Made by a program: the position numbers and the translations under genes. Source: Pseudomonas aeruginosa PAO1 (GTDB taxonomy: Bacteria; Pseudomonadota; Gammaproteobacteria; Pseudomonadales; Pseudomonadaceae). Taken from it: 64,000 bases of DNA. The notes beneath the pieces are model-generated. The model saw nothing but the letters and a program-made list of their open reading frames with translations, ran no database searches and was not told where the DNA came from. The stretch is taken from assembly GCF_000006765.1 (NCBI RefSeq), contig NC_002516.2, one strand, 5' to 3'. This document shows, piece by piece, positions 1 to 64,000 of this stretch (position 1 is the first letter of the stretch; every line of letters starts with the position of its first letter).

Positions 1-226
1 TGAAGGTCACACCGACTCCGTCGGCACCGACGCTTACAACCAGAAGCTGTCCGAGCGTCGTGCCAACGCCGTTCGTGACGTACTGGTCAACGAGTACGGT
101 GTAGAAGGTGGTCGCGTGAACGCTGTTGGTTACGGCGAGTCCCGCCCGGTTGCCGACAACGCCACCGCTGAAGGCCGCGCTATCAACCGTCGCGTTGAAG
201 CCGAAGTAGAAGCTGAAGCCAAGTAA
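1..226 (+). CDS. oprF: Outer membrane porin OprF, C-terminal OmpA-like domain (5'-truncated by window edge)
   Basis: The frame from position 2 reads [24 protein letters not shown]...[13 protein letters not shown] with the OmpA peptidoglycan-binding motifs GHTD and NRRVE; TAA at 224-226. Not in the ORF track. Confidence 0.97.
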
Positions 227-243
227 TCGGCTGAGCCTCTAAG

Positions 244-274
244 GAAAAACCCGGCCCAGGCCGGGTTTTTCTTT
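244..274. terminator. Bidirectional intrinsic terminator between oprF and cobA
   Basis: GAAAAACCCGGC-CCAG-GCCGGGTTTTTC hairpin with A/T tracts on both sides, between convergent genes. Confidence 0.85.
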
Positions 275-294
275 GCCTGGAAAAAGACCGCTCG

Positions 295-1032
295 TCAGGC
301 GCTCAGGGAAATCGGTTGCGACACGATGTCGCGGGTTACTTCGCCGATCACCAGGATCGCCGGGCTTTTCAAGGCGAAACGTCCGGCGTCCCGCAGTAGC
401 TCGCCGAGGTTGCTGCGGCATTCGCGCTGGTTGCCCAGGGTGGCGTTCTCGATCATCGCCAGCGGCGTATCCTCGGCCATACCTCCAGCCAGCAGCCCGG
501 CCTGGATCTCTGCGAGACGGGCGACGCCCATGTAGACCACCAGCGTGGTACCGCTGCGTGCCAGGGCTTCCCAGGCCAGCGGGCTGTCGTCCTGGGTATG
601 CGCGGTCACCAGGGTCACGCCGCGGCTGATGCCGCGGTAGGTCAGCGGTATGCCGCAGGCAGTGGCGCCAGCCAGCCCGGCGGTGATGCCGTTCACTATC
701 TCGCTGTCTATCCCGTGCCGGGCCAGCCATTCGGCTTCTTCGCCGGCGCGGCCGAAGATGCATGGATCGCCGCCTTTCAGGCGCACCACGCTGCGTCCCT
801 GGCGGGCATGCCGCAGCATCAGGCGCTGGATGAAGTCCTGCGGTGTGGAGCGGCAGCCGCCGCGTTTGCCGACCCGGACCAGCCGGGCGGACGGACAGTG
901 CTCCAGTATGCTCGGGTTGACCAGATCGTCGACCATCACCACATCCGCGTCCTGCAGGGCGCGAACTGCCTTCAGGGTCAACAGTTCCGGATCGCCGGGA
1001 CCCGCACCCACCAGCCAGACCTTACCGCTCAT
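295..1032 (-). CDS. cobA: Uroporphyrinogen-III C-methyltransferase (SUMT; siroheme supply for nitrite reductase)
   Basis: MSGKVWLVGAGPGDPELLTLKA, RLKGGDPCIFGR and GITAGLA tetrapyrrole methylase motifs; start refined to ATG at 1032 (245 aa). Confidence 0.93.
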   Translation of the reverse strand: MSGKVWLVGAGPGDPELLTLKAVRALQDADVVMVDDLVNPSILEHCPSARLVRVGKRGGCRSTPQDFIQRLMLRHARQGRSVVRLKGGDPCIFGRAGEEAEWLARHGIDSEIVNGITAGLAGATACGIPLTYRGISRGVTLVTAHTQDDSPLAWEALARSGTTLVVYMGVARLAEIQAGLLAGGMAEDTPLAMIENATLGNQRECRSNLGELLRDAGRFALKSPAILVIGEVTRDIVSQPISLSA

Positions 1033-1043
1033 CGTCGTTCTCC

Positions 1044-3770
1044 TCAGGCATTCGCTGCCATGGGCCGGGGGGCCGCCAGCAGTCTCTTGATTTCCGGTAC
1101 GCAGGAGCCGCAGCCGGTGCCGCAGCCGAACTCGCGCTTCAATCCGTCCAGGTCCAATCCGCGGGCGATGCCGCCGAGCACCGTTTGCTGGCTGACGTTC
1201 TGGCAACTGCACAGGGTCTTGCCGCCCGCACCCTGGCTGGGTCGTCCCGGTGCCGCGCCGAGTGGGGCGAGCAGCCAGCGGCGTAGCTCGCTATCGGCCC
1301 GGCCGGTAAGCCAGAGCTCTTTCAACCAGTCACGGGCGAGGGTTTCGCCGGCGAGCCGGACGGCGACGATGCGCCCGTCTTCGAGGCGCACGCGCTTGCC
1401 GATGGCCCGCCGTGGGTCGTCGTAGGCGAGGATCGGCCCGTCGAGCAATTCGAGTTGGCGATCTATCCGCTCCAGCAGGTCTGCGCCAGGTGCCTCATGG
1501 TGTGCGGCGCTGACCAGCAGGGCGGGGCGCTCGCGTCCGGCGAGACTGAAGCTGGCGTGGTCGAAGACTTCGCACAGCGCACGGAGGGCCTCGAAACGCG
1601 CCTGGATATCGGTTTCCACCAGCGCGAACAGGCGCCAGGGCAGTTCGACGGACTCGACCTGAACCCCGGCGTGCTTGAGTTCGGGTTGTTTCGACAGGGG
1701 GTCGAACGCCGGCAGGGTCAGGACATTGCAGCCCAGGCCCTTGAGGAAGCGATCGCCCCAGTGCATCGGCAGGAAGGCCTGGCCGGGGCGCACCGAGTCG
1801 TCTGCGCTCACCGGCAGGACCAGGGCGCCACGCCGGCTCTTCAGGCGCACGAGCTGCCCGTCCAGCAGTTGGCGGCGGCGCAGTTCCTCGGGATGCAGGT
1901 GCACCAGGGCCTCCTCTTCATGGCCGAACAGGCGTGCGCAGGTGCCGGTCCGGCTCATGCCGTGCCACTGGTCGCGCAAGCGTCCGGTATTGAGGGTCAG
2001 CGGGTAGCGCGCGTCGCGTTTTTCCTGGGCGGCGCGGTAGGGTTCGGCGACCAGTTGCGCGCGTCCCGAGGCGGTAGGGAAGCGGCCGTCTGCATAGAGC
2101 CGTGCGGTGCCTTGCTCCGCGCCAGTGGGAAATGGCCATTGCTGCGGCCCCAGGCGGTCGAGCAGTGCGTAGCTGAGGCCGGAAAGATCGAGGTCGCGCC
2201 CGGCGGTGAGCAGCTTGTATTCGTCGAACAGGCTGCGGCTGTCGGCAAAGGCGAACAGGCCGGGTTTAGCGGGCCGCAGGTGCCCTTCCAGGCGGCGCGC
2301 GAAGTCGCAGACGATGTTCCAGTCCTGGCGCGCTTCACCGGGGGGCGGAACGGCCCGACGGACATGACTGATCCGCCGTTCCGAATTGGTCACGGAGCCT
2401 TCCTTTTCTCCCCAGGATGCGGCTGGAAGCAAAAGGTCGGCGTATTGGCAGGTTTCCGTGCCGGCGAAGGCTTCCTGGACCACCACGAAGGGACAGCGGG
2501 CAAGGGCCTCGTGGATCTTGCGCTGGTCCGGCAGCGATTGCGCGGGGTTGGTACAGGCGATCCAGAGCGCCTTGATCCGACCGTCGTGGACCGCATCGAA
2601 CAGCTCGATGGCGCTGAGACCGGGGGACGTGGGCAACTGTTCCACACCCCAGTAGTGCGCCACCTCGGCGCGATGGCCGGGATCGGCGGCTTCGCGGTGG
2701 CCGGGCAGCAGGTTGGCCAGGCTGCCGGTCTCGCGACCGCCCATGGCGTTCGGCTGGCCGGTGAGGGAAAACGGCCCGCATCCGGCGCGGCCGATCTTGC
2801 CGGTGGCCAGGTGCAGGTTGATCAGCGCGCTGTTCTTGGCGCTGCCGGCGCTGGACTGGTTGAGCCCCATGCACCAGAGCGAAAGGAAGCGCGGCGAACG
2901 GCCGATCCATTCGGCGCAGCGCTGCAGGTCGGCGCGGTCGATGCCGCAGATGTCGGCGACGGCGGCCGGGGTGTAGTCGCGCACCAGTTCCTTCAGGTCG
3001 GCGAAACCCTCGGTATGCTCGGCGATGAACGAACGGTCGATCCAGTCCTCCCAGAGCAGGATATGCAGGATGCCGTGGAACAGTGCGACGTCGGTGCCGG
3101 GCAGCAGCGCCAGGTGCAGGTCGGCCAGCTCGCAGGTGTCGGTGCGCCGCGGGTCGATCACGACGATGCGCATCTCCGGCCGAGCGGCCTTGGCGGCCTC
3201 CAGGCGACGGAACAGGACCGGGTGGGCGAAGGCCATGTTGCTGCCGGCGATCAGCACGCAATCGGCGCAGTCGAGGTCTTCGTAGCTGCACGGCGGTGCG
3301 TCGGCGCCCAGGCTGCGCTTGTAGCCGACCACCGCCGAGGACATGCACAGGCGCGAATTGCTGTCGATGTTGTTGGTGCCGACCAGGGCCCGCGCCAGCT
3401 TGTTGAAGGCGTAGTAGTCCTCGGTCAGCAACTGGCCGGATATATAGAAGGCCACGCTGTCCGGCCCGTGTTCGCGAATGGTCTCGGCGAAACGCCCGGC
3501 GGCATGTTCCAGGGCACTCTCCCAGTCGCTGCGAGCCCGCGCCAGTTGCTTGCCGAGGCGCAGTTGGGGGTACAGCGCGCGGGCCTGGAGGTCGCCGGTC
3601 AGGTGCAGGCTGGCGCCTTTGCTGCAGAGTCTGCCGAAGTTGGCCGGGTGCCGCGGATCGCCTTGCACGCCGAGGATGCGTTCGCCGTCGTGTTCGATCA
3701 GGACGCCACAACCCACGCCGCAGTAGCAGCAGGTCGAAGCGGTGGTGCGCAGCGGGGAATCTGTCGACAT
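1044..3770 (-). CDS. nasC: Assimilatory nitrate reductase catalytic subunit (Mo-bis-MGD, 4Fe-4S, C-terminal BFD-like 2Fe-2S)
   Basis: N-terminal TCCYCGVGCG...C, NIDSNSRLCMSSA, LNTGRLRDQWH, C-terminal CSC...CGTGCGSC. Confidence 0.93.
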   Translation of the reverse strand: MSTDSPLRTTASTCCYCGVGCGVLIEHDGERILGVQGDPRHPANFGRLCSKGASLHLTGDLQARALYPQLRLGKQLARARSDWESALEHAAGRFAETIREHGPDSVAFYISGQLLTEDYYAFNKLARALVGTNNIDSNSRLCMSSAVVGYKRSLGADAPPCSYEDLDCADCVLIAGSNMAFAHPVLFRRLEAAKAARPEMRIVVIDPRRTDTCELADLHLALLPGTDVALFHGILHILLWEDWIDRSFIAEHTEGFADLKELVRDYTPAAVADICGIDRADLQRCAEWIGRSPRFLSLWCMGLNQSSAGSAKNSALINLHLATGKIGRAGCGPFSLTGQPNAMGGRETGSLANLLPGHREAADPGHRAEVAHYWGVEQLPTSPGLSAIELFDAVHDGRIKALWIACTNPAQSLPDQRKIHEALARCPFVVVQEAFAGTETCQYADLLLPAASWGEKEGSVTNSERRISHVRRAVPPPGEARQDWNIVCDFARRLEGHLRPAKPGLFAFADSRSLFDEYKLLTAGRDLDLSGLSYALLDRLGPQQWPFPTGAEQGTARLYADGRFPTASGRAQLVAEPYRAAQEKRDARYPLTLNTGRLRDQWHGMSRTGTCARLFGHEEEALVHLHPEELRRRQLLDGQLVRLKSRRGALVLPVSADDSVRPGQAFLPMHWGDRFLKGLGCNVLTLPAFDPLSKQPELKHAGVQVESVELPWRLFALVETDIQARFEALRALCEVFDHASFSLAGRERPALLVSAAHHEAPGADLLERIDRQLELLDGPILAYDDPRRAIGKRVRLEDGRIVAVRLAGETLARDWLKELWLTGRADSELRRWLLAPLGAAPGRPSQGAGGKTLCSCQNVSQQTVLGGIARGLDLDGLKREFGCGTGCGSCVPEIKRLLAAPRPMAANA

Positions 3771-3796
3771 GCTCGGCTCCTGTTATCGGCGAGAGA

Positions 3797-4123
3797 TCAG
3801 GCGCACAGCGCCACGCTGTCCAGGCCGAGCAGCACCCGTCCGTTCTCCACCCGCACCGGGTGGCGATGGGCGCAGCCCTGGTCCGGGGCCACGGCTTCGC
3901 CGCTCTCCAGTTCAATCTGCCAGTTGTGCAACGGACAGGCCACTCGCTTGCCGTAGATCAGGCCCTGGGACAGCGGGCCGCCCTTGTGCGGGCAGCGGTC
4001 ATCGAGGGCGAAGACCTGGTCGTCGGCGGCGCGGAAGATGGCGATGTCGCCTTTCGGGCCGGCGACCACGCGCGAGCCCAGCGGGTTGATTTCATCGAGG
4101 GAGCAGATATCCAGCCAGTTCAT
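3797..4123 (-). CDS. nirD: Nitrite reductase small (Rieske) subunit
   Basis: Rieske motifs CPHKGGPL and CPLHNW; lies downstream of nirB. Confidence 0.93.
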   Translation of the reverse strand: MNWLDICSLDEINPLGSRVVAGPKGDIAIFRAADDQVFALDDRCPHKGGPLSQGLIYGKRVACPLHNWQIELESGEAVAPDQGCAHRHPVRVENGRVLLGLDSVALCA

Positions 4124-4175
4124 CGGTTCACTCCGGTAGGGGGAGGGCCGCCGTGGGAGGGCCCGGGCAAGGGAT

Positions 4176-6626
4176 TCAGACGTTTTCCAGTTGCTTGAGC
4201 GAAATCCGTTCGAACTCCTTCTTCAATTGCGGCTGTTCGATGCGCTGCTTCCATGGGTCCTGCTCGAAGGACAGGGCGAATTGCAGGCGGTCGTTGAGCG
4301 CCTTGCGGTTTTCCGCGTCCTCGACCACCGCCTTGCGGATGTGCTCCATGCCGACCCGCTGCAGATAATGCACCGTGCGCTCCAGGTAGAAGGCTTCCTC
4401 GCGGTAGAGCTGGAGGAAGGCGCCGTTGTATTCGCGCACCTCTTCGGCGGTCTTGAGCTTGACGAAGAACTCCGCGACCTCGGTCTTGATCCCGCCGTTG
4501 CCGCCGATGTACATCTCCCAGCCGGAGTCCACGCCGATGATGCCGACGTCCTTGATCCCGGCCTCGGCGCAATTGCGCGGGCAGCCGGAGACCGCCAGCT
4601 TGACCTTGTGCGGCGACCACATGTTGAACAGGTCGTGTTCCAGATCGATGCCCAGCTGCGTCGAGTTCTGCGTGCCGAAGCGGCAGAATTCGCTGCCGAC
4701 ACAGGTCTTCACGGTGCGGATGGATTTGCCGTAGGCATGTCCGGAGGGCATGTCGAGGTCTTTCCAGATGGCCGGCAGGTCGTCCTTCTTCACCCCCAGC
4801 AGGTCGATGCGCTGGCCGCCGGTGACCTTGACCATCGGCACCTGGTACTTGTCGGCGACGTCGGCGATGCGCCGCAACTCGGCGGCGTTGGTCACGCCGC
4901 CCCACATCCGCGGTACCACCGAGTAGGTGCCGTCCTTCTGGATGTTGGCGTGGGCGCGTTCGTTGATCAGGCGCGACTGCGGATCGTCCTTGGCTTCTCC
5001 CGGCCAGGTCGAGATCAGGTAGTAGTTCAGGGCCGGGCGGCAGGTGGCACAGCCGTTCGGGGTCTTCCAGTCCATGAAGCGCATGGCGGCGTCGAGACTG
5101 GTCAGCCGGTGTTCGCGAATGGCCTTGCGGATCTGCCCGTGGTTGAGGTCGCTGCAGCCGCAGATGGCCTTCTCGCTCTTCGGCTTGACGTCGGCGGCGC
5201 CGCCGACGGTGCTGATCAGGATCTGTTCCACCAATCCCGCGCAGGAGCCGCAGGAGCTGGCGGCCTTGGTGTGTTTCTTGACTTCGTCGACGCTGAACAG
5301 GCCGTGTTCTTGTATGGCCTTGACGATGGTGCCCTTGCAGACGCCGTTGCAGCCACATACTTCGGCCGTGTCGGGCATGCTCGCGGCGCTGTTCTGGCCC
5401 TGGTGGCCGACATCGCCGAGGGCGTTCTCGCCGAACATCAGGTGGTCGCGGATCTGCGCGACGTTGTGGTTCTCGCGGATCTGCCGGAAGTACCAGCCGC
5501 CGTCGGCGGTGTCGCCGTAGAGACAGGCGCCGACCAGTACATCGTCCTTGATCACCAGCTTCTTGTAGACGCCGCCGATGGGGTCGGAAAGGGTGATGGT
5601 CTCGCTGCCTTCGCCGCCGATGAAGTCGCCGGCGGAGAACAGGTCGATACCGGTCACCTTGAGCTTGGTCGAGGTCACCGAGCCCTGGTAGCGGGCGTAG
5701 CCGAGATGAGCCAGGTGGTTGGCGCAGACCTTGGCCTGCTCGAACAGCGGCGCAACCAGGCCGTAGGCGATGCCACGGTGGTTGGCGCATTCGCCGACCG
5801 CATAGATGCGTGGGTCGTAGGTCTGCAGGGTGTCGTTGACCAGGATGCCGCGGTTGCAGGGGATGCCCGCGCTTTCGGCCAGCTCGGTATTGGGGCGGAT
5901 GCCGGCGGCCATTACCACCAGGTCGGCGGGAATCACGTCGCCGTCGTTGAACTGCACGGCACAGACCCGGCCGCTGCCGTTGTCCATCAGTTCCTGGGTC
6001 TGGGTGTTCAGGCGGAAGCGGATGCCGCGGGCTTCCAGCGCGCCTTGCAGGAGTTTGCCGGCGGTGCGGTCCAGTTGGCGTTCCAGCAGCCAGTCGGAGA
6101 GGTGCACGACGGTCACGTCCATGCCGCGTTGCTTGAGGCCGTTGGCCGCCTCCAGGCCGAGCAGGCCGCCGCCGATCACCACCGCGTGGCTGTGGGTCCG
6201 GGCGCAGTCGATCATGGCCTGGGTGTCGGCGATGTCGCGGTAGCCGATCACGCCCTGCAGGCGATTGCCGGGTATCGGCAGGATGAAGGGGAGCGAGCCG
6301 GTGGCCAGCAGCAGGCGGTCGTACTCGGCCTCGCTGCCGTCCGCGGCGACCACCCTGCGGCGAAGCCGGTCGATCTGCACCACCTTGCGGTCGAGGAGGA
6401 GCTTGATGCCGTTTTCCGCATACCAGTTGAGGTCGTTGAGGACGATTTCCTCGAAGGTCTGCTCGCCGGCCAGCACCGGGGACAGCAGGATGCGGTTGTA
6501 GTTGGGATGGGGCTCGGCGCCGAACACCGTGATGTCGTAGAAGTCCGAGTTGAGCTTGAGCAGTTCTTCCAGGGTACGGACCCCGGCCATGCCGTTGCCG
6601 ACCATCACCAGCTTGATCTTCTTCAT
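4176..6626 (-). CDS. nirB: Assimilatory NAD(P)H nitrite reductase large subunit
   Basis: VMVGNGMAG FAD site, GGGLLGLE, BFD CGCNGV...CGSC, siroheme motifs KTCVGSEFC and SGCPRNC; ATG at 6626 preceded by AGGAG (816 aa). Confidence 0.95.
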   Translation of the reverse strand: MKKIKLVMVGNGMAGVRTLEELLKLNSDFYDITVFGAEPHPNYNRILLSPVLAGEQTFEEIVLNDLNWYAENGIKLLLDRKVVQIDRLRRRVVAADGSEAEYDRLLLATGSLPFILPIPGNRLQGVIGYRDIADTQAMIDCARTHSHAVVIGGGLLGLEAANGLKQRGMDVTVVHLSDWLLERQLDRTAGKLLQGALEARGIRFRLNTQTQELMDNGSGRVCAVQFNDGDVIPADLVVMAAGIRPNTELAESAGIPCNRGILVNDTLQTYDPRIYAVGECANHRGIAYGLVAPLFEQAKVCANHLAHLGYARYQGSVTSTKLKVTGIDLFSAGDFIGGEGSETITLSDPIGGVYKKLVIKDDVLVGACLYGDTADGGWYFRQIRENHNVAQIRDHLMFGENALGDVGHQGQNSAASMPDTAEVCGCNGVCKGTIVKAIQEHGLFSVDEVKKHTKAASSCGSCAGLVEQILISTVGGAADVKPKSEKAICGCSDLNHGQIRKAIREHRLTSLDAAMRFMDWKTPNGCATCRPALNYYLISTWPGEAKDDPQSRLINERAHANIQKDGTYSVVPRMWGGVTNAAELRRIADVADKYQVPMVKVTGGQRIDLLGVKKDDLPAIWKDLDMPSGHAYGKSIRTVKTCVGSEFCRFGTQNSTQLGIDLEHDLFNMWSPHKVKLAVSGCPRNCAEAGIKDVGIIGVDSGWEMYIGGNGGIKTEVAEFFVKLKTAEEVREYNGAFLQLYREEAFYLERTVHYLQRVGMEHIRKAVVEDAENRKALNDRLQFALSFEQDPWKQRIEQPQLKKEFERISLKQLENV

Positions 6627-6655
6627 GCGGAGTAGCTCCTGCATAAGGTTGGCGC

Positions 6656-6765
6656 AAACAAAAAAGGCGTCCCGCTGTTGCCAGCAGGACGCCTTTGTCC
6701 AGGTCCCGTTCGGTCGGGAAACGCCGCCTCGTCGTTGAGGCAGGCGCTTTGTTGTCGATTGTCGG
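6656..6765 (-). ncRNA. nalA: nirB leader RNA with ANTAR dual hairpin and intrinsic terminator (NalA-type attenuator)
   Basis: Minus strand: GCCTC-AACGAC-GAGGC, then GGAC-AAAGGC-GTCC overlapping the 5' arm of terminator AAAGGCGTCC-TGCTG-GCAA-CAGCG-GGACGCCTTTTTTGTTT. The 5' end is approximate. Confidence 0.85.
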
Positions 6766-6774
6766 GAGAACCCA

Positions 6775-6790
6775 AGCAGGCGCCGTGCCA
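6775..6790 (-). promoter_or_regulatory. Sigma-54 promoter of the nirBD-nasC-cobA operon
   Basis: TGGCAC-GGCGC-CTGCT matches the -24/-12 consensus TGGCAC-N5-TTGCW. Confidence 0.85.
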
Positions 6791-6855
6791 ACTTGCGCTG
6801 TTGCCTATCTCCATGGCCTTGCAGGGATAACGCGGGGCCTCCCCGCGGTCTTTCT

Positions 6856-6890
6856 GCCCCGTGCCGGGGCGTATCGCACCGAGCTGGTGC
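6856..6890. promoter_or_regulatory. Candidate NtrC enhancer pair for the nirB promoter
   Basis: GCACC-N5-GGTGC at 6876-6890 and degenerate GCCCC-N5-GGGGC at 6856-6870, about 65-100 bp upstream of the -24 element. Confidence 0.55.
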
Positions 6891-6893
6891 CTC

Positions 6894-8561
6894 TCAGCCC
6901 TTCAGCCAGACCAGGAGTAGCGCCAGGTTGGCGGCCAGGGACAGCAGGGCGATGGCGCGCCAGGTCTGCAGCGGTTCGCGCTCCAGCAATGGGCGGGTTG
7001 CCGCGGCCGGCAACGCTTCTCCCTGTTGCAGCGAGAGCAGCCATTCCTCGGCGGTCTCGAAGCGCTGTGCGGGGTCGCAGGCGACGGCGCGCAGCAGCAG
7101 GTCGTCGATCCAGGCCGGCAGGTCGGGGCGATAGCGGCTGGGCGGGACGGGGCGACCGAAGCGCGGGTGCTGGAAGGCTTCGATCTCGCCATAGGGATAG
7201 CGCCCGGTCAGCGCCTGGTAGAGGCAGACGCCGGTGGCGTAGAGATCCTGGCGCACCGAGGGCGAGGTGCCGGAGAAGCACTCCGGCGCCAGGTAGCTGG
7301 GCGTACCCGGTAGCAGATGGGGGTCTTCGCGCGACAATCCCGGACACCAGGCCAGGCCGAAATCCAGCAGGCGCAGCTCGCCGTCGCGGCCGAGGTGGAG
7401 ATTTTCCGGCTTGAGGTCGCGGTGCAGCAGGTTGCGTCGATGCAACTGGCCAAGCCCGCGCAGCAGCTGGTTGGCCAGCCCCAGCCACTCCGGCAGCGAC
7501 AGCGGGCCATGGTTGCGCAAGCGCTCGGCGAGAGTCTCTCCGGGGTGCTCGCGCATCAGGTAATACAGATGCTGGCGTTGCGCCAATCCGTGCAGCTCGG
7601 GGAAATGCCGGCCCTGGACGCGGCGCAGGAACCATTCCTCGAGCAGCAGGGCCTGGGTTGCCAGCGGATCGTCGGCACGTGCGGCGGGAAGGGTCTTCAG
7701 CAGCCAGGGTTGGCCCTGGCCATCCTCGACCCGGTAGAGCAGGGACTGGCGGGATTCGCCGAGCAACTGCCGGACCCGCCAGCCTTCGAAGAGCTGGTCG
7801 GGCTTCAGCGGTGGCGGCAGTGGCCAGTGGCCCAGTTGCGCGAGGGCGTCGCCGAGGCTGCCTGCGGGCACGGCTTCCACGCGCACCAGCAGGGCGCTGG
7901 CGTTGTCCTGGCTGCCTGCCAGGTGGGCGGCGCGAACCAGGGCCTCGGCGCTGCGCTGCGGCTCTTCGGCGTTGCGCAGGATGCTGCGGATGCCGCTGTC
8001 GCCCAGCGTCGCCCAGACGCCGTCGCTGACCAGTAGCCACTGGCTGCCGGGCTCCAGATCGCCTTCCAGATAGTCGACCACCAGATGCTGGTCCAGTCCC
8101 AGGGCGCGGGTCAGCACGTGTTGCATGTGCGGCTGTTCCCAGACGTGGTCGCTGGTCTGCCGGAGCAACTCGCCGTCGCGCCACAGGTAGGCCCGGCAAT
8201 CGCCGACGTGGGCCAGGGTGTAGCGGGTGCCGCGCAGCACCAGGGCGGTGAGGGTGGTGAGCAGCGGCTGGCCGCCACCATTGGCCTGTAGCCAGCGGTT
8301 CTGCGCCAGCAGCAGGCGGTCCAGGGACTGCACGATGGCCCAGGTTTCCGGAGTCGCATAGTAATCCAGGGCCAGCGCTTGCAGGCTGCTGCGCGCCGCC
8401 AGGCCGCCATCGGCGCACTGGCTGACACCGTCGGCGATGGCCAGCAGGTGTCCCTTGCTGGCGGCCAGGGCCGGCGCCGGGGTGACCACCCGCAGCGCGT
8501 CCTGGTTTTCCGTGCGAGGCCCGCAGGCGCTGGCTTCGCCAATGCTCAGTCGCAACCCCAC
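6894..8561 (-). CDS. Bifunctional PP2C-type phosphatase / Hanks-type Ser/Thr kinase with C-terminal membrane anchor
   Basis: PP2C motifs ENQD, IADG, HVGDCRAY, LTRALG, VSDGVW, QDNAS; kinase motifs LLK, HRDLKPEN, DFG, GTPSYLAPE, DLYATG; hydrophobic C-terminal tail. GTG start at 8561, 2 nt after the nasA stop. Confidence 0.88.
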   Translation of the reverse strand: MGLRLSIGEASACGPRTENQDALRVVTPAPALAASKGHLLAIADGVSQCADGGLAARSSLQALALDYYATPETWAIVQSLDRLLLAQNRWLQANGGGQPLLTTLTALVLRGTRYTLAHVGDCRAYLWRDGELLRQTSDHVWEQPHMQHVLTRALGLDQHLVVDYLEGDLEPGSQWLLVSDGVWATLGDSGIRSILRNAEEPQRSAEALVRAAHLAGSQDNASALLVRVEAVPAGSLGDALAQLGHWPLPPPLKPDQLFEGWRVRQLLGESRQSLLYRVEDGQGQPWLLKTLPAARADDPLATQALLLEEWFLRRVQGRHFPELHGLAQRQHLYYLMREHPGETLAERLRNHGPLSLPEWLGLANQLLRGLGQLHRRNLLHRDLKPENLHLGRDGELRLLDFGLAWCPGLSREDPHLLPGTPSYLAPECFSGTSPSVRQDLYATGVCLYQALTGRYPYGEIEAFQHPRFGRPVPPSRYRPDLPAWIDDLLLRAVACDPAQRFETAEEWLLSLQQGEALPAAATRPLLEREPLQTWRAIALLSLAANLALLLVWLKG

Positions 8562-8563
8562 GC

Positions 8564-9775
8564 TCAGACCCGCGCGGCGGTGACCGCGGCCGAGCCCCAG
8601 GTGGTGCGCCAGCGCCGCTTCACCCCGTGGAGGCCGAACCAGGCCAGCACGCCGAGACTGGCGAACAGCCACAGGCCGAGCTGGTAGTCGCCGGTGCTTT
8701 GCTTGATCGCGCCGAGGCCGGCAGTCAGGCAGAAGCCGCCGATGCCGCCGGCCATGCCGATCAGCCCGGTCATCACGCCGATTTCCTTGTGGAAGCGCTG
8801 CGGTACCAACTGGAACACCGCGCCATTACCGGCACCGAGACTGAGCATGGCGACCACGAACAGGCCGAGGGCGGCCATCGCGCTGGGCAAGTGGAAACCG
8901 ACCGCGGCGATGCAGATGGCGGCCAGGGTGTACACCATCAGCAGGCTGCGGATGCCGCCGATGCGATCGGCGAGGGCGCCACCGAGCGGGCGCATCAGGC
9001 TGCCGGCGAAGACGCAGGCGGCGGTGTAGTAGCCGGCGGTCACCGGGTTCAGGCCGTACTGGTCGTGGAAATAGCCGGGCAGGGTGCTGGCCAGGCCGAG
9101 GAAGCCGCCGAAGGTGACGCTGTAGAAGAACATGAACCACCAGCTGTCGCGGTCGCCGAGGGCTTTCAGGTAATCGCCCATGGCCTTGGGCGCCGGCCGC
9201 TGCGGGGCGTTGCGCGCGACCATGGCGAACACCAGGAGGGTCAGGACGAGCGGCAGCAGGGCGAAGCCGAACACATTGTTCCAGCCGAACGCGGCGGCCA
9301 GGCCGGGGGCGAAGAGGGCGGCGAGCACGGTGCCGGAGTTGCCCGCGCCGGCGATGCCCATGGCCTTGCCCTGGTGTTGCGGCGGGTACCATTGCGATGC
9401 GAGCGGCAGGGCCACGGCGAAGGATGCCCCGGCGAAGCCGAGGAACAACCCCAGCAGCAGTGCCTGCGCATAGCTGTTCACGCCCAGCAGCCAGGCGGCC
9501 GCCAGGGCGGCGATGACGATGACCTGGGCGAGGATGCCGGCGCTCTTCGGCGACCAGCGATCGGCCAGCAGGCCGAGCAGGAAGCGCAGTACGGCGCCGG
9601 CGAGGATCGGCGTGGCGACCATCATCGCGCGCTGTTGGGTGCTCAGTTGCAGGTCGCCGGCAATCTGCACCCCCAGCGGGCCGAGCACGTACCAGACCAT
9701 GAAGCTCAGGTCGAAATAGAGAAACGCCGCGAACAGGGTCGGCGCATGGCCGGCCTTCCAGAAGCTGTTGTTCAT
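8564..9775 (-). CDS. nasA: MFS nitrate/nitrite transporter (NarK/NasA family)
   Basis: Nitrate signatures FLGFAGASFAVA...AGAGNSG and GAGNGAVFQLVP; multiple hydrophobic helices; ATG at 9775 (403 aa). Confidence 0.92.
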   Translation of the reverse strand: MNNSFWKAGHAPTLFAAFLYFDLSFMVWYVLGPLGVQIAGDLQLSTQQRAMMVATPILAGAVLRFLLGLLADRWSPKSAGILAQVIVIAALAAAWLLGVNSYAQALLLGLFLGFAGASFAVALPLASQWYPPQHQGKAMGIAGAGNSGTVLAALFAPGLAAAFGWNNVFGFALLPLVLTLLVFAMVARNAPQRPAPKAMGDYLKALGDRDSWWFMFFYSVTFGGFLGLASTLPGYFHDQYGLNPVTAGYYTAACVFAGSLMRPLGGALADRIGGIRSLLMVYTLAAICIAAVGFHLPSAMAALGLFVVAMLSLGAGNGAVFQLVPQRFHKEIGVMTGLIGMAGGIGGFCLTAGLGAIKQSTGDYQLGLWLFASLGVLAWFGLHGVKRRWRTTWGSAAVTAARV

Positions 9776-9889
9776 CGAACACCTCGTATCCAGCGGAATC
9801 GGGGCGGAACGGCCGCCCGGCGGAAGTTGCATCGCTACAAGGTGAGCGTCCGACAGCGGACCACCCACCCGCCCCGACGCTGGGGCGAA

Positions 9890-9975
9890 ACGACGAAGAC
9901 GCCACGGGCCTCTGCCGGGAAGGAGAGGCCGCGCGACGTCTTTGTCGGGGATGGGTAACCGCCGTTGGCTACCGT
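9890..9975 (-). promoter_or_regulatory. Candidate ANTAR dual-hairpin attenuator in the nasA leader
   Basis: GTAGCC-AACGGC-GGTTAC (9955-9972) and CGAC-AAAGAC-GTCG (9934-9947); the second overlaps a long hairpin at 9896-9942. Confidence 0.7.
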
Positions 9976-9987
9976 CAGGCAGGACGT

Positions 9988-10003
9988 AGCAAGCTCTTTG
10001 CCA
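9988..10003 (-). promoter_or_regulatory. Sigma-54 promoter of nasA
   Basis: TGGCAA-AGAGC-TTGCT on the minus strand. Confidence 0.85.
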
Positions 10004-10128
10004 AGTTGTCGAAAGCGCGGCGTAGAGCGGTTGCAGGGACAACCATGGCGTCGGGCGTGCACGCCGCGGTGGCAGGCGTCGGGGGCTTGCACAGGGCTGG
10101 GGCGGCGCGTCCGTGCGCCGTCGGCGGT

Positions 10129-10824
10129 TCAGCGATGGGCGGTGTTCAGGTGGTAGATGGTCACGCGGCTGCCTTCGCCGCTGTCGCCGGCGTTGTCGTT
10201 CACGTAGGCGCCGGCCTTGAAATAGAGCAACTGGTCGTTCCAGGCGCTGCCGAGGGTCTGGTAGTAAGCGTCCTCTTCGCCGTCCTGGCTGCGCGCGCGC
10301 ACCGCCAACTCGCCGCTGGAGGTGACGCGCAGGCTGTAGTTGAAGCGCTCGCCCAGGCGTACCTGCTCGAGGATCGACACGTTGCGGCTATAGGAATCGT
10401 CCGGGTGGTTGCGTACCAGCGCCTCGACCCGGCCGAGGCCTTCCTCGGGCTTGTAGTAGTACTGCAGCTTCACCAGAGGTTCGCCGTCGTCGGTCTGTGG
10501 CGACTTGCTGTGGATCTGGCCGATGATCACCTTGTTCTTCGAGGGGACCTTCTCGACGCTCATGGTCACCCGCAGTTCGTTGTCGGCCTGCCAGTAGTAC
10601 CAGTTGTCGAGGCTGCCGTCGGCCTGGGTTTCGCGCAGTTCGGTGCGAGGATAGGTGCTGTCCTCGGTGTGCGAGCCGTCGATGGGCACCCAGAAGACCA
10701 GGCCGCCATCGTTGCCTTGCTGGAAGTACCGGCTCTGGTAGCCGTTGTTGAGTTGCTGGGTGGTGATCACCTGCGGGGTGGGTTCGGTGGGAATGGTAAG
10801 GTTCCAGGTGCTGAGATCGATCAT
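10129..10824 (-). CDS. Polysaccharide lyase family 7 (alginate lyase-like) protein
   Basis: PL7 motifs YPRTELRE, IIGQIH and YFKAGAY; AGGAG lies 9 nt before the ATG at 10824 (MIDLSTWNL). Confidence 0.85.
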   Translation of the reverse strand: MIDLSTWNLTIPTEPTPQVITTQQLNNGYQSRYFQQGNDGGLVFWVPIDGSHTEDSTYPRTELRETQADGSLDNWYYWQADNELRVTMSVEKVPSKNKVIIGQIHSKSPQTDDGEPLVKLQYYYKPEEGLGRVEALVRNHPDDSYSRNVSILEQVRLGERFNYSLRVTSSGELAVRARSQDGEEDAYYQTLGSAWNDQLLYFKAGAYVNDNAGDSGEGSRVTIYHLNTAHR

Positions 10825-11053
10825 GCTGAGCATCTCCTGACCGCTGAGTCGGCGGTGCGGTTCGGGCGGACGCCTGCGGCTCCTAGCCCTGGGCGTCCAC
10901 TGCGGGCCTCCCTGGTCATGCTAGTCGAGGGTGGCGAGGGGGTAGCTCCCAGAACGGATAGGGCCGTTCCGGGCGCACGAGCATAGCCGCGCCGCTCTGC
11001 GCCGGGGGCCAGCAGGATGGCTGGCGATATGATCGCCAGCTGCCCAGCCGGAT

Positions 11054-11632
11054 TCAGCCGCCGAGCATGTCGTGCATGGCGATGATCTGCTCGGCGACCT
11101 GGATCAGCCTCTGCTGGCGGCTCATGGCCTGGCGCCGCATCAGCGTGTAGGCCTCCTCCTCGCCGCAATGCTTCATCTTCATCAGCAGGCCCTTGGCCAG
11201 CTCGATGCGCTTGCGCTCGGCCAGCTGCGCCTCGCGCGCCTGCAGTTGAGCGCGCAGCGCCTGGTCGCTCTCGAAGCGCGCCATGGCGACGTCGAGGATC
11301 GGTTGCAGGCGGCTGGCCTGGATGCCTTCGACGATGTAGGCGCTGACCCCGGACTGGATGGCGCGGCGCATCACTCCCGGATCGTGCTCGTCGGTGAACA
11401 TCACGATCGGGCGCGGCTGGTCGCGGCTGACCAGGCAGACCTGCTCCATCACGTCGCGGCCGGGAGACTCCGTGTCGATCAGGATCACGTCGGGACGCAG
11501 CGCTTCGACGCGCGCCGGCAGGTCGATGGTCAGCCCCGACTCGTCCACCACTTCGAAACCGCTCTCGAGCAGGGCGGCCCTGAGGCGTCCGACTTTCTTC
11601 GGCGTGTCGTCGATCAGCAGGATACGCAGCAT
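11054..11632 (-). CDS. nasT: ANTAR-domain antiterminator NasT
   Basis: N-terminal receiver-like domain plus ANTAR signature ERKRIELAKGLLM...EEEAYTLMRRQAM. Confidence 0.93.
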   Translation of the reverse strand: MLRILLIDDTPKKVGRLRAALLESGFEVVDESGLTIDLPARVEALRPDVILIDTESPGRDVMEQVCLVSRDQPRPIVMFTDEHDPGVMRRAIQSGVSAYIVEGIQASRLQPILDVAMARFESDQALRAQLQAREAQLAERKRIELAKGLLMKMKHCGEEEAYTLMRRQAMSRQQRLIQVAEQIIAMHDMLGG

Positions 11633-11648
11633 GGCGGGCGCACCAGGG

Positions 11649-12857
11649 TCAGAGGTCGATGCCCTGGCCGGTTTCGGCCAGGGCGTGGATCGGGAAGCTG
11701 CGGGCGTAGCCGGCGGGGTCGCTGCCGTCCCAGGTGCGCCCGTCGATCAGTGTCGAGCGGCGCATGTCGGCGCCGTCCAGGCACAAGCCAAGGGCCGTCG
11801 CGGCATCGCGGTACAGCGCGGTCTGCTGGACCCTGCGGGCGATGCCCAGGTAGTCCGGGTCTTCGCGCAGCAGGCCCCAGCGGCGGAATTGGGTCATGAA
11901 CCACATGCCATCCGAGAGCCAGGGCCGGTTGACTTCGCCGTCGGCATAGAAACGCAGCGGATGCGGGTCCTGCCAGGCGTTGCCGAGGCCGTCCTGGTAG
12001 CGGCCGAAGAAGCGCGGCTGGATCGCGCCGAGCGGAGCGTCGACATAGTCGCGGCCGCTGATCAGTTGCGCGGTGCCCAGGCGGTTCTCGGCGTTCTGTT
12101 CGATGAAGCGGCTGGCGTCGAGGACCGCCATGACCAGCGCGCGGGCGGTGTTCGGGTAGGCGTCGACGAAGGCGCGGGTAGTGCCGAGGACCTTTTCCGG
12201 GTGGTCCGGCCAGATCGCCTGGCTGGTGGCGATGGTGAAGCCCTGGCCCTGGTCCACGGCCAGGGCGCCCCAGGGTCCGCCGGCGCAGAACCCGTCGATG
12301 CGCCCGGCCTGGAGATGGCCGACCATCTGCGCCGGTGGAACCACCACGCTGTGCACGTCGTGCAGCGGATGCAGACCGAGGCTCGCCAGCCAGTAGTTCA
12401 GCCAGAGCGCGTGGGTACCGGTGGGAAAGGTCTGCGCCAGGGTCAGGCGTGCACCATTCTGGCGCCGATGCCGGAGCAGTGCCTCCGCACTGGTCACGCC
12501 AGCCTGCTTCAGCGGTTCGGAAAGATTGATCGCCTGGCCGTTCTGGCACAGTCCCATGAGCACCGCCATCTCGCTTGCCGCGCTGCCGCCGAGGCCGAGC
12601 TGGACGCCGTAGACCAGCCCGTACAGGCACTGCGCGGCATCCAGCTCGCCGCTGAGCAGTTTGTCGCGCAAGGTGGCCCAGGACGGTTGGCGCCTGAGAT
12701 TGAGCGTGAGGCCGTAGGGCTGGGCGAAGCCCTGGGTGGCGGCCACGATCAGCGAGGCCGAATCGGTCAGCGCCATGAAACCGATGTCCAGGGCGCTCTT
12801 TTCCGGTGCGTCGGAACCGCCGGCCCAGGCCTGGCTGCGTATCGCTCTGTCTGTCAT
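11649..12857 (-). CDS. nasS: Nitrate sensor NasS (NrtA/CmpA-like binding protein, no signal peptide)
   Basis: IGFMALTDSASLIVA, SWATLRDKLLSGELDAAQ, WPDHPEKV; directly upstream of nasT; start refined to 12857. Confidence 0.88.
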   Translation of the reverse strand: MTDRAIRSQAWAGGSDAPEKSALDIGFMALTDSASLIVAATQGFAQPYGLTLNLRRQPSWATLRDKLLSGELDAAQCLYGLVYGVQLGLGGSAASEMAVLMGLCQNGQAINLSEPLKQAGVTSAEALLRHRRQNGARLTLAQTFPTGTHALWLNYWLASLGLHPLHDVHSVVVPPAQMVGHLQAGRIDGFCAGGPWGALAVDQGQGFTIATSQAIWPDHPEKVLGTTRAFVDAYPNTARALVMAVLDASRFIEQNAENRLGTAQLISGRDYVDAPLGAIQPRFFGRYQDGLGNAWQDPHPLRFYADGEVNRPWLSDGMWFMTQFRRWGLLREDPDYLGIARRVQQTALYRDAATALGLCLDGADMRRSTLIDGRTWDGSDPAGYARSFPIHALAETGQGIDL

Positions 12858-12946
12858 CACCACCTCGAGTGCGGGAGAGCGGCGCGGGCCGTCCCGTTTT
12901 CCAGTGCGCAGGCGCCGTCGTCGGCGCGCTTTTCCATAGCTGCCAC

Positions 12947-12962
12947 AGCAAGCGCTATGCCA
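12947..12962 (-). promoter_or_regulatory. Sigma-54 promoter of nasST
   Basis: TGGCAT-AGCGC-TTGCT on the minus strand. Confidence 0.85.
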
Positions 12963-12990
12963 GGCGGCGCGGGGGTTTTCGCCGGGCAAG

Positions 12991-13016
12991 AAAAAGCCCC
13001 GCACGGGGCGGGGCTT
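12991..13016 (-). terminator. Intrinsic terminator of acnB
   Basis: AAGCCCCGC-CCCGT-GCGGGGCTT followed by a T run on the minus strand. Confidence 0.75.
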
Positions 13017-13034
13017 GTTCGACGCGTCGCTGGA

Positions 13035-15644
13035 TCAGGCCTGGACGACCGGGATCTTGGCGTTCGCAGCCGCTTCGCGGAACTCGGCGATCTGGTCGAA
13101 GCTCAGGTAGCGGTAGACGTCGGCAGCCATGCTGTCGATGTCCTTCGCGTAGGCCATGTACTCCTCCACGGTCGGCAGTTTGCCGAGGATCGAGGAGACC
13201 GCCGCCAGCTCGGCCGATGCCAGGAACACATCGGTGGCATCGCCCAGACGGTTCGGGAAGTTACGGGTCGAAGTGGAGACCACGGTGGAACCGGTCTGGA
13301 CGCGAGCCTGGTTGCCCATGCACAGCGAGCAGCCCGGCATTTCCATGCGCGCGCCAGCCTTGCCGTAGATGCCGTAGTAGCCTTCCTCGGTCAGCTGGTG
13401 GGCGTCCATCTTGGTCGGCGGAGCCAGCCACAGACGGGTCGGGATGCCGCCCTTGACCTTGTCCAGCAGCTTGCCGGCGGCGCGGAAGTGACCGATGTTG
13501 GTCATGCAGGAGCCGATGAACACTTCATCGATCTTGCGGCCCTGTACGCTCGACAGCAGACGCGCGTCGTCCGGATCGTTCGGCGCGCAGAGCACTGGCT
13601 CCTTGACGTCGGCCAGGTCGATCTCGATCACCGCGGCGTACTCGGCGTCCTTGTCGGCTTCCAGCAGCTCCGGCTTGGCCAGCCAGGCTTCCATCGCCTG
13701 GGCGCGACGCTCCAGGGTGCGCGGGTCGCCGTAGCCTTCGCCGATCATCCAGCGCAGCAGGGTGATGTTGGACTTCAGGTACTCGGCGATCGCCTGTTCC
13801 GGCAGCTTGATGGTGCAGCCGGCGGCGGAACGCTCGGCCGAGGCGTCGGACAGCTCGAAGGCCTGCTCCACGGTCAGGTCGTTGAGGCCTTCGATCTCGA
13901 GGATGCGGCCGGAGAAGATGTTCTTCTTGCCCTTCTTCTCGACGGTCAGCAGGCCCTGCTGGATCGCGTAGTAAGGGATCGCATGGACCAGGTCACGCAG
14001 GGTGATGCCCGGTTGCAGCTTGCCCTTGAAGCGCACCAGCACCGACTCCGGCATGTCCAGCGGCATCACGCCGGTGGCGGCGGCGAAGGCCACCAGGCCG
14101 GAGCCGGCCGGGAACGAGATGCCGATCGGGAAGCGGGTGTGCGAGTCGCCGCCGGTACCAACGGTATCGGGCAGCAGCATGCGGTTCAGCCAGCTGTGGA
14201 TGATGCCGTCGCCCGGACGCAGCGACACGCCGCCACGGGTCATGATGAAGTCGGGCAGGGTGTGGTGGGTCTTGACGTCGATCGGCTTCGGATAGGCCGC
14301 GGTGTGGCAGAAGGACTGCATCACCAGGTCGGCGGAGAAGCCGAGGCAGGCGAGGTCCTTCAGTTCGTCGCGGGTCATCGGGCCGGTGGTGTCCTGGGAA
14401 CCGACGGTGGTCATCTTCGGTTCGCAGTAGGTGCCCGGGCGCACGCCCTGGCCTTCCGGCAGACCGCAGGCGCGGCCGACCATTTTCTGCGCCAGGGTGA
14501 AGCCCTTGCCGCTATCGGCCGGTGCTTCCGGCTTGCGGAACAGGTCGGAGGCGCCCAGGCCCAGCTCGGCGCGGGCCTTCTCGGTCAGGCCACGGCCGAC
14601 GATCAGCGGGATACGGCCGCCGGCGCGGACTTCGTCGAGCAGGACCGGGGTCTTCAGCTCGAAGGTGGTGACCACTTCGCCGCTGTCGTGGCGAACGACC
14701 TTGCCTTCATAGGGGTATACGTCGATGACGTCGCCCATGGCCAGGTTGGTGCAGTCGAACTCGATCGGCAGGGCGCCGGCATCTTCCATGGTGTTGTAGA
14801 AGATCGGTGCGATCTTGGTGCCGAAGCAGAAGCCGCCGGCACGCTTGTTCGGCACGAACGGAATGTCGTCGCCGAAGAACCACAGCACCGAGTTGGTGGC
14901 GGATTTGCGCGAGGAACCGGTGCCGACCACGTCGCCGACGTAGGCGACCGGGAAGCCCTTGGCCTTGACCGCTTCGATCTGCTTCAGCGGACCGACCGAA
15001 CCCGGCTGGACCGGCTCGATGCCGTCGCGGGCCATCTTCAGCATGGCCAGGGCGTGCAGCGGGATGTCCGGGCGCGACCAGGCGTCGGGGGCCGGGGAGA
15101 GGTCGTCGGTGTTGGTTTCGCCGGGGACCTTGAATACGGTGAGAGTCAGCTTTTCCGGGACTTCCGGCTTGGCCTTGAACCACTCGCCATCGGCCCAGGA
15201 TTGCAGCACGGACTTGGCCGCGGCATTGCCCTTCTTGGCGCGCTCGGCGACGTCGTGGAAGGCGTCGAACATCAGCAGGGTGTGCTTCAGCTGTTCGGCG
15301 GCGGTGTTGGCCAGTTCGGCGTCGTCCAGCAGTTCGACCAGGGTGGCGATGTTGTAGCCGCCCTGCATGGTGCCCAGCAGCTCGGCGGCACGTTGCTTGT
15401 CGATAAGGGGGGAGGTGGCTTCGCCCTTGACGATGGCGGAAAGGAATCCGGCCTTGACGTAGGCGGCTTCGTCGACGCCCGGCGGTACGCGGTTGGTGAT
15501 CAGGTCAAGGAGGAATTCTTCTTCGCCGGCCGGCGGGTTCTTCAGCAGCTCGACCAGGCCTGCGGTCTGTTCGGCGTTCAGCGGTTGGGGCACGACACCC
15601 TGGGCGGCACGCTCTTCTACGTGTTTGCGGTAGGCTTCAAGCAC
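13035..15644 (-). CDS. acnB: Aconitate hydratase B
   Basis: [16 protein letters not shown] start (GTG at 15644, 869 aa); [30 protein letters not shown] and STRNFPNR. Confidence 0.97.
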
Positions 15645-15917
15645 AGTATTTCCCTCATCAGTGGTCCCGGGGGACACGTATCCAGGAACCGACGCAGATC
15701 CGCTCGTCAGGCCCAGGTGGACGGTAATCCACCAACCTACGAGGGCATCGGCAGGTTCCAGACAGAAGCTGTTTTCAAAGTTTTACGCCGGCGGGCTGGG
15801 GTGGGGCTGGCGAGACGCTTGAGGGAGGCGCCGTCGCCAGCGTACCTGCCGGAAACTGTGCTCGTGACGCTTTGAAAACAGCTTCTAACGGACATTGGCG
15901 CCTAAAAAGGCGGACCA

Positions 15918-15946
15918 ATGTTACTGGAAACTCGACGCAAAGTTAA
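15918..15946 (-). promoter_or_regulatory. Candidate sigma-70 promoter of acnB
   Basis: TTAACT-N17-TAACAT on the minus strand, implying a leader of about 265 nt. Confidence 0.45.
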
Positions 15947-16025
15947 GTCGGAAACCCTAGGAACCACAGGGTGAACTTGATTAGACAAAGGGCTAAGATG
16001 CCGCTTTGTTTTCGTTGTCCCGGCC

Positions 16026-16493
16026 ATGTCTTCGCAAAGAATCAAAACCCCCTGCGTAGGGCTTTGCTCCACGGTATACGGCGACCTGGTATGCCGTGGC
16101 TGCAAGCGTTTCCACCATGAGGTGGTCAACTGGAACCTCTACGACGCCGAGGAAAAGCGGGCTGTCTGGAGTCGCCTTGAGCAGTTGCTGGCCCAGGTGA
16201 TGGCCGTCAAGCTGGAAGTCTTCGACGCCGCGCGCCTGCGCCTGCAACTGGAGCAGCGGCAGATCCGCTTCGTCCCCGAGCAGTCTCCCTATTGCTGGGC
16301 CTACCAGTTGATCGCCCGCGGTTCCCGGCTGATCAACCAGATCGAAGCCTACGGCGTGGCACTGCTGCCGGAATTCCGCGACTGGAGCCTGCCGGACCTG
16401 CGCGATGCCATCGACCGGGAATTCTTCCTGCTGTCGGAAGCGCATTACCAGCGCTACATCGCGCCCTCGTTCCTGCAGGCGATCGACAGATAG
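16026..16493 (+). CDS. DUF1289-like protein with N-terminal four-Cys cluster
   Basis: TPCVGLC...CRGCKRFHHEVVNW pattern; GC-rich third codon positions; followed by a terminator. Confidence 0.8.
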   Translation: MSSQRIKTPCVGLCSTVYGDLVCRGCKRFHHEVVNWNLYDAEEKRAVWSRLEQLLAQVMAVKLEVFDAARLRLQLEQRQIRFVPEQSPYCWAYQLIARGSRLINQIEAYGVALLPEFRDWSLPDLRDAIDREFFLLSEAHYQRYIAPSFLQAIDR

Positions 16494-16506
16494 GCGGTGT
16501 CTCCAG

Positions 16507-16536
16507 CGAAAAAGCCGCCCTTGGGCGGCTTTTTCG
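16507..16536. terminator. Bidirectional terminator
   Basis: CGAAAAAGCCGCCC-TT-GGGCGGCTTTTTCG between convergent genes. Confidence 0.85.
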
Positions 16537-16548
16537 TCCGACCAGCGG

Positions 16549-17412
16549 TCACTCCTTGCTGGCCAGCTCCTCCAGGTGGGCGATGATGTCGTCCGGCTTC
16601 AACACCAGCACGTCGCTTTCCAGGGTATCCAGCACCACTTCCGCGGTATTGCCGATCAGCGCGCCGGACAACCCGGTGCGCGCCACGGTGCCGATCACGG
16701 TGACCACCGCGTCGAGCTTCTGCGCGGTGCGCGGGATCAGCACGTCGGCCGGACCTTCCTCGATGTGCAATTGTTCGTCGCTGAAACCGTACTCGGCCTG
16801 GAAGGTGCGGCAGGCCTCGCGATAGCGGGCCTCGATGGTTTCGCTGAGCTGGAAGGTCGGGTCGGCGGAGGAGAGCATCGGCGAGGGGTGGGCGCTGATC
16901 ACGTGCAGCGTGGCCTTGGCCAGGCCGGCGATGTCGTAGGCATGGCTGATGATCCCGGCGTGCAGGGAGCGGTGCTCGCCGTCGTTGTTGCCGACGTCGA
17001 CCGCGGCGAGGATCTTTCCGCCCGTCCAGGGCCGGGCGGTCTTGGTCATCAGTACCGGGCAGGGCGCGAAGCGCAGCAGTTTCCAGTCGTCCGGGGTGAG
17101 GATGGCCTTTTTCAGCGGGTTGTCGGGAAAGTGCTGCTTGATGATCAGCCCGCAGCCTTCGGCCTGTTGCTCGGCGATGATGGTCTGGTGCAGGGAGTCC
17201 TTCCAGGCCTGGTTGGTCGAGACGCTGTAGCCTTCCTCGCGCAGTTCCTGGGCCAGGTCATTGAGGGCGGCGCTGTGGTCGCGGCGCTTCTCGCAGACCA
17301 GCAGGTGCAGGTGCGACTGGGTCACGCCGGCGATCAGTTGTGCCCGTTTCAGGGCGAGACCTTCCAGCTGGTCCGGTTCAATCACCACGAGGATGCTGCG
17401 AATGGCTTGCAT
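16549..17412 (-). CDS. Tandem-domain universal stress protein (UspE-like)
   Basis: Two Usp domains: RSILVVIEP...LLRFAPCPVLMTK and KILAAVDV...GTVARTGLSGALIGNTAEVVL...DVLVLKP. Confidence 0.88.
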   Translation of the reverse strand: MQAIRSILVVIEPDQLEGLALKRAQLIAGVTQSHLHLLVCEKRRDHSAALNDLAQELREEGYSVSTNQAWKDSLHQTIIAEQQAEGCGLIIKQHFPDNPLKKAILTPDDWKLLRFAPCPVLMTKTARPWTGGKILAAVDVGNNDGEHRSLHAGIISHAYDIAGLAKATLHVISAHPSPMLSSADPTFQLSETIEARYREACRTFQAEYGFSDEQLHIEEGPADVLIPRTAQKLDAVVTVIGTVARTGLSGALIGNTAEVVLDTLESDVLVLKPDDIIAHLEELASKE

Positions 17413-17477
17413 GATCGTCTCCCTGAGTGCTTGTGGTTATCGCTGAAACAACTCTAGACGCAATCCAGCCGCTGCTC

Positions 17478-17491
17478 TTGATGCATATCAA
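17478..17491. promoter_or_regulatory. Anr/FNR box
   Basis: Perfect TTGAT-GCAT-ATCAA. A TAGAGT -10 at 17451-17456 (minus strand) fits a class II -41.5 position for the usp gene. Confidence 0.85.
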
Positions 17492-17594
17492 ACGGGTCGG
17501 CCTGCCCGACCGCCGCAGCTTCCGTATAATGCTCCGCCTTTCCTGCCCCGACCAGCGTCATGGCAGGCCCTTTCCAGAATGAGTGACCTGCACC

Positions 17595-18206
17595 ATGTTG
17601 CCCGAGATCGACCAATTCCTTGCCTGTTCCACTCCCGCCGCCTGGGTCGAGGCGGCCCTGGAGCGCCAGGACGTCATGCTGCTGGACCACAAGGCCTGCG
17701 AGATGAAGGCCGCGGCGACGGCGATGCAACTGATCGGCAAGTACTCCGGCCGCCTGGACCTGGTGAACAAGATGAGCCGCCTGGCGCGCGAGGAGCTGCG
17801 CCACTTCGAGCAGGTGCTGGCGATCCTGAAGAAACGCGGTATCCGGGTGGTCAATGTCAGCGCCTCCCGCTACGCCTCGGCGCTGCGCGACCTGGTGCGC
17901 AAGCAGGAGCCGCAGCGGCTGACCGATACGCTGGTGGTCGGCGCCTTCATCGAGGCGCGTTCCTGCGAGCGCTTCGCCGCCCTGGTGCCGCACCTGGACG
18001 CGGAGCTGGCGAAATTCTACGGCGGTTTGCTGAAGTCCGAGTCGCGGCATTTCCAGGACTACCTGAAGCTGGCCTACCAGTACGGCGACGAGGCCGACGT
18101 GGAGCGGACGATCGAGGTGGTGCGGGCCAAGGAGGCCGAGCTGATCAGCAGTCCGGACAACGAATTCCGCTTCCACAGCGGCCTCCCGGTGGACCTGGTG
18201 GCCTGA
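17595..18206 (+). CDS. miaE: tRNA-(ms2io6A37) hydroxylase (ferritin-like di-iron)
   Basis: DHKACEMKAA, REELRHFEQV, IEARSCERF and SESRHF motifs; TATAAT at 17525-17530. Confidence 0.88.
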   Translation: MLPEIDQFLACSTPAAWVEAALERQDVMLLDHKACEMKAAATAMQLIGKYSGRLDLVNKMSRLAREELRHFEQVLAILKKRGIRVVNVSASRYASALRDLVRKQEPQRLTDTLVVGAFIEARSCERFAALVPHLDAELAKFYGGLLKSESRHFQDYLKLAYQYGDEADVERTIEVVRAKEAELISSPDNEFRFHSGLPVDLVA

Positions 18207-18218
18207 GCCGGAAACAAG

Positions 18219-18244
18219 AAAGCGCCCCGCGGGGCGCTTTTTTT
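18219..18244. terminator. Intrinsic terminator after miaE
   Basis: AAAGCGCCCC-GC-GGGGCGCTTT followed by TTTT. Confidence 0.8.
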
Positions 18245-18254
18245 GCTGCCTGGA

Positions 18255-19586
18255 TCAGTCCTTGACCTTGAGGTCGAGGGCCAGGTCGCGGGCGGCCTTG
18301 GTCGCCAGAACGCCCATCAGCTGGCCGATCTCGTCCTGGCGGCTCGCCGCGCCGTTGGCGCCGGCACCCATCATTACGCTGGGGACGGGGGCCTGGGCGG
18401 CGGCTTCGGCCCAGACCTTGTTGATCGCGATCAGCGCGTCGAGCTTCGGCTGCAACGCGCCGTCCGCCTTGATCACCGCTTCGCGGGCGTAAGCCTCGGC
18501 GTCGGCGGTGATCTTGGTGGCCTGGGCGGTCACCGTGGCCTTGTCGCGCAGCAGTTCGGCGGTCTGCTTCTCGATCTCGGCGCGCTGCTTCTCGCGCTCG
18601 GCGTTGATCACCGCCAATTGCTTGTCGGTTTCCGCCTGGGTGGTGCGTTCGATCTGGTCGCGCAGGGTTTCCTGGCGCTTGGCCTCGACTTCCTTCTCGC
18701 CGCGGGCGGTGACCAACAGCTTTTCCTCTTCTTCCTTCAGGCGGTTCTGCCGCGCCACCGCCAGCTCGGCGAGCGCCTGCTGGACCTTGACCATGCGCTG
18801 CTTGTACTGCGGGTTGGGATCGACGTTGGTGATCCGCGCTTCCACCACCTCGACGCCGAACTTGCGGAACTGCTGTTGCTTGCGTACCGGGATGCCCTTG
18901 GCATCGGTGACCTTCTCGGTGACGAACTGGCTGGCGTTGTTGTCGCCGAACGCTCCCTGCTCGGTGCCGGCCTGGAGGATCGCGGTCTGGTGCGGAATGG
19001 CGCCGCGCGGCCCGCGGACTTCCTTGCGCTTGATCAGGTACAGGCCGTCGTTGAGCTGGTTCTCGAACTCGGCGGCGAATTCGCTGCGGGCTCCGGCGTA
19101 GTAGTCGTCGGCGCTCATCAGCGAAGCGGTGGCCTGGAGGGTTTCCTTGATCGCCGGCACCAGTGCGGTGCGGATGAAATTGTCCGGGTTGCGGTATTCC
19201 TGGGCCATCTTCAGGAACGGCTCGCCGCCGGGCAGGCGAAAGCGCGCGGAAGATTCGACCTTGGCGTCGACGTTGCCGAGGAACACGATCGGGAAAGCCT
19301 CGATGGTGGCGCCGAGGCCGTCGTTGTCCGGATTGGTGTCGTTATCGTCCATGACCAGCACGGACTGCACGCTGATGGCCTTCTTCCAGGTGGTGGCGCG
19401 ACCGAACCACTTGGTCGCGTAGCCGACGTCATCGACGATCTTCTCGTCGCCGAAGATGGTCCTTACGTGGGTCATGAAGCCGGCTTCGTTATAGAAGAAC
19501 ACGCCGTTGAACAGGCCGAAGCCGAGGGCGAGCACGCCGAGGGGGGCGGCGACGAACTTGATCAGGTTTCCCTTCGAGATGATCAC
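18255..19586 (-). CDS. SPFH/band-7 family membrane protein with coiled-coil C-terminus
   Basis: N-terminal TM helix, FGVEVVEARITNVD SPFH motif, Ala/Glu/Lys heptad tail (AEADAEAY-like). GTG at 19586 fits the RBS better than ATG at 19592. Confidence 0.75.
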   Translation of the reverse strand: MIISKGNLIKFVAAPLGVLALGFGLFNGVFFYNEAGFMTHVRTIFGDEKIVDDVGYATKWFGRATTWKKAISVQSVLVMDDNDTNPDNDGLGATIEAFPIVFLGNVDAKVESSARFRLPGGEPFLKMAQEYRNPDNFIRTALVPAIKETLQATASLMSADDYYAGARSEFAAEFENQLNDGLYLIKRKEVRGPRGAIPHQTAILQAGTEQGAFGDNNASQFVTEKVTDAKGIPVRKQQQFRKFGVEVVEARITNVDPNPQYKQRMVKVQQALAELAVARQNRLKEEEEKLLVTARGEKEVEAKRQETLRDQIERTTQAETDKQLAVINAEREKQRAEIEKQTAELLRDKATVTAQATKITADAEAYAREAVIKADGALQPKLDALIAINKVWAEAAAQAPVPSVMMGAGANGAASRQDEIGQLMGVLATKAARDLALDLKVKD

Positions 19587-19719
19587 GATCATTCCTTGAT
19601 GCGGGGTGGGGGAGCGCGATCCTGCTGAAAGGTGGCCCGCGACGTCAAGATGGACGGCGGAAAAAATGCGAATCGCATAATGCTTCGCTGAAAGGCCCGC
19701 ATGGCGGGCCTGGGGTGGG

Positions 19720-20442
19720 TCAGAGCGGGAAGGGCGCCTGGCGATGGCCGTTGGCGTCGATCTCCAGGGCCCAGCCCTGGCGGTCCCAGTCGCCGAGCAC
19801 GATGCGCCGGGCGGGCTGGCCGTCGATGTCCAGCGGGTGTTCGGCCGGCCGATGAGTGTGGCCGTGGATCAGGGTACGCACGCCATGCCCGCGCATGACC
19901 CGGGGCACTTCTTCGGGCGTGACATCGATGATGTCGACGGCTTTCATGCGGGTCTGCGCGCGGCTTTCCTTGCGCAGCTTGCGTGCCAGCTTGTGCCGGG
20001 TGGCCAGCGGCAGGTGGCGCAGTACCCAGAGCGTGAGCGGGTTGCGCAGCCAGCGGCGCAGGCGCATGTAGGCCTCGTCTCGGGTGCACAGGCTGTCCCC
20101 GTGCATCAGCAATACCGGCTCGCCGTACAGGTCGATCACGCTCGGGTCGGGCAGCAGCGTGCATCCGGCCTCGCGGCAGAACGCCTTGCCAATGAGGAAG
20201 TCGCGATTGCCGTGCATCAGGTAGATGCGCGTACCGCCGTCGGCCACCTGGCGCAGGGACTGGGCGATGGAGCGCTGGAAGGCGTCCATGCCGTCGTCGC
20301 CGATCCAGGCTTCGAAGAAGTCGCCGAGGATGTACAGGGCCTCGGCCCGACGGGCGCGCTCATCGAGGAAAGACAGAAACGCCCGGGTGATGTCCGGGCG
20401 TTCCGCTTCGAGATGCAGGTCCGAGATGAACAGGACGCTCAT
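19720..20442 (-). CDS. lpxH: UDP-2,3-diacylglucosamine hydrolase
   Basis: ISDLHL, LGDFF, GNRDF, MHGD and GHTHRP metallophosphoesterase motifs. Confidence 0.95.
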
Positions 20443-20446
20443 CGCT

Positions 20447-20944
20447 TCATTCTTCGACGATTTCGGCCTTCTCGATGATCACGTCCTCGGCCGGCACGTC
20501 CTGGTGGCCGCTGCGCATGGTGGTGGCCACGCCCTTGATCTTGTTGACCACGTCCATGCCCTCGACCACTTCGCCGAAGACGGCATAGCCCCAGCCCTGG
20601 GTGGTGGGGGCGGTATGGTTGAGGAAATCGTTGTCGGCGACGTTGATGAAGAACTGCGCGCTGGCCGAATGCGGGTCCATGGTACGAGCCATGGCGATGC
20701 TGCCGACCTTGTTGGTCAGGCCGTTGTTGGCTTCGTTCTTGATCGGTGCGCGAGTGGGCTTCTGCTTCATGCCCGGCTCGAAACCGCCGCCCTGGATCAT
20801 GAAGTTGTTGATCACGCGGTGGAAGACGGTGTTGTCGTAGTGGCCGCTTTTCACGTACTCCTTGAAGTTCGCCGCGGTTTCCGGGGCTTTCTCTTCATCG
20901 AGCTTCAGGGTGATGACGCCATGGTTGGTATGCAGCTTGATCAT
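20447..20944 (-). CDS. ppiB: Peptidyl-prolyl cis-trans isomerase B (cyclophilin)
   Basis: [19 protein letters not shown]...[10 protein letters not shown] and GYAVFG. Confidence 0.96.
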
Positions 20945-21066
20945 GTGGGTAATCCGCTTTGTCGTGAAAATCGAAGGCCTGTCAGGGGGTTGACAGCTTC
21001 GGCTATGATAAGCGCTTTGATTTGCCCGGCCTACCCTGGTCGGGCGAGAGCATGACCAAGGATCCC

Positions 21067-22737
21067 ATGAGCAAGCCAGAGACCACCGCCGCCCCGAACT
21101 TCCTGCGCCAGATCGTTCAAGCCGACCTGGATGCCGGCAAGCACGCGAAGATCGTCACCCGTTTCCCCCCGGAGCCCAACGGTTACCTGCACATCGGCCA
21201 CGCCAAGTCGATCTGCCTGAACTTCGGCCTGGCCCAGGAATTCGCTGGCGATTGCCATCTGCGCTTCGATGACACCAACCCGGCCAAGGAAGACCAGGAG
21301 TACATCGATGCCATCGAGGCCGACATCAAGTGGCTGGGCTTCCAGTGGTCCGGCGAGGTCTGCTATGCCTCCAACTATTTCGACCAGCTGCATGCCTGGG
21401 CCGTCGAGCTGATCAAGGCCGGCAAGGCGTTCGTCTGCGACCTCGGTCCCGAGGAAATGCGCGAATACCGCGGCACCCTCACCGAGCCGGGCCGCAACAG
21501 CCCTTACCGTGACCGTTCGGTGGAGGAGAACCTCGACCTGTTCGCCCGCATGAAGGCCGGTGAGTTCCCCGACGGCGCCCGTTCGCTGCGGGCGAAGATC
21601 GACATGGGTTCGCCGAACATGAACCTGCGCGATCCGATCCTGTACCGCATCCGCCATGCGCATCACCACCAGACCGGCGACAAGTGGTGCATCTACCCGA
21701 GCTACGACTTCACCCACGGTCAGTCGGACGCCATCGAGGGCATCACCCATTCGATCTGCACCCTGGAATTCGAAGACCATCGTCCGCTCTACGAGTGGTT
21801 CCTGGCCAACCTGCCGGTACCTGCGCAACCGCGCCAGTACGAATTCTCCCGGCTCAACCTGAACTACACCGTGACCAGCAAGCGCAAGCTCAAGCAATTG
21901 GTCGACGAAGGCCATGTCAGCGGCTGGGACGATCCGCGCATGTCGACCCTGTCCGGCTATCGCCGCCGCGGCTACACCCCGGAGTCGATCCGCAACTTCT
22001 GCGAGATGATCGGGGTGAACCGCGCCAGCGGCGTGGTCGACATCGGCATGCTCGAGTTCAGCATCCGCGACCACCTGGACGCCACCGCGCCGCGTGCCAT
22101 GTGCGTGCTGAAACCGCTCAAGGTGGTGATCACCAACTACCCCGAAGGGCAGGTGGAGAACCTCGAGTTGCCGCGTCATCCGAAGGAAGACATGGGAGTG
22201 CGCGTACTGCCGTTCGGTCGCGAGCTGTTCATCGATGCCGGTGACTTCGAGGAAGTCCCGCCGGCCGGCTACAAGCGCCTGATCCCCGGTGGCGAGGTGC
22301 GTCTGCGCGGCAGCTACGTGATCCGTGCCGACGAAGCGATCAAGGATGCCGACGGCAATATCGTCGAACTGCGCTGCAGCTACGATCCGGACACCCTGGG
22401 CAAGAACCCGGAAGGCCGCAAGGTCAAGGGCGTGATCCACTGGGTGCCGGCCGAGGGCAGCGTCGAGTGCGAAGTGCGCCTGTACGATCGGCTGTTCCGC
22501 TCGGCCAATCCGGAGAAGGCGGAAGAGGGCGGCAGCTTCCTCGACAACATCAACGCCGACTCCCTGCAGGTACTGGCCGGCTGTCGCGCCGAGCCGTCGC
22601 TGGGCCAGGCGAACCCGGAGGATCGCTTCCAGTTCGAGCGCGAAGGCTATTTCGTCGCCGACCTGAAGGACTCCAGGCCGGGCAAGCCGGTGTTCAACCG
22701 TACCGTCACCCTGCGTGACTCCTGGGGACAGGGCTGA
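21067..22737 (+). CDS. glnS: Glutaminyl-tRNA synthetase
   Basis: [15 protein letters not shown] (HIGH), RFDDTNP, TSKRKL and FQFEREGYF; ATG at 21067 (556 aa). Confidence 0.97.
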
Positions 22738-22746
22738 GGAAAAACC

Positions 22747-24129
22747 GTGCTGCAGATCTACAACACGCTGAGCAAGACCAAAGAAGTCTTCACGCCGCTG
22801 GTCGGCAACCAGGTGCGCATGTACGTGTGCGGCATGACCGTGTACGACTACTGCCATCTGGGCCACGGCCGCAGCATGGTGGCGTTCGACGTGATCACCC
22901 GCTGGTTGCGCCACCGTGGCTACGACCTGACGTACGTGCGCAACATCACCGATATCGATGACAAGATCATCAATCGCGCCAACGAGAACGGCGAACCGTT
23001 CGATGTGCTGACCGAGCGCATGATCGCGGCGATGCACGAGGACGAGGCCCGGCTGAACATCCTCAAGCCGGACCAGGAGCCGCGTGCCACCGATCACATC
23101 GCCGGCATGCACGCGATGATCCAGACCCTGATCGACAAGGGCTATGCCTACGCGCCGGGCAACGGTGACGTGTACTACCGGGTCGGCAAGTTCGCTGGCT
23201 ACGGCAAGTTGTCGCGGCGGCGGGTCGAGGACCTGCGCATCGGTGCGCGGATCGAACCGGGCGAAGCGAAGGAGGATCCGCTCGATTTCGTGCTCTGGAA
23301 GGGCGCCAAGCCGGGCGAGCCGAGCTGGTCGTCGCCCTGGGGCGAGGGGCGCCCGGGCTGGCACATCGAATGCTCGGTGATGTCCACCTGCTGCCTGGGC
23401 GATTCCTTCGACATCCATGGCGGTGGCAACGACCTGGAGTTCCCTCACCACGAGAACGAGATCGCCCAGAGCGAGGCCGCGACCGGCAAGCCCTACGCCA
23501 AGTCCTGGCTGCACTGCGGGATGATCACCATCAACGGCGAGAAGATGTCCAAGTCGCTGGGCAATTTCTTCACCATCCGCGAAGTGCTGGAGAAATATCA
23601 CCCCGAAGTGGTGCGTTACCTGCTGATCGCCAGCCATTACCGCAGTCCGATCAACTACTCGGAGGAGAACCTGCGCGAGGCCAAGGCGGCCCTGGACCGT
23701 TTCTACAACGCGCTCAAGGGGCTGCCCGAGGCGGCGCCGGCGGAAGCGGCGGAGTATGTCGAGCGCTTCGCCGCGGCGATGGACGACGACTTCAATACCG
23801 CGGGTGCCTGCTCGGTGCTGTTCGAGCTGGCGCGGGAGGTCAATCGTCTGCGCGAAAGCGACCTGTCGGCGGCGGCCGCGCTGGCCGCGCGCCTGAAGCA
23901 GTTGGCTGGCCTGCTGGGGGTGCTGCAACTGGAGCCGGAAGCCTTCCTGCAGGCGGGCGCCGAGGGCAAGGTCGATGCGGCCGAGGTCGAGGCGCTGATC
24001 CAGGCGCGCCTGGAGGCGCGGGCGGCGAAGAACTGGGCGGAGTCCGACCGGATTCGCGATCAGCTCACCGCCATGGGCGTAGTGCTGGAGGATGGCAAGG
24101 GCGGCACTACCTGGCGCCTGGCCGACTGA
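22747..24129 (+). CDS. cysS: Cysteinyl-tRNA synthetase
   Basis: [27 protein letters not shown] and KMSKS. Confidence 0.97.
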
Positions 24130-24142
24130 ACCCGCAGCGATA

Positions 24143-24176
24143 AATGAAAAGCCCCGCGTTCGCGGGGCTTTTCATT
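24143..24176. terminator. Bidirectional terminator between cysS and folD
   Basis: AATGAAAAGCCCCGCG-TT-CGCGGGGCTTTTCATT perfect inverted repeat. Confidence 0.88.
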
Positions 24177-24186
24177 ACCGGCGACC

Positions 24187-25041
24187 TCAGTCGTGCAGGT
24201 GTTCGGCGGCGTGCAGGGTATTTTCCAGCAGGCAGGCGCGGGTCATCGGCCCGACGCCGCCCGGCACCGGGGTGATCCAGCTGGCGCGTTGTGCCGCCAC
24301 CTCGTATTCCACGTCGCCGACCAGGCGGCCGTCGGCCTGGCGGTTGATGCCGACGTCGATGACGATGGCGCCTTCCTTGATCCACTCGCCCTTGACCAGT
24401 CCCGGCTTGCCGGCAGCGACCACCACCAGGTCGGCGCGCGACACATGGTCGGCCAGGTCGCGGGTGAAGCGGTGGGTCACGGTGACGGTGCAGCCACCCA
24501 GCAGCAACTCCAGAGCCATGGGCCGGCCGACGATGTTCGAGGCGCCGACCACGACCGCGTCCATGCCGTACAGGTCGGCGCCGGTGCTGGCGAGCAGGGT
24601 CATGATGCCTTTCGGGGTGCAGGGGCGCAGCAGGGGCATGCGCTGGGCCAGGCGGCCGATGTTGTAGGGATGGAAACCGTCCACGTCCTTGTCCGGGTGG
24701 ATACGCTCCAGCAGCAGGGAGGCGTCCAGGTGGGCGGGCAGGGGTAGCTGGACCAGGATGCCGTCGATGGCGGGATCGTCGTTCAGGCGGTCGATCAGGG
24801 CCAGCAGGTCGTCCTGGCTGGTTTCGGCGGGAAGATCGTAGGCCTGGGAGAGAAAGCCGACTTCCTCGCAGTCCTTGCGCTTGTGCGCCACATAGACCTG
24901 AGAGGCCGGATCGGTGCCGACCAGGATCACCGCCAGGCCGGGAACGCGCAGGCCTTGCTGGCGGCGCTCGGTCACGCGTTGGGCTATCTGCTGGCGAAGG
25001 TTGGCGGCGATCGCTTTGCCGTCGATCAGTTGTGCGGTCAT
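24187..25041 (-). CDS. folD: Methylene-THF dehydrogenase/cyclohydrolase
   Basis: [28 protein letters not shown] and [10 protein letters not shown]. Confidence 0.97.
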
Positions 25042-25173
25042 GTCGGAAGGGTAACCATCGAATCGGGTGGAAAAAGGACGCGCATTTTCGCATGGACGCC
25101 GCCCGGGGCAAAGGAGGCGACCCGCGGATTTGCCGTAACTCCTTTATATAGCTGAATTTTTTTAAAAAACCCG

Positions 25174-25210
25174 TTGACGGCCTTTCGCCCCCTGTATAAC
25201 ATGCGCCCCG
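25174..25210 (+). promoter_or_regulatory. Stable-RNA-type sigma-70 promoter of the tRNA operon
   Basis: TTGACG-N17-TAACAT, AT-rich UP-like tract upstream and GC-rich discriminator GCGCCCCG. Confidence 0.75.
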
Positions 25211-25319
25211 CTTGCCGAGCACAGCCGGACGCAGGGTAAGAGGTAATGCAAGTCGGTTGCTGACTTTGTGATTGCCAGAGCTTAAAGTTTGCGCTCAGCA
25301 TTGAATGCAGATGAATAAA

Positions 25320-25396
25320 GCGCCCGTAGCTCAGCTGGATAGAGCATCCGCCTTCTAAGCGGATGGTCGCAGGTTCGAGTCCTGCCGGGTGCGCCA
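25320..25396 (+). tRNA. tRNA-Arg(UCU)
   Basis: Cloverleaf; anticodon arm TCCGC-CTTCTAA-GCGGA; GTTCGAGTCC; CCA end. Confidence 0.96.
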
Positions 25397-25447
25397 TTCG
25401 GCGAATCGGCAAGAAGCAGGCGATGTTTTACCGCAAGTCGTAATATG

Positions 25448-25523
25448 GTGGGCGTAGCTCAGTTGGTAGAGCACAGGATTGTGGCTCCTGGTGTCGTGGG
25501 TTCGATTCCCATCGTCCACCCCA
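25448..25523 (+). tRNA. tRNA-His(GUG), copy 1 (encoded G-1 at 25447)
   Basis: CAGGA-TTGTGGC-TCCTG anticodon arm; C discriminator; CCA end. Confidence 0.96.
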
Positions 25524-25577
25524 TATTCCGAAGCGCCAGGCCCGGGGCCTGGCGTTTTCATTTCCAAGCAGTGTCCC

Positions 25578-25662
25578 GCGGACGTGGTGGAATTGGTAGA
25601 CACACTGGATTTAGGTTCCAGCGCCGCAAGGCGTGAGAGTTCGAGTCTCTCCGTCCGCACCA
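25578..25662 (+). tRNA. tRNA-Leu(UAG)
   Basis: CTGGA-TTTAGGT-TCCAG anticodon arm; long variable arm with GCAA loop; CCA end. Confidence 0.96.
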
Positions 25663-25728
25663 CCTTCAGGCTCGGCTTGTCCGGCCGCTGCGGTTGAAGC
25701 CGGAACGTCCGGCACGATTCACGATATG

Positions 25729-25804
25729 GTGGGCGTAGCTCAGTTGGTAGAGCACAGGATTGTGGCTCCTGGTGTCGTGGGTTCGATTCCCATCGTCCAC
25801 CCCA
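25729..25804 (+). tRNA. tRNA-His(GUG), copy 2
   Basis: Sequence identical to copy 1. Confidence 0.96.
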
Positions 25805-25914
25805 TATTTCGAAGCGCCAGGCCTTGTGCCTGGCGTTTTCGTTTGCGCTTCACGATCTCTTCTCCGCTTGCCTTTCCGGTACCCAATCCGCCCTCATGGG
25901 CGCGACGGCAGGTT

Positions 25915-25941
25915 GAACTTGTTCCGGGTCCGGCGCTCTTA
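25915..25941 (+). promoter_or_regulatory. Candidate AlgU (sigma-22/sigma-E) promoter
   Basis: GAACTT-N16-TCTTA against the consensus GAACTT-N16/17-TCTnA. Confidence 0.65.
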
Positions 25942-25993
25942 AGCGAGCCTGTCGTTCCTGGCGGGTCCGTATATGCAGTCTGGGTGAAGCGAC

Positions 25994-26215
25994 ATGTCGA
26001 TGAAATGGACCGAGCAGCGCTTGCGCAAGGCTCTCAAGCAGATGGCGAACAATCATGAATCGGCTGCGGTCGAGGTCATGCGCGCCGTCGAGCGGGCGAA
26101 CGATCCGAAGCTGGCGCAGCGCCTGCTCGAGGTGATCGAGCAGATGCACCAGGATGCCGATGCGCTGCGCTCCATCGACGACGAAATCGCCAGCGGCGTG
26201 ATCCGTTGCCAATGA
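25994..26215 (+). CDS. Small hypothetical alpha-helical protein (73 aa; alternative start 26000)
   Basis: Strong GC3 bias, amphipathic helical composition, no overlap with other genes, upstream AlgU-like promoter. Confidence 0.75.
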   Translation: MSMKWTEQRLRKALKQMANNHESAAVEVMRAVERANDPKLAQRLLEVIEQMHQDADALRSIDDEIASGVIRCQ

Positions 26216-26388
26216 GGCCGTAGACGCTCCGCAGTTCAGGACTTCCCGGCTGAAACCGGCGCATCCGGCCGGTTCGCCAGTTTCGGGCGCAAGGTCGCGC
26301 CCTGGGCTGTGTTCCGGCGAACGGTATAAGGTTGGCGGCCGCGGAAGGCGAAGGCGGTGAACATGTTCGTATTCTCTCTCGGTGTGTT

Positions 26389-26505
26389 TCAGAAACGGTA
26401 TTCCACCAGGGCGCTCGGGCCGATGCTGTCATGCCACTCTTCGGCGACAGCGGCGGAGCAGAGGCTGGCGAGCGTGCCGGCGAGGCACAGGGAGGGGCTT
26501 CTCAT
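26389..26505 (-). pseudogene. 38-codon internally deleted outer-membrane beta-barrel gene remnant (mipA-like)
   Basis: MRSPSLCLAGTLASLCSAAVAEEWHDSIGPSALVEYRF*; AAGGAG 5 nt before an ATG that overlaps the upstream stop (ATGA); signal peptide plus C-terminal Y-x-F. Confidence 0.72.
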
Positions 26506-28334
26506 GGGGACTCCTTCCGTTGCAGCCAGGGACGTGCCTTGGTGTCTTGCTGGGCGAAGCGGTAGCCGAGCGCGTTCAGACCGTCGAAGTCGCGACTGAA
26601 GGTGTCTCCCAGGCCCTGGCCGCTGCCGGCCAGGACGGCGTGTGCGCTGTCGATGGGTTGCAGGATGAACTCGCCGGAGCGGGTTCCTCCGGCTTGCCCG
26701 CGCACCAGCAGGAAGCCGTCTTCGATCCTGATGCTCAGGCCGTTCAGGTAGCTGTGCCGGCCCGTGCTGGCGACGCGGTAGGTGCCGACGGCTTCGGTCC
26801 AGGCCTGGGGCAGGGATGTCGGCTCGATGCGCTCGCCGAGGTAGGCGGTCTGGTCGTGGCGGCGGGACACCAGGATTCGGCGTTGGCCGTAGCTGACCAC
26901 GTCCAGTTGCAACTGTCCGGCGCTGTCCACGCCGACAGGCCAGAACCCCAGCAGTCTTTTTCTCATCTGCAGCCAGCCCGAGGTGTCGCGCAACAGTTCC
27001 ACGCGTTGTTCGCCGAAATCCGCGTACAGGCGACCCCTGCGCTCGTACAGGCGAATCTGGCCTTGGCGGGTTGCGTAGCGACCGTATAGCTGTCGCCGGT
27101 CCTCCGGGCTCGGCACCTCCAGTGCGGGGGCGCGCGCGGGGGTGGGCTGTACGGCGGGGCGACGAGCGCCCTGTTTGACCTGCAGCATGAGCGACGCCGC
27201 TTGCCGGGCCAGGGAGGCAGTGAGCGACCCGCTGTCATCGGCGTTGCTCATGACAATGGCGGCGAGGCGCTGTTCCGGCAGCAGAATCAGATGGGCGCTG
27301 AATCCTGGGGTGGCGCTGGCGTACTCATAGTGACGGATGCCTCCTTCCAGCGGCGCGGAGCCGCACGGGCTGAGGAACCAGGCCAGGCCCACCTGGCAGT
27401 CGAAGTCCAGGGCATTGCCGGCGTTCTGCTGGCGGAACATCTCCTCGACGGAGTGTTTCCTGAGAAGCTGGCGCTCCTTGTGGCGCCCGTTGGCGAACAG
27501 CATGCGGACGAAGCGGCTGAGGTCGACCGGGCTGCTCCACAGATCGTTGACCGGGAGGTCGCTGGCGGAGCCGGGGCGACCGCCGCCGCTGTAGCCGTGG
27601 GCGCGTTGCGCCTGGGGCAGGGCGTTCCTGGCGAAGCTGGAGCGAGTCATCTGCAAAGGGTCCAGCAGGTGCTCGCGCATGTGCTGCTCGAAGTGCTTTC
27701 CGGTGTTGCGCTCGATGGCCGCGCCGACCAGTTCGTAGCCAAGGTTGGAATGGGCGACCTGGGTTCCCGGCGGATTGCTCAGCCAGACACCGGATACTTT
27801 CGCCGGCAGTTGGCCGAGTGAGTTCGGGCGTTCGCCGAACAGGGGCGGCAGGTGTTCGCCAGGAAGGCCGGACTGATGGCTGAGCAGCCGGCGGAAAGTG
27901 ATCGCGCGATCCGCCTCGCTCTGGTCGGCATGGAAGCGTGAGCGTACGTAGAACTCGCGCAAGGTGTCCTGGAGCGGAGCGTCGAGAGAGAGTTGGCCGC
28001 GTTCGGCCAGTTGCAGGGTCGCGCTGGCGATCAGTAGCTTGGACAGGTCGCCGGCGTGGAATGCGGTGTGCTCGCTGGCGTTGATCCTGTGCTGTCGGTC
28101 GGCATAGCCGAAACCGCGGGCCCAGACCAGTTGCTGGTCGTCGACCAATGCCAGGGCCAGGCCGGGCACGTCCTGCCTTTCCATTTCCCGGCGGATGTGG
28201 CGTTGCAGATAGTCGATGACCTCGCCGTAGTTGCCCACGGCGGCGCTCGGCGCTGGCGGGGCGGGCGGCAGTCCGTGGCAGCCGCTGGTGCCGAGCAGGC
28301 AGCCGAGAAGGGAAAGATGCATTGCACGAAACAT
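26502..28334 (-). CDS. Exported serine beta-lactamase-fold protein with degenerate active site (PA1797/MipB-like)
   Basis: VPGLALALV, FRRLLSHQSGLP, PPGTQVAHSNLGY and LWSSPVDLSRF of the class C/esterase fold; N-terminal signal with possible lipobox TSGC. Confidence 0.85.
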   Translation of the reverse strand: MFRAMHLSLLGCLLGTSGCHGLPPAPPAPSAAVGNYGEVIDYLQRHIRREMERQDVPGLALALVDDQQLVWARGFGYADRQHRINASEHTAFHAGDLSKLLIASATLQLAERGQLSLDAPLQDTLREFYVRSRFHADQSEADRAITFRRLLSHQSGLPGEHLPPLFGERPNSLGQLPAKVSGVWLSNPPGTQVAHSNLGYELVGAAIERNTGKHFEQHMREHLLDPLQMTRSSFARNALPQAQRAHGYSGGGRPGSASDLPVNDLWSSPVDLSRFVRMLFANGRHKERQLLRKHSVEEMFRQQNAGNALDFDCQVGLAWFLSPCGSAPLEGGIRHYEYASATPGFSAHLILLPEQRLAAIVMSNADDSGSLTASLARQAASLMLQVKQGARRPAVQPTPARAPALEVPSPEDRRQLYGRYATRQGQIRLYERRGRLYADFGEQRVELLRDTSGWLQMRKRLLGFWPVGVDSAGQLQLDVVSYGQRRILVSRRHDQTAYLGERIEPTSLPQAWTEAVGTYRVASTGRHSYLNGLSIRIEDGFLLVRGQAGGTRSGEFILQPIDSAHAVLAGSGQGLGDTFSRDFDGLNALGYRFAQQDTKARPWLQRKESP

Positions 28335-28390
28335 GGAACACCTGGCGGAAAGGCGAGGTGTCCCATGCTAGGGCGGGCCTGGCTGGCAGT

Positions 28391-28428
28391 CCTTACGGCT
28401 TTGTCAGCAATCTGTGAAAGATTGTTAA
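28391..28428 (-). promoter_or_regulatory. Candidate OmpR-family (ParR) tandem binding repeats
   Basis: TTAACA / TTCACA / CTGACA / GTAAGG at 10-11 bp spacing on the minus strand, upstream of the beta-lactamase-fold gene. Confidence 0.45.
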
Positions 28429-28438
28429 GCCTCCGCTG

Positions 28439-29725
28439 TCAACGGGGTCGCTCCCAGGTCAGGCGGAAGGAGGCGCCTCCCTGCGGCGTTTCCAGCGCTT
28501 CCGCATAGCCGCCGTGCCATTGCGCGACCCGGTGGACGATCGCCAGGCCCAGGCCGAAGCCGCCGGTGCTGCGATCGCGGCTGTCGTCCAGGCGCGAAAA
28601 GGGTTCGAAGATCTTCTGCCGGGCGTCCGCCGGTATCCCGGGGCCGTCGTCGTTGACCCGTATCTGACAGCTGTCGCCTTGATCGAGGAGGGCGATTTCG
28701 ACGCGCGAGTGTGCGTGGCGAATGGCGTTGCGCAGCAGGTTGATCACTGCGCGCGCCATGAAGCGAGGCTCGATGCGGATCTGTTCGACCTGGCAGGCGC
28801 TGATCTCGCAGGTGACTCCGGCGGCTTCGGCTTCCAGGGCGACGTCGGCGACGACGCTATCCAGCCAGCTCGCGGCGTCGACGATTTCCCGGTGGCTCCC
28901 GACGTTGCCGTGCTCCAGGCGGGCGTAGGTCAGCAGTTCGGAGACCATTTCCTCCAGTTCGCCGAGATCGGCGCGCATGTCCTCTATCAGGTCGTGGCGT
29001 ACTTCGGCGTCGACCTGCTTGTTCAATTGCTCGAGTTCGAAGGACAGGCGGGAGATCGGCGTGCGCAATTCGTGGGATACCGCGTTGGTCAGTTCACGCT
29101 GGTTGCTGATCAGGCTTTCGATGCGGTCGGCCATCTGGTTGAAGTGCTGGGCCAGGGTGCGGATGTCGGAGCGTCGGAAAATGCGCGTGCGCGATGACAG
29201 GTCGCCGTCGCCGAAGCGTTGCGCGGCCAGGCGCAGGGTCTCGAGGTCGCGCCAGTGCGGGCGGACCCATACCAGCAGGGCGATGCCGACCAGCACGCCG
29301 AGCAGGATGTAGGCCAGCACGGTGAATAGTGGGGTCAGCGAGGGTTCCGGCGGCAGCTTGATGTCGAGCAGTTGCGGGCCCGCGTCGATGCGGCTGATGA
29401 ATTCCGTGAAGTCCTCGCGTACCACCAGCAGGTTCTTGTCGAGGAGGGCCTGCTCTTCCTGCGTCAGCTTCGCCTGCCTGGCATCCGTCAGGCTCAGCTC
29501 GAGCCCGTAGTGGGGACGCCAGTCTTCGAGCTGTCGCTGGCGTCCGGCCTGGTCCAGCGGGGCCAGCTTTTCCACCAGCGAATAGGCCTGGCCGCGAACG
29601 GCGTCGCGGTGATAGTTCTCGACGATGCTGTCGTAGAACGCGTCGATGACATGGTCGACCACGAAGATCGCGGCGGCGAACCCCAGGGCCAGCAGCAGGT
29701 AGAGGCGCAGGAACAGGCGCAGCAT
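28439..29725 (-). CDS. parS: Sensor histidine kinase ParS
   Basis: Two TM helices, [24 protein letters not shown] and GGFGLGL. Confidence 0.9.
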
Positions 29726-30433
29726 TCAGAGCTCCCAGCCCAGCGGGTTGAACAGGTAGCCCTTGCCCCAGACAGTCTTGATCCGGACCGGCTCGCGCGG
29801 ATTGTCCTTCAGTTTATTGCGCAGCTTGCTGATGCAGACGTCGACGCTGCGGTTCAGGCCGTCGAAACCGATGCCGCGGATCTGGTTGAGGATCTCGTCG
29901 CGGGAAAGTATTTCCCCTGCCTGGCTGGCCAGCAGCCAGAGCAGCTCGAACTCCATCGTGGTCAGTTCGATGCCGAGGCCTTCGAGTTCCGCTTCGCGCC
30001 GCCGTCGGTCGATGTTCAGCTTGCCGAATGTCAGGCTTTCCGGGGACGCGGGAAGGGGCGCGTGCCGGCGCATCAGGGCGCGCAGGCGGGCGAGCAGCAC
30101 CGGTGGCTCGATCGGCTTGATCACGTAGTCGTCGGCGCCGGACTCCAGGCCGAGGATGTGATCGAGATCGTCCTCCTGGGCGGTGAGTATGAGGATCGGC
30201 AGGTTCGCGACCCGGCGGATCTCCCGGCACACCTGCAGACCATTCTGTCCGGGGAGCATGAGGTCGAGAACCACCACTTGCGGCTTGAAGTCGAGGAAGG
30301 CGGCGAACGCGGCATCACCGCGATGCACCTGGCGCACTTCGAAACCATGCTGGGAAAGGAAACTGGCGATCAGGCGGGCGAGCTTCTGGTCGTCTTCGAC
30401 GAGCAATACCTTGCTGAGGGTAGGGCAGTCCAT
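29726..30433 (-). CDS. parR: OmpR-family response regulator ParR
   Basis: VEDD, LDLMLPG, YVIKP, winged helix IKTVWGKGY; abuts parS. Confidence 0.9.
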
Positions 30434-30574
30434 AGGGTTTCATCGGTCGGAGCGGAATCGGCTGGCATTATATGCGCCCGCTTCCGGCGAAGCTCCAGCG
30501 ACTCGTTCGAGATCGGGCTGCGATCGGCGGAAGCGGCCGGAAACACCCCGGGGATCCGCCTGCACCCTGGCGGG

Positions 30575-30603
30575 GTGACTTCTGCTTTTCCCTCTACTAG
30601 AAT
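30575..30603 (+). promoter_or_regulatory. Candidate sigma-70 promoter of tig
   Basis: GTGACT-N17-TAGAAT. Confidence 0.5.
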
Positions 30604-30664
30604 GCATGCCCTTGATTCTGGGAGCCGGAAGGACCGGCTTACGTCTGTGCAACGAGGAATATCC

Positions 30665-31975
30665 ATGCAAGTTTCTGTTGAAAGCACTTCCGCTCTTGAG
30701 CGCCGCATGACCGTTGGTGTGCCTGCCGAGCGTATCGAGACCGAAGTCAACAAGCGTCTGCAGCAGACCGCCCGTCGTGCCAAGATTCCAGGTTTCCGCC
30801 CCGGCAAGGTGCCGATGAGTGTCATTCGTCAGCGCTACGAAGCTTCCGCGCGCCAGGAAGCCATGGGCGATCTGATCCAGGAAACCTTCTACGAAGCCGT
30901 GGTCGAGCAGAAGCTGAATCCGGCCGGTTCGCCGTCGGTAGAGCCCAAGTCCTTCGAGAAAGGCAAGGACCTGGAATACATCGCAACCTTCGAAGTCTTC
31001 CCGGAATTTACCGTTTCCGGCCTGGAAGACATCAAGGTCGAGCGCCTGCAGGCCGAAGTTTCCGATGCTGATGTCGACAATATGCTCGACGTCCTGCGCA
31101 AGCAGAACACCCGTTTCGAAGTAGTCGAGCGTGCCGCCCAGAACGATGACCAGTTGAACATCGACTTCGTCGGCAAGATCGACGGCGAAGCCTTCGCCGG
31201 CGGTTCCGCCAAAGGCACCCTGCTGGTACTGGGCTCCGGTCGCATGATCGCCGGCTTCGAAGAAGGGCTGGTGGGGGCGAAGGCCGGTGAAGAGCGTGTG
31301 CTCAACCTGACCTTCCCCGAGGACTACCAGAACCTGGACCTGGCCAACAAGGCTGCCGAGTTCACCGTTACCGTCAATAGCGTAGCCGAGCCCAAGCTGC
31401 CGGAACTGAACGAAGAGTTCTTCGCTCTGTTCGGCGTGAAGGAAACCGGTCTCGATGGCTTCCGCGCCGAAGTGCAGAAGAACATGGAGCGCGAGCTGCG
31501 CCAGGCGATCAAGTCCAAGGTCAAGAACCAGGTCATGGAAGGTCTGCTGCAGGCCAACCCGATCGAAGTGCCCAAGGCCCTGATCGGCAACGAAGTGAAC
31601 CGTCTGCGCGTGCAGGCCGTCCAGCAGTTCGGCGGCAACATCAAGCCTGACCAACTGCCGGCCGAGCTGTTCGAAGAGCAGGCCAAGCGCCGTGTGGTGC
31701 TGGGCCTGATCGTCGCCGAAGTGGTCAAGCAGCACGAGCTGAAGGCCGACGAAGGTCGCGTTCGCGAAATGATCGAGGAAATGGCCTCGGCCTACCAGGA
31801 GCCCGAGCAGGTCGTCGCCTGGTACTTCAAGAACGAGCCCCAGCTGAACGAAGTCCGTTCTGTTGTACTGGAAGAACAAGTCGTAGATACTGTCCTGCAA
31901 AAGGCCACTGTGACCGATAAGCAGGTATCCTACGAAGAAGCGGTCAAGCCGGCCGAAGCTCCGCAAGCGGCCTGA
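30665..31975 (+). CDS. tig: Trigger factor
   Basis: [14 protein letters not shown], ribosome-binding motif GFRPGKVP and FKBP domain; GAGGA RBS (436 aa). Confidence 0.97.
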
Positions 31976-31997
31976 TTCGTTCCTCTCGTTCGAATCC

Positions 31998-32025
31998 CAC
32001 AAGCCAGCCTTAGTGCTGGCTTGTG
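31998..32025 (+). terminator. Hairpin between tig and clpP
   Basis: CACAAGCCAGC-N6-GCTGGCTTGTG with only a weak U tract. Confidence 0.5.
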
Positions 32026-32068
32026 CGTCTTTGAGGCTTCACTATCTGTTAGGGAGTGATCGCAAGAC

Positions 32069-32710
32069 ATGTCTCGCAACTCTTTTATTCCGCACGTTCC
32101 CGATATCCAGGCCGCCGGTGGCCTGGTGCCCATGGTGGTGGAGCAGTCCGCCCGCGGCGAGCGCGCCTACGACATCTATTCGCGCCTGCTGAAGGAGCGG
32201 ATCATCTTCCTGGTCGGCCAGGTCGAGGACTACATGGCCAACCTGGTGGTTGCTCAGTTGCTGTTCCTGGAGGCTGAAAATCCCGAGAAGGACATTCATC
32301 TCTACATCAACTCGCCGGGTGGTTCGGTGACTGCCGGGATGTCCATCTACGACACCATGCAGTTCATCAAGCCCAACGTCTCGACCACCTGTATCGGCCA
32401 GGCGTGCAGCATGGGTGCCCTGCTGCTTGCGGGCGGTGCCGCCGGCAAGCGCTACTGCCTGCCGCATTCGCGGATGATGATCCACCAGCCGCTGGGCGGT
32501 TTCCAGGGCCAGGCCTCGGATATCGAGATCCATGCCAAGGAAATCCTCTTCATCAAGGAGCGTCTGAACCAGATCCTGGCGCACCACACCGGCCAGCCCC
32601 TGGACGTCATTGCCCGCGATACCGATCGTGACCGCTTTATGAGCGGTGACGAAGCCGTCAAGTATGGCCTGATCGACAAGGTCATGACCCAGCGCGACCT
32701 GGCCGTCTAA
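32069..32710 (+). CDS. clpP: ATP-dependent Clp protease proteolytic subunit (ClpP1)
   Basis: [26 protein letters not shown] and MIHQPLGG. Confidence 0.97.
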
Positions 32711-32754
32711 GGCTCCGCAATACTGGCGGTCGAGACATTCGGCCGCCTCGTGGG

Positions 32755-32783
32755 CTTGAAAATGCCCACAATTGCCTTCATCT
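32755..32783 (+). promoter_or_regulatory. Candidate sigma-32 promoter of clpX
   Basis: CTTGAA-N15-CTTCATCT against the consensus CTTGAA-N13-17-CCCCATnT. Confidence 0.55.
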
Positions 32784-32814
32784 TGTGTTTGAAGCTACCC
32801 ATTGGATCGATCGA

Positions 32815-34095
<1,281 letters not shown>

Positions 34096-34102
34096 AAGAG
34101 CA

Positions 34103-34127
34103 GGGGCCTTCGGGCCCCTTTTCTTTT
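34103..34127 (+). terminator. Intrinsic terminator after clpX
   Basis: GGGGCC-TTCG-GGCCCC followed by TTTTCTTTT. Confidence 0.85.
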
Positions 34128-34139
34128 CCGACTGGCACG

Positions 34140-34168
34140 CTTGTTTTTTCCCGGGCCTAACCCCATCT
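34140..34168 (+). promoter_or_regulatory. Candidate sigma-32 promoter of lon
   Basis: CTTGTT-N15-CCCCATCT. Confidence 0.6.
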
Positions 34169-34226
34169 TAGGCTGAAAGGTCTTCCTATCTGTTTCGTGG
34201 CCAAGTGCCGCTGTAGAGCCGACATT

Positions 34227-36623
34227 ATGAAAACACTCGTCGAATTGCCCTTGCTGCCGCTACGTGACGTGGTGGTGTACCCGCACATGGTCATCCCGTT
34301 GTTCGTCGGTCGGGAAAAGTCCATCGAGGCCCTGGAGGCAGCGATGACCGGCGACAAGCAAATCCTCCTGCTGGCGCAGAAAAACCCCGCGGACGATGAT
34401 CCGGGCGAAGATGGCCTGTACCGCATGGGTACGGTCGCTACCGTGCTGCAGTTGCTCAAGCTGCCGGATGGCACCGTCAAGGTGCTGGTCGAAGGCGAGC
34501 AGCGCGGCCAGGTCGAGCGCTTCATCGAGGAAGAAGGGCACATTCGTGCCGCGGTCCAGGCCATCGACGACGCCAATGTCGGCGAGCGCGAGGCCGAGGT
34601 CTTCACTCGCAGCCTGCTGAGCCAGTTCGAGCAATACGTCCAGTTGGGCAAGAAAGTCCCCGCCGAGGTGCTTTCCTCGCTGAACAGCATCGACGAGCCG
34701 AGCAGGCTGGTCGATACCATGGCCGCGCACATGGCGCTGAAGATCGAGCAGAAGCAGGACATCCTGGAGATCACCGACCTGTCGTCGCGGGTCGAGCATG
34801 TCCTGGCGCTGCTGGATGCCGAGATCGACCTGCTGCAGGTGGAAAAGCGTATCCGCGGCCGGGTCAAGAAGCAGATGGAGCGCAGCCAGCGCGAGTACTA
34901 CCTGAATGAGCAGATGAAGGCCATTCAGAAGGAACTCGGCGATATCGACGAAGGGCACAACGAAGTCGAGGAGCTGAAGAAGCGCATCGACGCTGCCGGC
35001 CTGACCAAGGAGGCGCACACCAAGGCCACTGCCGAGCTGAACAAGCTCAAGCAGATGTCGCCGATGTCGGCGGAAGCCACCGTGGTGCGTTCCTACATAG
35101 ACTGGCTGCTGAACGTGCCGTGGAAGGCCGAGAGCAAGGTGCGCCATGATCTCGCCAAGGCGGAAGACATCCTCGATGCCGACCATTATGGCCTGGAAGA
35201 GGTCAAGGAGCGCATTCTCGAGTATCTCGCCGTGCAAAAGCGGGTGAAGAAGCTCAAGGGCCCGGTCCTTTGCCTGGTGGGACCGCCCGGCGTGGGCAAG
35301 ACCTCCCTGGCCGAATCCATCGCCCGCGCCACCAATCGCAAGTTCGTGCGCATGGCGCTCGGCGGCGTGCGTGACGAGGCCGAGATCCGCGGTCACCGTC
35401 GTACCTATATCGGCTCCATGCCGGGCCGCCTGATCCAGAAGATGACCAAGGTCGGCGTGCGCAACCCGCTGTTCCTCCTCGACGAAATCGACAAGATGGG
35501 CAGCGACATGCGCGGGGATCCCGCCTCGGCGCTGCTCGAGGTGCTCGACCCGGAGCAGAACCACAACTTCAACGATCACTACCTGGAAGTCGACTACGAC
35601 CTGTCCGACGTGATGTTCCTCTGCACCGCGAACTCGATGAACATCCCGGCGCCCCTGCTGGATCGGATGGAAGTCATCCGCCTGCCGGGCTACACCGAGG
35701 ACGAGAAGGTCAATATCGCCGCCAAGTACCTGATTCCGAAGCAGGTCCAGGCCAACGGCCTGAAGAAGGGCGAGCTGACCTTCGAGGAAGGCGCCCTGCG
35801 CGACATCATTCGCTACTACACCCGCGAAGCCGGGGTGCGCAGCCTCGAGCGGCAGATCGCCAAGGTCTGCCGCAAGGCGGTGAAGGAGCATGCCAAGCTC
35901 AAGCGTATCCAGGCGGTGGTGTCCAGCGAGACGCTGGAGAACTACCTCGGCGTGCGCAAGTTCCGTTATGGCCTCGCCGAACAGCAGGACCAGATCGGCC
36001 AGGTGACCGGGCTGGCCTGGACCCAGGTCGGCGGCGAGCTGCTTACCATCGAGGCGGCCGTGGTACCCGGCAAGGGCCAGTTGACCAAGACCGGATCGCT
36101 GGGCGACGTGATGGCGGAATCGATCACCGCGGCGTTGACCGTGGTGCGCAGCCGCGCCCAGAGCCTAGGAATCGCGGCGGACTTCCACGAGAAGCGTGAC
36201 ATCCATATCCACGTTCCGGAAGGCGCTACGCCGAAGGATGGCCCGAGCGCAGGCATCGGCATGTGCACGGCGCTGGTTTCGGCGATCACGCAGATCCCGG
36301 TGCGCGCCGACGTGGCAATGACCGGGGAGATCACCCTGCGTGGGCAGGTGCTGGCGATCGGCGGGCTGAAAGAAAAACTTTTGGCGGCGCACCGCGGCGG
36401 GATCAAGACGGTGATCATTCCCGAGGAAAATGTTCGCGACCTGAAGGAAATTCCGGACAATATTAAGAGTGATCTGGTTATTAAACCGGTTAAATGGATT
36501 GACGAAGTCCTGCAAATTGCGCTGCAATACGCCCCGGAGCCCTTGCCCGATGCGGCTCCGGAGATGGTTGCAAAGGATGAAAAACGCGAGCCTGATTCCA
36601 AGGAGCGAATTAGCACGCATTAG
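34227..36623 (+). CDS. lon: Lon protease
   Basis: [25 protein letters not shown] and PKDGPSAG; ATG at 34227 (798 aa). Confidence 0.97.
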
Positions 36624-36636
36624 TCGGTAGGTATTC

Positions 36637-36666
36637 TTGACACTGTTTTTGGGCCCTTGTTATAAA
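36637..36666 (+). promoter_or_regulatory. Sigma-70 promoter of hupB
   Basis: TTGACA-N18-TATAAA. Confidence 0.7.
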
Positions 36667-36758
36667 GCGGCACTTGCTGAGTCAGTTGGCCTACCAGCGC
36701 AGAATTTCCTTACACCTAACACATAGAAACATACTCAACAGAAATAAGGGGACTTAGA

Positions 36759-37031
36759 GTGAACAAGTCGGAACTGATCGATGCAATTGCCGCATCTGCT
36801 GATATCCCGAAAGCTGTTGCCGGTCGCGCACTGGACGCAGTGATCGAGTCCGTCACTGGCGCCCTGAAGGCTGGTGACTCCGTCGTGCTGGTTGGTTTCG
36901 GCACCTTCGCTGTCAAAGAGCGCGCTGCTCGCACCGGTCGCAACCCGCAAACTGGCAAGCCGATCAAGATCGCCGCTGCCAAGATCCCGGGCTTCAAAGC
37001 CGGTAAAGCCCTGAAGGATGCTGTCAACTAA
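36759..37031 (+). CDS. hupB: DNA-binding protein HU-beta
   Basis: MNKSELID...GFGTF...GRNPQTG...FKAGKALK. Confidence 0.97.
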
Positions 37032-37082
37032 GCGTCTTTTTGGACTCGATCTACCCAGGTCGGCCAAGGCTGGCCTGGCTGC

Positions 37083-37159
37083 GGAGCGGTAGTTCAGTCG
37101 GTTAGAATACCGGCCTGTCACGCCGGGGGTCGCGGGTTCGAGTCCCGTCCGCTCCGCCA
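37083..37159 (+). tRNA. tRNA-Asp(GUC)
   Basis: CCGGC-CTGTCAC-GCCGG anticodon arm; GTTCGAGTCC; CCA end. Confidence 0.96.
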
Positions 37160-37166
37160 GTTACGA

Positions 37167-37195
37167 GAAGGCGCATCCTCGGATGCGCCTTTCTT
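37167..37195 (+). terminator. Terminator after tRNA-Asp
   Basis: AAGGCGCATCC-TC-GGATGCGCCTT followed by TCTT. Confidence 0.8.
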
Positions 37196-37262
37196 ATATC
37201 CGCATCTCTTACCCACGCCGCGCCGCCCAAGACGGCTGGTCGTGGCAGTTTTTGGGGGCTGC

Positions 37263-39128
37263 ATGCTGCAGAACATCAGGGATAATTCCCAGGGCTGGAT
37301 CGCCAAGACCATCATTGGCGTGATCATCGTTCTCCTGTCGCTGACCGGCTTCGACGCGATCATCCGGGCCACCGACCACTCCAACGTGGCCGCCAAGGTC
37401 AACGGCGACGATATCAGTCTCAATGAAGTCCAACAGGCCGTGGACATGCAGCGTCGCCAGCTGCTGCAACGCCTGGGCAAGGATTTCGATCCATCCATGC
37501 TGGATGACAAGCTGCTCAAGGAAGCGGCCCTGAAGGGGCTGATCGAGCGTACCCTGCTGCTCCAGGCCGCCAAGGACGACAAGTTCGCCTTCTCCGACCA
37601 GGCGCTGGACCAGTTGATCCTGCAAACTCCCGAGTTCCAGGTCGACGGCAAGTTCAACGCGGATCGCTTCGACCAGGTCATCCGCCAGATGAACTACAGC
37701 CGCATGCAGTTCCGCCAGATGCTCGGCCAGGAAATGCTCATCGGCCAGCTTCGCGCCGGCCTGGCGGGCACCGGTTTCGTCACCGACAACGAATTGCAGT
37801 CCTTCGCTCGCCTCGAGAAGCAGACCCGCGACTTCGCCACCCTGGCGATCAAGGCCGACGCCTCCAAGAGCAGCGTGAGCGACGACGAGGTGAAGGCCTT
37901 CTACGAAGGCCACAAGAGCGAGTTCATGACTCCCGAGCAGGTGGTCGTCGAATACGTGGAGCTGAAGAAGTCCTCCTTCTTCGACCAGGTCAAGGTGAAG
38001 CAGGAAGACCTCGAGGCGCTGTACCAGAAGGAAATCGCCAACCTTTCCGAGCAGCGCGATGCCGCCCACATCCTGATCGAGGTGAACGACAAGGTCGGCG
38101 ACGAGCAGGCCAAGGCGAAGATCGACGAGATCAAGGCTCGCCTGGCCAAGGGCGAGGATTTCGCCGCGCTGGCCAAGGAGTTCTCCCAGGATATCGGCTC
38201 GGCCGCCACCGGCGGCGACCTGGGCTACGCCGGTCGCGGCGTGTACGACCCCGCGTTCGAGGAGGCGCTGTATGCGCTGAAGCAAGGTGAGGTATCCGCC
38301 CCGGTGAAGACTCCGTACGGCTACCACCTGATCAAGCTGCTGGGCGTGCAGGCGCCGGAAGTACCGAGCCTGGAAAGCCTCAAGCCGAAGCTCGAGGACG
38401 AACTGAAGAAACAGATGGTCGAGCAGCGCTTCGTCGAGGCTACCAAGGACCTGGAAAGCTCCGCCTACGAAGCCGCCGACCTGAGCCAGCCGGCGCAGGA
38501 AATGGGCCTGAAGGTCCAGACCAGCCAGCCGTTCGGACGTTCGGGGGGCGACGGCATCGCTGCCAACCGCCAGATCGTGCAGACCGCGTTCAGCGCCGAG
38601 GTGCTGGAAGAAGCCGCCAACAGTGGCGCCATCGAGCTGGATCCGGACACCGTGGTGGTGCTGCGGGTCAAGGAACACAACAAGCCGAAGGAGCAACCGC
38701 TGGAGCAGGTCGCGGCGAACATCCGCGAGCGCCTGGCCGCCGAAAAGGCCGCCGAGGAGGCGCAGAAGCGTGGCGAGGCCCTGATCGCAGAGCTGCGTGA
38801 AGGCCGTACCTCTTCCGCAGCGGGTGAGTCGTGGAAAGTGGTCGAGGCGGCCTCCCGCGGCCACGAAGGCGTCGATCCGAAACTGCTCCAGGCGGTGTTC
38901 CGCATGCAGCGTCCGGAGGCCAAGGACAAGCCTTCGTTCTCTGGCGTGACCCTGGCCAATGGCGATTACGTGGTGATCCGCCTGAATGGCGTCAGCGAGC
39001 CGGAGGAGGCTATCTCCGACGACGAGAAGGCCATGTACCGCCGCTTCCTGGCTTCGCGCAGCGGACAGGCAGACTTCGCCGCCTTCCGCCGTCAGTTGCA
39101 GGACAAGGCGGAAGTCGAGAAATACTGA
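37263..39128 (+). CDS. ppiD: Periplasmic chaperone/PPIase PpiD
   Basis: N-terminal TM anchor, SurA-like N-domain, parvulin AAHILI...FAALAKEFSQD...GGDLG. Confidence 0.93.
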   Translation: MLQNIRDNSQGWIAKTIIGVIIVLLSLTGFDAIIRATDHSNVAAKVNGDDISLNEVQQAVDMQRRQLLQRLGKDFDPSMLDDKLLKEAALKGLIERTLLLQAAKDDKFAFSDQALDQLILQTPEFQVDGKFNADRFDQVIRQMNYSRMQFRQMLGQEMLIGQLRAGLAGTGFVTDNELQSFARLEKQTRDFATLAIKADASKSSVSDDEVKAFYEGHKSEFMTPEQVVVEYVELKKSSFFDQVKVKQEDLEALYQKEIANLSEQRDAAHILIEVNDKVGDEQAKAKIDEIKARLAKGEDFAALAKEFSQDIGSAATGGDLGYAGRGVYDPAFEEALYALKQGEVSAPVKTPYGYHLIKLLGVQAPEVPSLESLKPKLEDELKKQMVEQRFVEATKDLESSAYEAADLSQPAQEMGLKVQTSQPFGRSGGDGIAANRQIVQTAFSAEVLEEAANSGAIELDPDTVVVLRVKEHNKPKEQPLEQVAANIRERLAAEKAAEEAQKRGEALIAELREGRTSSAAGESWKVVEAASRGHEGVDPKLLQAVFRMQRPEAKDKPSFSGVTLANGDYVVIRLNGVSEPEEAISDDEKAMYRRFLASRSGQADFAAFRRQLQDKAEVEKY

Positions 39129-39141
39129 GACCGAGATGCAG

Positions 39142-39218
39142 AGAAAAGGCCGCTTACGCGGCCTTTTCTTTATTCCTCCCATGAAAAATGGCCGCTTGAA
39201 GCGGCCATTTTTCATGGG
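39142..39218. terminator. Two tandem hairpins between convergent ppiD and fabI
   Basis: AGAAAAGGCCGC-TTAC-GCGGCCTTTTCT (39142-39169) and CCCATGAAAAATGGCCGCT-TGA-AGCGGCCATTTTTCATGGG (39178-39218). Confidence 0.85.
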
Positions 39219-39226
39219 CGGGGTGA

Positions 39227-40024
39227 TCAGTCGTCGTCCAGCGGGCCCATGGCGGTAGTGTTGAAGCCGCCATCGACGTAGAGGATCTCGCCACTGATAC
39301 CGCTGGCCAGGTCCGAACAGAGGAAGGCGCCGGCATTGCCGACTTCCTCGATGGTGACGTTGCGCCGCAGCGGCGTCTGCCGCTCGTTGGCGGCCAGCAT
39401 TTTGCGGAAACTCTTGATCCCGGAGGCGGCGAGCGTTCGGATCGGCCCGGCGGAAACCGCATTGACCCGGGTGCCTTCCGCGCCCAGGCTGCCGGCCAGG
39501 TAGCGGACCCCGGCCTCCAGGCTGGCCTTGGCCATGCCCATTACGTTGTAGTTCGGCATGGTCCGTTCGGCGCCCAGGTAGGAGAGGGTCAGCAGGCTGC
39601 CGTTGCGGCCCTTCATCATTTCCCGTCCGGCCTTGGCCAGGGCGATGAAGCTGTAGGCGCTGATGTCGTGGGCGATGCGGAAGCCCTCGCGGGTGGTCAC
39701 CGCGGTGAAGTCGCCGTCGAGCTGATCGCCTGGAGCGAATCCGACGGAGTGGACGATGATGTCCAGGCCGTCCCAGTGCTTGCCCAGGGCGGCGAACACC
39801 GCTTCGATCTGGCTGTCGTCGGCCACGTCACAGGGGAAGCACAGCTCCGGCCGCGAGCCCCAGCCACTGGCGAACTCCTCCACCCGGCCCCTGAGCTTGT
39901 CGTTCTGGTAGGTGAAGGCCAGTTCGGCGCCTTCCCGGTGCATGGCGGCGGCGATGCCGGAAGCGATGGAGAGCTTGCTGGCGACTCCGACGATCAGGGC
40001 GCGTTTTCCTGTGAGAAATCCCAT
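39227..40024 (-). CDS. fabI: Enoyl-ACP reductase FabI
   Basis: [33 protein letters not shown] and AGPIRTLAA. Confidence 0.97.
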
Positions 40025-40045
40025 GGTCCGTTCCTTGTCTGCTAC

Positions 40046-41656
<1,611 letters not shown>

Positions 41657-41657
41657 C

Positions 41658-42677
41658 TCATTTCCTCGGGTCGAAAGCGTCGCGGGCGGCTTCGCCGATG
41701 AACACCAGCAGGCTCAGCATGACCGCCAGCACCACGAAGGCGGAAATGCCCAGCCAGGGTGCCTGGAGGTTGGACTTGCCCTGGGCGACCAACTCGCCCA
41801 GCGACGGCGCGCCGGGCGGCAGGCCGAAGCCGAGGAAGTCCAGGGAGGTGAGGGTGCCGATGGCGCCGGTGAGGATGAACGGCATGAAGGTCAGGGTCGA
41901 GATCATCGCGTTCGGCAGGATGTGACGGAACATGATGGCGCTGTTGCGCATGCCGAGGGCCCGGGCGGCGCGGACGTATTCCAGGTTGCGCCCGCGGAGG
42001 AACTCGGCGCGGACCACGTCCACCAGGCTCATCCAGGAAAACAGCAGCATGATGCCCAGCAGCCACCAGAAGTTCGGCTGGACGAAGCTGGCCAGGATGA
42101 TCAGCAGGTAGAGCACCGGCAGCCCCGACCAGACTTCCAGGAAACGCTGGCCGAGCAGGTCGACCCAGCCGCCGTAGTAGCCTTGCAGGGCGCCGACGGT
42201 GACGCCGATCAGAGAACTGAGCACGGTCAGGGTCAGGGCGAAGAGGATCGACACGCGGAAGCCGTAGATCACCCGGGCGAGCACGTCGCGGGCCTGGTCG
42301 TCGGTGCCCAGCCAGTTTTCCGCCGACGGCGGGGCGGGGGCGGGAACCTTCAGCTCGTAGTTGATGGTGTCGTAGCTGTAGGGGATCGGCGGCCAAAGCA
42401 CCCAGCCGTCCTTCTCGGCGATCAGTTGGCTGATGTAGGGGCTCTTGTAGTTGGCTTCCAGGGGGAATTCGCCGCCGAAGGTGGTTTCCGGGTAGCGTTT
42501 GAAGACCGGGAAATACCAGCCGCCGTCGTAATGCACGACCAGCGGTTTGTCGTTGGCGATCAGTTCGGCGCCGAGGCTGCCGACGAACAGGATGAGGAAC
42601 AGCCAGAGCGACCACCAGCCACGCTTGTTGCTCTTGAAGCGGGCCCAGCGGCGCTGGTTGATGGGAGACAGGCGCAT
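41658..42677 (-). CDS. nppC: Peptide ABC transporter permease (YejE/NppC)
   Basis: LGTDDQARDVLARVIYG and EYVRAARALG EAA motif. Confidence 0.88.
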   Translation of the reverse strand: MRLSPINQRRWARFKSNKRGWWSLWLFLILFVGSLGAELIANDKPLVVHYDGGWYFPVFKRYPETTFGGEFPLEANYKSPYISQLIAEKDGWVLWPPIPYSYDTINYELKVPAPAPPSAENWLGTDDQARDVLARVIYGFRVSILFALTLTVLSSLIGVTVGALQGYYGGWVDLLGQRFLEVWSGLPVLYLLIILASFVQPNFWWLLGIMLLFSWMSLVDVVRAEFLRGRNLEYVRAARALGMRNSAIMFRHILPNAMISTLTFMPFILTGAIGTLTSLDFLGFGLPPGAPSLGELVAQGKSNLQAPWLGISAFVVLAVMLSLLVFIGEAARDAFDPRK

Positions 42678-42681
42678 CGGA

Positions 42682-43764
42682 TTACTCCCGGTTCTCGAAG
42701 TCGATGCGCGGATCGACCAGGGTGTAGACGATATCGCTGATCAGCTTCATGACCAGCCCGAACAGGGTGAAGATGAACAGCGTGCCGAAGACCACCGGGT
42801 AGTCGCGGTTCATCGCCGCTTCGAAGCTGAGCAGGCCGAGGCCGTCGAGGGAGAAGATCACCTCGATCAACAGCGAACCGGTGAAGAAGATCCCCAGCAG
42901 CGCAGCCGGCAGGCCGGCAATCACCAGCAGCATGGCGTTGCGGAATACGTGCCCGTAGAGCACGCGGCGTTCGGTCAGGCCCTTGGCGCGGGCGGTGACC
43001 ACGTATTGCTTGCCGATCTCGTCGAGGAAGCTGTTCTTGGTCAGCAGCGTGATGGTGGCGAAGTTGCCGATCACCAGGGCGGTTACCGGCAAGGCCAGGT
43101 GCCAGAAATAGTCGAGCACCTTGCCGCCGAGGCTGAGCTGGTCGAAGTTGTTCGAGGTCAGGCCGCGCAGGGGGAACCAGTCCCAGTAGCTGCCGCCGGC
43201 GAACAGCACCACCAGCAGGATGGCGAAGAGGAAGGCGGGAATGGCGTAGCCGACGATGATCGCCGAGCTGGTCCAGATGTCGAAGACGCTACCATGGCGG
43301 ACCGCCTTGGCGATCCCCAGCGGGATCGACACCAGGTACATGATCAGCGTGCTCCAGAGCCCGAGCGAGATCGACACCGGCAATTTCTCGATGATCAGGT
43401 CGGTGACCTTGGCGTCGCGGAAGAAGCTCTGCCCGAAGTCCAGGTGCAGGTAGTTCTTCAGCATGATCATGAAGCGCTCGGGGGCCGACTTGTCGAAGCC
43501 GTACATGCGCTCGATCTCTTTCACCAGCTCCGGGTCCAGGCCTTGCGCGCCGCGGTATTGCGAGCCGGCCACGGCGACTTCGCCGCCGCCGCCGGAGATG
43601 CGCCCGGTGGCGCCGCCGGAAGCGGCGTCGAAGCCTTCCAGCTTGGCGATCATCTGCTCCACCGGACCGCCGGGAGCGGCCTGGATGATGATGAAGTTGA
43701 TCAGCAGGATGCCGAACAGGGTAGGGACGATCAGCAGCAGGCGCCGCAGGATATAGGAGAGCAT
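42682..43764 (-). CDS. nppB: Peptide ABC transporter permease (YejB/NppB)
   Basis: [18 protein letters not shown] and RDYPVV. Confidence 0.88.
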
Positions 43765-43770
43765 GCGGCG

Positions 43771-45618
43771 TTACTCCCGTTCCGGCTCGGCGTCTTGCGT
43801 GGCTTCGGCTTGCGCCTTGCTCGGCAGCGCCTTGTCGCTGGTCTGCCACCAGGTCATCAGGCCCCAGTCGTAGAGTGGCGTCACCTTCGGCCGGCCGAAA
43901 CGGTTCCAGTAGGCGACCCGCCAGGTATCGACGTAGTAGTTGGGAACCACGTAGTAGCCCCACGACAGTACGCGGTCGAGGGCGCGGGTATGGTCGATCA
44001 GGCTTTGCCGCGAGTCGGACTGGATCAGGCTTTCCACCAGGCTGTCGATGGCCGGGTCCTTGAGGCCGATGAAGTTGCGGCTGCCGGCCTTGTCGGCGCT
44101 GCTGGAATGCCAGAACTCTCGCTGTTCGTTGCCTGGCGAGTTGGATTGCGGCCAGGTCGCCGAGGTCATGTCGAAATCCCGCGAGCGCAGGCGGTTGACG
44201 AACTGCGAGACGTCGACGCGACGGATCTGCATGTCGATGCCAAGTTCGGCCAGGTTGCGCTTGAACGGCAGGATGACCCGTTCCATGTTGGCCTGGAACA
44301 GCATGAACTCGAAGCTCAGTGGCTGGCCGTCGGGACCTACCATGCGGTTGTTCTCGATCCTGTAGCCGGCCTCGGTGAGCAACTGGTAGGCCTTGCGCCG
44401 CTGCTCGCGGATCACCCCGCTGCCGTCATTGACCGGATTCTGGAAGACCTGGTCGAAGGCCTCGTCGGGAATCTTGCCGCGCAGCGGTTCGAGGATCTTC
44501 AGCTCGGCTTCGCTGGGCAACTGGTGGGCGGCCATCTCCGAGTTCTCGAAATAGCTGTTGGTGCGCTTGTAGGAGCTGAAGAACAGCTGCTTGTTCGACC
44601 ATTCGAAGTCGAACAGCAGGCTGATCGCCTGGCGTACCCGGCGGTCCTGGAACACCGGGCGGCGGATATTGAAGGCGAAGCCCTGCATCCCCACCGGGTT
44701 GTGGTTGTGGATGCTGGCCTTGATGAAGCGCCCGTCGCGCAATGCCGGCGACTCGTAGCCGGTGGCCCAGTCCTTCGCCGAATATTCGAGGTTGACGTCG
44801 TACTGGCCGGCCTTGAAGGCTTCCAGGGCGACCGACATGTCGCGATAGGAGTCGATGGTGATGGTGTCGAAGTTATAGAGTCCGCGGGAGACCGGAAGGT
44901 CCTTGGCCCACCAGTCCTTGACTCGCTCGTAGCTGATGGAGCGTCCCGGATCGACCTTGGCGATGCGGTAGGGACCGCTGCCTACCGGGATTTCCATGCC
45001 GGTCTTGGAAAAGTCGCGGTCGGCCCACCAGTGTTTCGGCAGGATCGCGATCTGCCCGAGGATCAGCGGCAGTTCGCGGTTGCCGGCGTGCTTGAAGTCG
45101 AAGCGCACGCGAAGCTTGTCCTCGGCGACCACCTTGTCGACGTCCGCATAGTAGTTGCGGTACATCGGGTCGCCCTTGCTCACCAGCGTCTCGAAGGTGA
45201 ACACCACGTCTTCGGCGGTGACCGGCGTGCCATCGCTGAAACGGGCCTGGGGGCGCAGGTAGAAGCGCACGTAGCTGTTGTCCGGTGCCTTCTCGATCTT
45301 CTCCGCGAGCAGGCCGTATTCGGTGAACGGCTCGTCCTGCGACTGGAAGGCCAGGGTGTCGTAGATCAGGCCCAGCGAAGGGGCCGAGACGCCCTTGCCG
45401 ATGAACGGGTTGAGGCTGTCGAAGCCGCCGAAGTCGGCCTGGCGGAGGATGCCGCCTTTTGGCGCATCCGGATTCACGTAGTCGAAATGCTTGAAATCGG
45501 CGGGATACTTCGGAGGCTCATCGTAGAGCGTCAGTGCATGTTTCGGGGCGGCGAGGAGCGGGCCGCAGCAGCCGAGCAGCAGGGCTGCCAGCAGAGGGGT
45601 GAAGCGGGGACGGATCAT
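43771..45618 (-). CDS. nppA2: Peptide ABC transporter substrate-binding protein (YejA-like, NppA2)
   Basis: Signal peptide; HALTLYDEPPKYPADFKHFDYVNPDAPKGG; ARFSDGTPVTAEDVVF. Confidence 0.85.
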   Translation of the reverse strand: MIRPRFTPLLAALLLGCCGPLLAAPKHALTLYDEPPKYPADFKHFDYVNPDAPKGGILRQADFGGFDSLNPFIGKGVSAPSLGLIYDTLAFQSQDEPFTEYGLLAEKIEKAPDNSYVRFYLRPQARFSDGTPVTAEDVVFTFETLVSKGDPMYRNYYADVDKVVAEDKLRVRFDFKHAGNRELPLILGQIAILPKHWWADRDFSKTGMEIPVGSGPYRIAKVDPGRSISYERVKDWWAKDLPVSRGLYNFDTITIDSYRDMSVALEAFKAGQYDVNLEYSAKDWATGYESPALRDGRFIKASIHNHNPVGMQGFAFNIRRPVFQDRRVRQAISLLFDFEWSNKQLFFSSYKRTNSYFENSEMAAHQLPSEAELKILEPLRGKIPDEAFDQVFQNPVNDGSGVIREQRRKAYQLLTEAGYRIENNRMVGPDGQPLSFEFMLFQANMERVILPFKRNLAELGIDMQIRRVDVSQFVNRLRSRDFDMTSATWPQSNSPGNEQREFWHSSSADKAGSRNFIGLKDPAIDSLVESLIQSDSRQSLIDHTRALDRVLSWGYYVVPNYYVDTWRVAYWNRFGRPKVTPLYDWGLMTWWQTSDKALPSKAQAEATQDAEPERE

Positions 45619-47444
45619 CGGGACGTCTCCAGGTTTTTCTGCCACCACGCGCGCAGGCCCAGGGTGTAGGGCGGGGTGGCGACGAAGGCGAAGCGGTTGC
45701 GGTACGCCAGACGGTGCGAATTGAGGTACCAGTTGGGAATGCTGTAGTACTGCCAGAGCAAGGTCCGGTCCAGGGCGCGCGCGGCGGCGACCTGTTCGTC
45801 GCGGCTGTGGGCGCCGAGCAGGCGGTTGAGCATGGCGTCGACCACCGGGTTGGCGATGCCCGCGTAATTCTTGCTGCCCTTGACCTTCACCTGGCTGGAG
45901 TGGAAGTACTGCCACTGTTCCAGGCCGGGACTGAGGGTCTGCGGCAGGGTCATGAGGATCATGTCGTAGTCGAACTGGTCCAGGCGCTGCTTGTATTGGG
46001 CGCGGTCGACGGTGCGCAGGCGCGCGTCGATGCCGATGCTGGCGAGGTTTTCGCGATAGGGCTGGAGAATACGCTCCAGGCTCGGATTGACCAGCAGGAT
46101 TTCGAAGCGCAGCGGTTCGCCCTTTTTATTCAGCAGTCGGTCGCCGGACAGCTTCCAGCCGGCATCGGCCAGTAGACCGAGTGCATGCCTGAGGGTTTCA
46201 CGGGGAATGCCGCGCCCCTCGGTGGTCGGCAGGCTGAACGGCTGTTTGAACAACTGCGCCGGCAATTGCTTGCGGTACGGCGACAGGTACAGCCATTCCT
46301 GGCCCTCCGGGACGCCGCTGGCGGCGAATTCGCTGTTCGGGTAGTAGCTGCGCGAGCGCAGGTAGGAATTGCTGAAGAGGGCGCGATTGGTCCATTCGAA
46401 GTCGAACATCTCGCCCAGCGCCTGGCGTAGCGCGCGCTCCTTGAACACGGCGCGACGGGTGTTCATGAACAACGCCTGGGTCTGGCTGGGGATCTGGTGC
46501 GGGATTTCCGTGCGGATCACATCGCCGCGCAGAACCGCGGGGAAGCGATAGTTGTTCAGCCAGTTCTTCGCCTGGTGCTCGATGTAGAAGTCGAACTCGC
46601 CGGCCTTGAAGGCTTCGAAGGCGACGCCGTTGTCCCGGTAGAAGTCCACCACGACCCGGTCGAAATTGTATTTGCCGCGGTTCACCGGCAGTTTTTCGCC
46701 CCACCAGCCCTTCACGCGTTCGAACACCAGGCGGCGCCCGGGATCGACCTCGACGATGCGATAGGGACCGCTGCCCAGCGGCGCGGTGAAGGTGGTGGCG
46801 CGGAAGTCGCGATCCTTCCAGTAATGCTGCGGCAGCACCGGAAGCTCGCCCAGGCGCAGGATCAGCAGCGGGTTGCCGGAGCGCCGCAGGACGAAACGCA
46901 CCCGGTGGGGGGTGAGGATATCGACCCGCTTCACCTCCTGCAGGTAGGTGCGGTACATCGGGTGCCCCTGCTTGACCAGGGTGCGATAGGAAAAGGCCAC
47001 GTCGCTGGCGGTGATCGGCCTGCCGTCGTGGAAGCGCGCTTCCGGCCGCAGGTTGAATACCACCCAGCTGCGGTTTTCCGCGTATTCCACGCTCTTCGCG
47101 ATCAGGCCATAGCTGGAGGCTGGTTCGTCGCCGGACGGGTCGTACAGGCCGGTGCCCACCATCAATGGTTCGTTCAGCTCGTTGACTCCGTACTGGAGGA
47201 AATCGCCGGTGCCGATCGGGCTGGTGCCTTTCAGGGTGTAGGGGTTGAGCGTGTCGAAGCTGCCCGAGGCCATCAGGCGCAAGGTGCCGCCTTTGGGGGC
47301 GTCGGGATTGGTCCAGTCGAAGTGCTGGAAATTGGCCGGATACTTGAGCGTGCCGAATTGGGCATAACCATGGCTCTGGGTAATCGCGGCGAAGCTGGGC
47401 AGGCTCACGGCCAGGCCGAGGATCAGGAAGGAGAGGCGACGCAT
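45615..47444 (-). CDS. nppA1: Peptide ABC transporter substrate-binding protein (YejA-like, NppA1)
   Basis: Signal peptide; KYPANFQHFDWTNPDAPKGG; its stop overlaps the next start by 4 nt. Confidence 0.85.
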   Translation of the reverse strand: MRRLSFLILGLAVSLPSFAAITQSHGYAQFGTLKYPANFQHFDWTNPDAPKGGTLRLMASGSFDTLNPYTLKGTSPIGTGDFLQYGVNELNEPLMVGTGLYDPSGDEPASSYGLIAKSVEYAENRSWVVFNLRPEARFHDGRPITASDVAFSYRTLVKQGHPMYRTYLQEVKRVDILTPHRVRFVLRRSGNPLLILRLGELPVLPQHYWKDRDFRATTFTAPLGSGPYRIVEVDPGRRLVFERVKGWWGEKLPVNRGKYNFDRVVVDFYRDNGVAFEAFKAGEFDFYIEHQAKNWLNNYRFPAVLRGDVIRTEIPHQIPSQTQALFMNTRRAVFKERALRQALGEMFDFEWTNRALFSNSYLRSRSYYPNSEFAASGVPEGQEWLYLSPYRKQLPAQLFKQPFSLPTTEGRGIPRETLRHALGLLADAGWKLSGDRLLNKKGEPLRFEILLVNPSLERILQPYRENLASIGIDARLRTVDRAQYKQRLDQFDYDMILMTLPQTLSPGLEQWQYFHSSQVKVKGSKNYAGIANPVVDAMLNRLLGAHSRDEQVAAARALDRTLLWQYYSIPNWYLNSHRLAYRNRFAFVATPPYTLGLRAWWQKNLETSR

Positions 47445-47577
47445 CAGGCGTGTGTCCGGGTCCTTGGCTATTTTTGACAACGAATCGTCAGGCAACAGTA
47501 ACACCTTGCCCGCACAGGAAAAAAGAGGGAGCGCGGGCCTGTCCGGCCTAGGGTCCGGGGTTCTGGCCGCGCTTGCG

Positions 47578-47612
47578 AAAACGCCACGCCGGCAGGAGCG
47601 GGCGTGGCGTTT
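47578..47612 (-). terminator. Hairpin after mltD
   Basis: AAACGCCACGCC...GGCGTGGCGTTT inverted repeat followed by T residues on the minus strand. Confidence 0.6.
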
Positions 47613-47634
47613 CGGGACGGCCTGCAATGGGCTG

Positions 47635-49239
47635 TCAGCGGCTCGCGGTGTCCAGGTACAGGGTCAGGGTCTGGCCGGGCTTGAGCGCCTGCTTGCTGCG
47701 CGGGTTCCAGCGCTGCAGGTGCTTCATTTCGACATTGAAGCGCTTGGCGATCAGGTACATCGAGTCGCCTTGCTTGACCTTGTAGTAGGTGGCGCTGTCG
47801 CGCTTGCCGGCGGCGTTTCCCTTGCGGGCCGCCAGGGCCTGGGTGCCGCCTTGCAGCTTGAGGGTCTGGCCGACCTTCAGGGCGTGCTTGTCCAGGCCGT
47901 TCCAGCGCTTCAGGTCGTTGACGTCGACGCCGTTGTTGCGGGCGATCTGCCACAGGCTGTCGCCGTTCTTGACCTTATAGGAGCGGGTCCTGGCCGGGGT
48001 GGAAGCCTGTCGGGCGAGTTGCTGGTAGACCGGCTTGACGGCGCCGCCGGCGATCTGCCCGGGGATGCTCAGTTGCTGGCCCTTGCGCAGGTGGTTGCTG
48101 GACAGGCGGTTGGCGCTCTTGAGCTCCGCTACGGTGATCCGATAGCGGTTGGCGATGCTGTGCAGGCTGTCGCCGCTACGCACCCGGTATTGCTGCCAGG
48201 CGGTGACTTCCTTCGGCTTGAGGGTGTCCAGCGAGGCGGTCAGGAACGCCGCTTTCTCCATCGGCACCAACAGTTGCTGGGGGCCGTCCATGGTCACGCG
48301 GCGCTTGTAGGCCGGGTTAAGCTGGTACAGCTCGTCCTCGTCCAGGTTCGCCAGCGCGGCGACGCTGGACAGGTCGATCCCGCGCTTGACCCGGACGGCC
48401 TGGAAGTAGGGCTCGTTGTTGATCGGGTTCAGGCTGATGCCGTAGGAATCCGGCGCCATGACGATCTGTGAGAGGGCGAGCAGCTTGGGTACGTAGTCCT
48501 GGGTTTCCTGCGGCAGCGGCAGGTTCCAGTAGTCGGTCGGCAGGCCCAGTTTCTCGTTGCGTTCGATGGCGCGGCTGACAGTGCCTTCGCCGGCGTTGTA
48601 GGCCGCCAGGGCGAGCATCCAGTCGCCGTTGAACATGTCGTGCAGGCGCTCGAGATAGGTCAGGGCGGCATTGGTCGAGGCGGTGATGTCGCGGCGACCG
48701 TCGTAGAAATTGGTCTGGCGCAGGTTGAAATGCTGGCCGGTGGCGGGAATGAACTGCCAGAGGCCGGCGGCGTTGCTGCGCGACAGGGCGAAGGGGTTGT
48801 AGGCGCTTTCGATGACCGGCAGCAGCGCCAGTTCGAGCGGCATGTTGCGTTCTTCCAGGCGCTCGACCACGTAGTGCATGTAGAGGCTGCCGCGCGCGCT
48901 CGATTGTTCGAGGAACGACTGGTTGCTGAGGAACCAGAGGCGCTGGCGTTCGATGCGCGGGTTGGTGCTGATCGCATCCTGGAGCTGGAAACCGTCGCGC
49001 ATGCGGTCCCAGATGTCGTTGTAGGCGGCGTTCTGGCCGGGCTGGGTATGCAGCCAGGAGGGGTTGAACTGGACGTCGACGGCTCGGGCGCCGGGACGTG
49101 CTGCTTTGGCCTGGGCCTCCCCCTTGATCTGGCCGCTGCCCTGGCAGCCGGCGAGCGCACCGGCGATGAGCAGGATGGACACCCGAACGGCGCGAGCCAG
49201 GGCGTCTAGATCGGGGGTTTTACGTGTCTGTGGCGGCAT
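47635..49239 (-). CDS. mltD: Membrane-bound lytic murein transglycosylase D (SLT plus 3 LysM; lipoprotein)
   Basis: Lipobox LAGC, PVIESAYNP, AAGLWQFIP, LAAYNAG and three LysM repeats. Confidence 0.93.
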   Translation of the reverse strand: MPPQTRKTPDLDALARAVRVSILLIAGALAGCQGSGQIKGEAQAKAARPGARAVDVQFNPSWLHTQPGQNAAYNDIWDRMRDGFQLQDAISTNPRIERQRLWFLSNQSFLEQSSARGSLYMHYVVERLEERNMPLELALLPVIESAYNPFALSRSNAAGLWQFIPATGQHFNLRQTNFYDGRRDITASTNAALTYLERLHDMFNGDWMLALAAYNAGEGTVSRAIERNEKLGLPTDYWNLPLPQETQDYVPKLLALSQIVMAPDSYGISLNPINNEPYFQAVRVKRGIDLSSVAALANLDEDELYQLNPAYKRRVTMDGPQQLLVPMEKAAFLTASLDTLKPKEVTAWQQYRVRSGDSLHSIANRYRITVAELKSANRLSSNHLRKGQQLSIPGQIAGGAVKPVYQQLARQASTPARTRSYKVKNGDSLWQIARNNGVDVNDLKRWNGLDKHALKVGQTLKLQGGTQALAARKGNAAGKRDSATYYKVKQGDSMYLIAKRFNVEMKHLQRWNPRSKQALKPGQTLTLYLDTASR

Positions 49240-49316
49240 CGGCTGAGTGCTGTTCCGGGCAAAAATTCAGCCGATTCTAGAAATGACCTCAAGAGTGGTC
49301 AAGATTTCGCCAACCT

Positions 49317-50093
49317 TCAGAACTGGTCCTTCCAGGCCCTCAGGACGGCGAAAACCTCCTCCGGGGTGCGGTTTTGCTGGCCGCTCCGCTGGTCGGCTTT
49401 TTTCTTAACAGAATTTTCCGAAACGCGAAGAAATGGATTGGTCGACAATTCCAGCGAGATTTCCGACGGCAGGGTGATGCGGTCCCGTTCGCGCAGCCGG
49501 GTCGCTTCCTCGAAGCGTTCCCGCAGCGCCGCGTTGTCGGGCTCCACCGCCAGCGCGAAGCGCAGGTTGCTCAGCGTGTACTCGTGGGTGCAGTAGACCC
49601 GGGTGTTGGCCGGCAGCGCGGCCAGTCGCGCCAGGGAATGATGCATCTGCGCCGGGGTGCCTTCGAAGAGACGGCCGCAGCCGGCGGCGAACAGGGTGTC
49701 GCCGCAGAACAGCAGCGGCGTCTCCGCCGGGTGGTAGTAGGCGATATGGCCGAGGGTATGGCCGGGCACGTGGAAGATCTCGAAGACCAGGCCGAGCACC
49801 TCGACCCGTTCGCCGTCTTCCAGCGCCAGGTCGCGGGCCGGGATCTTCTCGTTGGCCGGGCCGAGAACCCGCGCGCCGGTCAGTTCCTTCAGGGCCGCGA
49901 CGCCGCCGACGTGGTCGTGATGGTGGTGGGTCACCAGGATATCGCTCAACCGCCAGTCGGGATGGGCGGCCAGCCAGGCTTCCACCGGCTTGGCATCGCC
50001 GGGGTCGACCACCGCGCAGCGACGGCTTGTCGCATCTTGCAACAGCCAGATGTAGTTGTCGTTGAAGGCGGGCAGGGCGTCGATCTGTATCAT
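49317..50093 (-). CDS. gloB: Hydroxyacylglutathione hydrolase (glyoxalase II)
   Basis: [30 protein letters not shown] and CTHEYT. Confidence 0.94.
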
Positions 50094-50194
50094 GGGTCGA
50101 TGTCGCTAAGCAGAAGTCATTGGCGCATAGTATTGCTTATTTTCCCGTCGTGCCGGCGTCCGTCGCCGCGAAGGGGAAGACGCTGGAGGTACGC

Positions 50195-50956
50195 ATGAAC
50201 GAACCGCAAGCCTTCGCCCAGACCGATGCCGAGTGGCTGGCATCGATCAACCGGGCGCGCGACTGGTTCCAGGGCCCGCTGGGCAGCCTGATGCTGGCCG
50301 AGGAGCGACGCCTGTTGTGCGACGAGCTGACCCGTTACTTCGGTGGCTACCTGGTGCACTACGGGCCGCATGCCGAACTGCCGCCGAGCACCGGGCAGAT
50401 TCAGCGCGGCGTGCGCCTGGGGCCGCCGCTGCCGGGCGTGGACATCGCCTGCGAAGAGGGCGCCTGGCCGCTCAGCGAACATGCCGCGGACGTGGTCCTG
50501 CTGCAACACGGCCTGGATTTCTGCCTGTCGCCTCACCGTCTCCTGCGCGAAGCCGCGCGTACCGTTCGTCCGGGCGGCCACCTGCTGCTGATCGGCATCA
50601 ACCCATGGAGCCTGTGGGGCATCCGTCATTATTTCGCCGGGGATGCCTTGCGCCAGGCCCGCTGCATTCCTCCGTCGCGGGCCTGCGATTGGCTCAACCT
50701 GCTGGGCTTCGCGCTGGAGAAACGGCGCTTCGGGTGCTATCGTCCGCCGCTTGCGTCGGCAGCCTGGCAATCGCGCCTGGCTCGCCTGGAGCGCTGGGGC
50801 GACGCCTGGCAGTCTTCGGGCGCCGGCTTCTATCTATTGGTGGCACGCAAGCTGGTCGTGGGGTTGCGCCCGTTGCGCCAGAGCAAGCGCGAACCGCGCG
50901 GTCAGCTGGTGCCCATGCCGGTGGCGAAAGTCAGCCGGCGAGATTCCGAAATTTAG
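50195..50956 (+). CDS. YafS-like SAM-dependent methyltransferase-fold protein
   Basis: [30 protein letters not shown]; conserved gloB-yafS-rnhA context; GGAGG RBS before ATG at 50195. Confidence 0.8.
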
Positions 50957-50958
50957 GC

Positions 50959-51405
50959 ATGACAGATAAAGAACAGGTAGTGATCTATACCGACGGCGCC
51001 TGCAAGGGCAACCCTGGGCGCGGCGGCTGGGGGGCGTTGCTCCTCTACAAGGGCGCCGAGCGAGAGCTTTGGGGCGGCGAGCCGGACACCACCAACAACC
51101 GCATGGAGCTGATGGCGGCGATCCAGGCGCTGGCGGCACTCAAGCGTTCCTGTCCGATCCGTCTGATCACCGACTCGGAATACGTGATGCGCGGCATCAC
51201 CGAATGGTTGCCGAACTGGAAGAAGCGCGGCTGGAAGACCGCCAGCAAGCAGCCGGTCAAGAATGCCGACCTCTGGCAGGCCCTGGATGAACAGGTCGCC
51301 CGGCACCAGGTGGAGTGGCAGTGGGTCCGCGGGCATACCGGCGACCCCGGCAACGAGCGGGCCGACCAGTTGGCCAACCGTGGCGTCGCCGAATTGCCGC
51401 GCTGA
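50959..51405 (+). CDS. rnhA: Ribonuclease HI
   Basis: [33 protein letters not shown] and GNERAD; ATG at 50959 (buried in a longer ORF of the track). Confidence 0.97.
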
Positions 51406-51469
51406 GCGGCCACACCGAAACAAGCGTTCAGCAGCCACGGCTGCAGCGAAACAGAGAAAGGCCCTATAG

Positions 51470-52210
51470 ATGCGTAGCGTCGTACTGGATACCGAAACCA
51501 CCGGCATGCCGGTGACCGATGGTCACCGGATCATCGAGATCGGCTGTGTCGAGCTGGAGGGGCGCCGCCTGACCGGTCGCCACTTCCACGTCTACCTGCA
51601 ACCCGATCGCGAGGTCGACGAAGGGGCGATCGCCGTCCACGGCATCACCAACGAATACCTGAAGGACAAGCCGCGCTTCCGCGAGGTCGCCAACGATTTC
51701 TTCGAATTCATCCGCGGCGCCCAGCTGATCATCCACAACGCGGCGTTCGATATCGGCTTCATCAACAACGAGTTCGCCCTGCTGGGCCAGCAGGACCGCT
51801 CGGACGTGACCGAGTACTGCTCGGTGCTGGATACCCTGCTGATGGCCCGCGAGCGCCATCCGGGCCAGCGCAACAACCTCGATGCGTTGTGCAAGCGCTA
51901 CGGCGTGGACAACTCCGGTCGCGACCTGCACGGCGCGTTGCTCGACGCCGAGATCCTCGCCGACGTCTACCTGGCGATGACCGGCGGCCAGACCAGCCTG
52001 TCGCTGGCCGGCAGCGGCGCGGAAGGCGACGGCAGCGGCCGGCCGATGGTCAGCCCGATCCGTCGGCTCGATCCGGCGCGGGTAGCCACCCCGGTGCTGC
52101 GCGCCAACGCCGAAGAGCTGGCTGCGCATGCGGCGCGGCTGGCGGTGATCGAGAAGTCGGCAGGTGGTCCGTCACTCTGGGCGCAACTGGAGGCGCCGGT
52201 CGGCGAATAG
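51470..52210 (+). CDS. dnaQ: DNA polymerase III epsilon subunit
   Basis: LDTETTG, HNAAFD and HGALLDAEIL DEDDh motifs. Confidence 0.96.
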   Translation: MRSVVLDTETTGMPVTDGHRIIEIGCVELEGRRLTGRHFHVYLQPDREVDEGAIAVHGITNEYLKDKPRFREVANDFFEFIRGAQLIIHNAAFDIGFINNEFALLGQQDRSDVTEYCSVLDTLLMARERHPGQRNNLDALCKRYGVDNSGRDLHGALLDAEILADVYLAMTGGQTSLSLAGSGAEGDGSGRPMVSPIRRLDPARVATPVLRANAEELAAHAARLAVIEKSAGGPSLWAQLEAPVGE

Positions 52211-52237
52211 CCTGCCCATGCACCACGGGCGCCGCGT

Positions 52238-52627
52238 TCAGCGTGTCGCCCGGTCCACCAGCAAGGTGTCGCAGAACTGCTCGAAACGGCGGATCCTGCC
52301 GTCCTCTACCGTCCATACGTGTGCCACACGTGCTTCGAACGACTTGCCGCTGCGACGGTGGGTCGCTGCATATCGACCGACGGCGATCACGCTGTCGCCG
52401 CCGTCGATCAGGCGCTCGATCTCGACCCTGAAGCCCTCCCAGTCCCGTTGCAAGGCCTGGAACACACCGGCGCCGATGGCGGCCGCGCCGACATAGGTGC
52501 CGGCCAGCGGGAAACCGGCCATTTCCGTCCATTCGGTGCGTTCGTCCATGTCCGCCAGCATTCCGGCGAGGTCCCCACGGCTAGAGGCCGCATAGTGATC
52601 GCTGACGATCCGATAAGCGCTGCGCAT
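52238..52627 (-). CDS. SnoaL/NTF2-like fold protein
   Basis: W.E..GFPLAGTY.G, GRY...SGKSFEA..HVW....GRI..F.Q..DT pattern. Confidence 0.8.
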   Translation of the reverse strand: MRSAYRIVSDHYAASSRGDLAGMLADMDERTEWTEMAGFPLAGTYVGAAAIGAGVFQALQRDWEGFRVEIERLIDGGDSVIAVGRYAATHRRSGKSFEARVAHVWTVEDGRIRRFEQFCDTLLVDRATR

Positions 52628-52820
52628 CGTTGTCGCTCCGTAGCAGGGCAGAGAGGTCCATGCTCCTCGCTGGCGGGAGCGGAGGCAAGCGCGGCGCGCC
52701 GACTTGTGTTGCCGCGACCTTTTCTTACAAGGGCAAGCCGCCGGGGGTTACGCGCGTGCCGGCAAGTCTCTACCCTGAGCCGACCGGCGGGGTTCGCCCG
52801 CCTGCTGCTCGGGATCAACA

Positions 52821-55076
52821 ATGTATAAAGACCTCAAATTTCCCGTCCTCATCGTCCATCGCGACATCAAGGCCGACACCGTTGCCGGCGAACGCGTGCG
52901 GGGCATCGCCCACGAACTGGAGCAGGACGGCTTCAGCATTCTCTCCACCGCCAGCTCCGCCGAGGGGCGCATCGTCGCTTCCACCCACCACGGCCTGGCC
53001 TGCATTCTGGTCGCCGCCGAAGGTGCCGGGGAAAACCAGCGCCTGCTGCAGGATGTGGTCGAACTGATCCGCGTGGCCCGCGTGCGGGCGCCGCAATTGC
53101 CGATCTTCGCCCTCGGCGAGCAGGTGACCATCGAGAACGCGCCGGCCGAGTCCATGGCCGACCTGCACCAGTTGCGCGGCATCCTCTACCTGTTCGAAGA
53201 CACCGTGCCGTTCCTCGCCCGCCAGGTCGCCCGGGCGGCGCGCAACTACCTGGCCGGGCTGCTGCCGCCATTCTTCCGTGCGCTGGTCGAGCACACCGCG
53301 CAGTCCAACTATTCCTGGCATACGCCGGGCCACGGCGGCGGTGTCGCCTATCGCAAGAGTCCGGTGGGACAGGCGTTCCACCAGTTCTTCGGGGAGAACA
53401 CGCTGCGTTCCGACCTGTCGGTCTCGGTCCCCGAGCTGGGATCGCTGCTCGACCATACCGGCCCCCTGGCCGAGGCCGAGGACCGTGCCGCGCGCAATTT
53501 CGGCGCCGACCATACCTTCTTCGTGATCAATGGCACTTCCACCGCGAACAAGATCGTCTGGCACTCCATGGTCGGTCGCGAAGACCTGGTGCTGGTGGAC
53601 CGCAACTGCCACAAGTCGATCCTCCACTCGATCATCATGACCGGGGCGATACCGCTCTACCTGACTCCGGAACGCAACGAACTGGGGATCATCGGGCCGA
53701 TCCCGCTGAGCGAATTCAGCAAGCAGTCGATCGCCGCGAAGATCGCCGCCAGCCCGCTGGCGCGCGGCCGCGAGCCGAAGGTGAAGCTGGCGGTGGTGAC
53801 TAACTCCACCTACGACGGCCTGTGCTACAACGCCGAGCTGATCAAGCAGACCCTCGGCGACAGCGTCGAGGTGTTGCACTTCGACGAGGCTTGGTACGCC
53901 TATGCCGCGTTCCACGAGTTCTACGACGGACGCTATGGCATGGGCACCTCGCGCAGCGAGGAGGGACCCCTGGTGTTCGCCACCCACTCCACGCACAAGA
54001 TGCTCGCCGCCTTCAGCCAGGCCTCGATGATCCACGTGCAGGATGGCGGGACCCGGAAGCTGGACGTGGCGCGCTTCAACGAAGCCTTCATGATGCACAT
54101 CTCGACCTCGCCGCAGTACGGCATCATCGCTTCGCTGGACGTGGCTTCGGCGATGATGGAAGGGCCCGCCGGGCGTTCGCTGATCCAGGAGACCTTCGAC
54201 GAGGCCCTCAGCTTCCGCCGGGCCCTGGCCAACGTACGGCAGAACCTGGACCGGAACGACTGGTGGTTCGGCGTCTGGCAGCCGGAGCAGGTGGAGGGCA
54301 CCGACCAGGTCGGCACCCATGACTGGGTGCTGGAGCCGAGCGCCGACTGGCACGGCTTCGGCGATATCGCCGAAGACTACGTGCTGCTCGACCCGATCAA
54401 GGTCACCCTGACCACCCCGGGCCTGAGCGCTGGCGGCAAGCTCAGCGAGCAGGGGATTCCGGCCGCCATCGTCAGCCGCTTCCTCTGGGAGCGCGGGCTG
54501 GTGGTGGAGAAAACCGGTCTCTACTCCTTCCTGGTGCTGTTCTCGATGGGCATCACCAAGGGCAAGTGGAGCACCCTGGTCACCGAACTGCTCGAATTCA
54601 AGCGCTGTTACGACGCCAACCTGCCGCTGCTTGACGTCTTGCCCTCCGTGGCCCAGGCCGGCGGCAAGCGCTACAACGGAGTGGGCCTGCGCGACCTCAG
54701 CGACGCCATGCACGCCAGCTACCGCGACAACGCCACGGCGAAGGCCATGAAGCGCATGTACACGGTGCTGCCGGAGGTCGCGATGCGGCCGTCCGAGGCC
54801 TACGACAAGCTGGTGCGCGGCGAGGTCGAGGCGGTACCGATCGCTCGGTTGGAAGGGCGCATCGCGGCCGTCATGCTGGTACCCTATCCGCCGGGTATCC
54901 CGCTGATCATGCCGGGTGAGCGCTTCACCGAGGCGACCCGCTCGATCCTCGACTATCTCGAGTTCGCGCGGACCTTCGAGCGCGCCTTCCCTGGTTTCGA
55001 CTCCGATGTGCATGGCCTGCAGCATCAGGACGGACCGTCCGGGCGCTGCTATACCGTTGAATGCATAAAGGAATGA
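52821..55076 (+). CDS. ldcA: PLP-dependent lysine (basic amino acid) decarboxylase
   Basis: Wing domain, WHTPGHGGG, NGTSTANK, HFDEAW and STHKML (PLP lysine). Confidence 0.92.
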   Translation: MYKDLKFPVLIVHRDIKADTVAGERVRGIAHELEQDGFSILSTASSAEGRIVASTHHGLACILVAAEGAGENQRLLQDVVELIRVARVRAPQLPIFALGEQVTIENAPAESMADLHQLRGILYLFEDTVPFLARQVARAARNYLAGLLPPFFRALVEHTAQSNYSWHTPGHGGGVAYRKSPVGQAFHQFFGENTLRSDLSVSVPELGSLLDHTGPLAEAEDRAARNFGADHTFFVINGTSTANKIVWHSMVGREDLVLVDRNCHKSILHSIIMTGAIPLYLTPERNELGIIGPIPLSEFSKQSIAAKIAASPLARGREPKVKLAVVTNSTYDGLCYNAELIKQTLGDSVEVLHFDEAWYAYAAFHEFYDGRYGMGTSRSEEGPLVFATHSTHKMLAAFSQASMIHVQDGGTRKLDVARFNEAFMMHISTSPQYGIIASLDVASAMMEGPAGRSLIQETFDEALSFRRALANVRQNLDRNDWWFGVWQPEQVEGTDQVGTHDWVLEPSADWHGFGDIAEDYVLLDPIKVTLTTPGLSAGGKLSEQGIPAAIVSRFLWERGLVVEKTGLYSFLVLFSMGITKGKWSTLVTELLEFKRCYDANLPLLDVLPSVAQAGGKRYNGVGLRDLSDAMHASYRDNATAKAMKRMYTVLPEVAMRPSEAYDKLVRGEVEAVPIARLEGRIAAVMLVPYPPGIPLIMPGERFTEATRSILDYLEFARTFERAFPGFDSDVHGLQHQDGPSGRCYTVECIKE

Positions 55077-55099
55077 AGCCGACAGGCTAAGGGGTGTCG

Positions 55100-56455
55100 A
55101 TGGCGGGGGGAGAGAAGGCCGGCAAGCGCGGCATGGGGTTCTGGACCTGCAGCGCGCTGGTGATCGGCAACATGGTCGGTTCGGGAGTCTTCCTGCTTCC
55201 CTCCAGCCTGGCGGCGTTCGGCGGGCTCAGCCTGTTCGGCTGGCTGGTGTCGAGCACCGGCGCGGTGCTGCTGGCGCTGACCTTCGCCCGCCTGGCGCGG
55301 GTCAACCCCGGCGCCGGCGGCCCCTACGCCTATACCCGCGACGGTTTCGGCAGCTTCGCCGGCTACCTGTGCGCCTGGACCTACTGGAAAGCCGCCTGGA
55401 TCGGCAACGCGGCGATCGCCGTGACCCTGGTCGGCTACCTGCGGGTATTCATCCCGGCGCTGGCGGATCCGCTGCTGATGGTCAGCGTGGCCATCGCCGC
55501 GATCTGGCTGTGCACCCTGATCAACCTGCGAGGCATCGGCACCTTCAGCGTGGTGCAGAACCTGCTGACCATCCTCAAGCTGCTGCCGTTGTTGCTGGTC
55601 GGTATCCTCGGCTGGTTCCACTTCAATCCCGAGCACCTGGCGATCCCGGCGCGCAGCGAGCTGCCGAACATGGGCTATGCCCAGGCGATCGCCACCACCG
55701 CGGCGCTGACCCTGTGGTCGTTCATCGGCCTGGAGTCGGCCACCGTGCCGGCCGACGACGTCGAGGATCCGCGCCGCACCATTCCCCGTGCGACCCTGTT
55801 CGGCACGCTGGCCGCGGCGGCCCTCTACATCCTCTCGATCACTGCGGTGCAGGGCCTGATGCCGCCGGAGGTGCTGGCCCGCTCCACCTCGCCGTTCGCC
55901 GACGCGGCGCGGATCCTGATGGGCGACTGGGGCTACTACCTGGTGGCTGCCGGGGCGGTCATCGCCTGCCTGGGCGCGCTCAATGGCTGGGTCCTGTTGC
56001 AGGGCCAGATCCCGGTGGCTCCGGCGCGCGACGGGCTGTTCCCGGAGTCGCTCGGCCAGCTCAACAAGAACGGCGCGCCGGCCCACGGCCTGCTGGCCTC
56101 GGGGCTGCTGGTGACGGCGCTGGTGATGGTCGACGGGCATGGCGACCTGGTCGATGTGTTCAACGTGATCATCCTGCTCGGCACCATGACCGGGGTGGTC
56201 CCCTACGCGTTCTGCACCGCCGCGCTGTTGCAACTGCTGGCGGTGCGACCGGACGAGTTCTCGCCGCGTTCACGCCGGCAATTGCTGGTGATCGGCTCGC
56301 TGGGCTTCGCCTACTCGCTATGGGCGCTGTATGGCACCGGCCAGCAGGCGATCTTCTGGGGCTTCCTGGTGCTGATGGCCGGTATCCCGATGTACACCTG
56401 GCGGCAATGGCGCAACCAGGTCAACGGAGTGCCGACGCTCAAAGCCAATGACTGA
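55100..56455 (+). CDS. APC-family amino acid/polyamine antiporter (CadB/AdiC-like)
   Basis: [11 protein letters not shown] and WSFIGLESA; follows ldcA; alternative GTG start at 55094. Confidence 0.88.
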
Positions 56456-57941
56456 CCGCCCACCAGCCCAGGCCGCCCATCACCAGGGTGTAGGGTAGCG
56501 CCATCCAGACCATGCGGCCGTACGACAGGCGCACCAGCGGGGCGATGGAGGAGGTCAGCAGGAAGAGGAACGCCGCCTGGCCGTTGGGCGTCGCTACGCT
56601 GGGCAGGTTGGTGCCGGTATTGATCGCCACCGCCAGGGTATCGAAATGCTCGCGGCTCATGTGGCCGGCATCCAGCGCCTGTTTCACCTCGGTGATGTAG
56701 ATGGTGGCGACGAATACGTTGTCGCTGATCGCCGAGAGCAGGCCGTTGGCGATGAACAGCATGCCCGGCTGGCGTTCCGCCGGCAGCGCCAGCACCGCCT
56801 GGATGATCGGGGTGAACAGGTGCTGCTGGTGGATCACCGCGACCACCGCGAAGAACACCACCAGCAGCGCAGTGAACGGCAGGGCCTCCTGGAAGGCGCG
56901 GCCGATCTGGTGTTCGTCGGTGACGCCGGTGAAGGCAGTGATCAGCACGATCACCAACAGGCCGATCAGGCCGACCTCGGCGACATGCAGGGCCAGCCCG
57001 ACGATCAGTACCAGCGCCGCCAGGGCCTGCACCAGCAGCGCGGCCTTCTGCTGCGCTCCGCGTTTGCGGCTTTCGCTGGCGGCGTACTCGGCGAGCACCT
57101 GGCGCACCGCCGCCGGCAACTGGGCGCCATAGCCGAAGCGGCGGCTCTTCTCCAGCAGCACGCAGGTCAGCAGGCCGGCCGCCAGTACCGGCATGGATAC
57201 CGGCGCGACCTGGCGGAAGAACTCGACGAAATGCCAGCCGGCCTCGTGGCCGATCAGCAGGTTCTGCGGCTCTCCCACCAGGGTGCAGACGCCGCCCAGC
57301 GCGGTGCCGACCGCCGCGTGCATGAGCAGGCTGCGGAGGAAGGCGCGGAATTCCTCGAGATGGGCCCGGTGCAGCTCGGGGACCTGGCGGTCGGTGGCGG
57401 GATCGTAGTCCTCGCTGGCGCGCTGCCCCGAAGCGACCCGGTGATACACGGCGAAGAATGCCACCGCCACGCTGATCACCACGGCGGTCACGGTGAGGGC
57501 GTCGAGGAAGGCCGAGAGGAGGGCGGCCAGCAGGCAGAACAGGAGCGATAGCAGGGTCTTCGAGCGCACGCCGAGCAGCAGGCGGGAAAACAGCAGGAGC
57601 AGCAGGTCCTTCATGAAGTAGATGCCGGCGACCATGAACATCAGCAGCAGGAGCACCGGGAAGTTGTGCTGCAATTCCGCATAGAGCGCCTCGGGGGTAG
57701 CCAGGCCAAGCAGCAGCGCCTCCAGCACCAACAGGCCACCCGGCTGTAGCGGATAGCATTTCAGCGCCATGGCCAGGGTGAAGATGAACTCGCCGACCAG
57801 CACCCAGGCGCTTGTCACCGGCCCGGCCAGCCATAGCAGCAGGGGGTTGAGCAAGAGGAAGGCGAGCACCGTCAGCTTGTACCAGCGCGGCGAATGCCCG
57901 AGGAAGTTCTGTGCGAAAGCCTGGCTCAGGGGACTGCTCAC
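56439..57941 (-). CDS. nhaB: Na+/H+ antiporter NhaB
   Basis: [46 protein letters not shown] and [10 protein letters not shown]; GTG start at 57941 after GGAG. Confidence 0.94.
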
Positions 57942-58164
57942 GATGGACTCCACGGCAAGGAAAAGACTGAAAATGCCAGCAGGACTTTCGTTGGATCAAG
58001 CGTTTAGCGCAATCATCGAAGAGATTGCGGTATCAATGGGCGTGCCGTGCATCACATAGTGCAGCATCGACATTTGGCTCGCCCTTGTTATAGTTGCGGG
58101 ATTTTCCGCACAACAAAAATCTCTGCGTTCTGACAGCGCAGTTGCTCTGCCGAGGACTATCGCC

Positions 58165-58977
58165 GTGACCGAGTACAACGCATTCCGTGTGGAGCTGGCA
58201 GACAAGATCGCCCACGTCCAGATCAACCGTCCGGACAAGATCAATGCCATGAACCAGGACTTCTGGCGCGAGATCATCGAGATCTTCCGCTGGGTCGACG
58301 ATACCGACGAAGTGCGGGTGGTCGTGCTGTCCGGGGCGGGCAAGCATTTTTCCTCGGGGATCGACCTGATGCTGCTGGCCCAGGTCGGCAGCCAACTGGG
58401 CAAGGACGTCGGCCGCAACGCCGACGCCCTGCGTCGCAAGATTCTCGAGCTGCAGGCCTCGTTCAACGCGGTCGACAACTGCCGCAAGCCGGTGCTCGCG
58501 GCGATCCAGGGCTACTGCCTGGGCGGCGCCATCGACCTGGTCTCGGCCTGCGACATGCGCTACTCGACCGCCGACGCGCAGTTCTCGATCAAGGAGATCG
58601 ACATCGGCATGGCCGCCGACGTCGGCACCCTGCAGCGCCTGCCGCGGATCATCGGCGATGGCATGATGCGCGAGCTGGCCTACACCGGGCGCATGGTCGA
58701 CGGCGAAGAGGCACGGAGCATCGGCCTGGTCAATCGTACCTACGCGGACCAGGCCGCATTGATGGATGGGGTCTTCGAACTGGCGCGGCAGATCGCCGCG
58801 AAGTCGCCGATCGCCATCCGTGGTACCAAGGAAATGATCCGCTATATGCGCGACCACCGGGTCGACGACGGCCTCGAGTACGTCGCTACCTGGAACGCCG
58901 CCATGCTCCAGTCCGCCGACCTGCGGGTGGCGATGGCCGCGCATATGGCCAAGCAGAAGCCGGAATTCGCTGATTGA
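58165..58977 (+). CDS. Enoyl-CoA hydratase/isomerase (crotonase) family protein
   Basis: FSSGIDL, GYCLGGAIDL, CDMRY, KEIDIG and ADVGTLQRL (dienoyl-CoA isomerase-like). Confidence 0.9.
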   Translation: MTEYNAFRVELADKIAHVQINRPDKINAMNQDFWREIIEIFRWVDDTDEVRVVVLSGAGKHFSSGIDLMLLAQVGSQLGKDVGRNADALRRKILELQASFNAVDNCRKPVLAAIQGYCLGGAIDLVSACDMRYSTADAQFSIKEIDIGMAADVGTLQRLPRIIGDGMMRELAYTGRMVDGEEARSIGLVNRTYADQAALMDGVFELARQIAAKSPIAIRGTKEMIRYMRDHRVDDGLEYVATWNAAMLQSADLRVAMAAHMAKQKPEFAD

Positions 58978-59016
58978 TGCCGTTGTATATTCTTGCGCGG
59001 GAGGCGCACTAGACCG

Positions 59017-60705
59017 ATGGTCACAGGAGCCACGTCCCTCAGTCTGGTGCGCGACGAGTTGTTCGCCACCATGGAACAGGCCGAACAGGGTCTTGAGCAG
59101 TTCATTGCCGAGCGGCAGAACGGCAGCCTGCTGCAGCACGCCGTCGAATGCCTGCAACAGATCCGCGGCACCCTCAACCTGATCGAGCTGGCCGGCGCCG
59201 AGCTGCTGGCCCAGGAAGCCCTGCAGCTGGCGACCGACATTCCCACCGGCGTCAGCGAGGAGCGCGACGGCCAGCTGGCAGCCCTGGGCAACGCCCTGTA
59301 CGTGCTGCGCCGCTACCTGGAGAACGTCGAGGCCAATCGCCAGGAGATCCCCGAGCTGCTCTTGCCGGCGATCAACGAAGTGCGCTGTGCCGCAGGGCAG
59401 CCGGCGCTGCCGGAAAGCTTCTTCTTCAGCGCCCGCCTGGATATCCCGCGGCCGCCGAGCACTGCCATCGACCACCTGCCTTCCGAAGCCGAACTGGGCG
59501 AGGAAAGCCGGCGGATGCGCCACATGTACCAGATCGGCCTGCTCGGCCTGATCCGCGAACAGAACCTCTATCCCAGCCTCAAGCTGATGGGCCGCGCGCT
59601 GGCGCGCCTCGACAGTCTGCACGGCGGGGTGGCCCGTTCGCGGCTGTGCTGGATCGGCGCCGCGGCGATCGAGTCGATCGTCGATGGCCAACTGTTGCCG
59701 CGCAAGTCGCGCAAGCAACTGTTCTCGCGCATCGACCGCGAGCTCAAGCAATTGCTGATCGGCCCGGCCTACGAGGCGCCGCGCCATCTGCTCAAGGAAC
59801 TGCTTTACCTGGTGGCGCTGTCCGACGGCCAGGGCCCGCGTTCGCGCGAGGTCCGCGAACTGCATGGGCTGGCGCCGCTGCCGTTCACCGACCACCTGCT
59901 GGAAGAGGAATCGCAGCGCCTGTCCGGCCCCGGCCAGTCGGTGATGCGTTCGCTGTCCACGGCGATCCGCGAGGAACTCGCCGGGGTCAAGGACATGCTC
60001 GACCTGATCGAGCGCGGCGTGGCCCAGCCGGATAGCCTGACCAACCTGCATGCGCAACTGGGCAAGCTGAGCAAGACCCTCGGCATGGTCGGCCTGAACT
60101 CGGCCGGCACCGCCCTGCAGACCCAGCTACCCACCGTGGCCGCCTGGGCTGCCAGCGGCGTCGCCGATTCGCCGCCGGCGTTGCTGCGCCTGGCCGATGC
60201 GGTGCTCTACGTGGAAAGCATGGTCGGCAACCTCGAGCGCGGCGAGCGCCGCATCATCCGGCCGACTCCGGCGGAGCCCGGGCAGGAAGCCGATGCGTTC
60301 GCCGTGCACCAGTTGGCCGAGGCGCGCATCGTGGTGATCGAGGAGGCCAAGGCCGGCCTGGCCCTGGCCAAGCGTGCGATCACCGCGTACCTGGAATCCA
60401 ATGGCGACAAGCTCAACCTGGCCAACGTCCCGGCCAGCCTGCAGGCGGTCCGGGGCGGTCTCTGGTTCCTCGGTCAGGAGCGCGCCGCGCTGCTGGTCGG
60501 CGGCTGCGCCGACTACATCCAGCAGCGCATGATCGAGACCGCGCAGATGCCTTCGGAGCAGATGCTGGAAACCCTCGCCGACGCCCTGACCAGTCTCGAA
60601 TACTATCTCGAGGGCGGTGCCGTGCTGCGTCCGCAGGGCCAGCCGGACGTCCTCGACCTGGCCAGCGCCAGCGTCAAGGCGCTCGGACTGCCGGTGGCCG
60701 CCTGA
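59017..60705 (+). CDS. fimL: FimL (homologous to the ChpA N-terminus; links Chp chemosensing to CyaB/Vfr)
   Basis: [15 protein letters not shown]..., [13 protein letters not shown]; Hpt-like helical repeats lacking the phosphoacceptor His; 562 aa. Confidence 0.88.
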
Positions 60706-61541
60706 TGGCCGGCGAGTTCCGCTGGCAGGCAGGTCGGCCGGCTACCGCCCAGGTCGGCGGCTGGGTGCTCGCGCACTGTCAGCAGCGCTTCCTCCAGGAC
60801 GACAACGGCCTGCTGTTCCCCCGCGAATGGCTGAAGCGCCAGGAACTCCCGCTGCTCGCCGAACATGGGGTCGGCCATTGGCAGGGCGAGCCGGTCTACG
60901 TGCTGGAACTGGACGAGCCGATCGAGCTGCCGGGCATGGCCTGGGCGCCGTTGCGGCAGTTCATGCTGCACGGCGATTTCGATCAGTTCTGCATGCTCGG
61001 CTATGCCAGCCAGATCGGCATCTGGGCACGTCACAACCGGTTCTGCGGCAATTGCGGCACACGCATGCAGGCGCAGGACCACGAGCGGGTGATGCAGTGT
61101 CCGCAGTGCGGGCTGCACCAGTACCCGCGCCTGTCGCCGAGCATGATCGTCCTGGTGACCCGGGGCGACGAGGTGTTGCTGGCGCGTTCGCCGCGCTTCG
61201 TGCCGGGGGTCTACAGTACCCTGGCCGGCTTCGTCGAGGCCGGCGAGTCGGTGGAGCAGTGCGTGGTCCGCGAGGTGCGCGAAGAGGTCGGGGTGGAGGT
61301 CGCCAATCTCGAATACATCGGCAGCCAGAACTGGCCGTTCCCGCATTCGCTGATGCTCGGTTTCCACGCCGAGTACGTGTCCGGCGAGATCGTCCCGCAG
61401 GAAGACGAGATCGAGGACGCCCAGTGGTTCTCCCTCGATGCCTTGCCGCCGCTACCGGCGCAGCGCTCGATCGCCCGGCACCTGATCGACCTGTACCTGG
61501 CGCGCCGCTCAGGCGCCGCTGAACCAGTGCTGCCAGGCTAG
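60705..61541 (+). CDS. nudC: NADH pyrophosphatase / NAD-cap decapping enzyme
   Basis: RFCGNCG...CPQC zinc finger, YPRLSP, Nudix box GFVEAGES...REVREE and [11 protein letters not shown]. Confidence 0.94.
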
Positions 61542-62288
61542 CCGCGCGGTCAGCGCCAGGACCACCAGGATGAACACCGGGCGAATGAACTTCGCCCCGC
61601 CGCCGATGGCAGTGCGCGCGCCGAAATAGGCGCCGACCATCAGCGACGCACCCATGCACAGGCCGAGCAACCAGATCACCTGGCCGGAGGCGATGAACAC
61701 CGCCAGCGCCACTATGTTGCTGACGAAGTTCATGCTCCGCGCCACACCGCTGGCGCGGACCAGGTCCAGCGGGTACATGAGCAGCGAGCTGACGGTCCAG
61801 AACGCTCCGGTGCCCGGTCCCGCCACGCCGTCGTAGAAGCCCAGGGCGAGGCCCTGCGGCCACTGGCGCTTGCGTCCGAGCGGCGCATCGGCGTCCAGCG
61901 GCGCCTTCGGCGTGCCGCCGAAGAGCATGTAGAGGCCGCAGGTGAATACCACCACCGGGAGCATCCGGTTCAGCCACTCGGCGGGCAGCAGGTGAGCCGC
62001 CCAGGCGCCTATGGCGGCGCCGATCGCGGTGGCGAGCAGACCGTTGCGCCATTTCCCGGGATGGAACAGCTTGCGCCGGTAGAAGGTGTAGCTGGCGGTC
62101 GCCGCACCGAAGGTCGAGCTCAGCTTGTTGGTACCCAGCGCCAGGTGCGGCGGGACCCCGGCGGTGAGCAGCGCAGGGATGGTCAACAGGCCGCCGCCGC
62201 CGGCGATGGCGTCGATGAAGCCGGCGAGAAAGGCCACCACGGCCAGGATGATCAGGGTGCTGGGGTCTATCGCGAGTTCGAAGGGCAT
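61509..62288 (-). CDS. TSUP (TauE/SafE, YfcA-like) membrane transporter
   Basis: [20 protein letters not shown] and [12 protein letters not shown]. Confidence 0.88.
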
Positions 62289-62388
62289 GAAAAACCGGAC
62301 CTGCTTCCAATCGGGAAACGGCCTCGCTGGCCGTCGGGAGGAGGGGTGCGCATAATGCCCGCAATTTCACGCAGAAGGAATCGCTTGC

Positions 62389-63033
62389 ATGCAGTACGAC
62401 GGTCTGGCCTGGGCATTCGCGTTACTGGCCTTGCTGGCCGCCCTGGTCGCGGGGCGCATCCTCTTCGAACGCACCTGGTTCCTCGGCTGGCTGCGCGGCA
62501 CCTGCGGCTTGGCCTTCGTCGCCGTGGCGGCGCTGCTGCTGGTGCTCGCCTGGGACCTGCGCAGCTATTCGCTGCTCAAGCCCGAGCAGCCGATGGCCAC
62601 CCTGAGCTTCCAGGCCGAAGGGCCGCAGCGCTACCGGGTGCTGATCCAGGAGGGCGCCAACGAGCGCAGCGTGGTGCTGGACGGCGAACTCTGGCAACTG
62701 GACGCGCGGATTTTCCGCTGGAAGGGGCTGGCCGCGTTGATCGGTCTGGCGCCGGGCTATCGCCTCGACGCGCTCAGCGGCCGCTTCCTGGCCCTCGAGC
62801 AGCAGTCCCGGGGCCGCCGCCTGGGCTTGTCGCAGAGTCCGCTGGGGGTCGATCTCTGGCGCTGGCTGCGGGCCGGCGAGCACGACCTGTTCCTGTTCGA
62901 GCCGCTGGCGGGGCGGGTGACTTTCCTGCCGATGGCGGACAAGGCGGTGTTCGCGGTGAACTACGGCGTCGCCGGGCTGCTTGCCGAGCCGATGAACCTG
63001 GCGGCCGAGGAGGCGCTCAGGGACTGGCGCTAG
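62389..63033 (+). CDS. Hypothetical membrane protein (two N-terminal TM helices plus soluble domain)
   Basis: GC3 bias, AGGA RBS, two hydrophobic segments; no family recognised. Confidence 0.72.
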   Translation: MQYDGLAWAFALLALLAALVAGRILFERTWFLGWLRGTCGLAFVAVAALLLVLAWDLRSYSLLKPEQPMATLSFQAEGPQRYRVLIQEGANERSVVLDGELWQLDARIFRWKGLAALIGLAPGYRLDALSGRFLALEQQSRGRRLGLSQSPLGVDLWRWLRAGEHDLFLFEPLAGRVTFLPMADKAVFAVNYGVAGLLAEPMNLAAEEALRDWR

Positions 63034-63935
63034 GCCATGCGAAAAGCCGGGGCGGCGGCGAGCGCCTGGGCGGTTTCGCGAAAGCGTTCGATGAGTTCCG
63101 ACGGCGTGCGGTAGGCCAGCGCCAGCCGATAGGGAATTCGCGCCCGCCGCCCTTGCAGGGGACGAAAGGTGACCCCCGGCGGGCGCAACGGTTGTAGCAA
63201 CGAAGGCACTAGCGCGACGCCGATGCCGCCGGCCACCAGCCCGGCGATGGTCTGCATCTGCCGCGCCTCCTGCACCACCTCCGGGACGAAGCCGGCTGCC
63301 GCGCAGGCGGCGACGATCAGGTCGTGCATGCCCGGCCCATAGTGCCGTGGAAACAGCAGCCAGGGTTCTCCGGCCAGTTGTTCCAGGCGCAGGCGCGCAT
63401 GGCGTGCCAGCCGATGCCCTTCGGGCAATGCCACGCGCATGTCGCCGTCCACCAGTAGATGTGTGTACAGGCCGGGCTGGCGGTCGACCGGCAGGACGAT
63501 CAGGCCGGCATCGATGCGGTCTTCGCGCAACGCCTCCAGTTGCCCCGCGGTGGTGTCTTCCTGGAGCTGGAAGTCCAGCGCGCCATGCTGGTGGCGGAAC
63601 GCCTGGAGTATGCGCGGTAGCAGAATATTGATGGTGCTGTCGACGAACGCCAGGCGCAACGTTCTGCGTCCGCTGGCGGCGCTGCGCGCGGCCGCCAGGG
63701 TGCGTTCGGCCTGGGCCAGGGTGCGCCGGGCTTCGTCGAGGAACGCGCGGCCTGCCGGCGTCAGGCGGTGGATACGGTTGTCACGCTCCAGCAGGCTGGC
63801 GCCGACTTCTTCTTCCAGCCGCCGGATCGCAGTGGTCAGCGGTGGCTGGGCCATGTGCAGGCGCTCAGCGGCGCGGCGGAAGCTCAGCTCCTCGGCAACC
63901 GCGACGAACTGGCGGAACTGGCGTAAGTCGGCCAT
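63030..63935 (-). CDS. LysR-family transcriptional regulator
   Basis: FVAVAEELSFRRAAERLHMAQPPLT HTH and QTIAGLVAGGIGVALVP. Confidence 0.94.
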   Translation of the reverse strand: MADLRQFRQFVAVAEELSFRRAAERLHMAQPPLTTAIRRLEEEVGASLLERDNRIHRLTPAGRAFLDEARRTLAQAERTLAAARSAASGRRTLRLAFVDSTINILLPRILQAFRHQHGALDFQLQEDTTAGQLEALREDRIDAGLIVLPVDRQPGLYTHLLVDGDMRVALPEGHRLARHARLRLEQLAGEPWLLFPRHYGPGMHDLIVAACAAAGFVPEVVQEARQMQTIAGLVAGGIGVALVPSLLQPLRPPGVTFRPLQGRRARIPYRLALAYRTPSELIERFRETAQALAAAPAFRMA

Positions 63936-63939
63936 TGCG

Positions 63940-63954
63940 ATATCTCCCGGATAT
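63940..63954. promoter_or_regulatory. Candidate LysR recognition box
   Basis: ATAT-N7-ATAT (T-N11-A with dyad) immediately upstream of the LysR start. Confidence 0.45.
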
Positions 63955-64000
63955 GGTGAGTTAAGAAAGACAGTATTGGATATATCGCGGCGGATCCGTC

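Follow-up and report, generated by a model that had tools for sequence, protein, structure and literature searches.

The residual mipA gene of Pseudomonas aeruginosa PAO1 is probably an unselected scar of an in-frame deletion

The short open reading frame (ORF) that starts on the stop codon of mipB in Pseudomonas aeruginosa PAO1 combines the two ends of mipA, a gene for an outer-membrane barrel, and we consider it quite probable that it is a young scar of this gene, co-transcribed and possibly translated but unselected. In the ancestry of most P. aeruginosa strains, a single in-frame deletion of 663 bp, running from one short imperfect direct repeat to another, took out 11 of the 12 barrel strands almost entirely, so that the signal peptide with the beginning of strand 1 is now joined to the last six residues of strand 12. 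What is left would still be carried on the mipB transcript as the second gene of the ParRS-controlled mipB-mipA operon, and the peptide itself has most likely been unselected, drifting at the amino-acid level since the deletion.

Results

The window, that is, the whole stretch of DNA that was analysed (64,000 nt of contig NC_002516.2), contains at 26389-26505 on the minus strand an ORF of 38 codons plus a TGA stop codon, with the product MRSPSLCLAGTLASLCSAAVAEEWHDSIGPSALVEYRF (Table 1). Between its Shine-Dalgarno-like sequence and the ATG (26505-26503, minus strand) lies the spacer tcccc (26510-26506), and the ATG overlaps the TGA of the preceding 610-aa ORF (26504-26502), forming the tetranucleotide ATGA. 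In the peptide, A-V-A stands before the predicted cleavage site and E22 after it, and the C-terminus reads Y-R-F. An initial annotation, made from the sequence alone, had described an AAGGAG-tcccc-ATG arrangement overlapping the stop of a beta-lactamase-fold gene, an AxA-type site, a Y-x-F ending and a ribosome-binding site and reading frame that had been kept; all of these details hold, including the 38 open codons. As a bare ORF it lies within chance, since 74 ORFs of at least 30 aa overlap the region from 23 to 30 kb in this GC-rich DNA, and the 38-aa product gave no Pfam match at E ≤ 10 and no NCBIfam match. Unlike the bare ORF, its homology to MipA, as judged from the alignments described below, is beyond chance.

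Table 1 Features of the parR-parS-mipB locus and of the residual mipA ORF. Positions refer to the window.
Feature	Position	Strand	Basis or remark
parR-type response regulator, 235 aa	29726..30433	-	domain search
parS-type histidine kinase, 428 aa	28439..29725	-	domain search; gene order as in L039 and L054
mipB (PA1797-type), 610-aa lipoprotein-like beta-lactamase-fold protein	26502..28334	-	PF00144, E 7e-66; PMC10936184
eight extra mipB codons (WLQRKESP) and stop	26502..26528	-	comparison with intact-mipA alleles
Shine-Dalgarno-like AAGGAG	26511..26516	-	5 nt before ATG; AAGGAA in intact-mipA alleles
residual mipA ORF ('MipA*')	26389..26505	-	ORF list and translation; same object as in PMC10936184
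codons 1-21, MipA signal peptide MRSPSLCLAGTLASLCSAAVA	26443..26505	-	aligned to intact MipA residues 1-21
codons 22-32, mature N-terminus and first part of barrel strand 1	26410..26442	-	alignment and AF2 model
junction overlap AGCGCC, meeting point of the 5' and 3' alignments	26410..26415	-	alignments to intact mipA
codons 33-38 (LVEYRF) and stop, end of last barrel strand	26389..26409	-	equals intact MipA residues 254-259
tRNA cluster Arg-TCT, His-GTG, Leu-TAG, His-GTG	25320..25804	+	bounds the variable region downstream

The ORF was not hidden, as the initial annotation had it: a 117-nt residual mipA of 38 aa located directly after mipB (PA1797) has been published for PAO1 and PA14 under the name 'MipA*' (Janet-Maitre et al., mBio 2024, PMC10936184). 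Its length, its position downstream of mipB/PA1797 and its similarity to MipA over 38 aa identify it as the same object. There it was described as a partial loss of the 780-bp mipA of IHMA87 and PA7, with '>60% identity over 38 aa', and as 'genetic remodeling', and tRNA genes were noted just downstream of mipA (PMC10936184); these substitutions, together with the truncation, have also been tabulated against PA7 MipA (PMC12607733). In the published model, MipA is a polymyxin-binding co-sensor with MipB as its partner; ParR binds the mipB promoter, and polymyxin induces the mipB-mipA transcript in IHMA87 (PMC10936184). The existence of the remnant is already known, and we add its exact anatomy (a two-ended fusion, a 663-bp gap and a repeat junction), a closer intact allele, the loss of the mipB stop codon and the substitution pattern.

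A search with the MipB protein of the window led to a 71%-identical MipB (P0004), labelled P. aeruginosa, on two contigs (L039 and L040) that carry parR-parS-mipB followed by a gene for a 259-aa PF06629 protein; this MipA is identical to ABR84016.1 of PA7. The intact mipA comprises 780 bp, and 780 - 117 = 663 nt, or 221 codons, are absent from the window, in frame. By blastn against the PA7-type locus L039, positions 33000-26410 of the window correspond to 1347-7920 and positions 26415-21228 to 8578-13803; the two sequences are colinear but for one gap, located inside mipA, and the PA7-type flanks are 93-97% identical to the window. Using PA7 MipA as the query, we obtained a second intact P. 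aeruginosa allele (P0146, loci L054-L057) that is 83% identical to PA7 MipA and has relatives on roughly 150 contigs, every one of them named P. aeruginosa. The two segments of the window that flank the identical 663-bp gap have identities of 96.6% and 97.9% to the L054 locus, with window position 26410 meeting L054 position 6096 and 26415 meeting 6754, and outside the parRS-mipB region the identity is about 96-100%, mostly about 99%. Over the first 29 residues, the L054-type N-terminus and the remnant differ only by N3S, A4P and Y26D.

At the protein level, tblastn with intact MipA found this ORF as the only match within the window, with MipA residues 1-32 at 26505-26410 (72% identity, E 1e-9) and residues 252-259 at 26415-26392 (8/8), both in one frame. 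The initial annotation had proposed an in-frame internal deletion that left both ends of an outer-membrane protein gene and had anticipated that the ORF would match one full-length gene in two parts, at the 5' and at the 3' end; blastn and tblastn returned just such a split match, with one 663-bp gap relative to both L039 and L054. Read from these alignments, the ORF is an in-frame fusion of the two ends of mipA after a clean internal deletion. In the intact alleles, both deletion ends carry a short imperfect direct repeat. A rare variant of the remnant (P0276, locus L058) retains residues L30 and G31 of the 5' parent, which places the join right after codon 32 and indicates that P30 and S31 of the window arose later.

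The intact alleles match PF06629 with E values of 1e-35 to 5e-37. An AF2 model of an intact allele (pLDDT 88.5, pTM 0.81) places the signal helix at residues 2-18, with strand 1 covering 25-36 and the last strand 247-258, and every Foldseek match to the intact MipA model was an outer-membrane barrel; a sequence search of the PDB with MipA gave no match. In the family alignment, the Tyr of the terminal tail is invariant and the Phe is present in 29 of 30 sequences. MipA has previously been modelled as a 12-strand barrel with SignalP cleavage after A21 (signal peptide M1-A21), and its insertion was suggested by the authors to be BAM-independent (PMC10936184). The MipA/OmpV-family gene that the initial annotation named for some lineages corresponds to the PF06629 gene that follows mipB under ParRS control in PA7-group strains (PMC10936184).

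Compared with this full-length protein, the surviving parts are the signal peptide, approximately eight residues of strand 1 and the last six residues (LVEYRF), which leaves about 14 of the 238 mature MipA residues. The remnant thus shares with the MipA of PA7 and IHMA87 its position, the signal peptide, the final LVEYRF and the parRS-mipB context, but it differs in having no barrel or channel: only residues 1-32 and 254-259 of intact MipA are retained, and the 12-strand barrel is gone. On the evidence of its sequence it is a pseudogene-like descendant of mipA and not a functional member of PF06629, and it cannot bind polymyxin or MipB in the manner proposed for the barrel.

For the ancestral state we relied on a genome scan with MipB that returned only loci of the P. 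fluorescens group, without P. aeruginosa or PA7, and these loci were used as outgroups. A tblastn search over these loci showed an intact mipA behind mipB in 32 of the 38 from the P. fluorescens group; the two-gene operon is ancestral, and the state in the window is a deletion. The impression that mipBA might not be a general arrangement, suggested by one locus (L001) without mipA after mipB, was overturned by the same 32 of 38 loci. Six other Pseudomonas loci possess mipB without mipA, and no end-to-end two-ended minigene was found in them. The loci L042 and L043, in which parS and/or mipB are fragmented in the assemblies, gave no clade information.

The remnant itself is widespread. In the public collection, 14,206 indexed blocks contain the exact 38-aa peptide, and an allele with the substitution C7R occurs on 779 contigs. 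All 33 catalogued protein variants have a length of 38 aa and the remnant is found on thousands of contigs, an observation biased by the fact that gene callers would not report broken copies. Moreover, across positions 25900-28450, the loci with the remnant have 98.3-100% identity to the window; with loci so nearly identical over 2.5 kb, few mutations are to be expected within 117 nt, and an intact frame would be expected even without selection. In a published set of isolates, every isolate had a truncated mipA or none, two of them lacking mipA altogether, and neither truncation nor absence was associated with the MICs of peptides or polymyxins (PMC12607733). MipA protein was detected in isolates of groups 3 and 5 (PMC10936184), which implies that intact mipA exists outside the PA7 group.

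The deletion is accompanied by a change at the end of mipB. Where both intact-mipA alleles have the stop codon of mipB, the window has a codon for Trp (26528-26526). Through this conversion of the ancestral stop codon, MipB becomes eight residues longer, and its reading frame runs through the Shine-Dalgarno sequence of the remnant and ends on the start codon of the remnant, in ATGA. The Trp read-through and the change from AAGGAA to AAGGAG are derived and would favour translation of the remnant by termination-reinitiation; the ATGA overlap and the strengthened Shine-Dalgarno sequence are common to the remnant lineages examined (the window, L041 and L058). Given its location on the mipB transcript, the good Shine-Dalgarno sequence and the ATGA coupling, the remnant is probably transcribed upon ParRS induction and may be translated. 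We also looked for tandem repeats in mipB that could explain length variants of 610-616 aa and found none. Faster evolution of MipB after the loss of MipA was considered as well and rejected, with relative-rate counts that were roughly symmetric and reached significance against just the three nearest outgroups (chi-square 4-7).

Downstream of the ORF, no terminator-like or convincing site for an intrinsic terminator was found on the strand of the remnant. The sole consensus terminator site in the scanned region lies on the plus strand at 28164-28178, inside mipB, and shuffled sequences had 2.2 such sites on average. The fold of the downstream RNA was not unusual (z = -1.7), and the Rfam search downstream yielded no family besides the tRNAs.

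In comparison with L054, the remnant has five non-synonymous and three synonymous changes (a ratio of about 0.5); the dN/dS values in the same comparison are 0.19 for mipB and 0.04 for parR and parS, and intact mipA has a value of 0.21 between L054 and L039. The remnants of the window and of L058 differ by five non-synonymous changes and no synonymous change, a count that is biased since the L058 variant surfaced through its divergence. Among relatives, Tyr occupies position 26 in 24 of 30 sequences and in 34 of 34, and none has the Asp that the remnant carries there; at the position of the family-invariant Gly31, the remnant has Ser. The substitution A21S occurs in L041, one of the two loci picked independently of the peptide, and the rare remnant variants include Leu-to-Pro exchanges in the core of the signal peptide. 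In the main alleles, neither the A-x-A site nor the LVEYRF tail has changed. A set of 11 diverse haplotypes with one and the same peptide shows no synonymous variation within the remnant, an observation of little weight because this sample was picked by peptide identity. Overall, the changes in the remnant fit relaxed constraint, with counts too few to rule out weak selection.

Discussion

This locus is part of the circuit through which ParRS responds to polymyxin in a major pathogen. Most clinical lineages possess only the scar, and this raises the question of how signalling through MipB-ParS proceeds there; for PAO1, signalling without a complete MipA was already called hard to understand (PMC10936184). 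Homology, deletion, junction, ancestral state and distribution of the remnant are demonstrated by the comparisons above. Its co-transcription, its translation and its lack of function are features that we infer from the same material. The persistence of the remnant can be explained by its shortness and by the youth of the deletion, measured against the mutation rate.

Translation of the short frame might matter in cis only, for example by keeping the 3' end of the mipB mRNA covered with ribosomes as far as the old operon terminator and thereby protecting mipB expression, with the peptide sequence being irrelevant. This would agree with the derived ATGA overlap and the stronger Shine-Dalgarno sequence that the window, L041 and L058 have in common, and with amino acids that change while the length stays at 38 codons in all called copies, as expected if only translation were needed. 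Yet a young neutral scar predicts the identical pattern, the observed copies are biased towards intact ORFs, and no terminator-like site was found downstream on the strand of the remnant; we consider such a role in cis unlikely.

Very unlikely, in our estimate, is a reading in which the peptide itself acts: the remnant would be translated upon ParRS induction, exported by Sec and cleaved after A21, and the resulting 17-mer EEWHDSIGPSALVEYRF would activate AlgW (sigma-22), compete at BAM or modulate MipB/ParS. This idea has precedents, since activation through the aromatic-x-Phe tail of small exported proteins does occur in P. aeruginosa. AlgW is activated by the C-terminal peptides of mislocalised outer-membrane proteins and by MucE, which ends in WVF (PMC8545111), and likewise by the 92-aa microprotein DimA, which ends in WTF and needs the Trp and the Phe but not the residue between them (bioRxiv 10.1101/2025.04.28.651061). 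The remnant is likewise small, it has an N-terminal export-type segment with R2 in the n-region, and it ends in aromatic-x-Phe, in general terms the class of signal that the PDZ domains of DegS and AlgW read. In addition, the A-x-A site is intact, the LVEYRF tail is unchanged, and both the Shine-Dalgarno sequence and the ATGA coupling are derived relative to the intact alleles. On the other hand, MucE and DimA are encoded by conserved genes and their activity has been demonstrated, whereas the remnant is a deletion product whose YRF ending, unlike the W-x-F of MucE and DimA, falls into the general Y-x-F class of outer-membrane proteins. Peptides ending with Y activate AlgW less well than those with W.

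The changes in the remnant are mainly non-synonymous, including the conserved Tyr and residues next to the junction, and the other Pseudomonas without mipA keep no minigene, which speaks further against an acting peptide. Export is uncertain, with a weak, G/T/S-rich h-region and a precursor that, at 38 residues, would be very short for Sec targeting. Against this reading also stand the BAM-independent insertion suggested for MipA (PMC10936184), the two isolates that reportedly have no mipA and the MICs unlinked to truncation or absence (PMC12607733). A literature search for Ribo-seq, small-protein, expression or phenotype evidence at the remnant ORF found nothing specific, and no sign emerged that the 17-residue periplasmic peptide proposed in the initial annotation is made or engages BamA or AlgW. 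If the peptide were functional, polymyxin sensing would be linked to envelope stress in strains without the MipA barrel. That the scar has been co-opted outright, with the exported 17-mer and its permanently exposed Y-x-F tail serving, in the clades with the remnant, as a polymyxin-inducible AlgW/sigma-22 trigger or as a BAM or MipB-ParS modulator, is likewise very unlikely; if true, a deletion scar would have become a signalling microprotein that partly replaces the lost MipA co-sensor.

A chance ORF, for which only the abundance of short ORFs in this GC-rich DNA speaks, or an ancestral short form from which the PA7-type gene arose by insertion has next to no probability and is ruled out by the junction and outgroup data: both ends align with intact MipA in one frame and in the right order, the flanking DNA is colinear with 97% identity, mipA follows mipB in most outgroup loci and full-length MipA is a complete member of a 12-strand barrel family.

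We therefore retain the interpretation as an unselected scar. There is no sequence evidence that the scar replaces MipA, and attention stays on MipB or further partners and not on the peptide. Both ends of the gene are cleanly fused in the scar, which is of recent origin, and P. aeruginosa proper still harbours an intact allele that is nearly identical.

Divergence of the mipB region

The DNA around the mipA remnant forms an island of divergence from the PA7-type P. aeruginosa locus with an intact mipA (L039). Nucleotide identity between the window and L039 is 62–82% in mipB and the DNA as far as the tRNA cluster, approximately 84–94% in parRS, and 93–100% in the flanks of the island. At the protein level, MipB of the window is 71% identical to its L039 counterpart, with a dN/dS ratio of 0.32 and a dS of ~0.6 against the PA7-type, compared with 0.21 for folD. 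Relative rates based on outgroups were roughly symmetric between the window and the PA7-type. This favours alleles that separated long ago, or recombination, over simple acceleration.

Features delimited in the window
Feature	Position (nt)	Strand	Basis
Divergence island, window vs L039	25660–30600		DNA identity
73-aa ORF convergent with the remnant	25994–26215	+	
tRNA cluster Arg-His-Leu-His	25320–25804	+	

MipB is also unusually polymorphic within the remnant-bearing strains (window 26505–28334; loci L044–L053). Among 13 sequences, 98 of 1829 alignment columns varied in mipB, compared with 10 of 489 in the DNA downstream of it, and the protein occurs in lengths of 610, 612, 614 and 616 aa; a search of mipB for a tandem repeat accounting for these indels detected none. 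The DNA of L041 matches the window at 99% identity, yet its mipB (L041 6001–7746) was called as a protein of 581 aa with 74% identity; parS in L042 (1517–2801) is split into three ORFs.

Absence of mipA and shorter MipA entries

Six genomes of the P. fluorescens group (L001, L003, L006, L009, L037 and L038) possess mipB and lack mipA, and no mipA remnant was detected in any of these six; in L001, a convergent two-component system directly follows mipB. mipA seems to have been lost more than once in the genus. The protein cluster of the intact MipA allele found at L054 includes several shorter entries of 155–235 aa (P0270–P0273 and P0275), in which the N-terminus is cut back or the ends differ. 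These could be partial sequences at contig edges, or they could reflect additional, independent truncation events in P. aeruginosa mipA.

Convergent ORF and tRNA cluster

A counterpart of the 73-aa ORF, 71–73 aa in length, was called in every related locus. The Pfam search of this ORF returned no family, and its sole NCBIfam match, to the ICE transcription factor TprA, was sub-threshold and far below the cut-off (E 0.0018). Within the tRNA cluster, a tRNA-His unit of ~120 bp is duplicated. In L043, one of the further loci compared, homology to the window ends inside the tRNA-Leu gene (window ~25604; L043 from about 5077) and a phage-lysozyme gene lies beyond the breakpoint, suggesting that an island or prophage has inserted at this tRNA in some strains.
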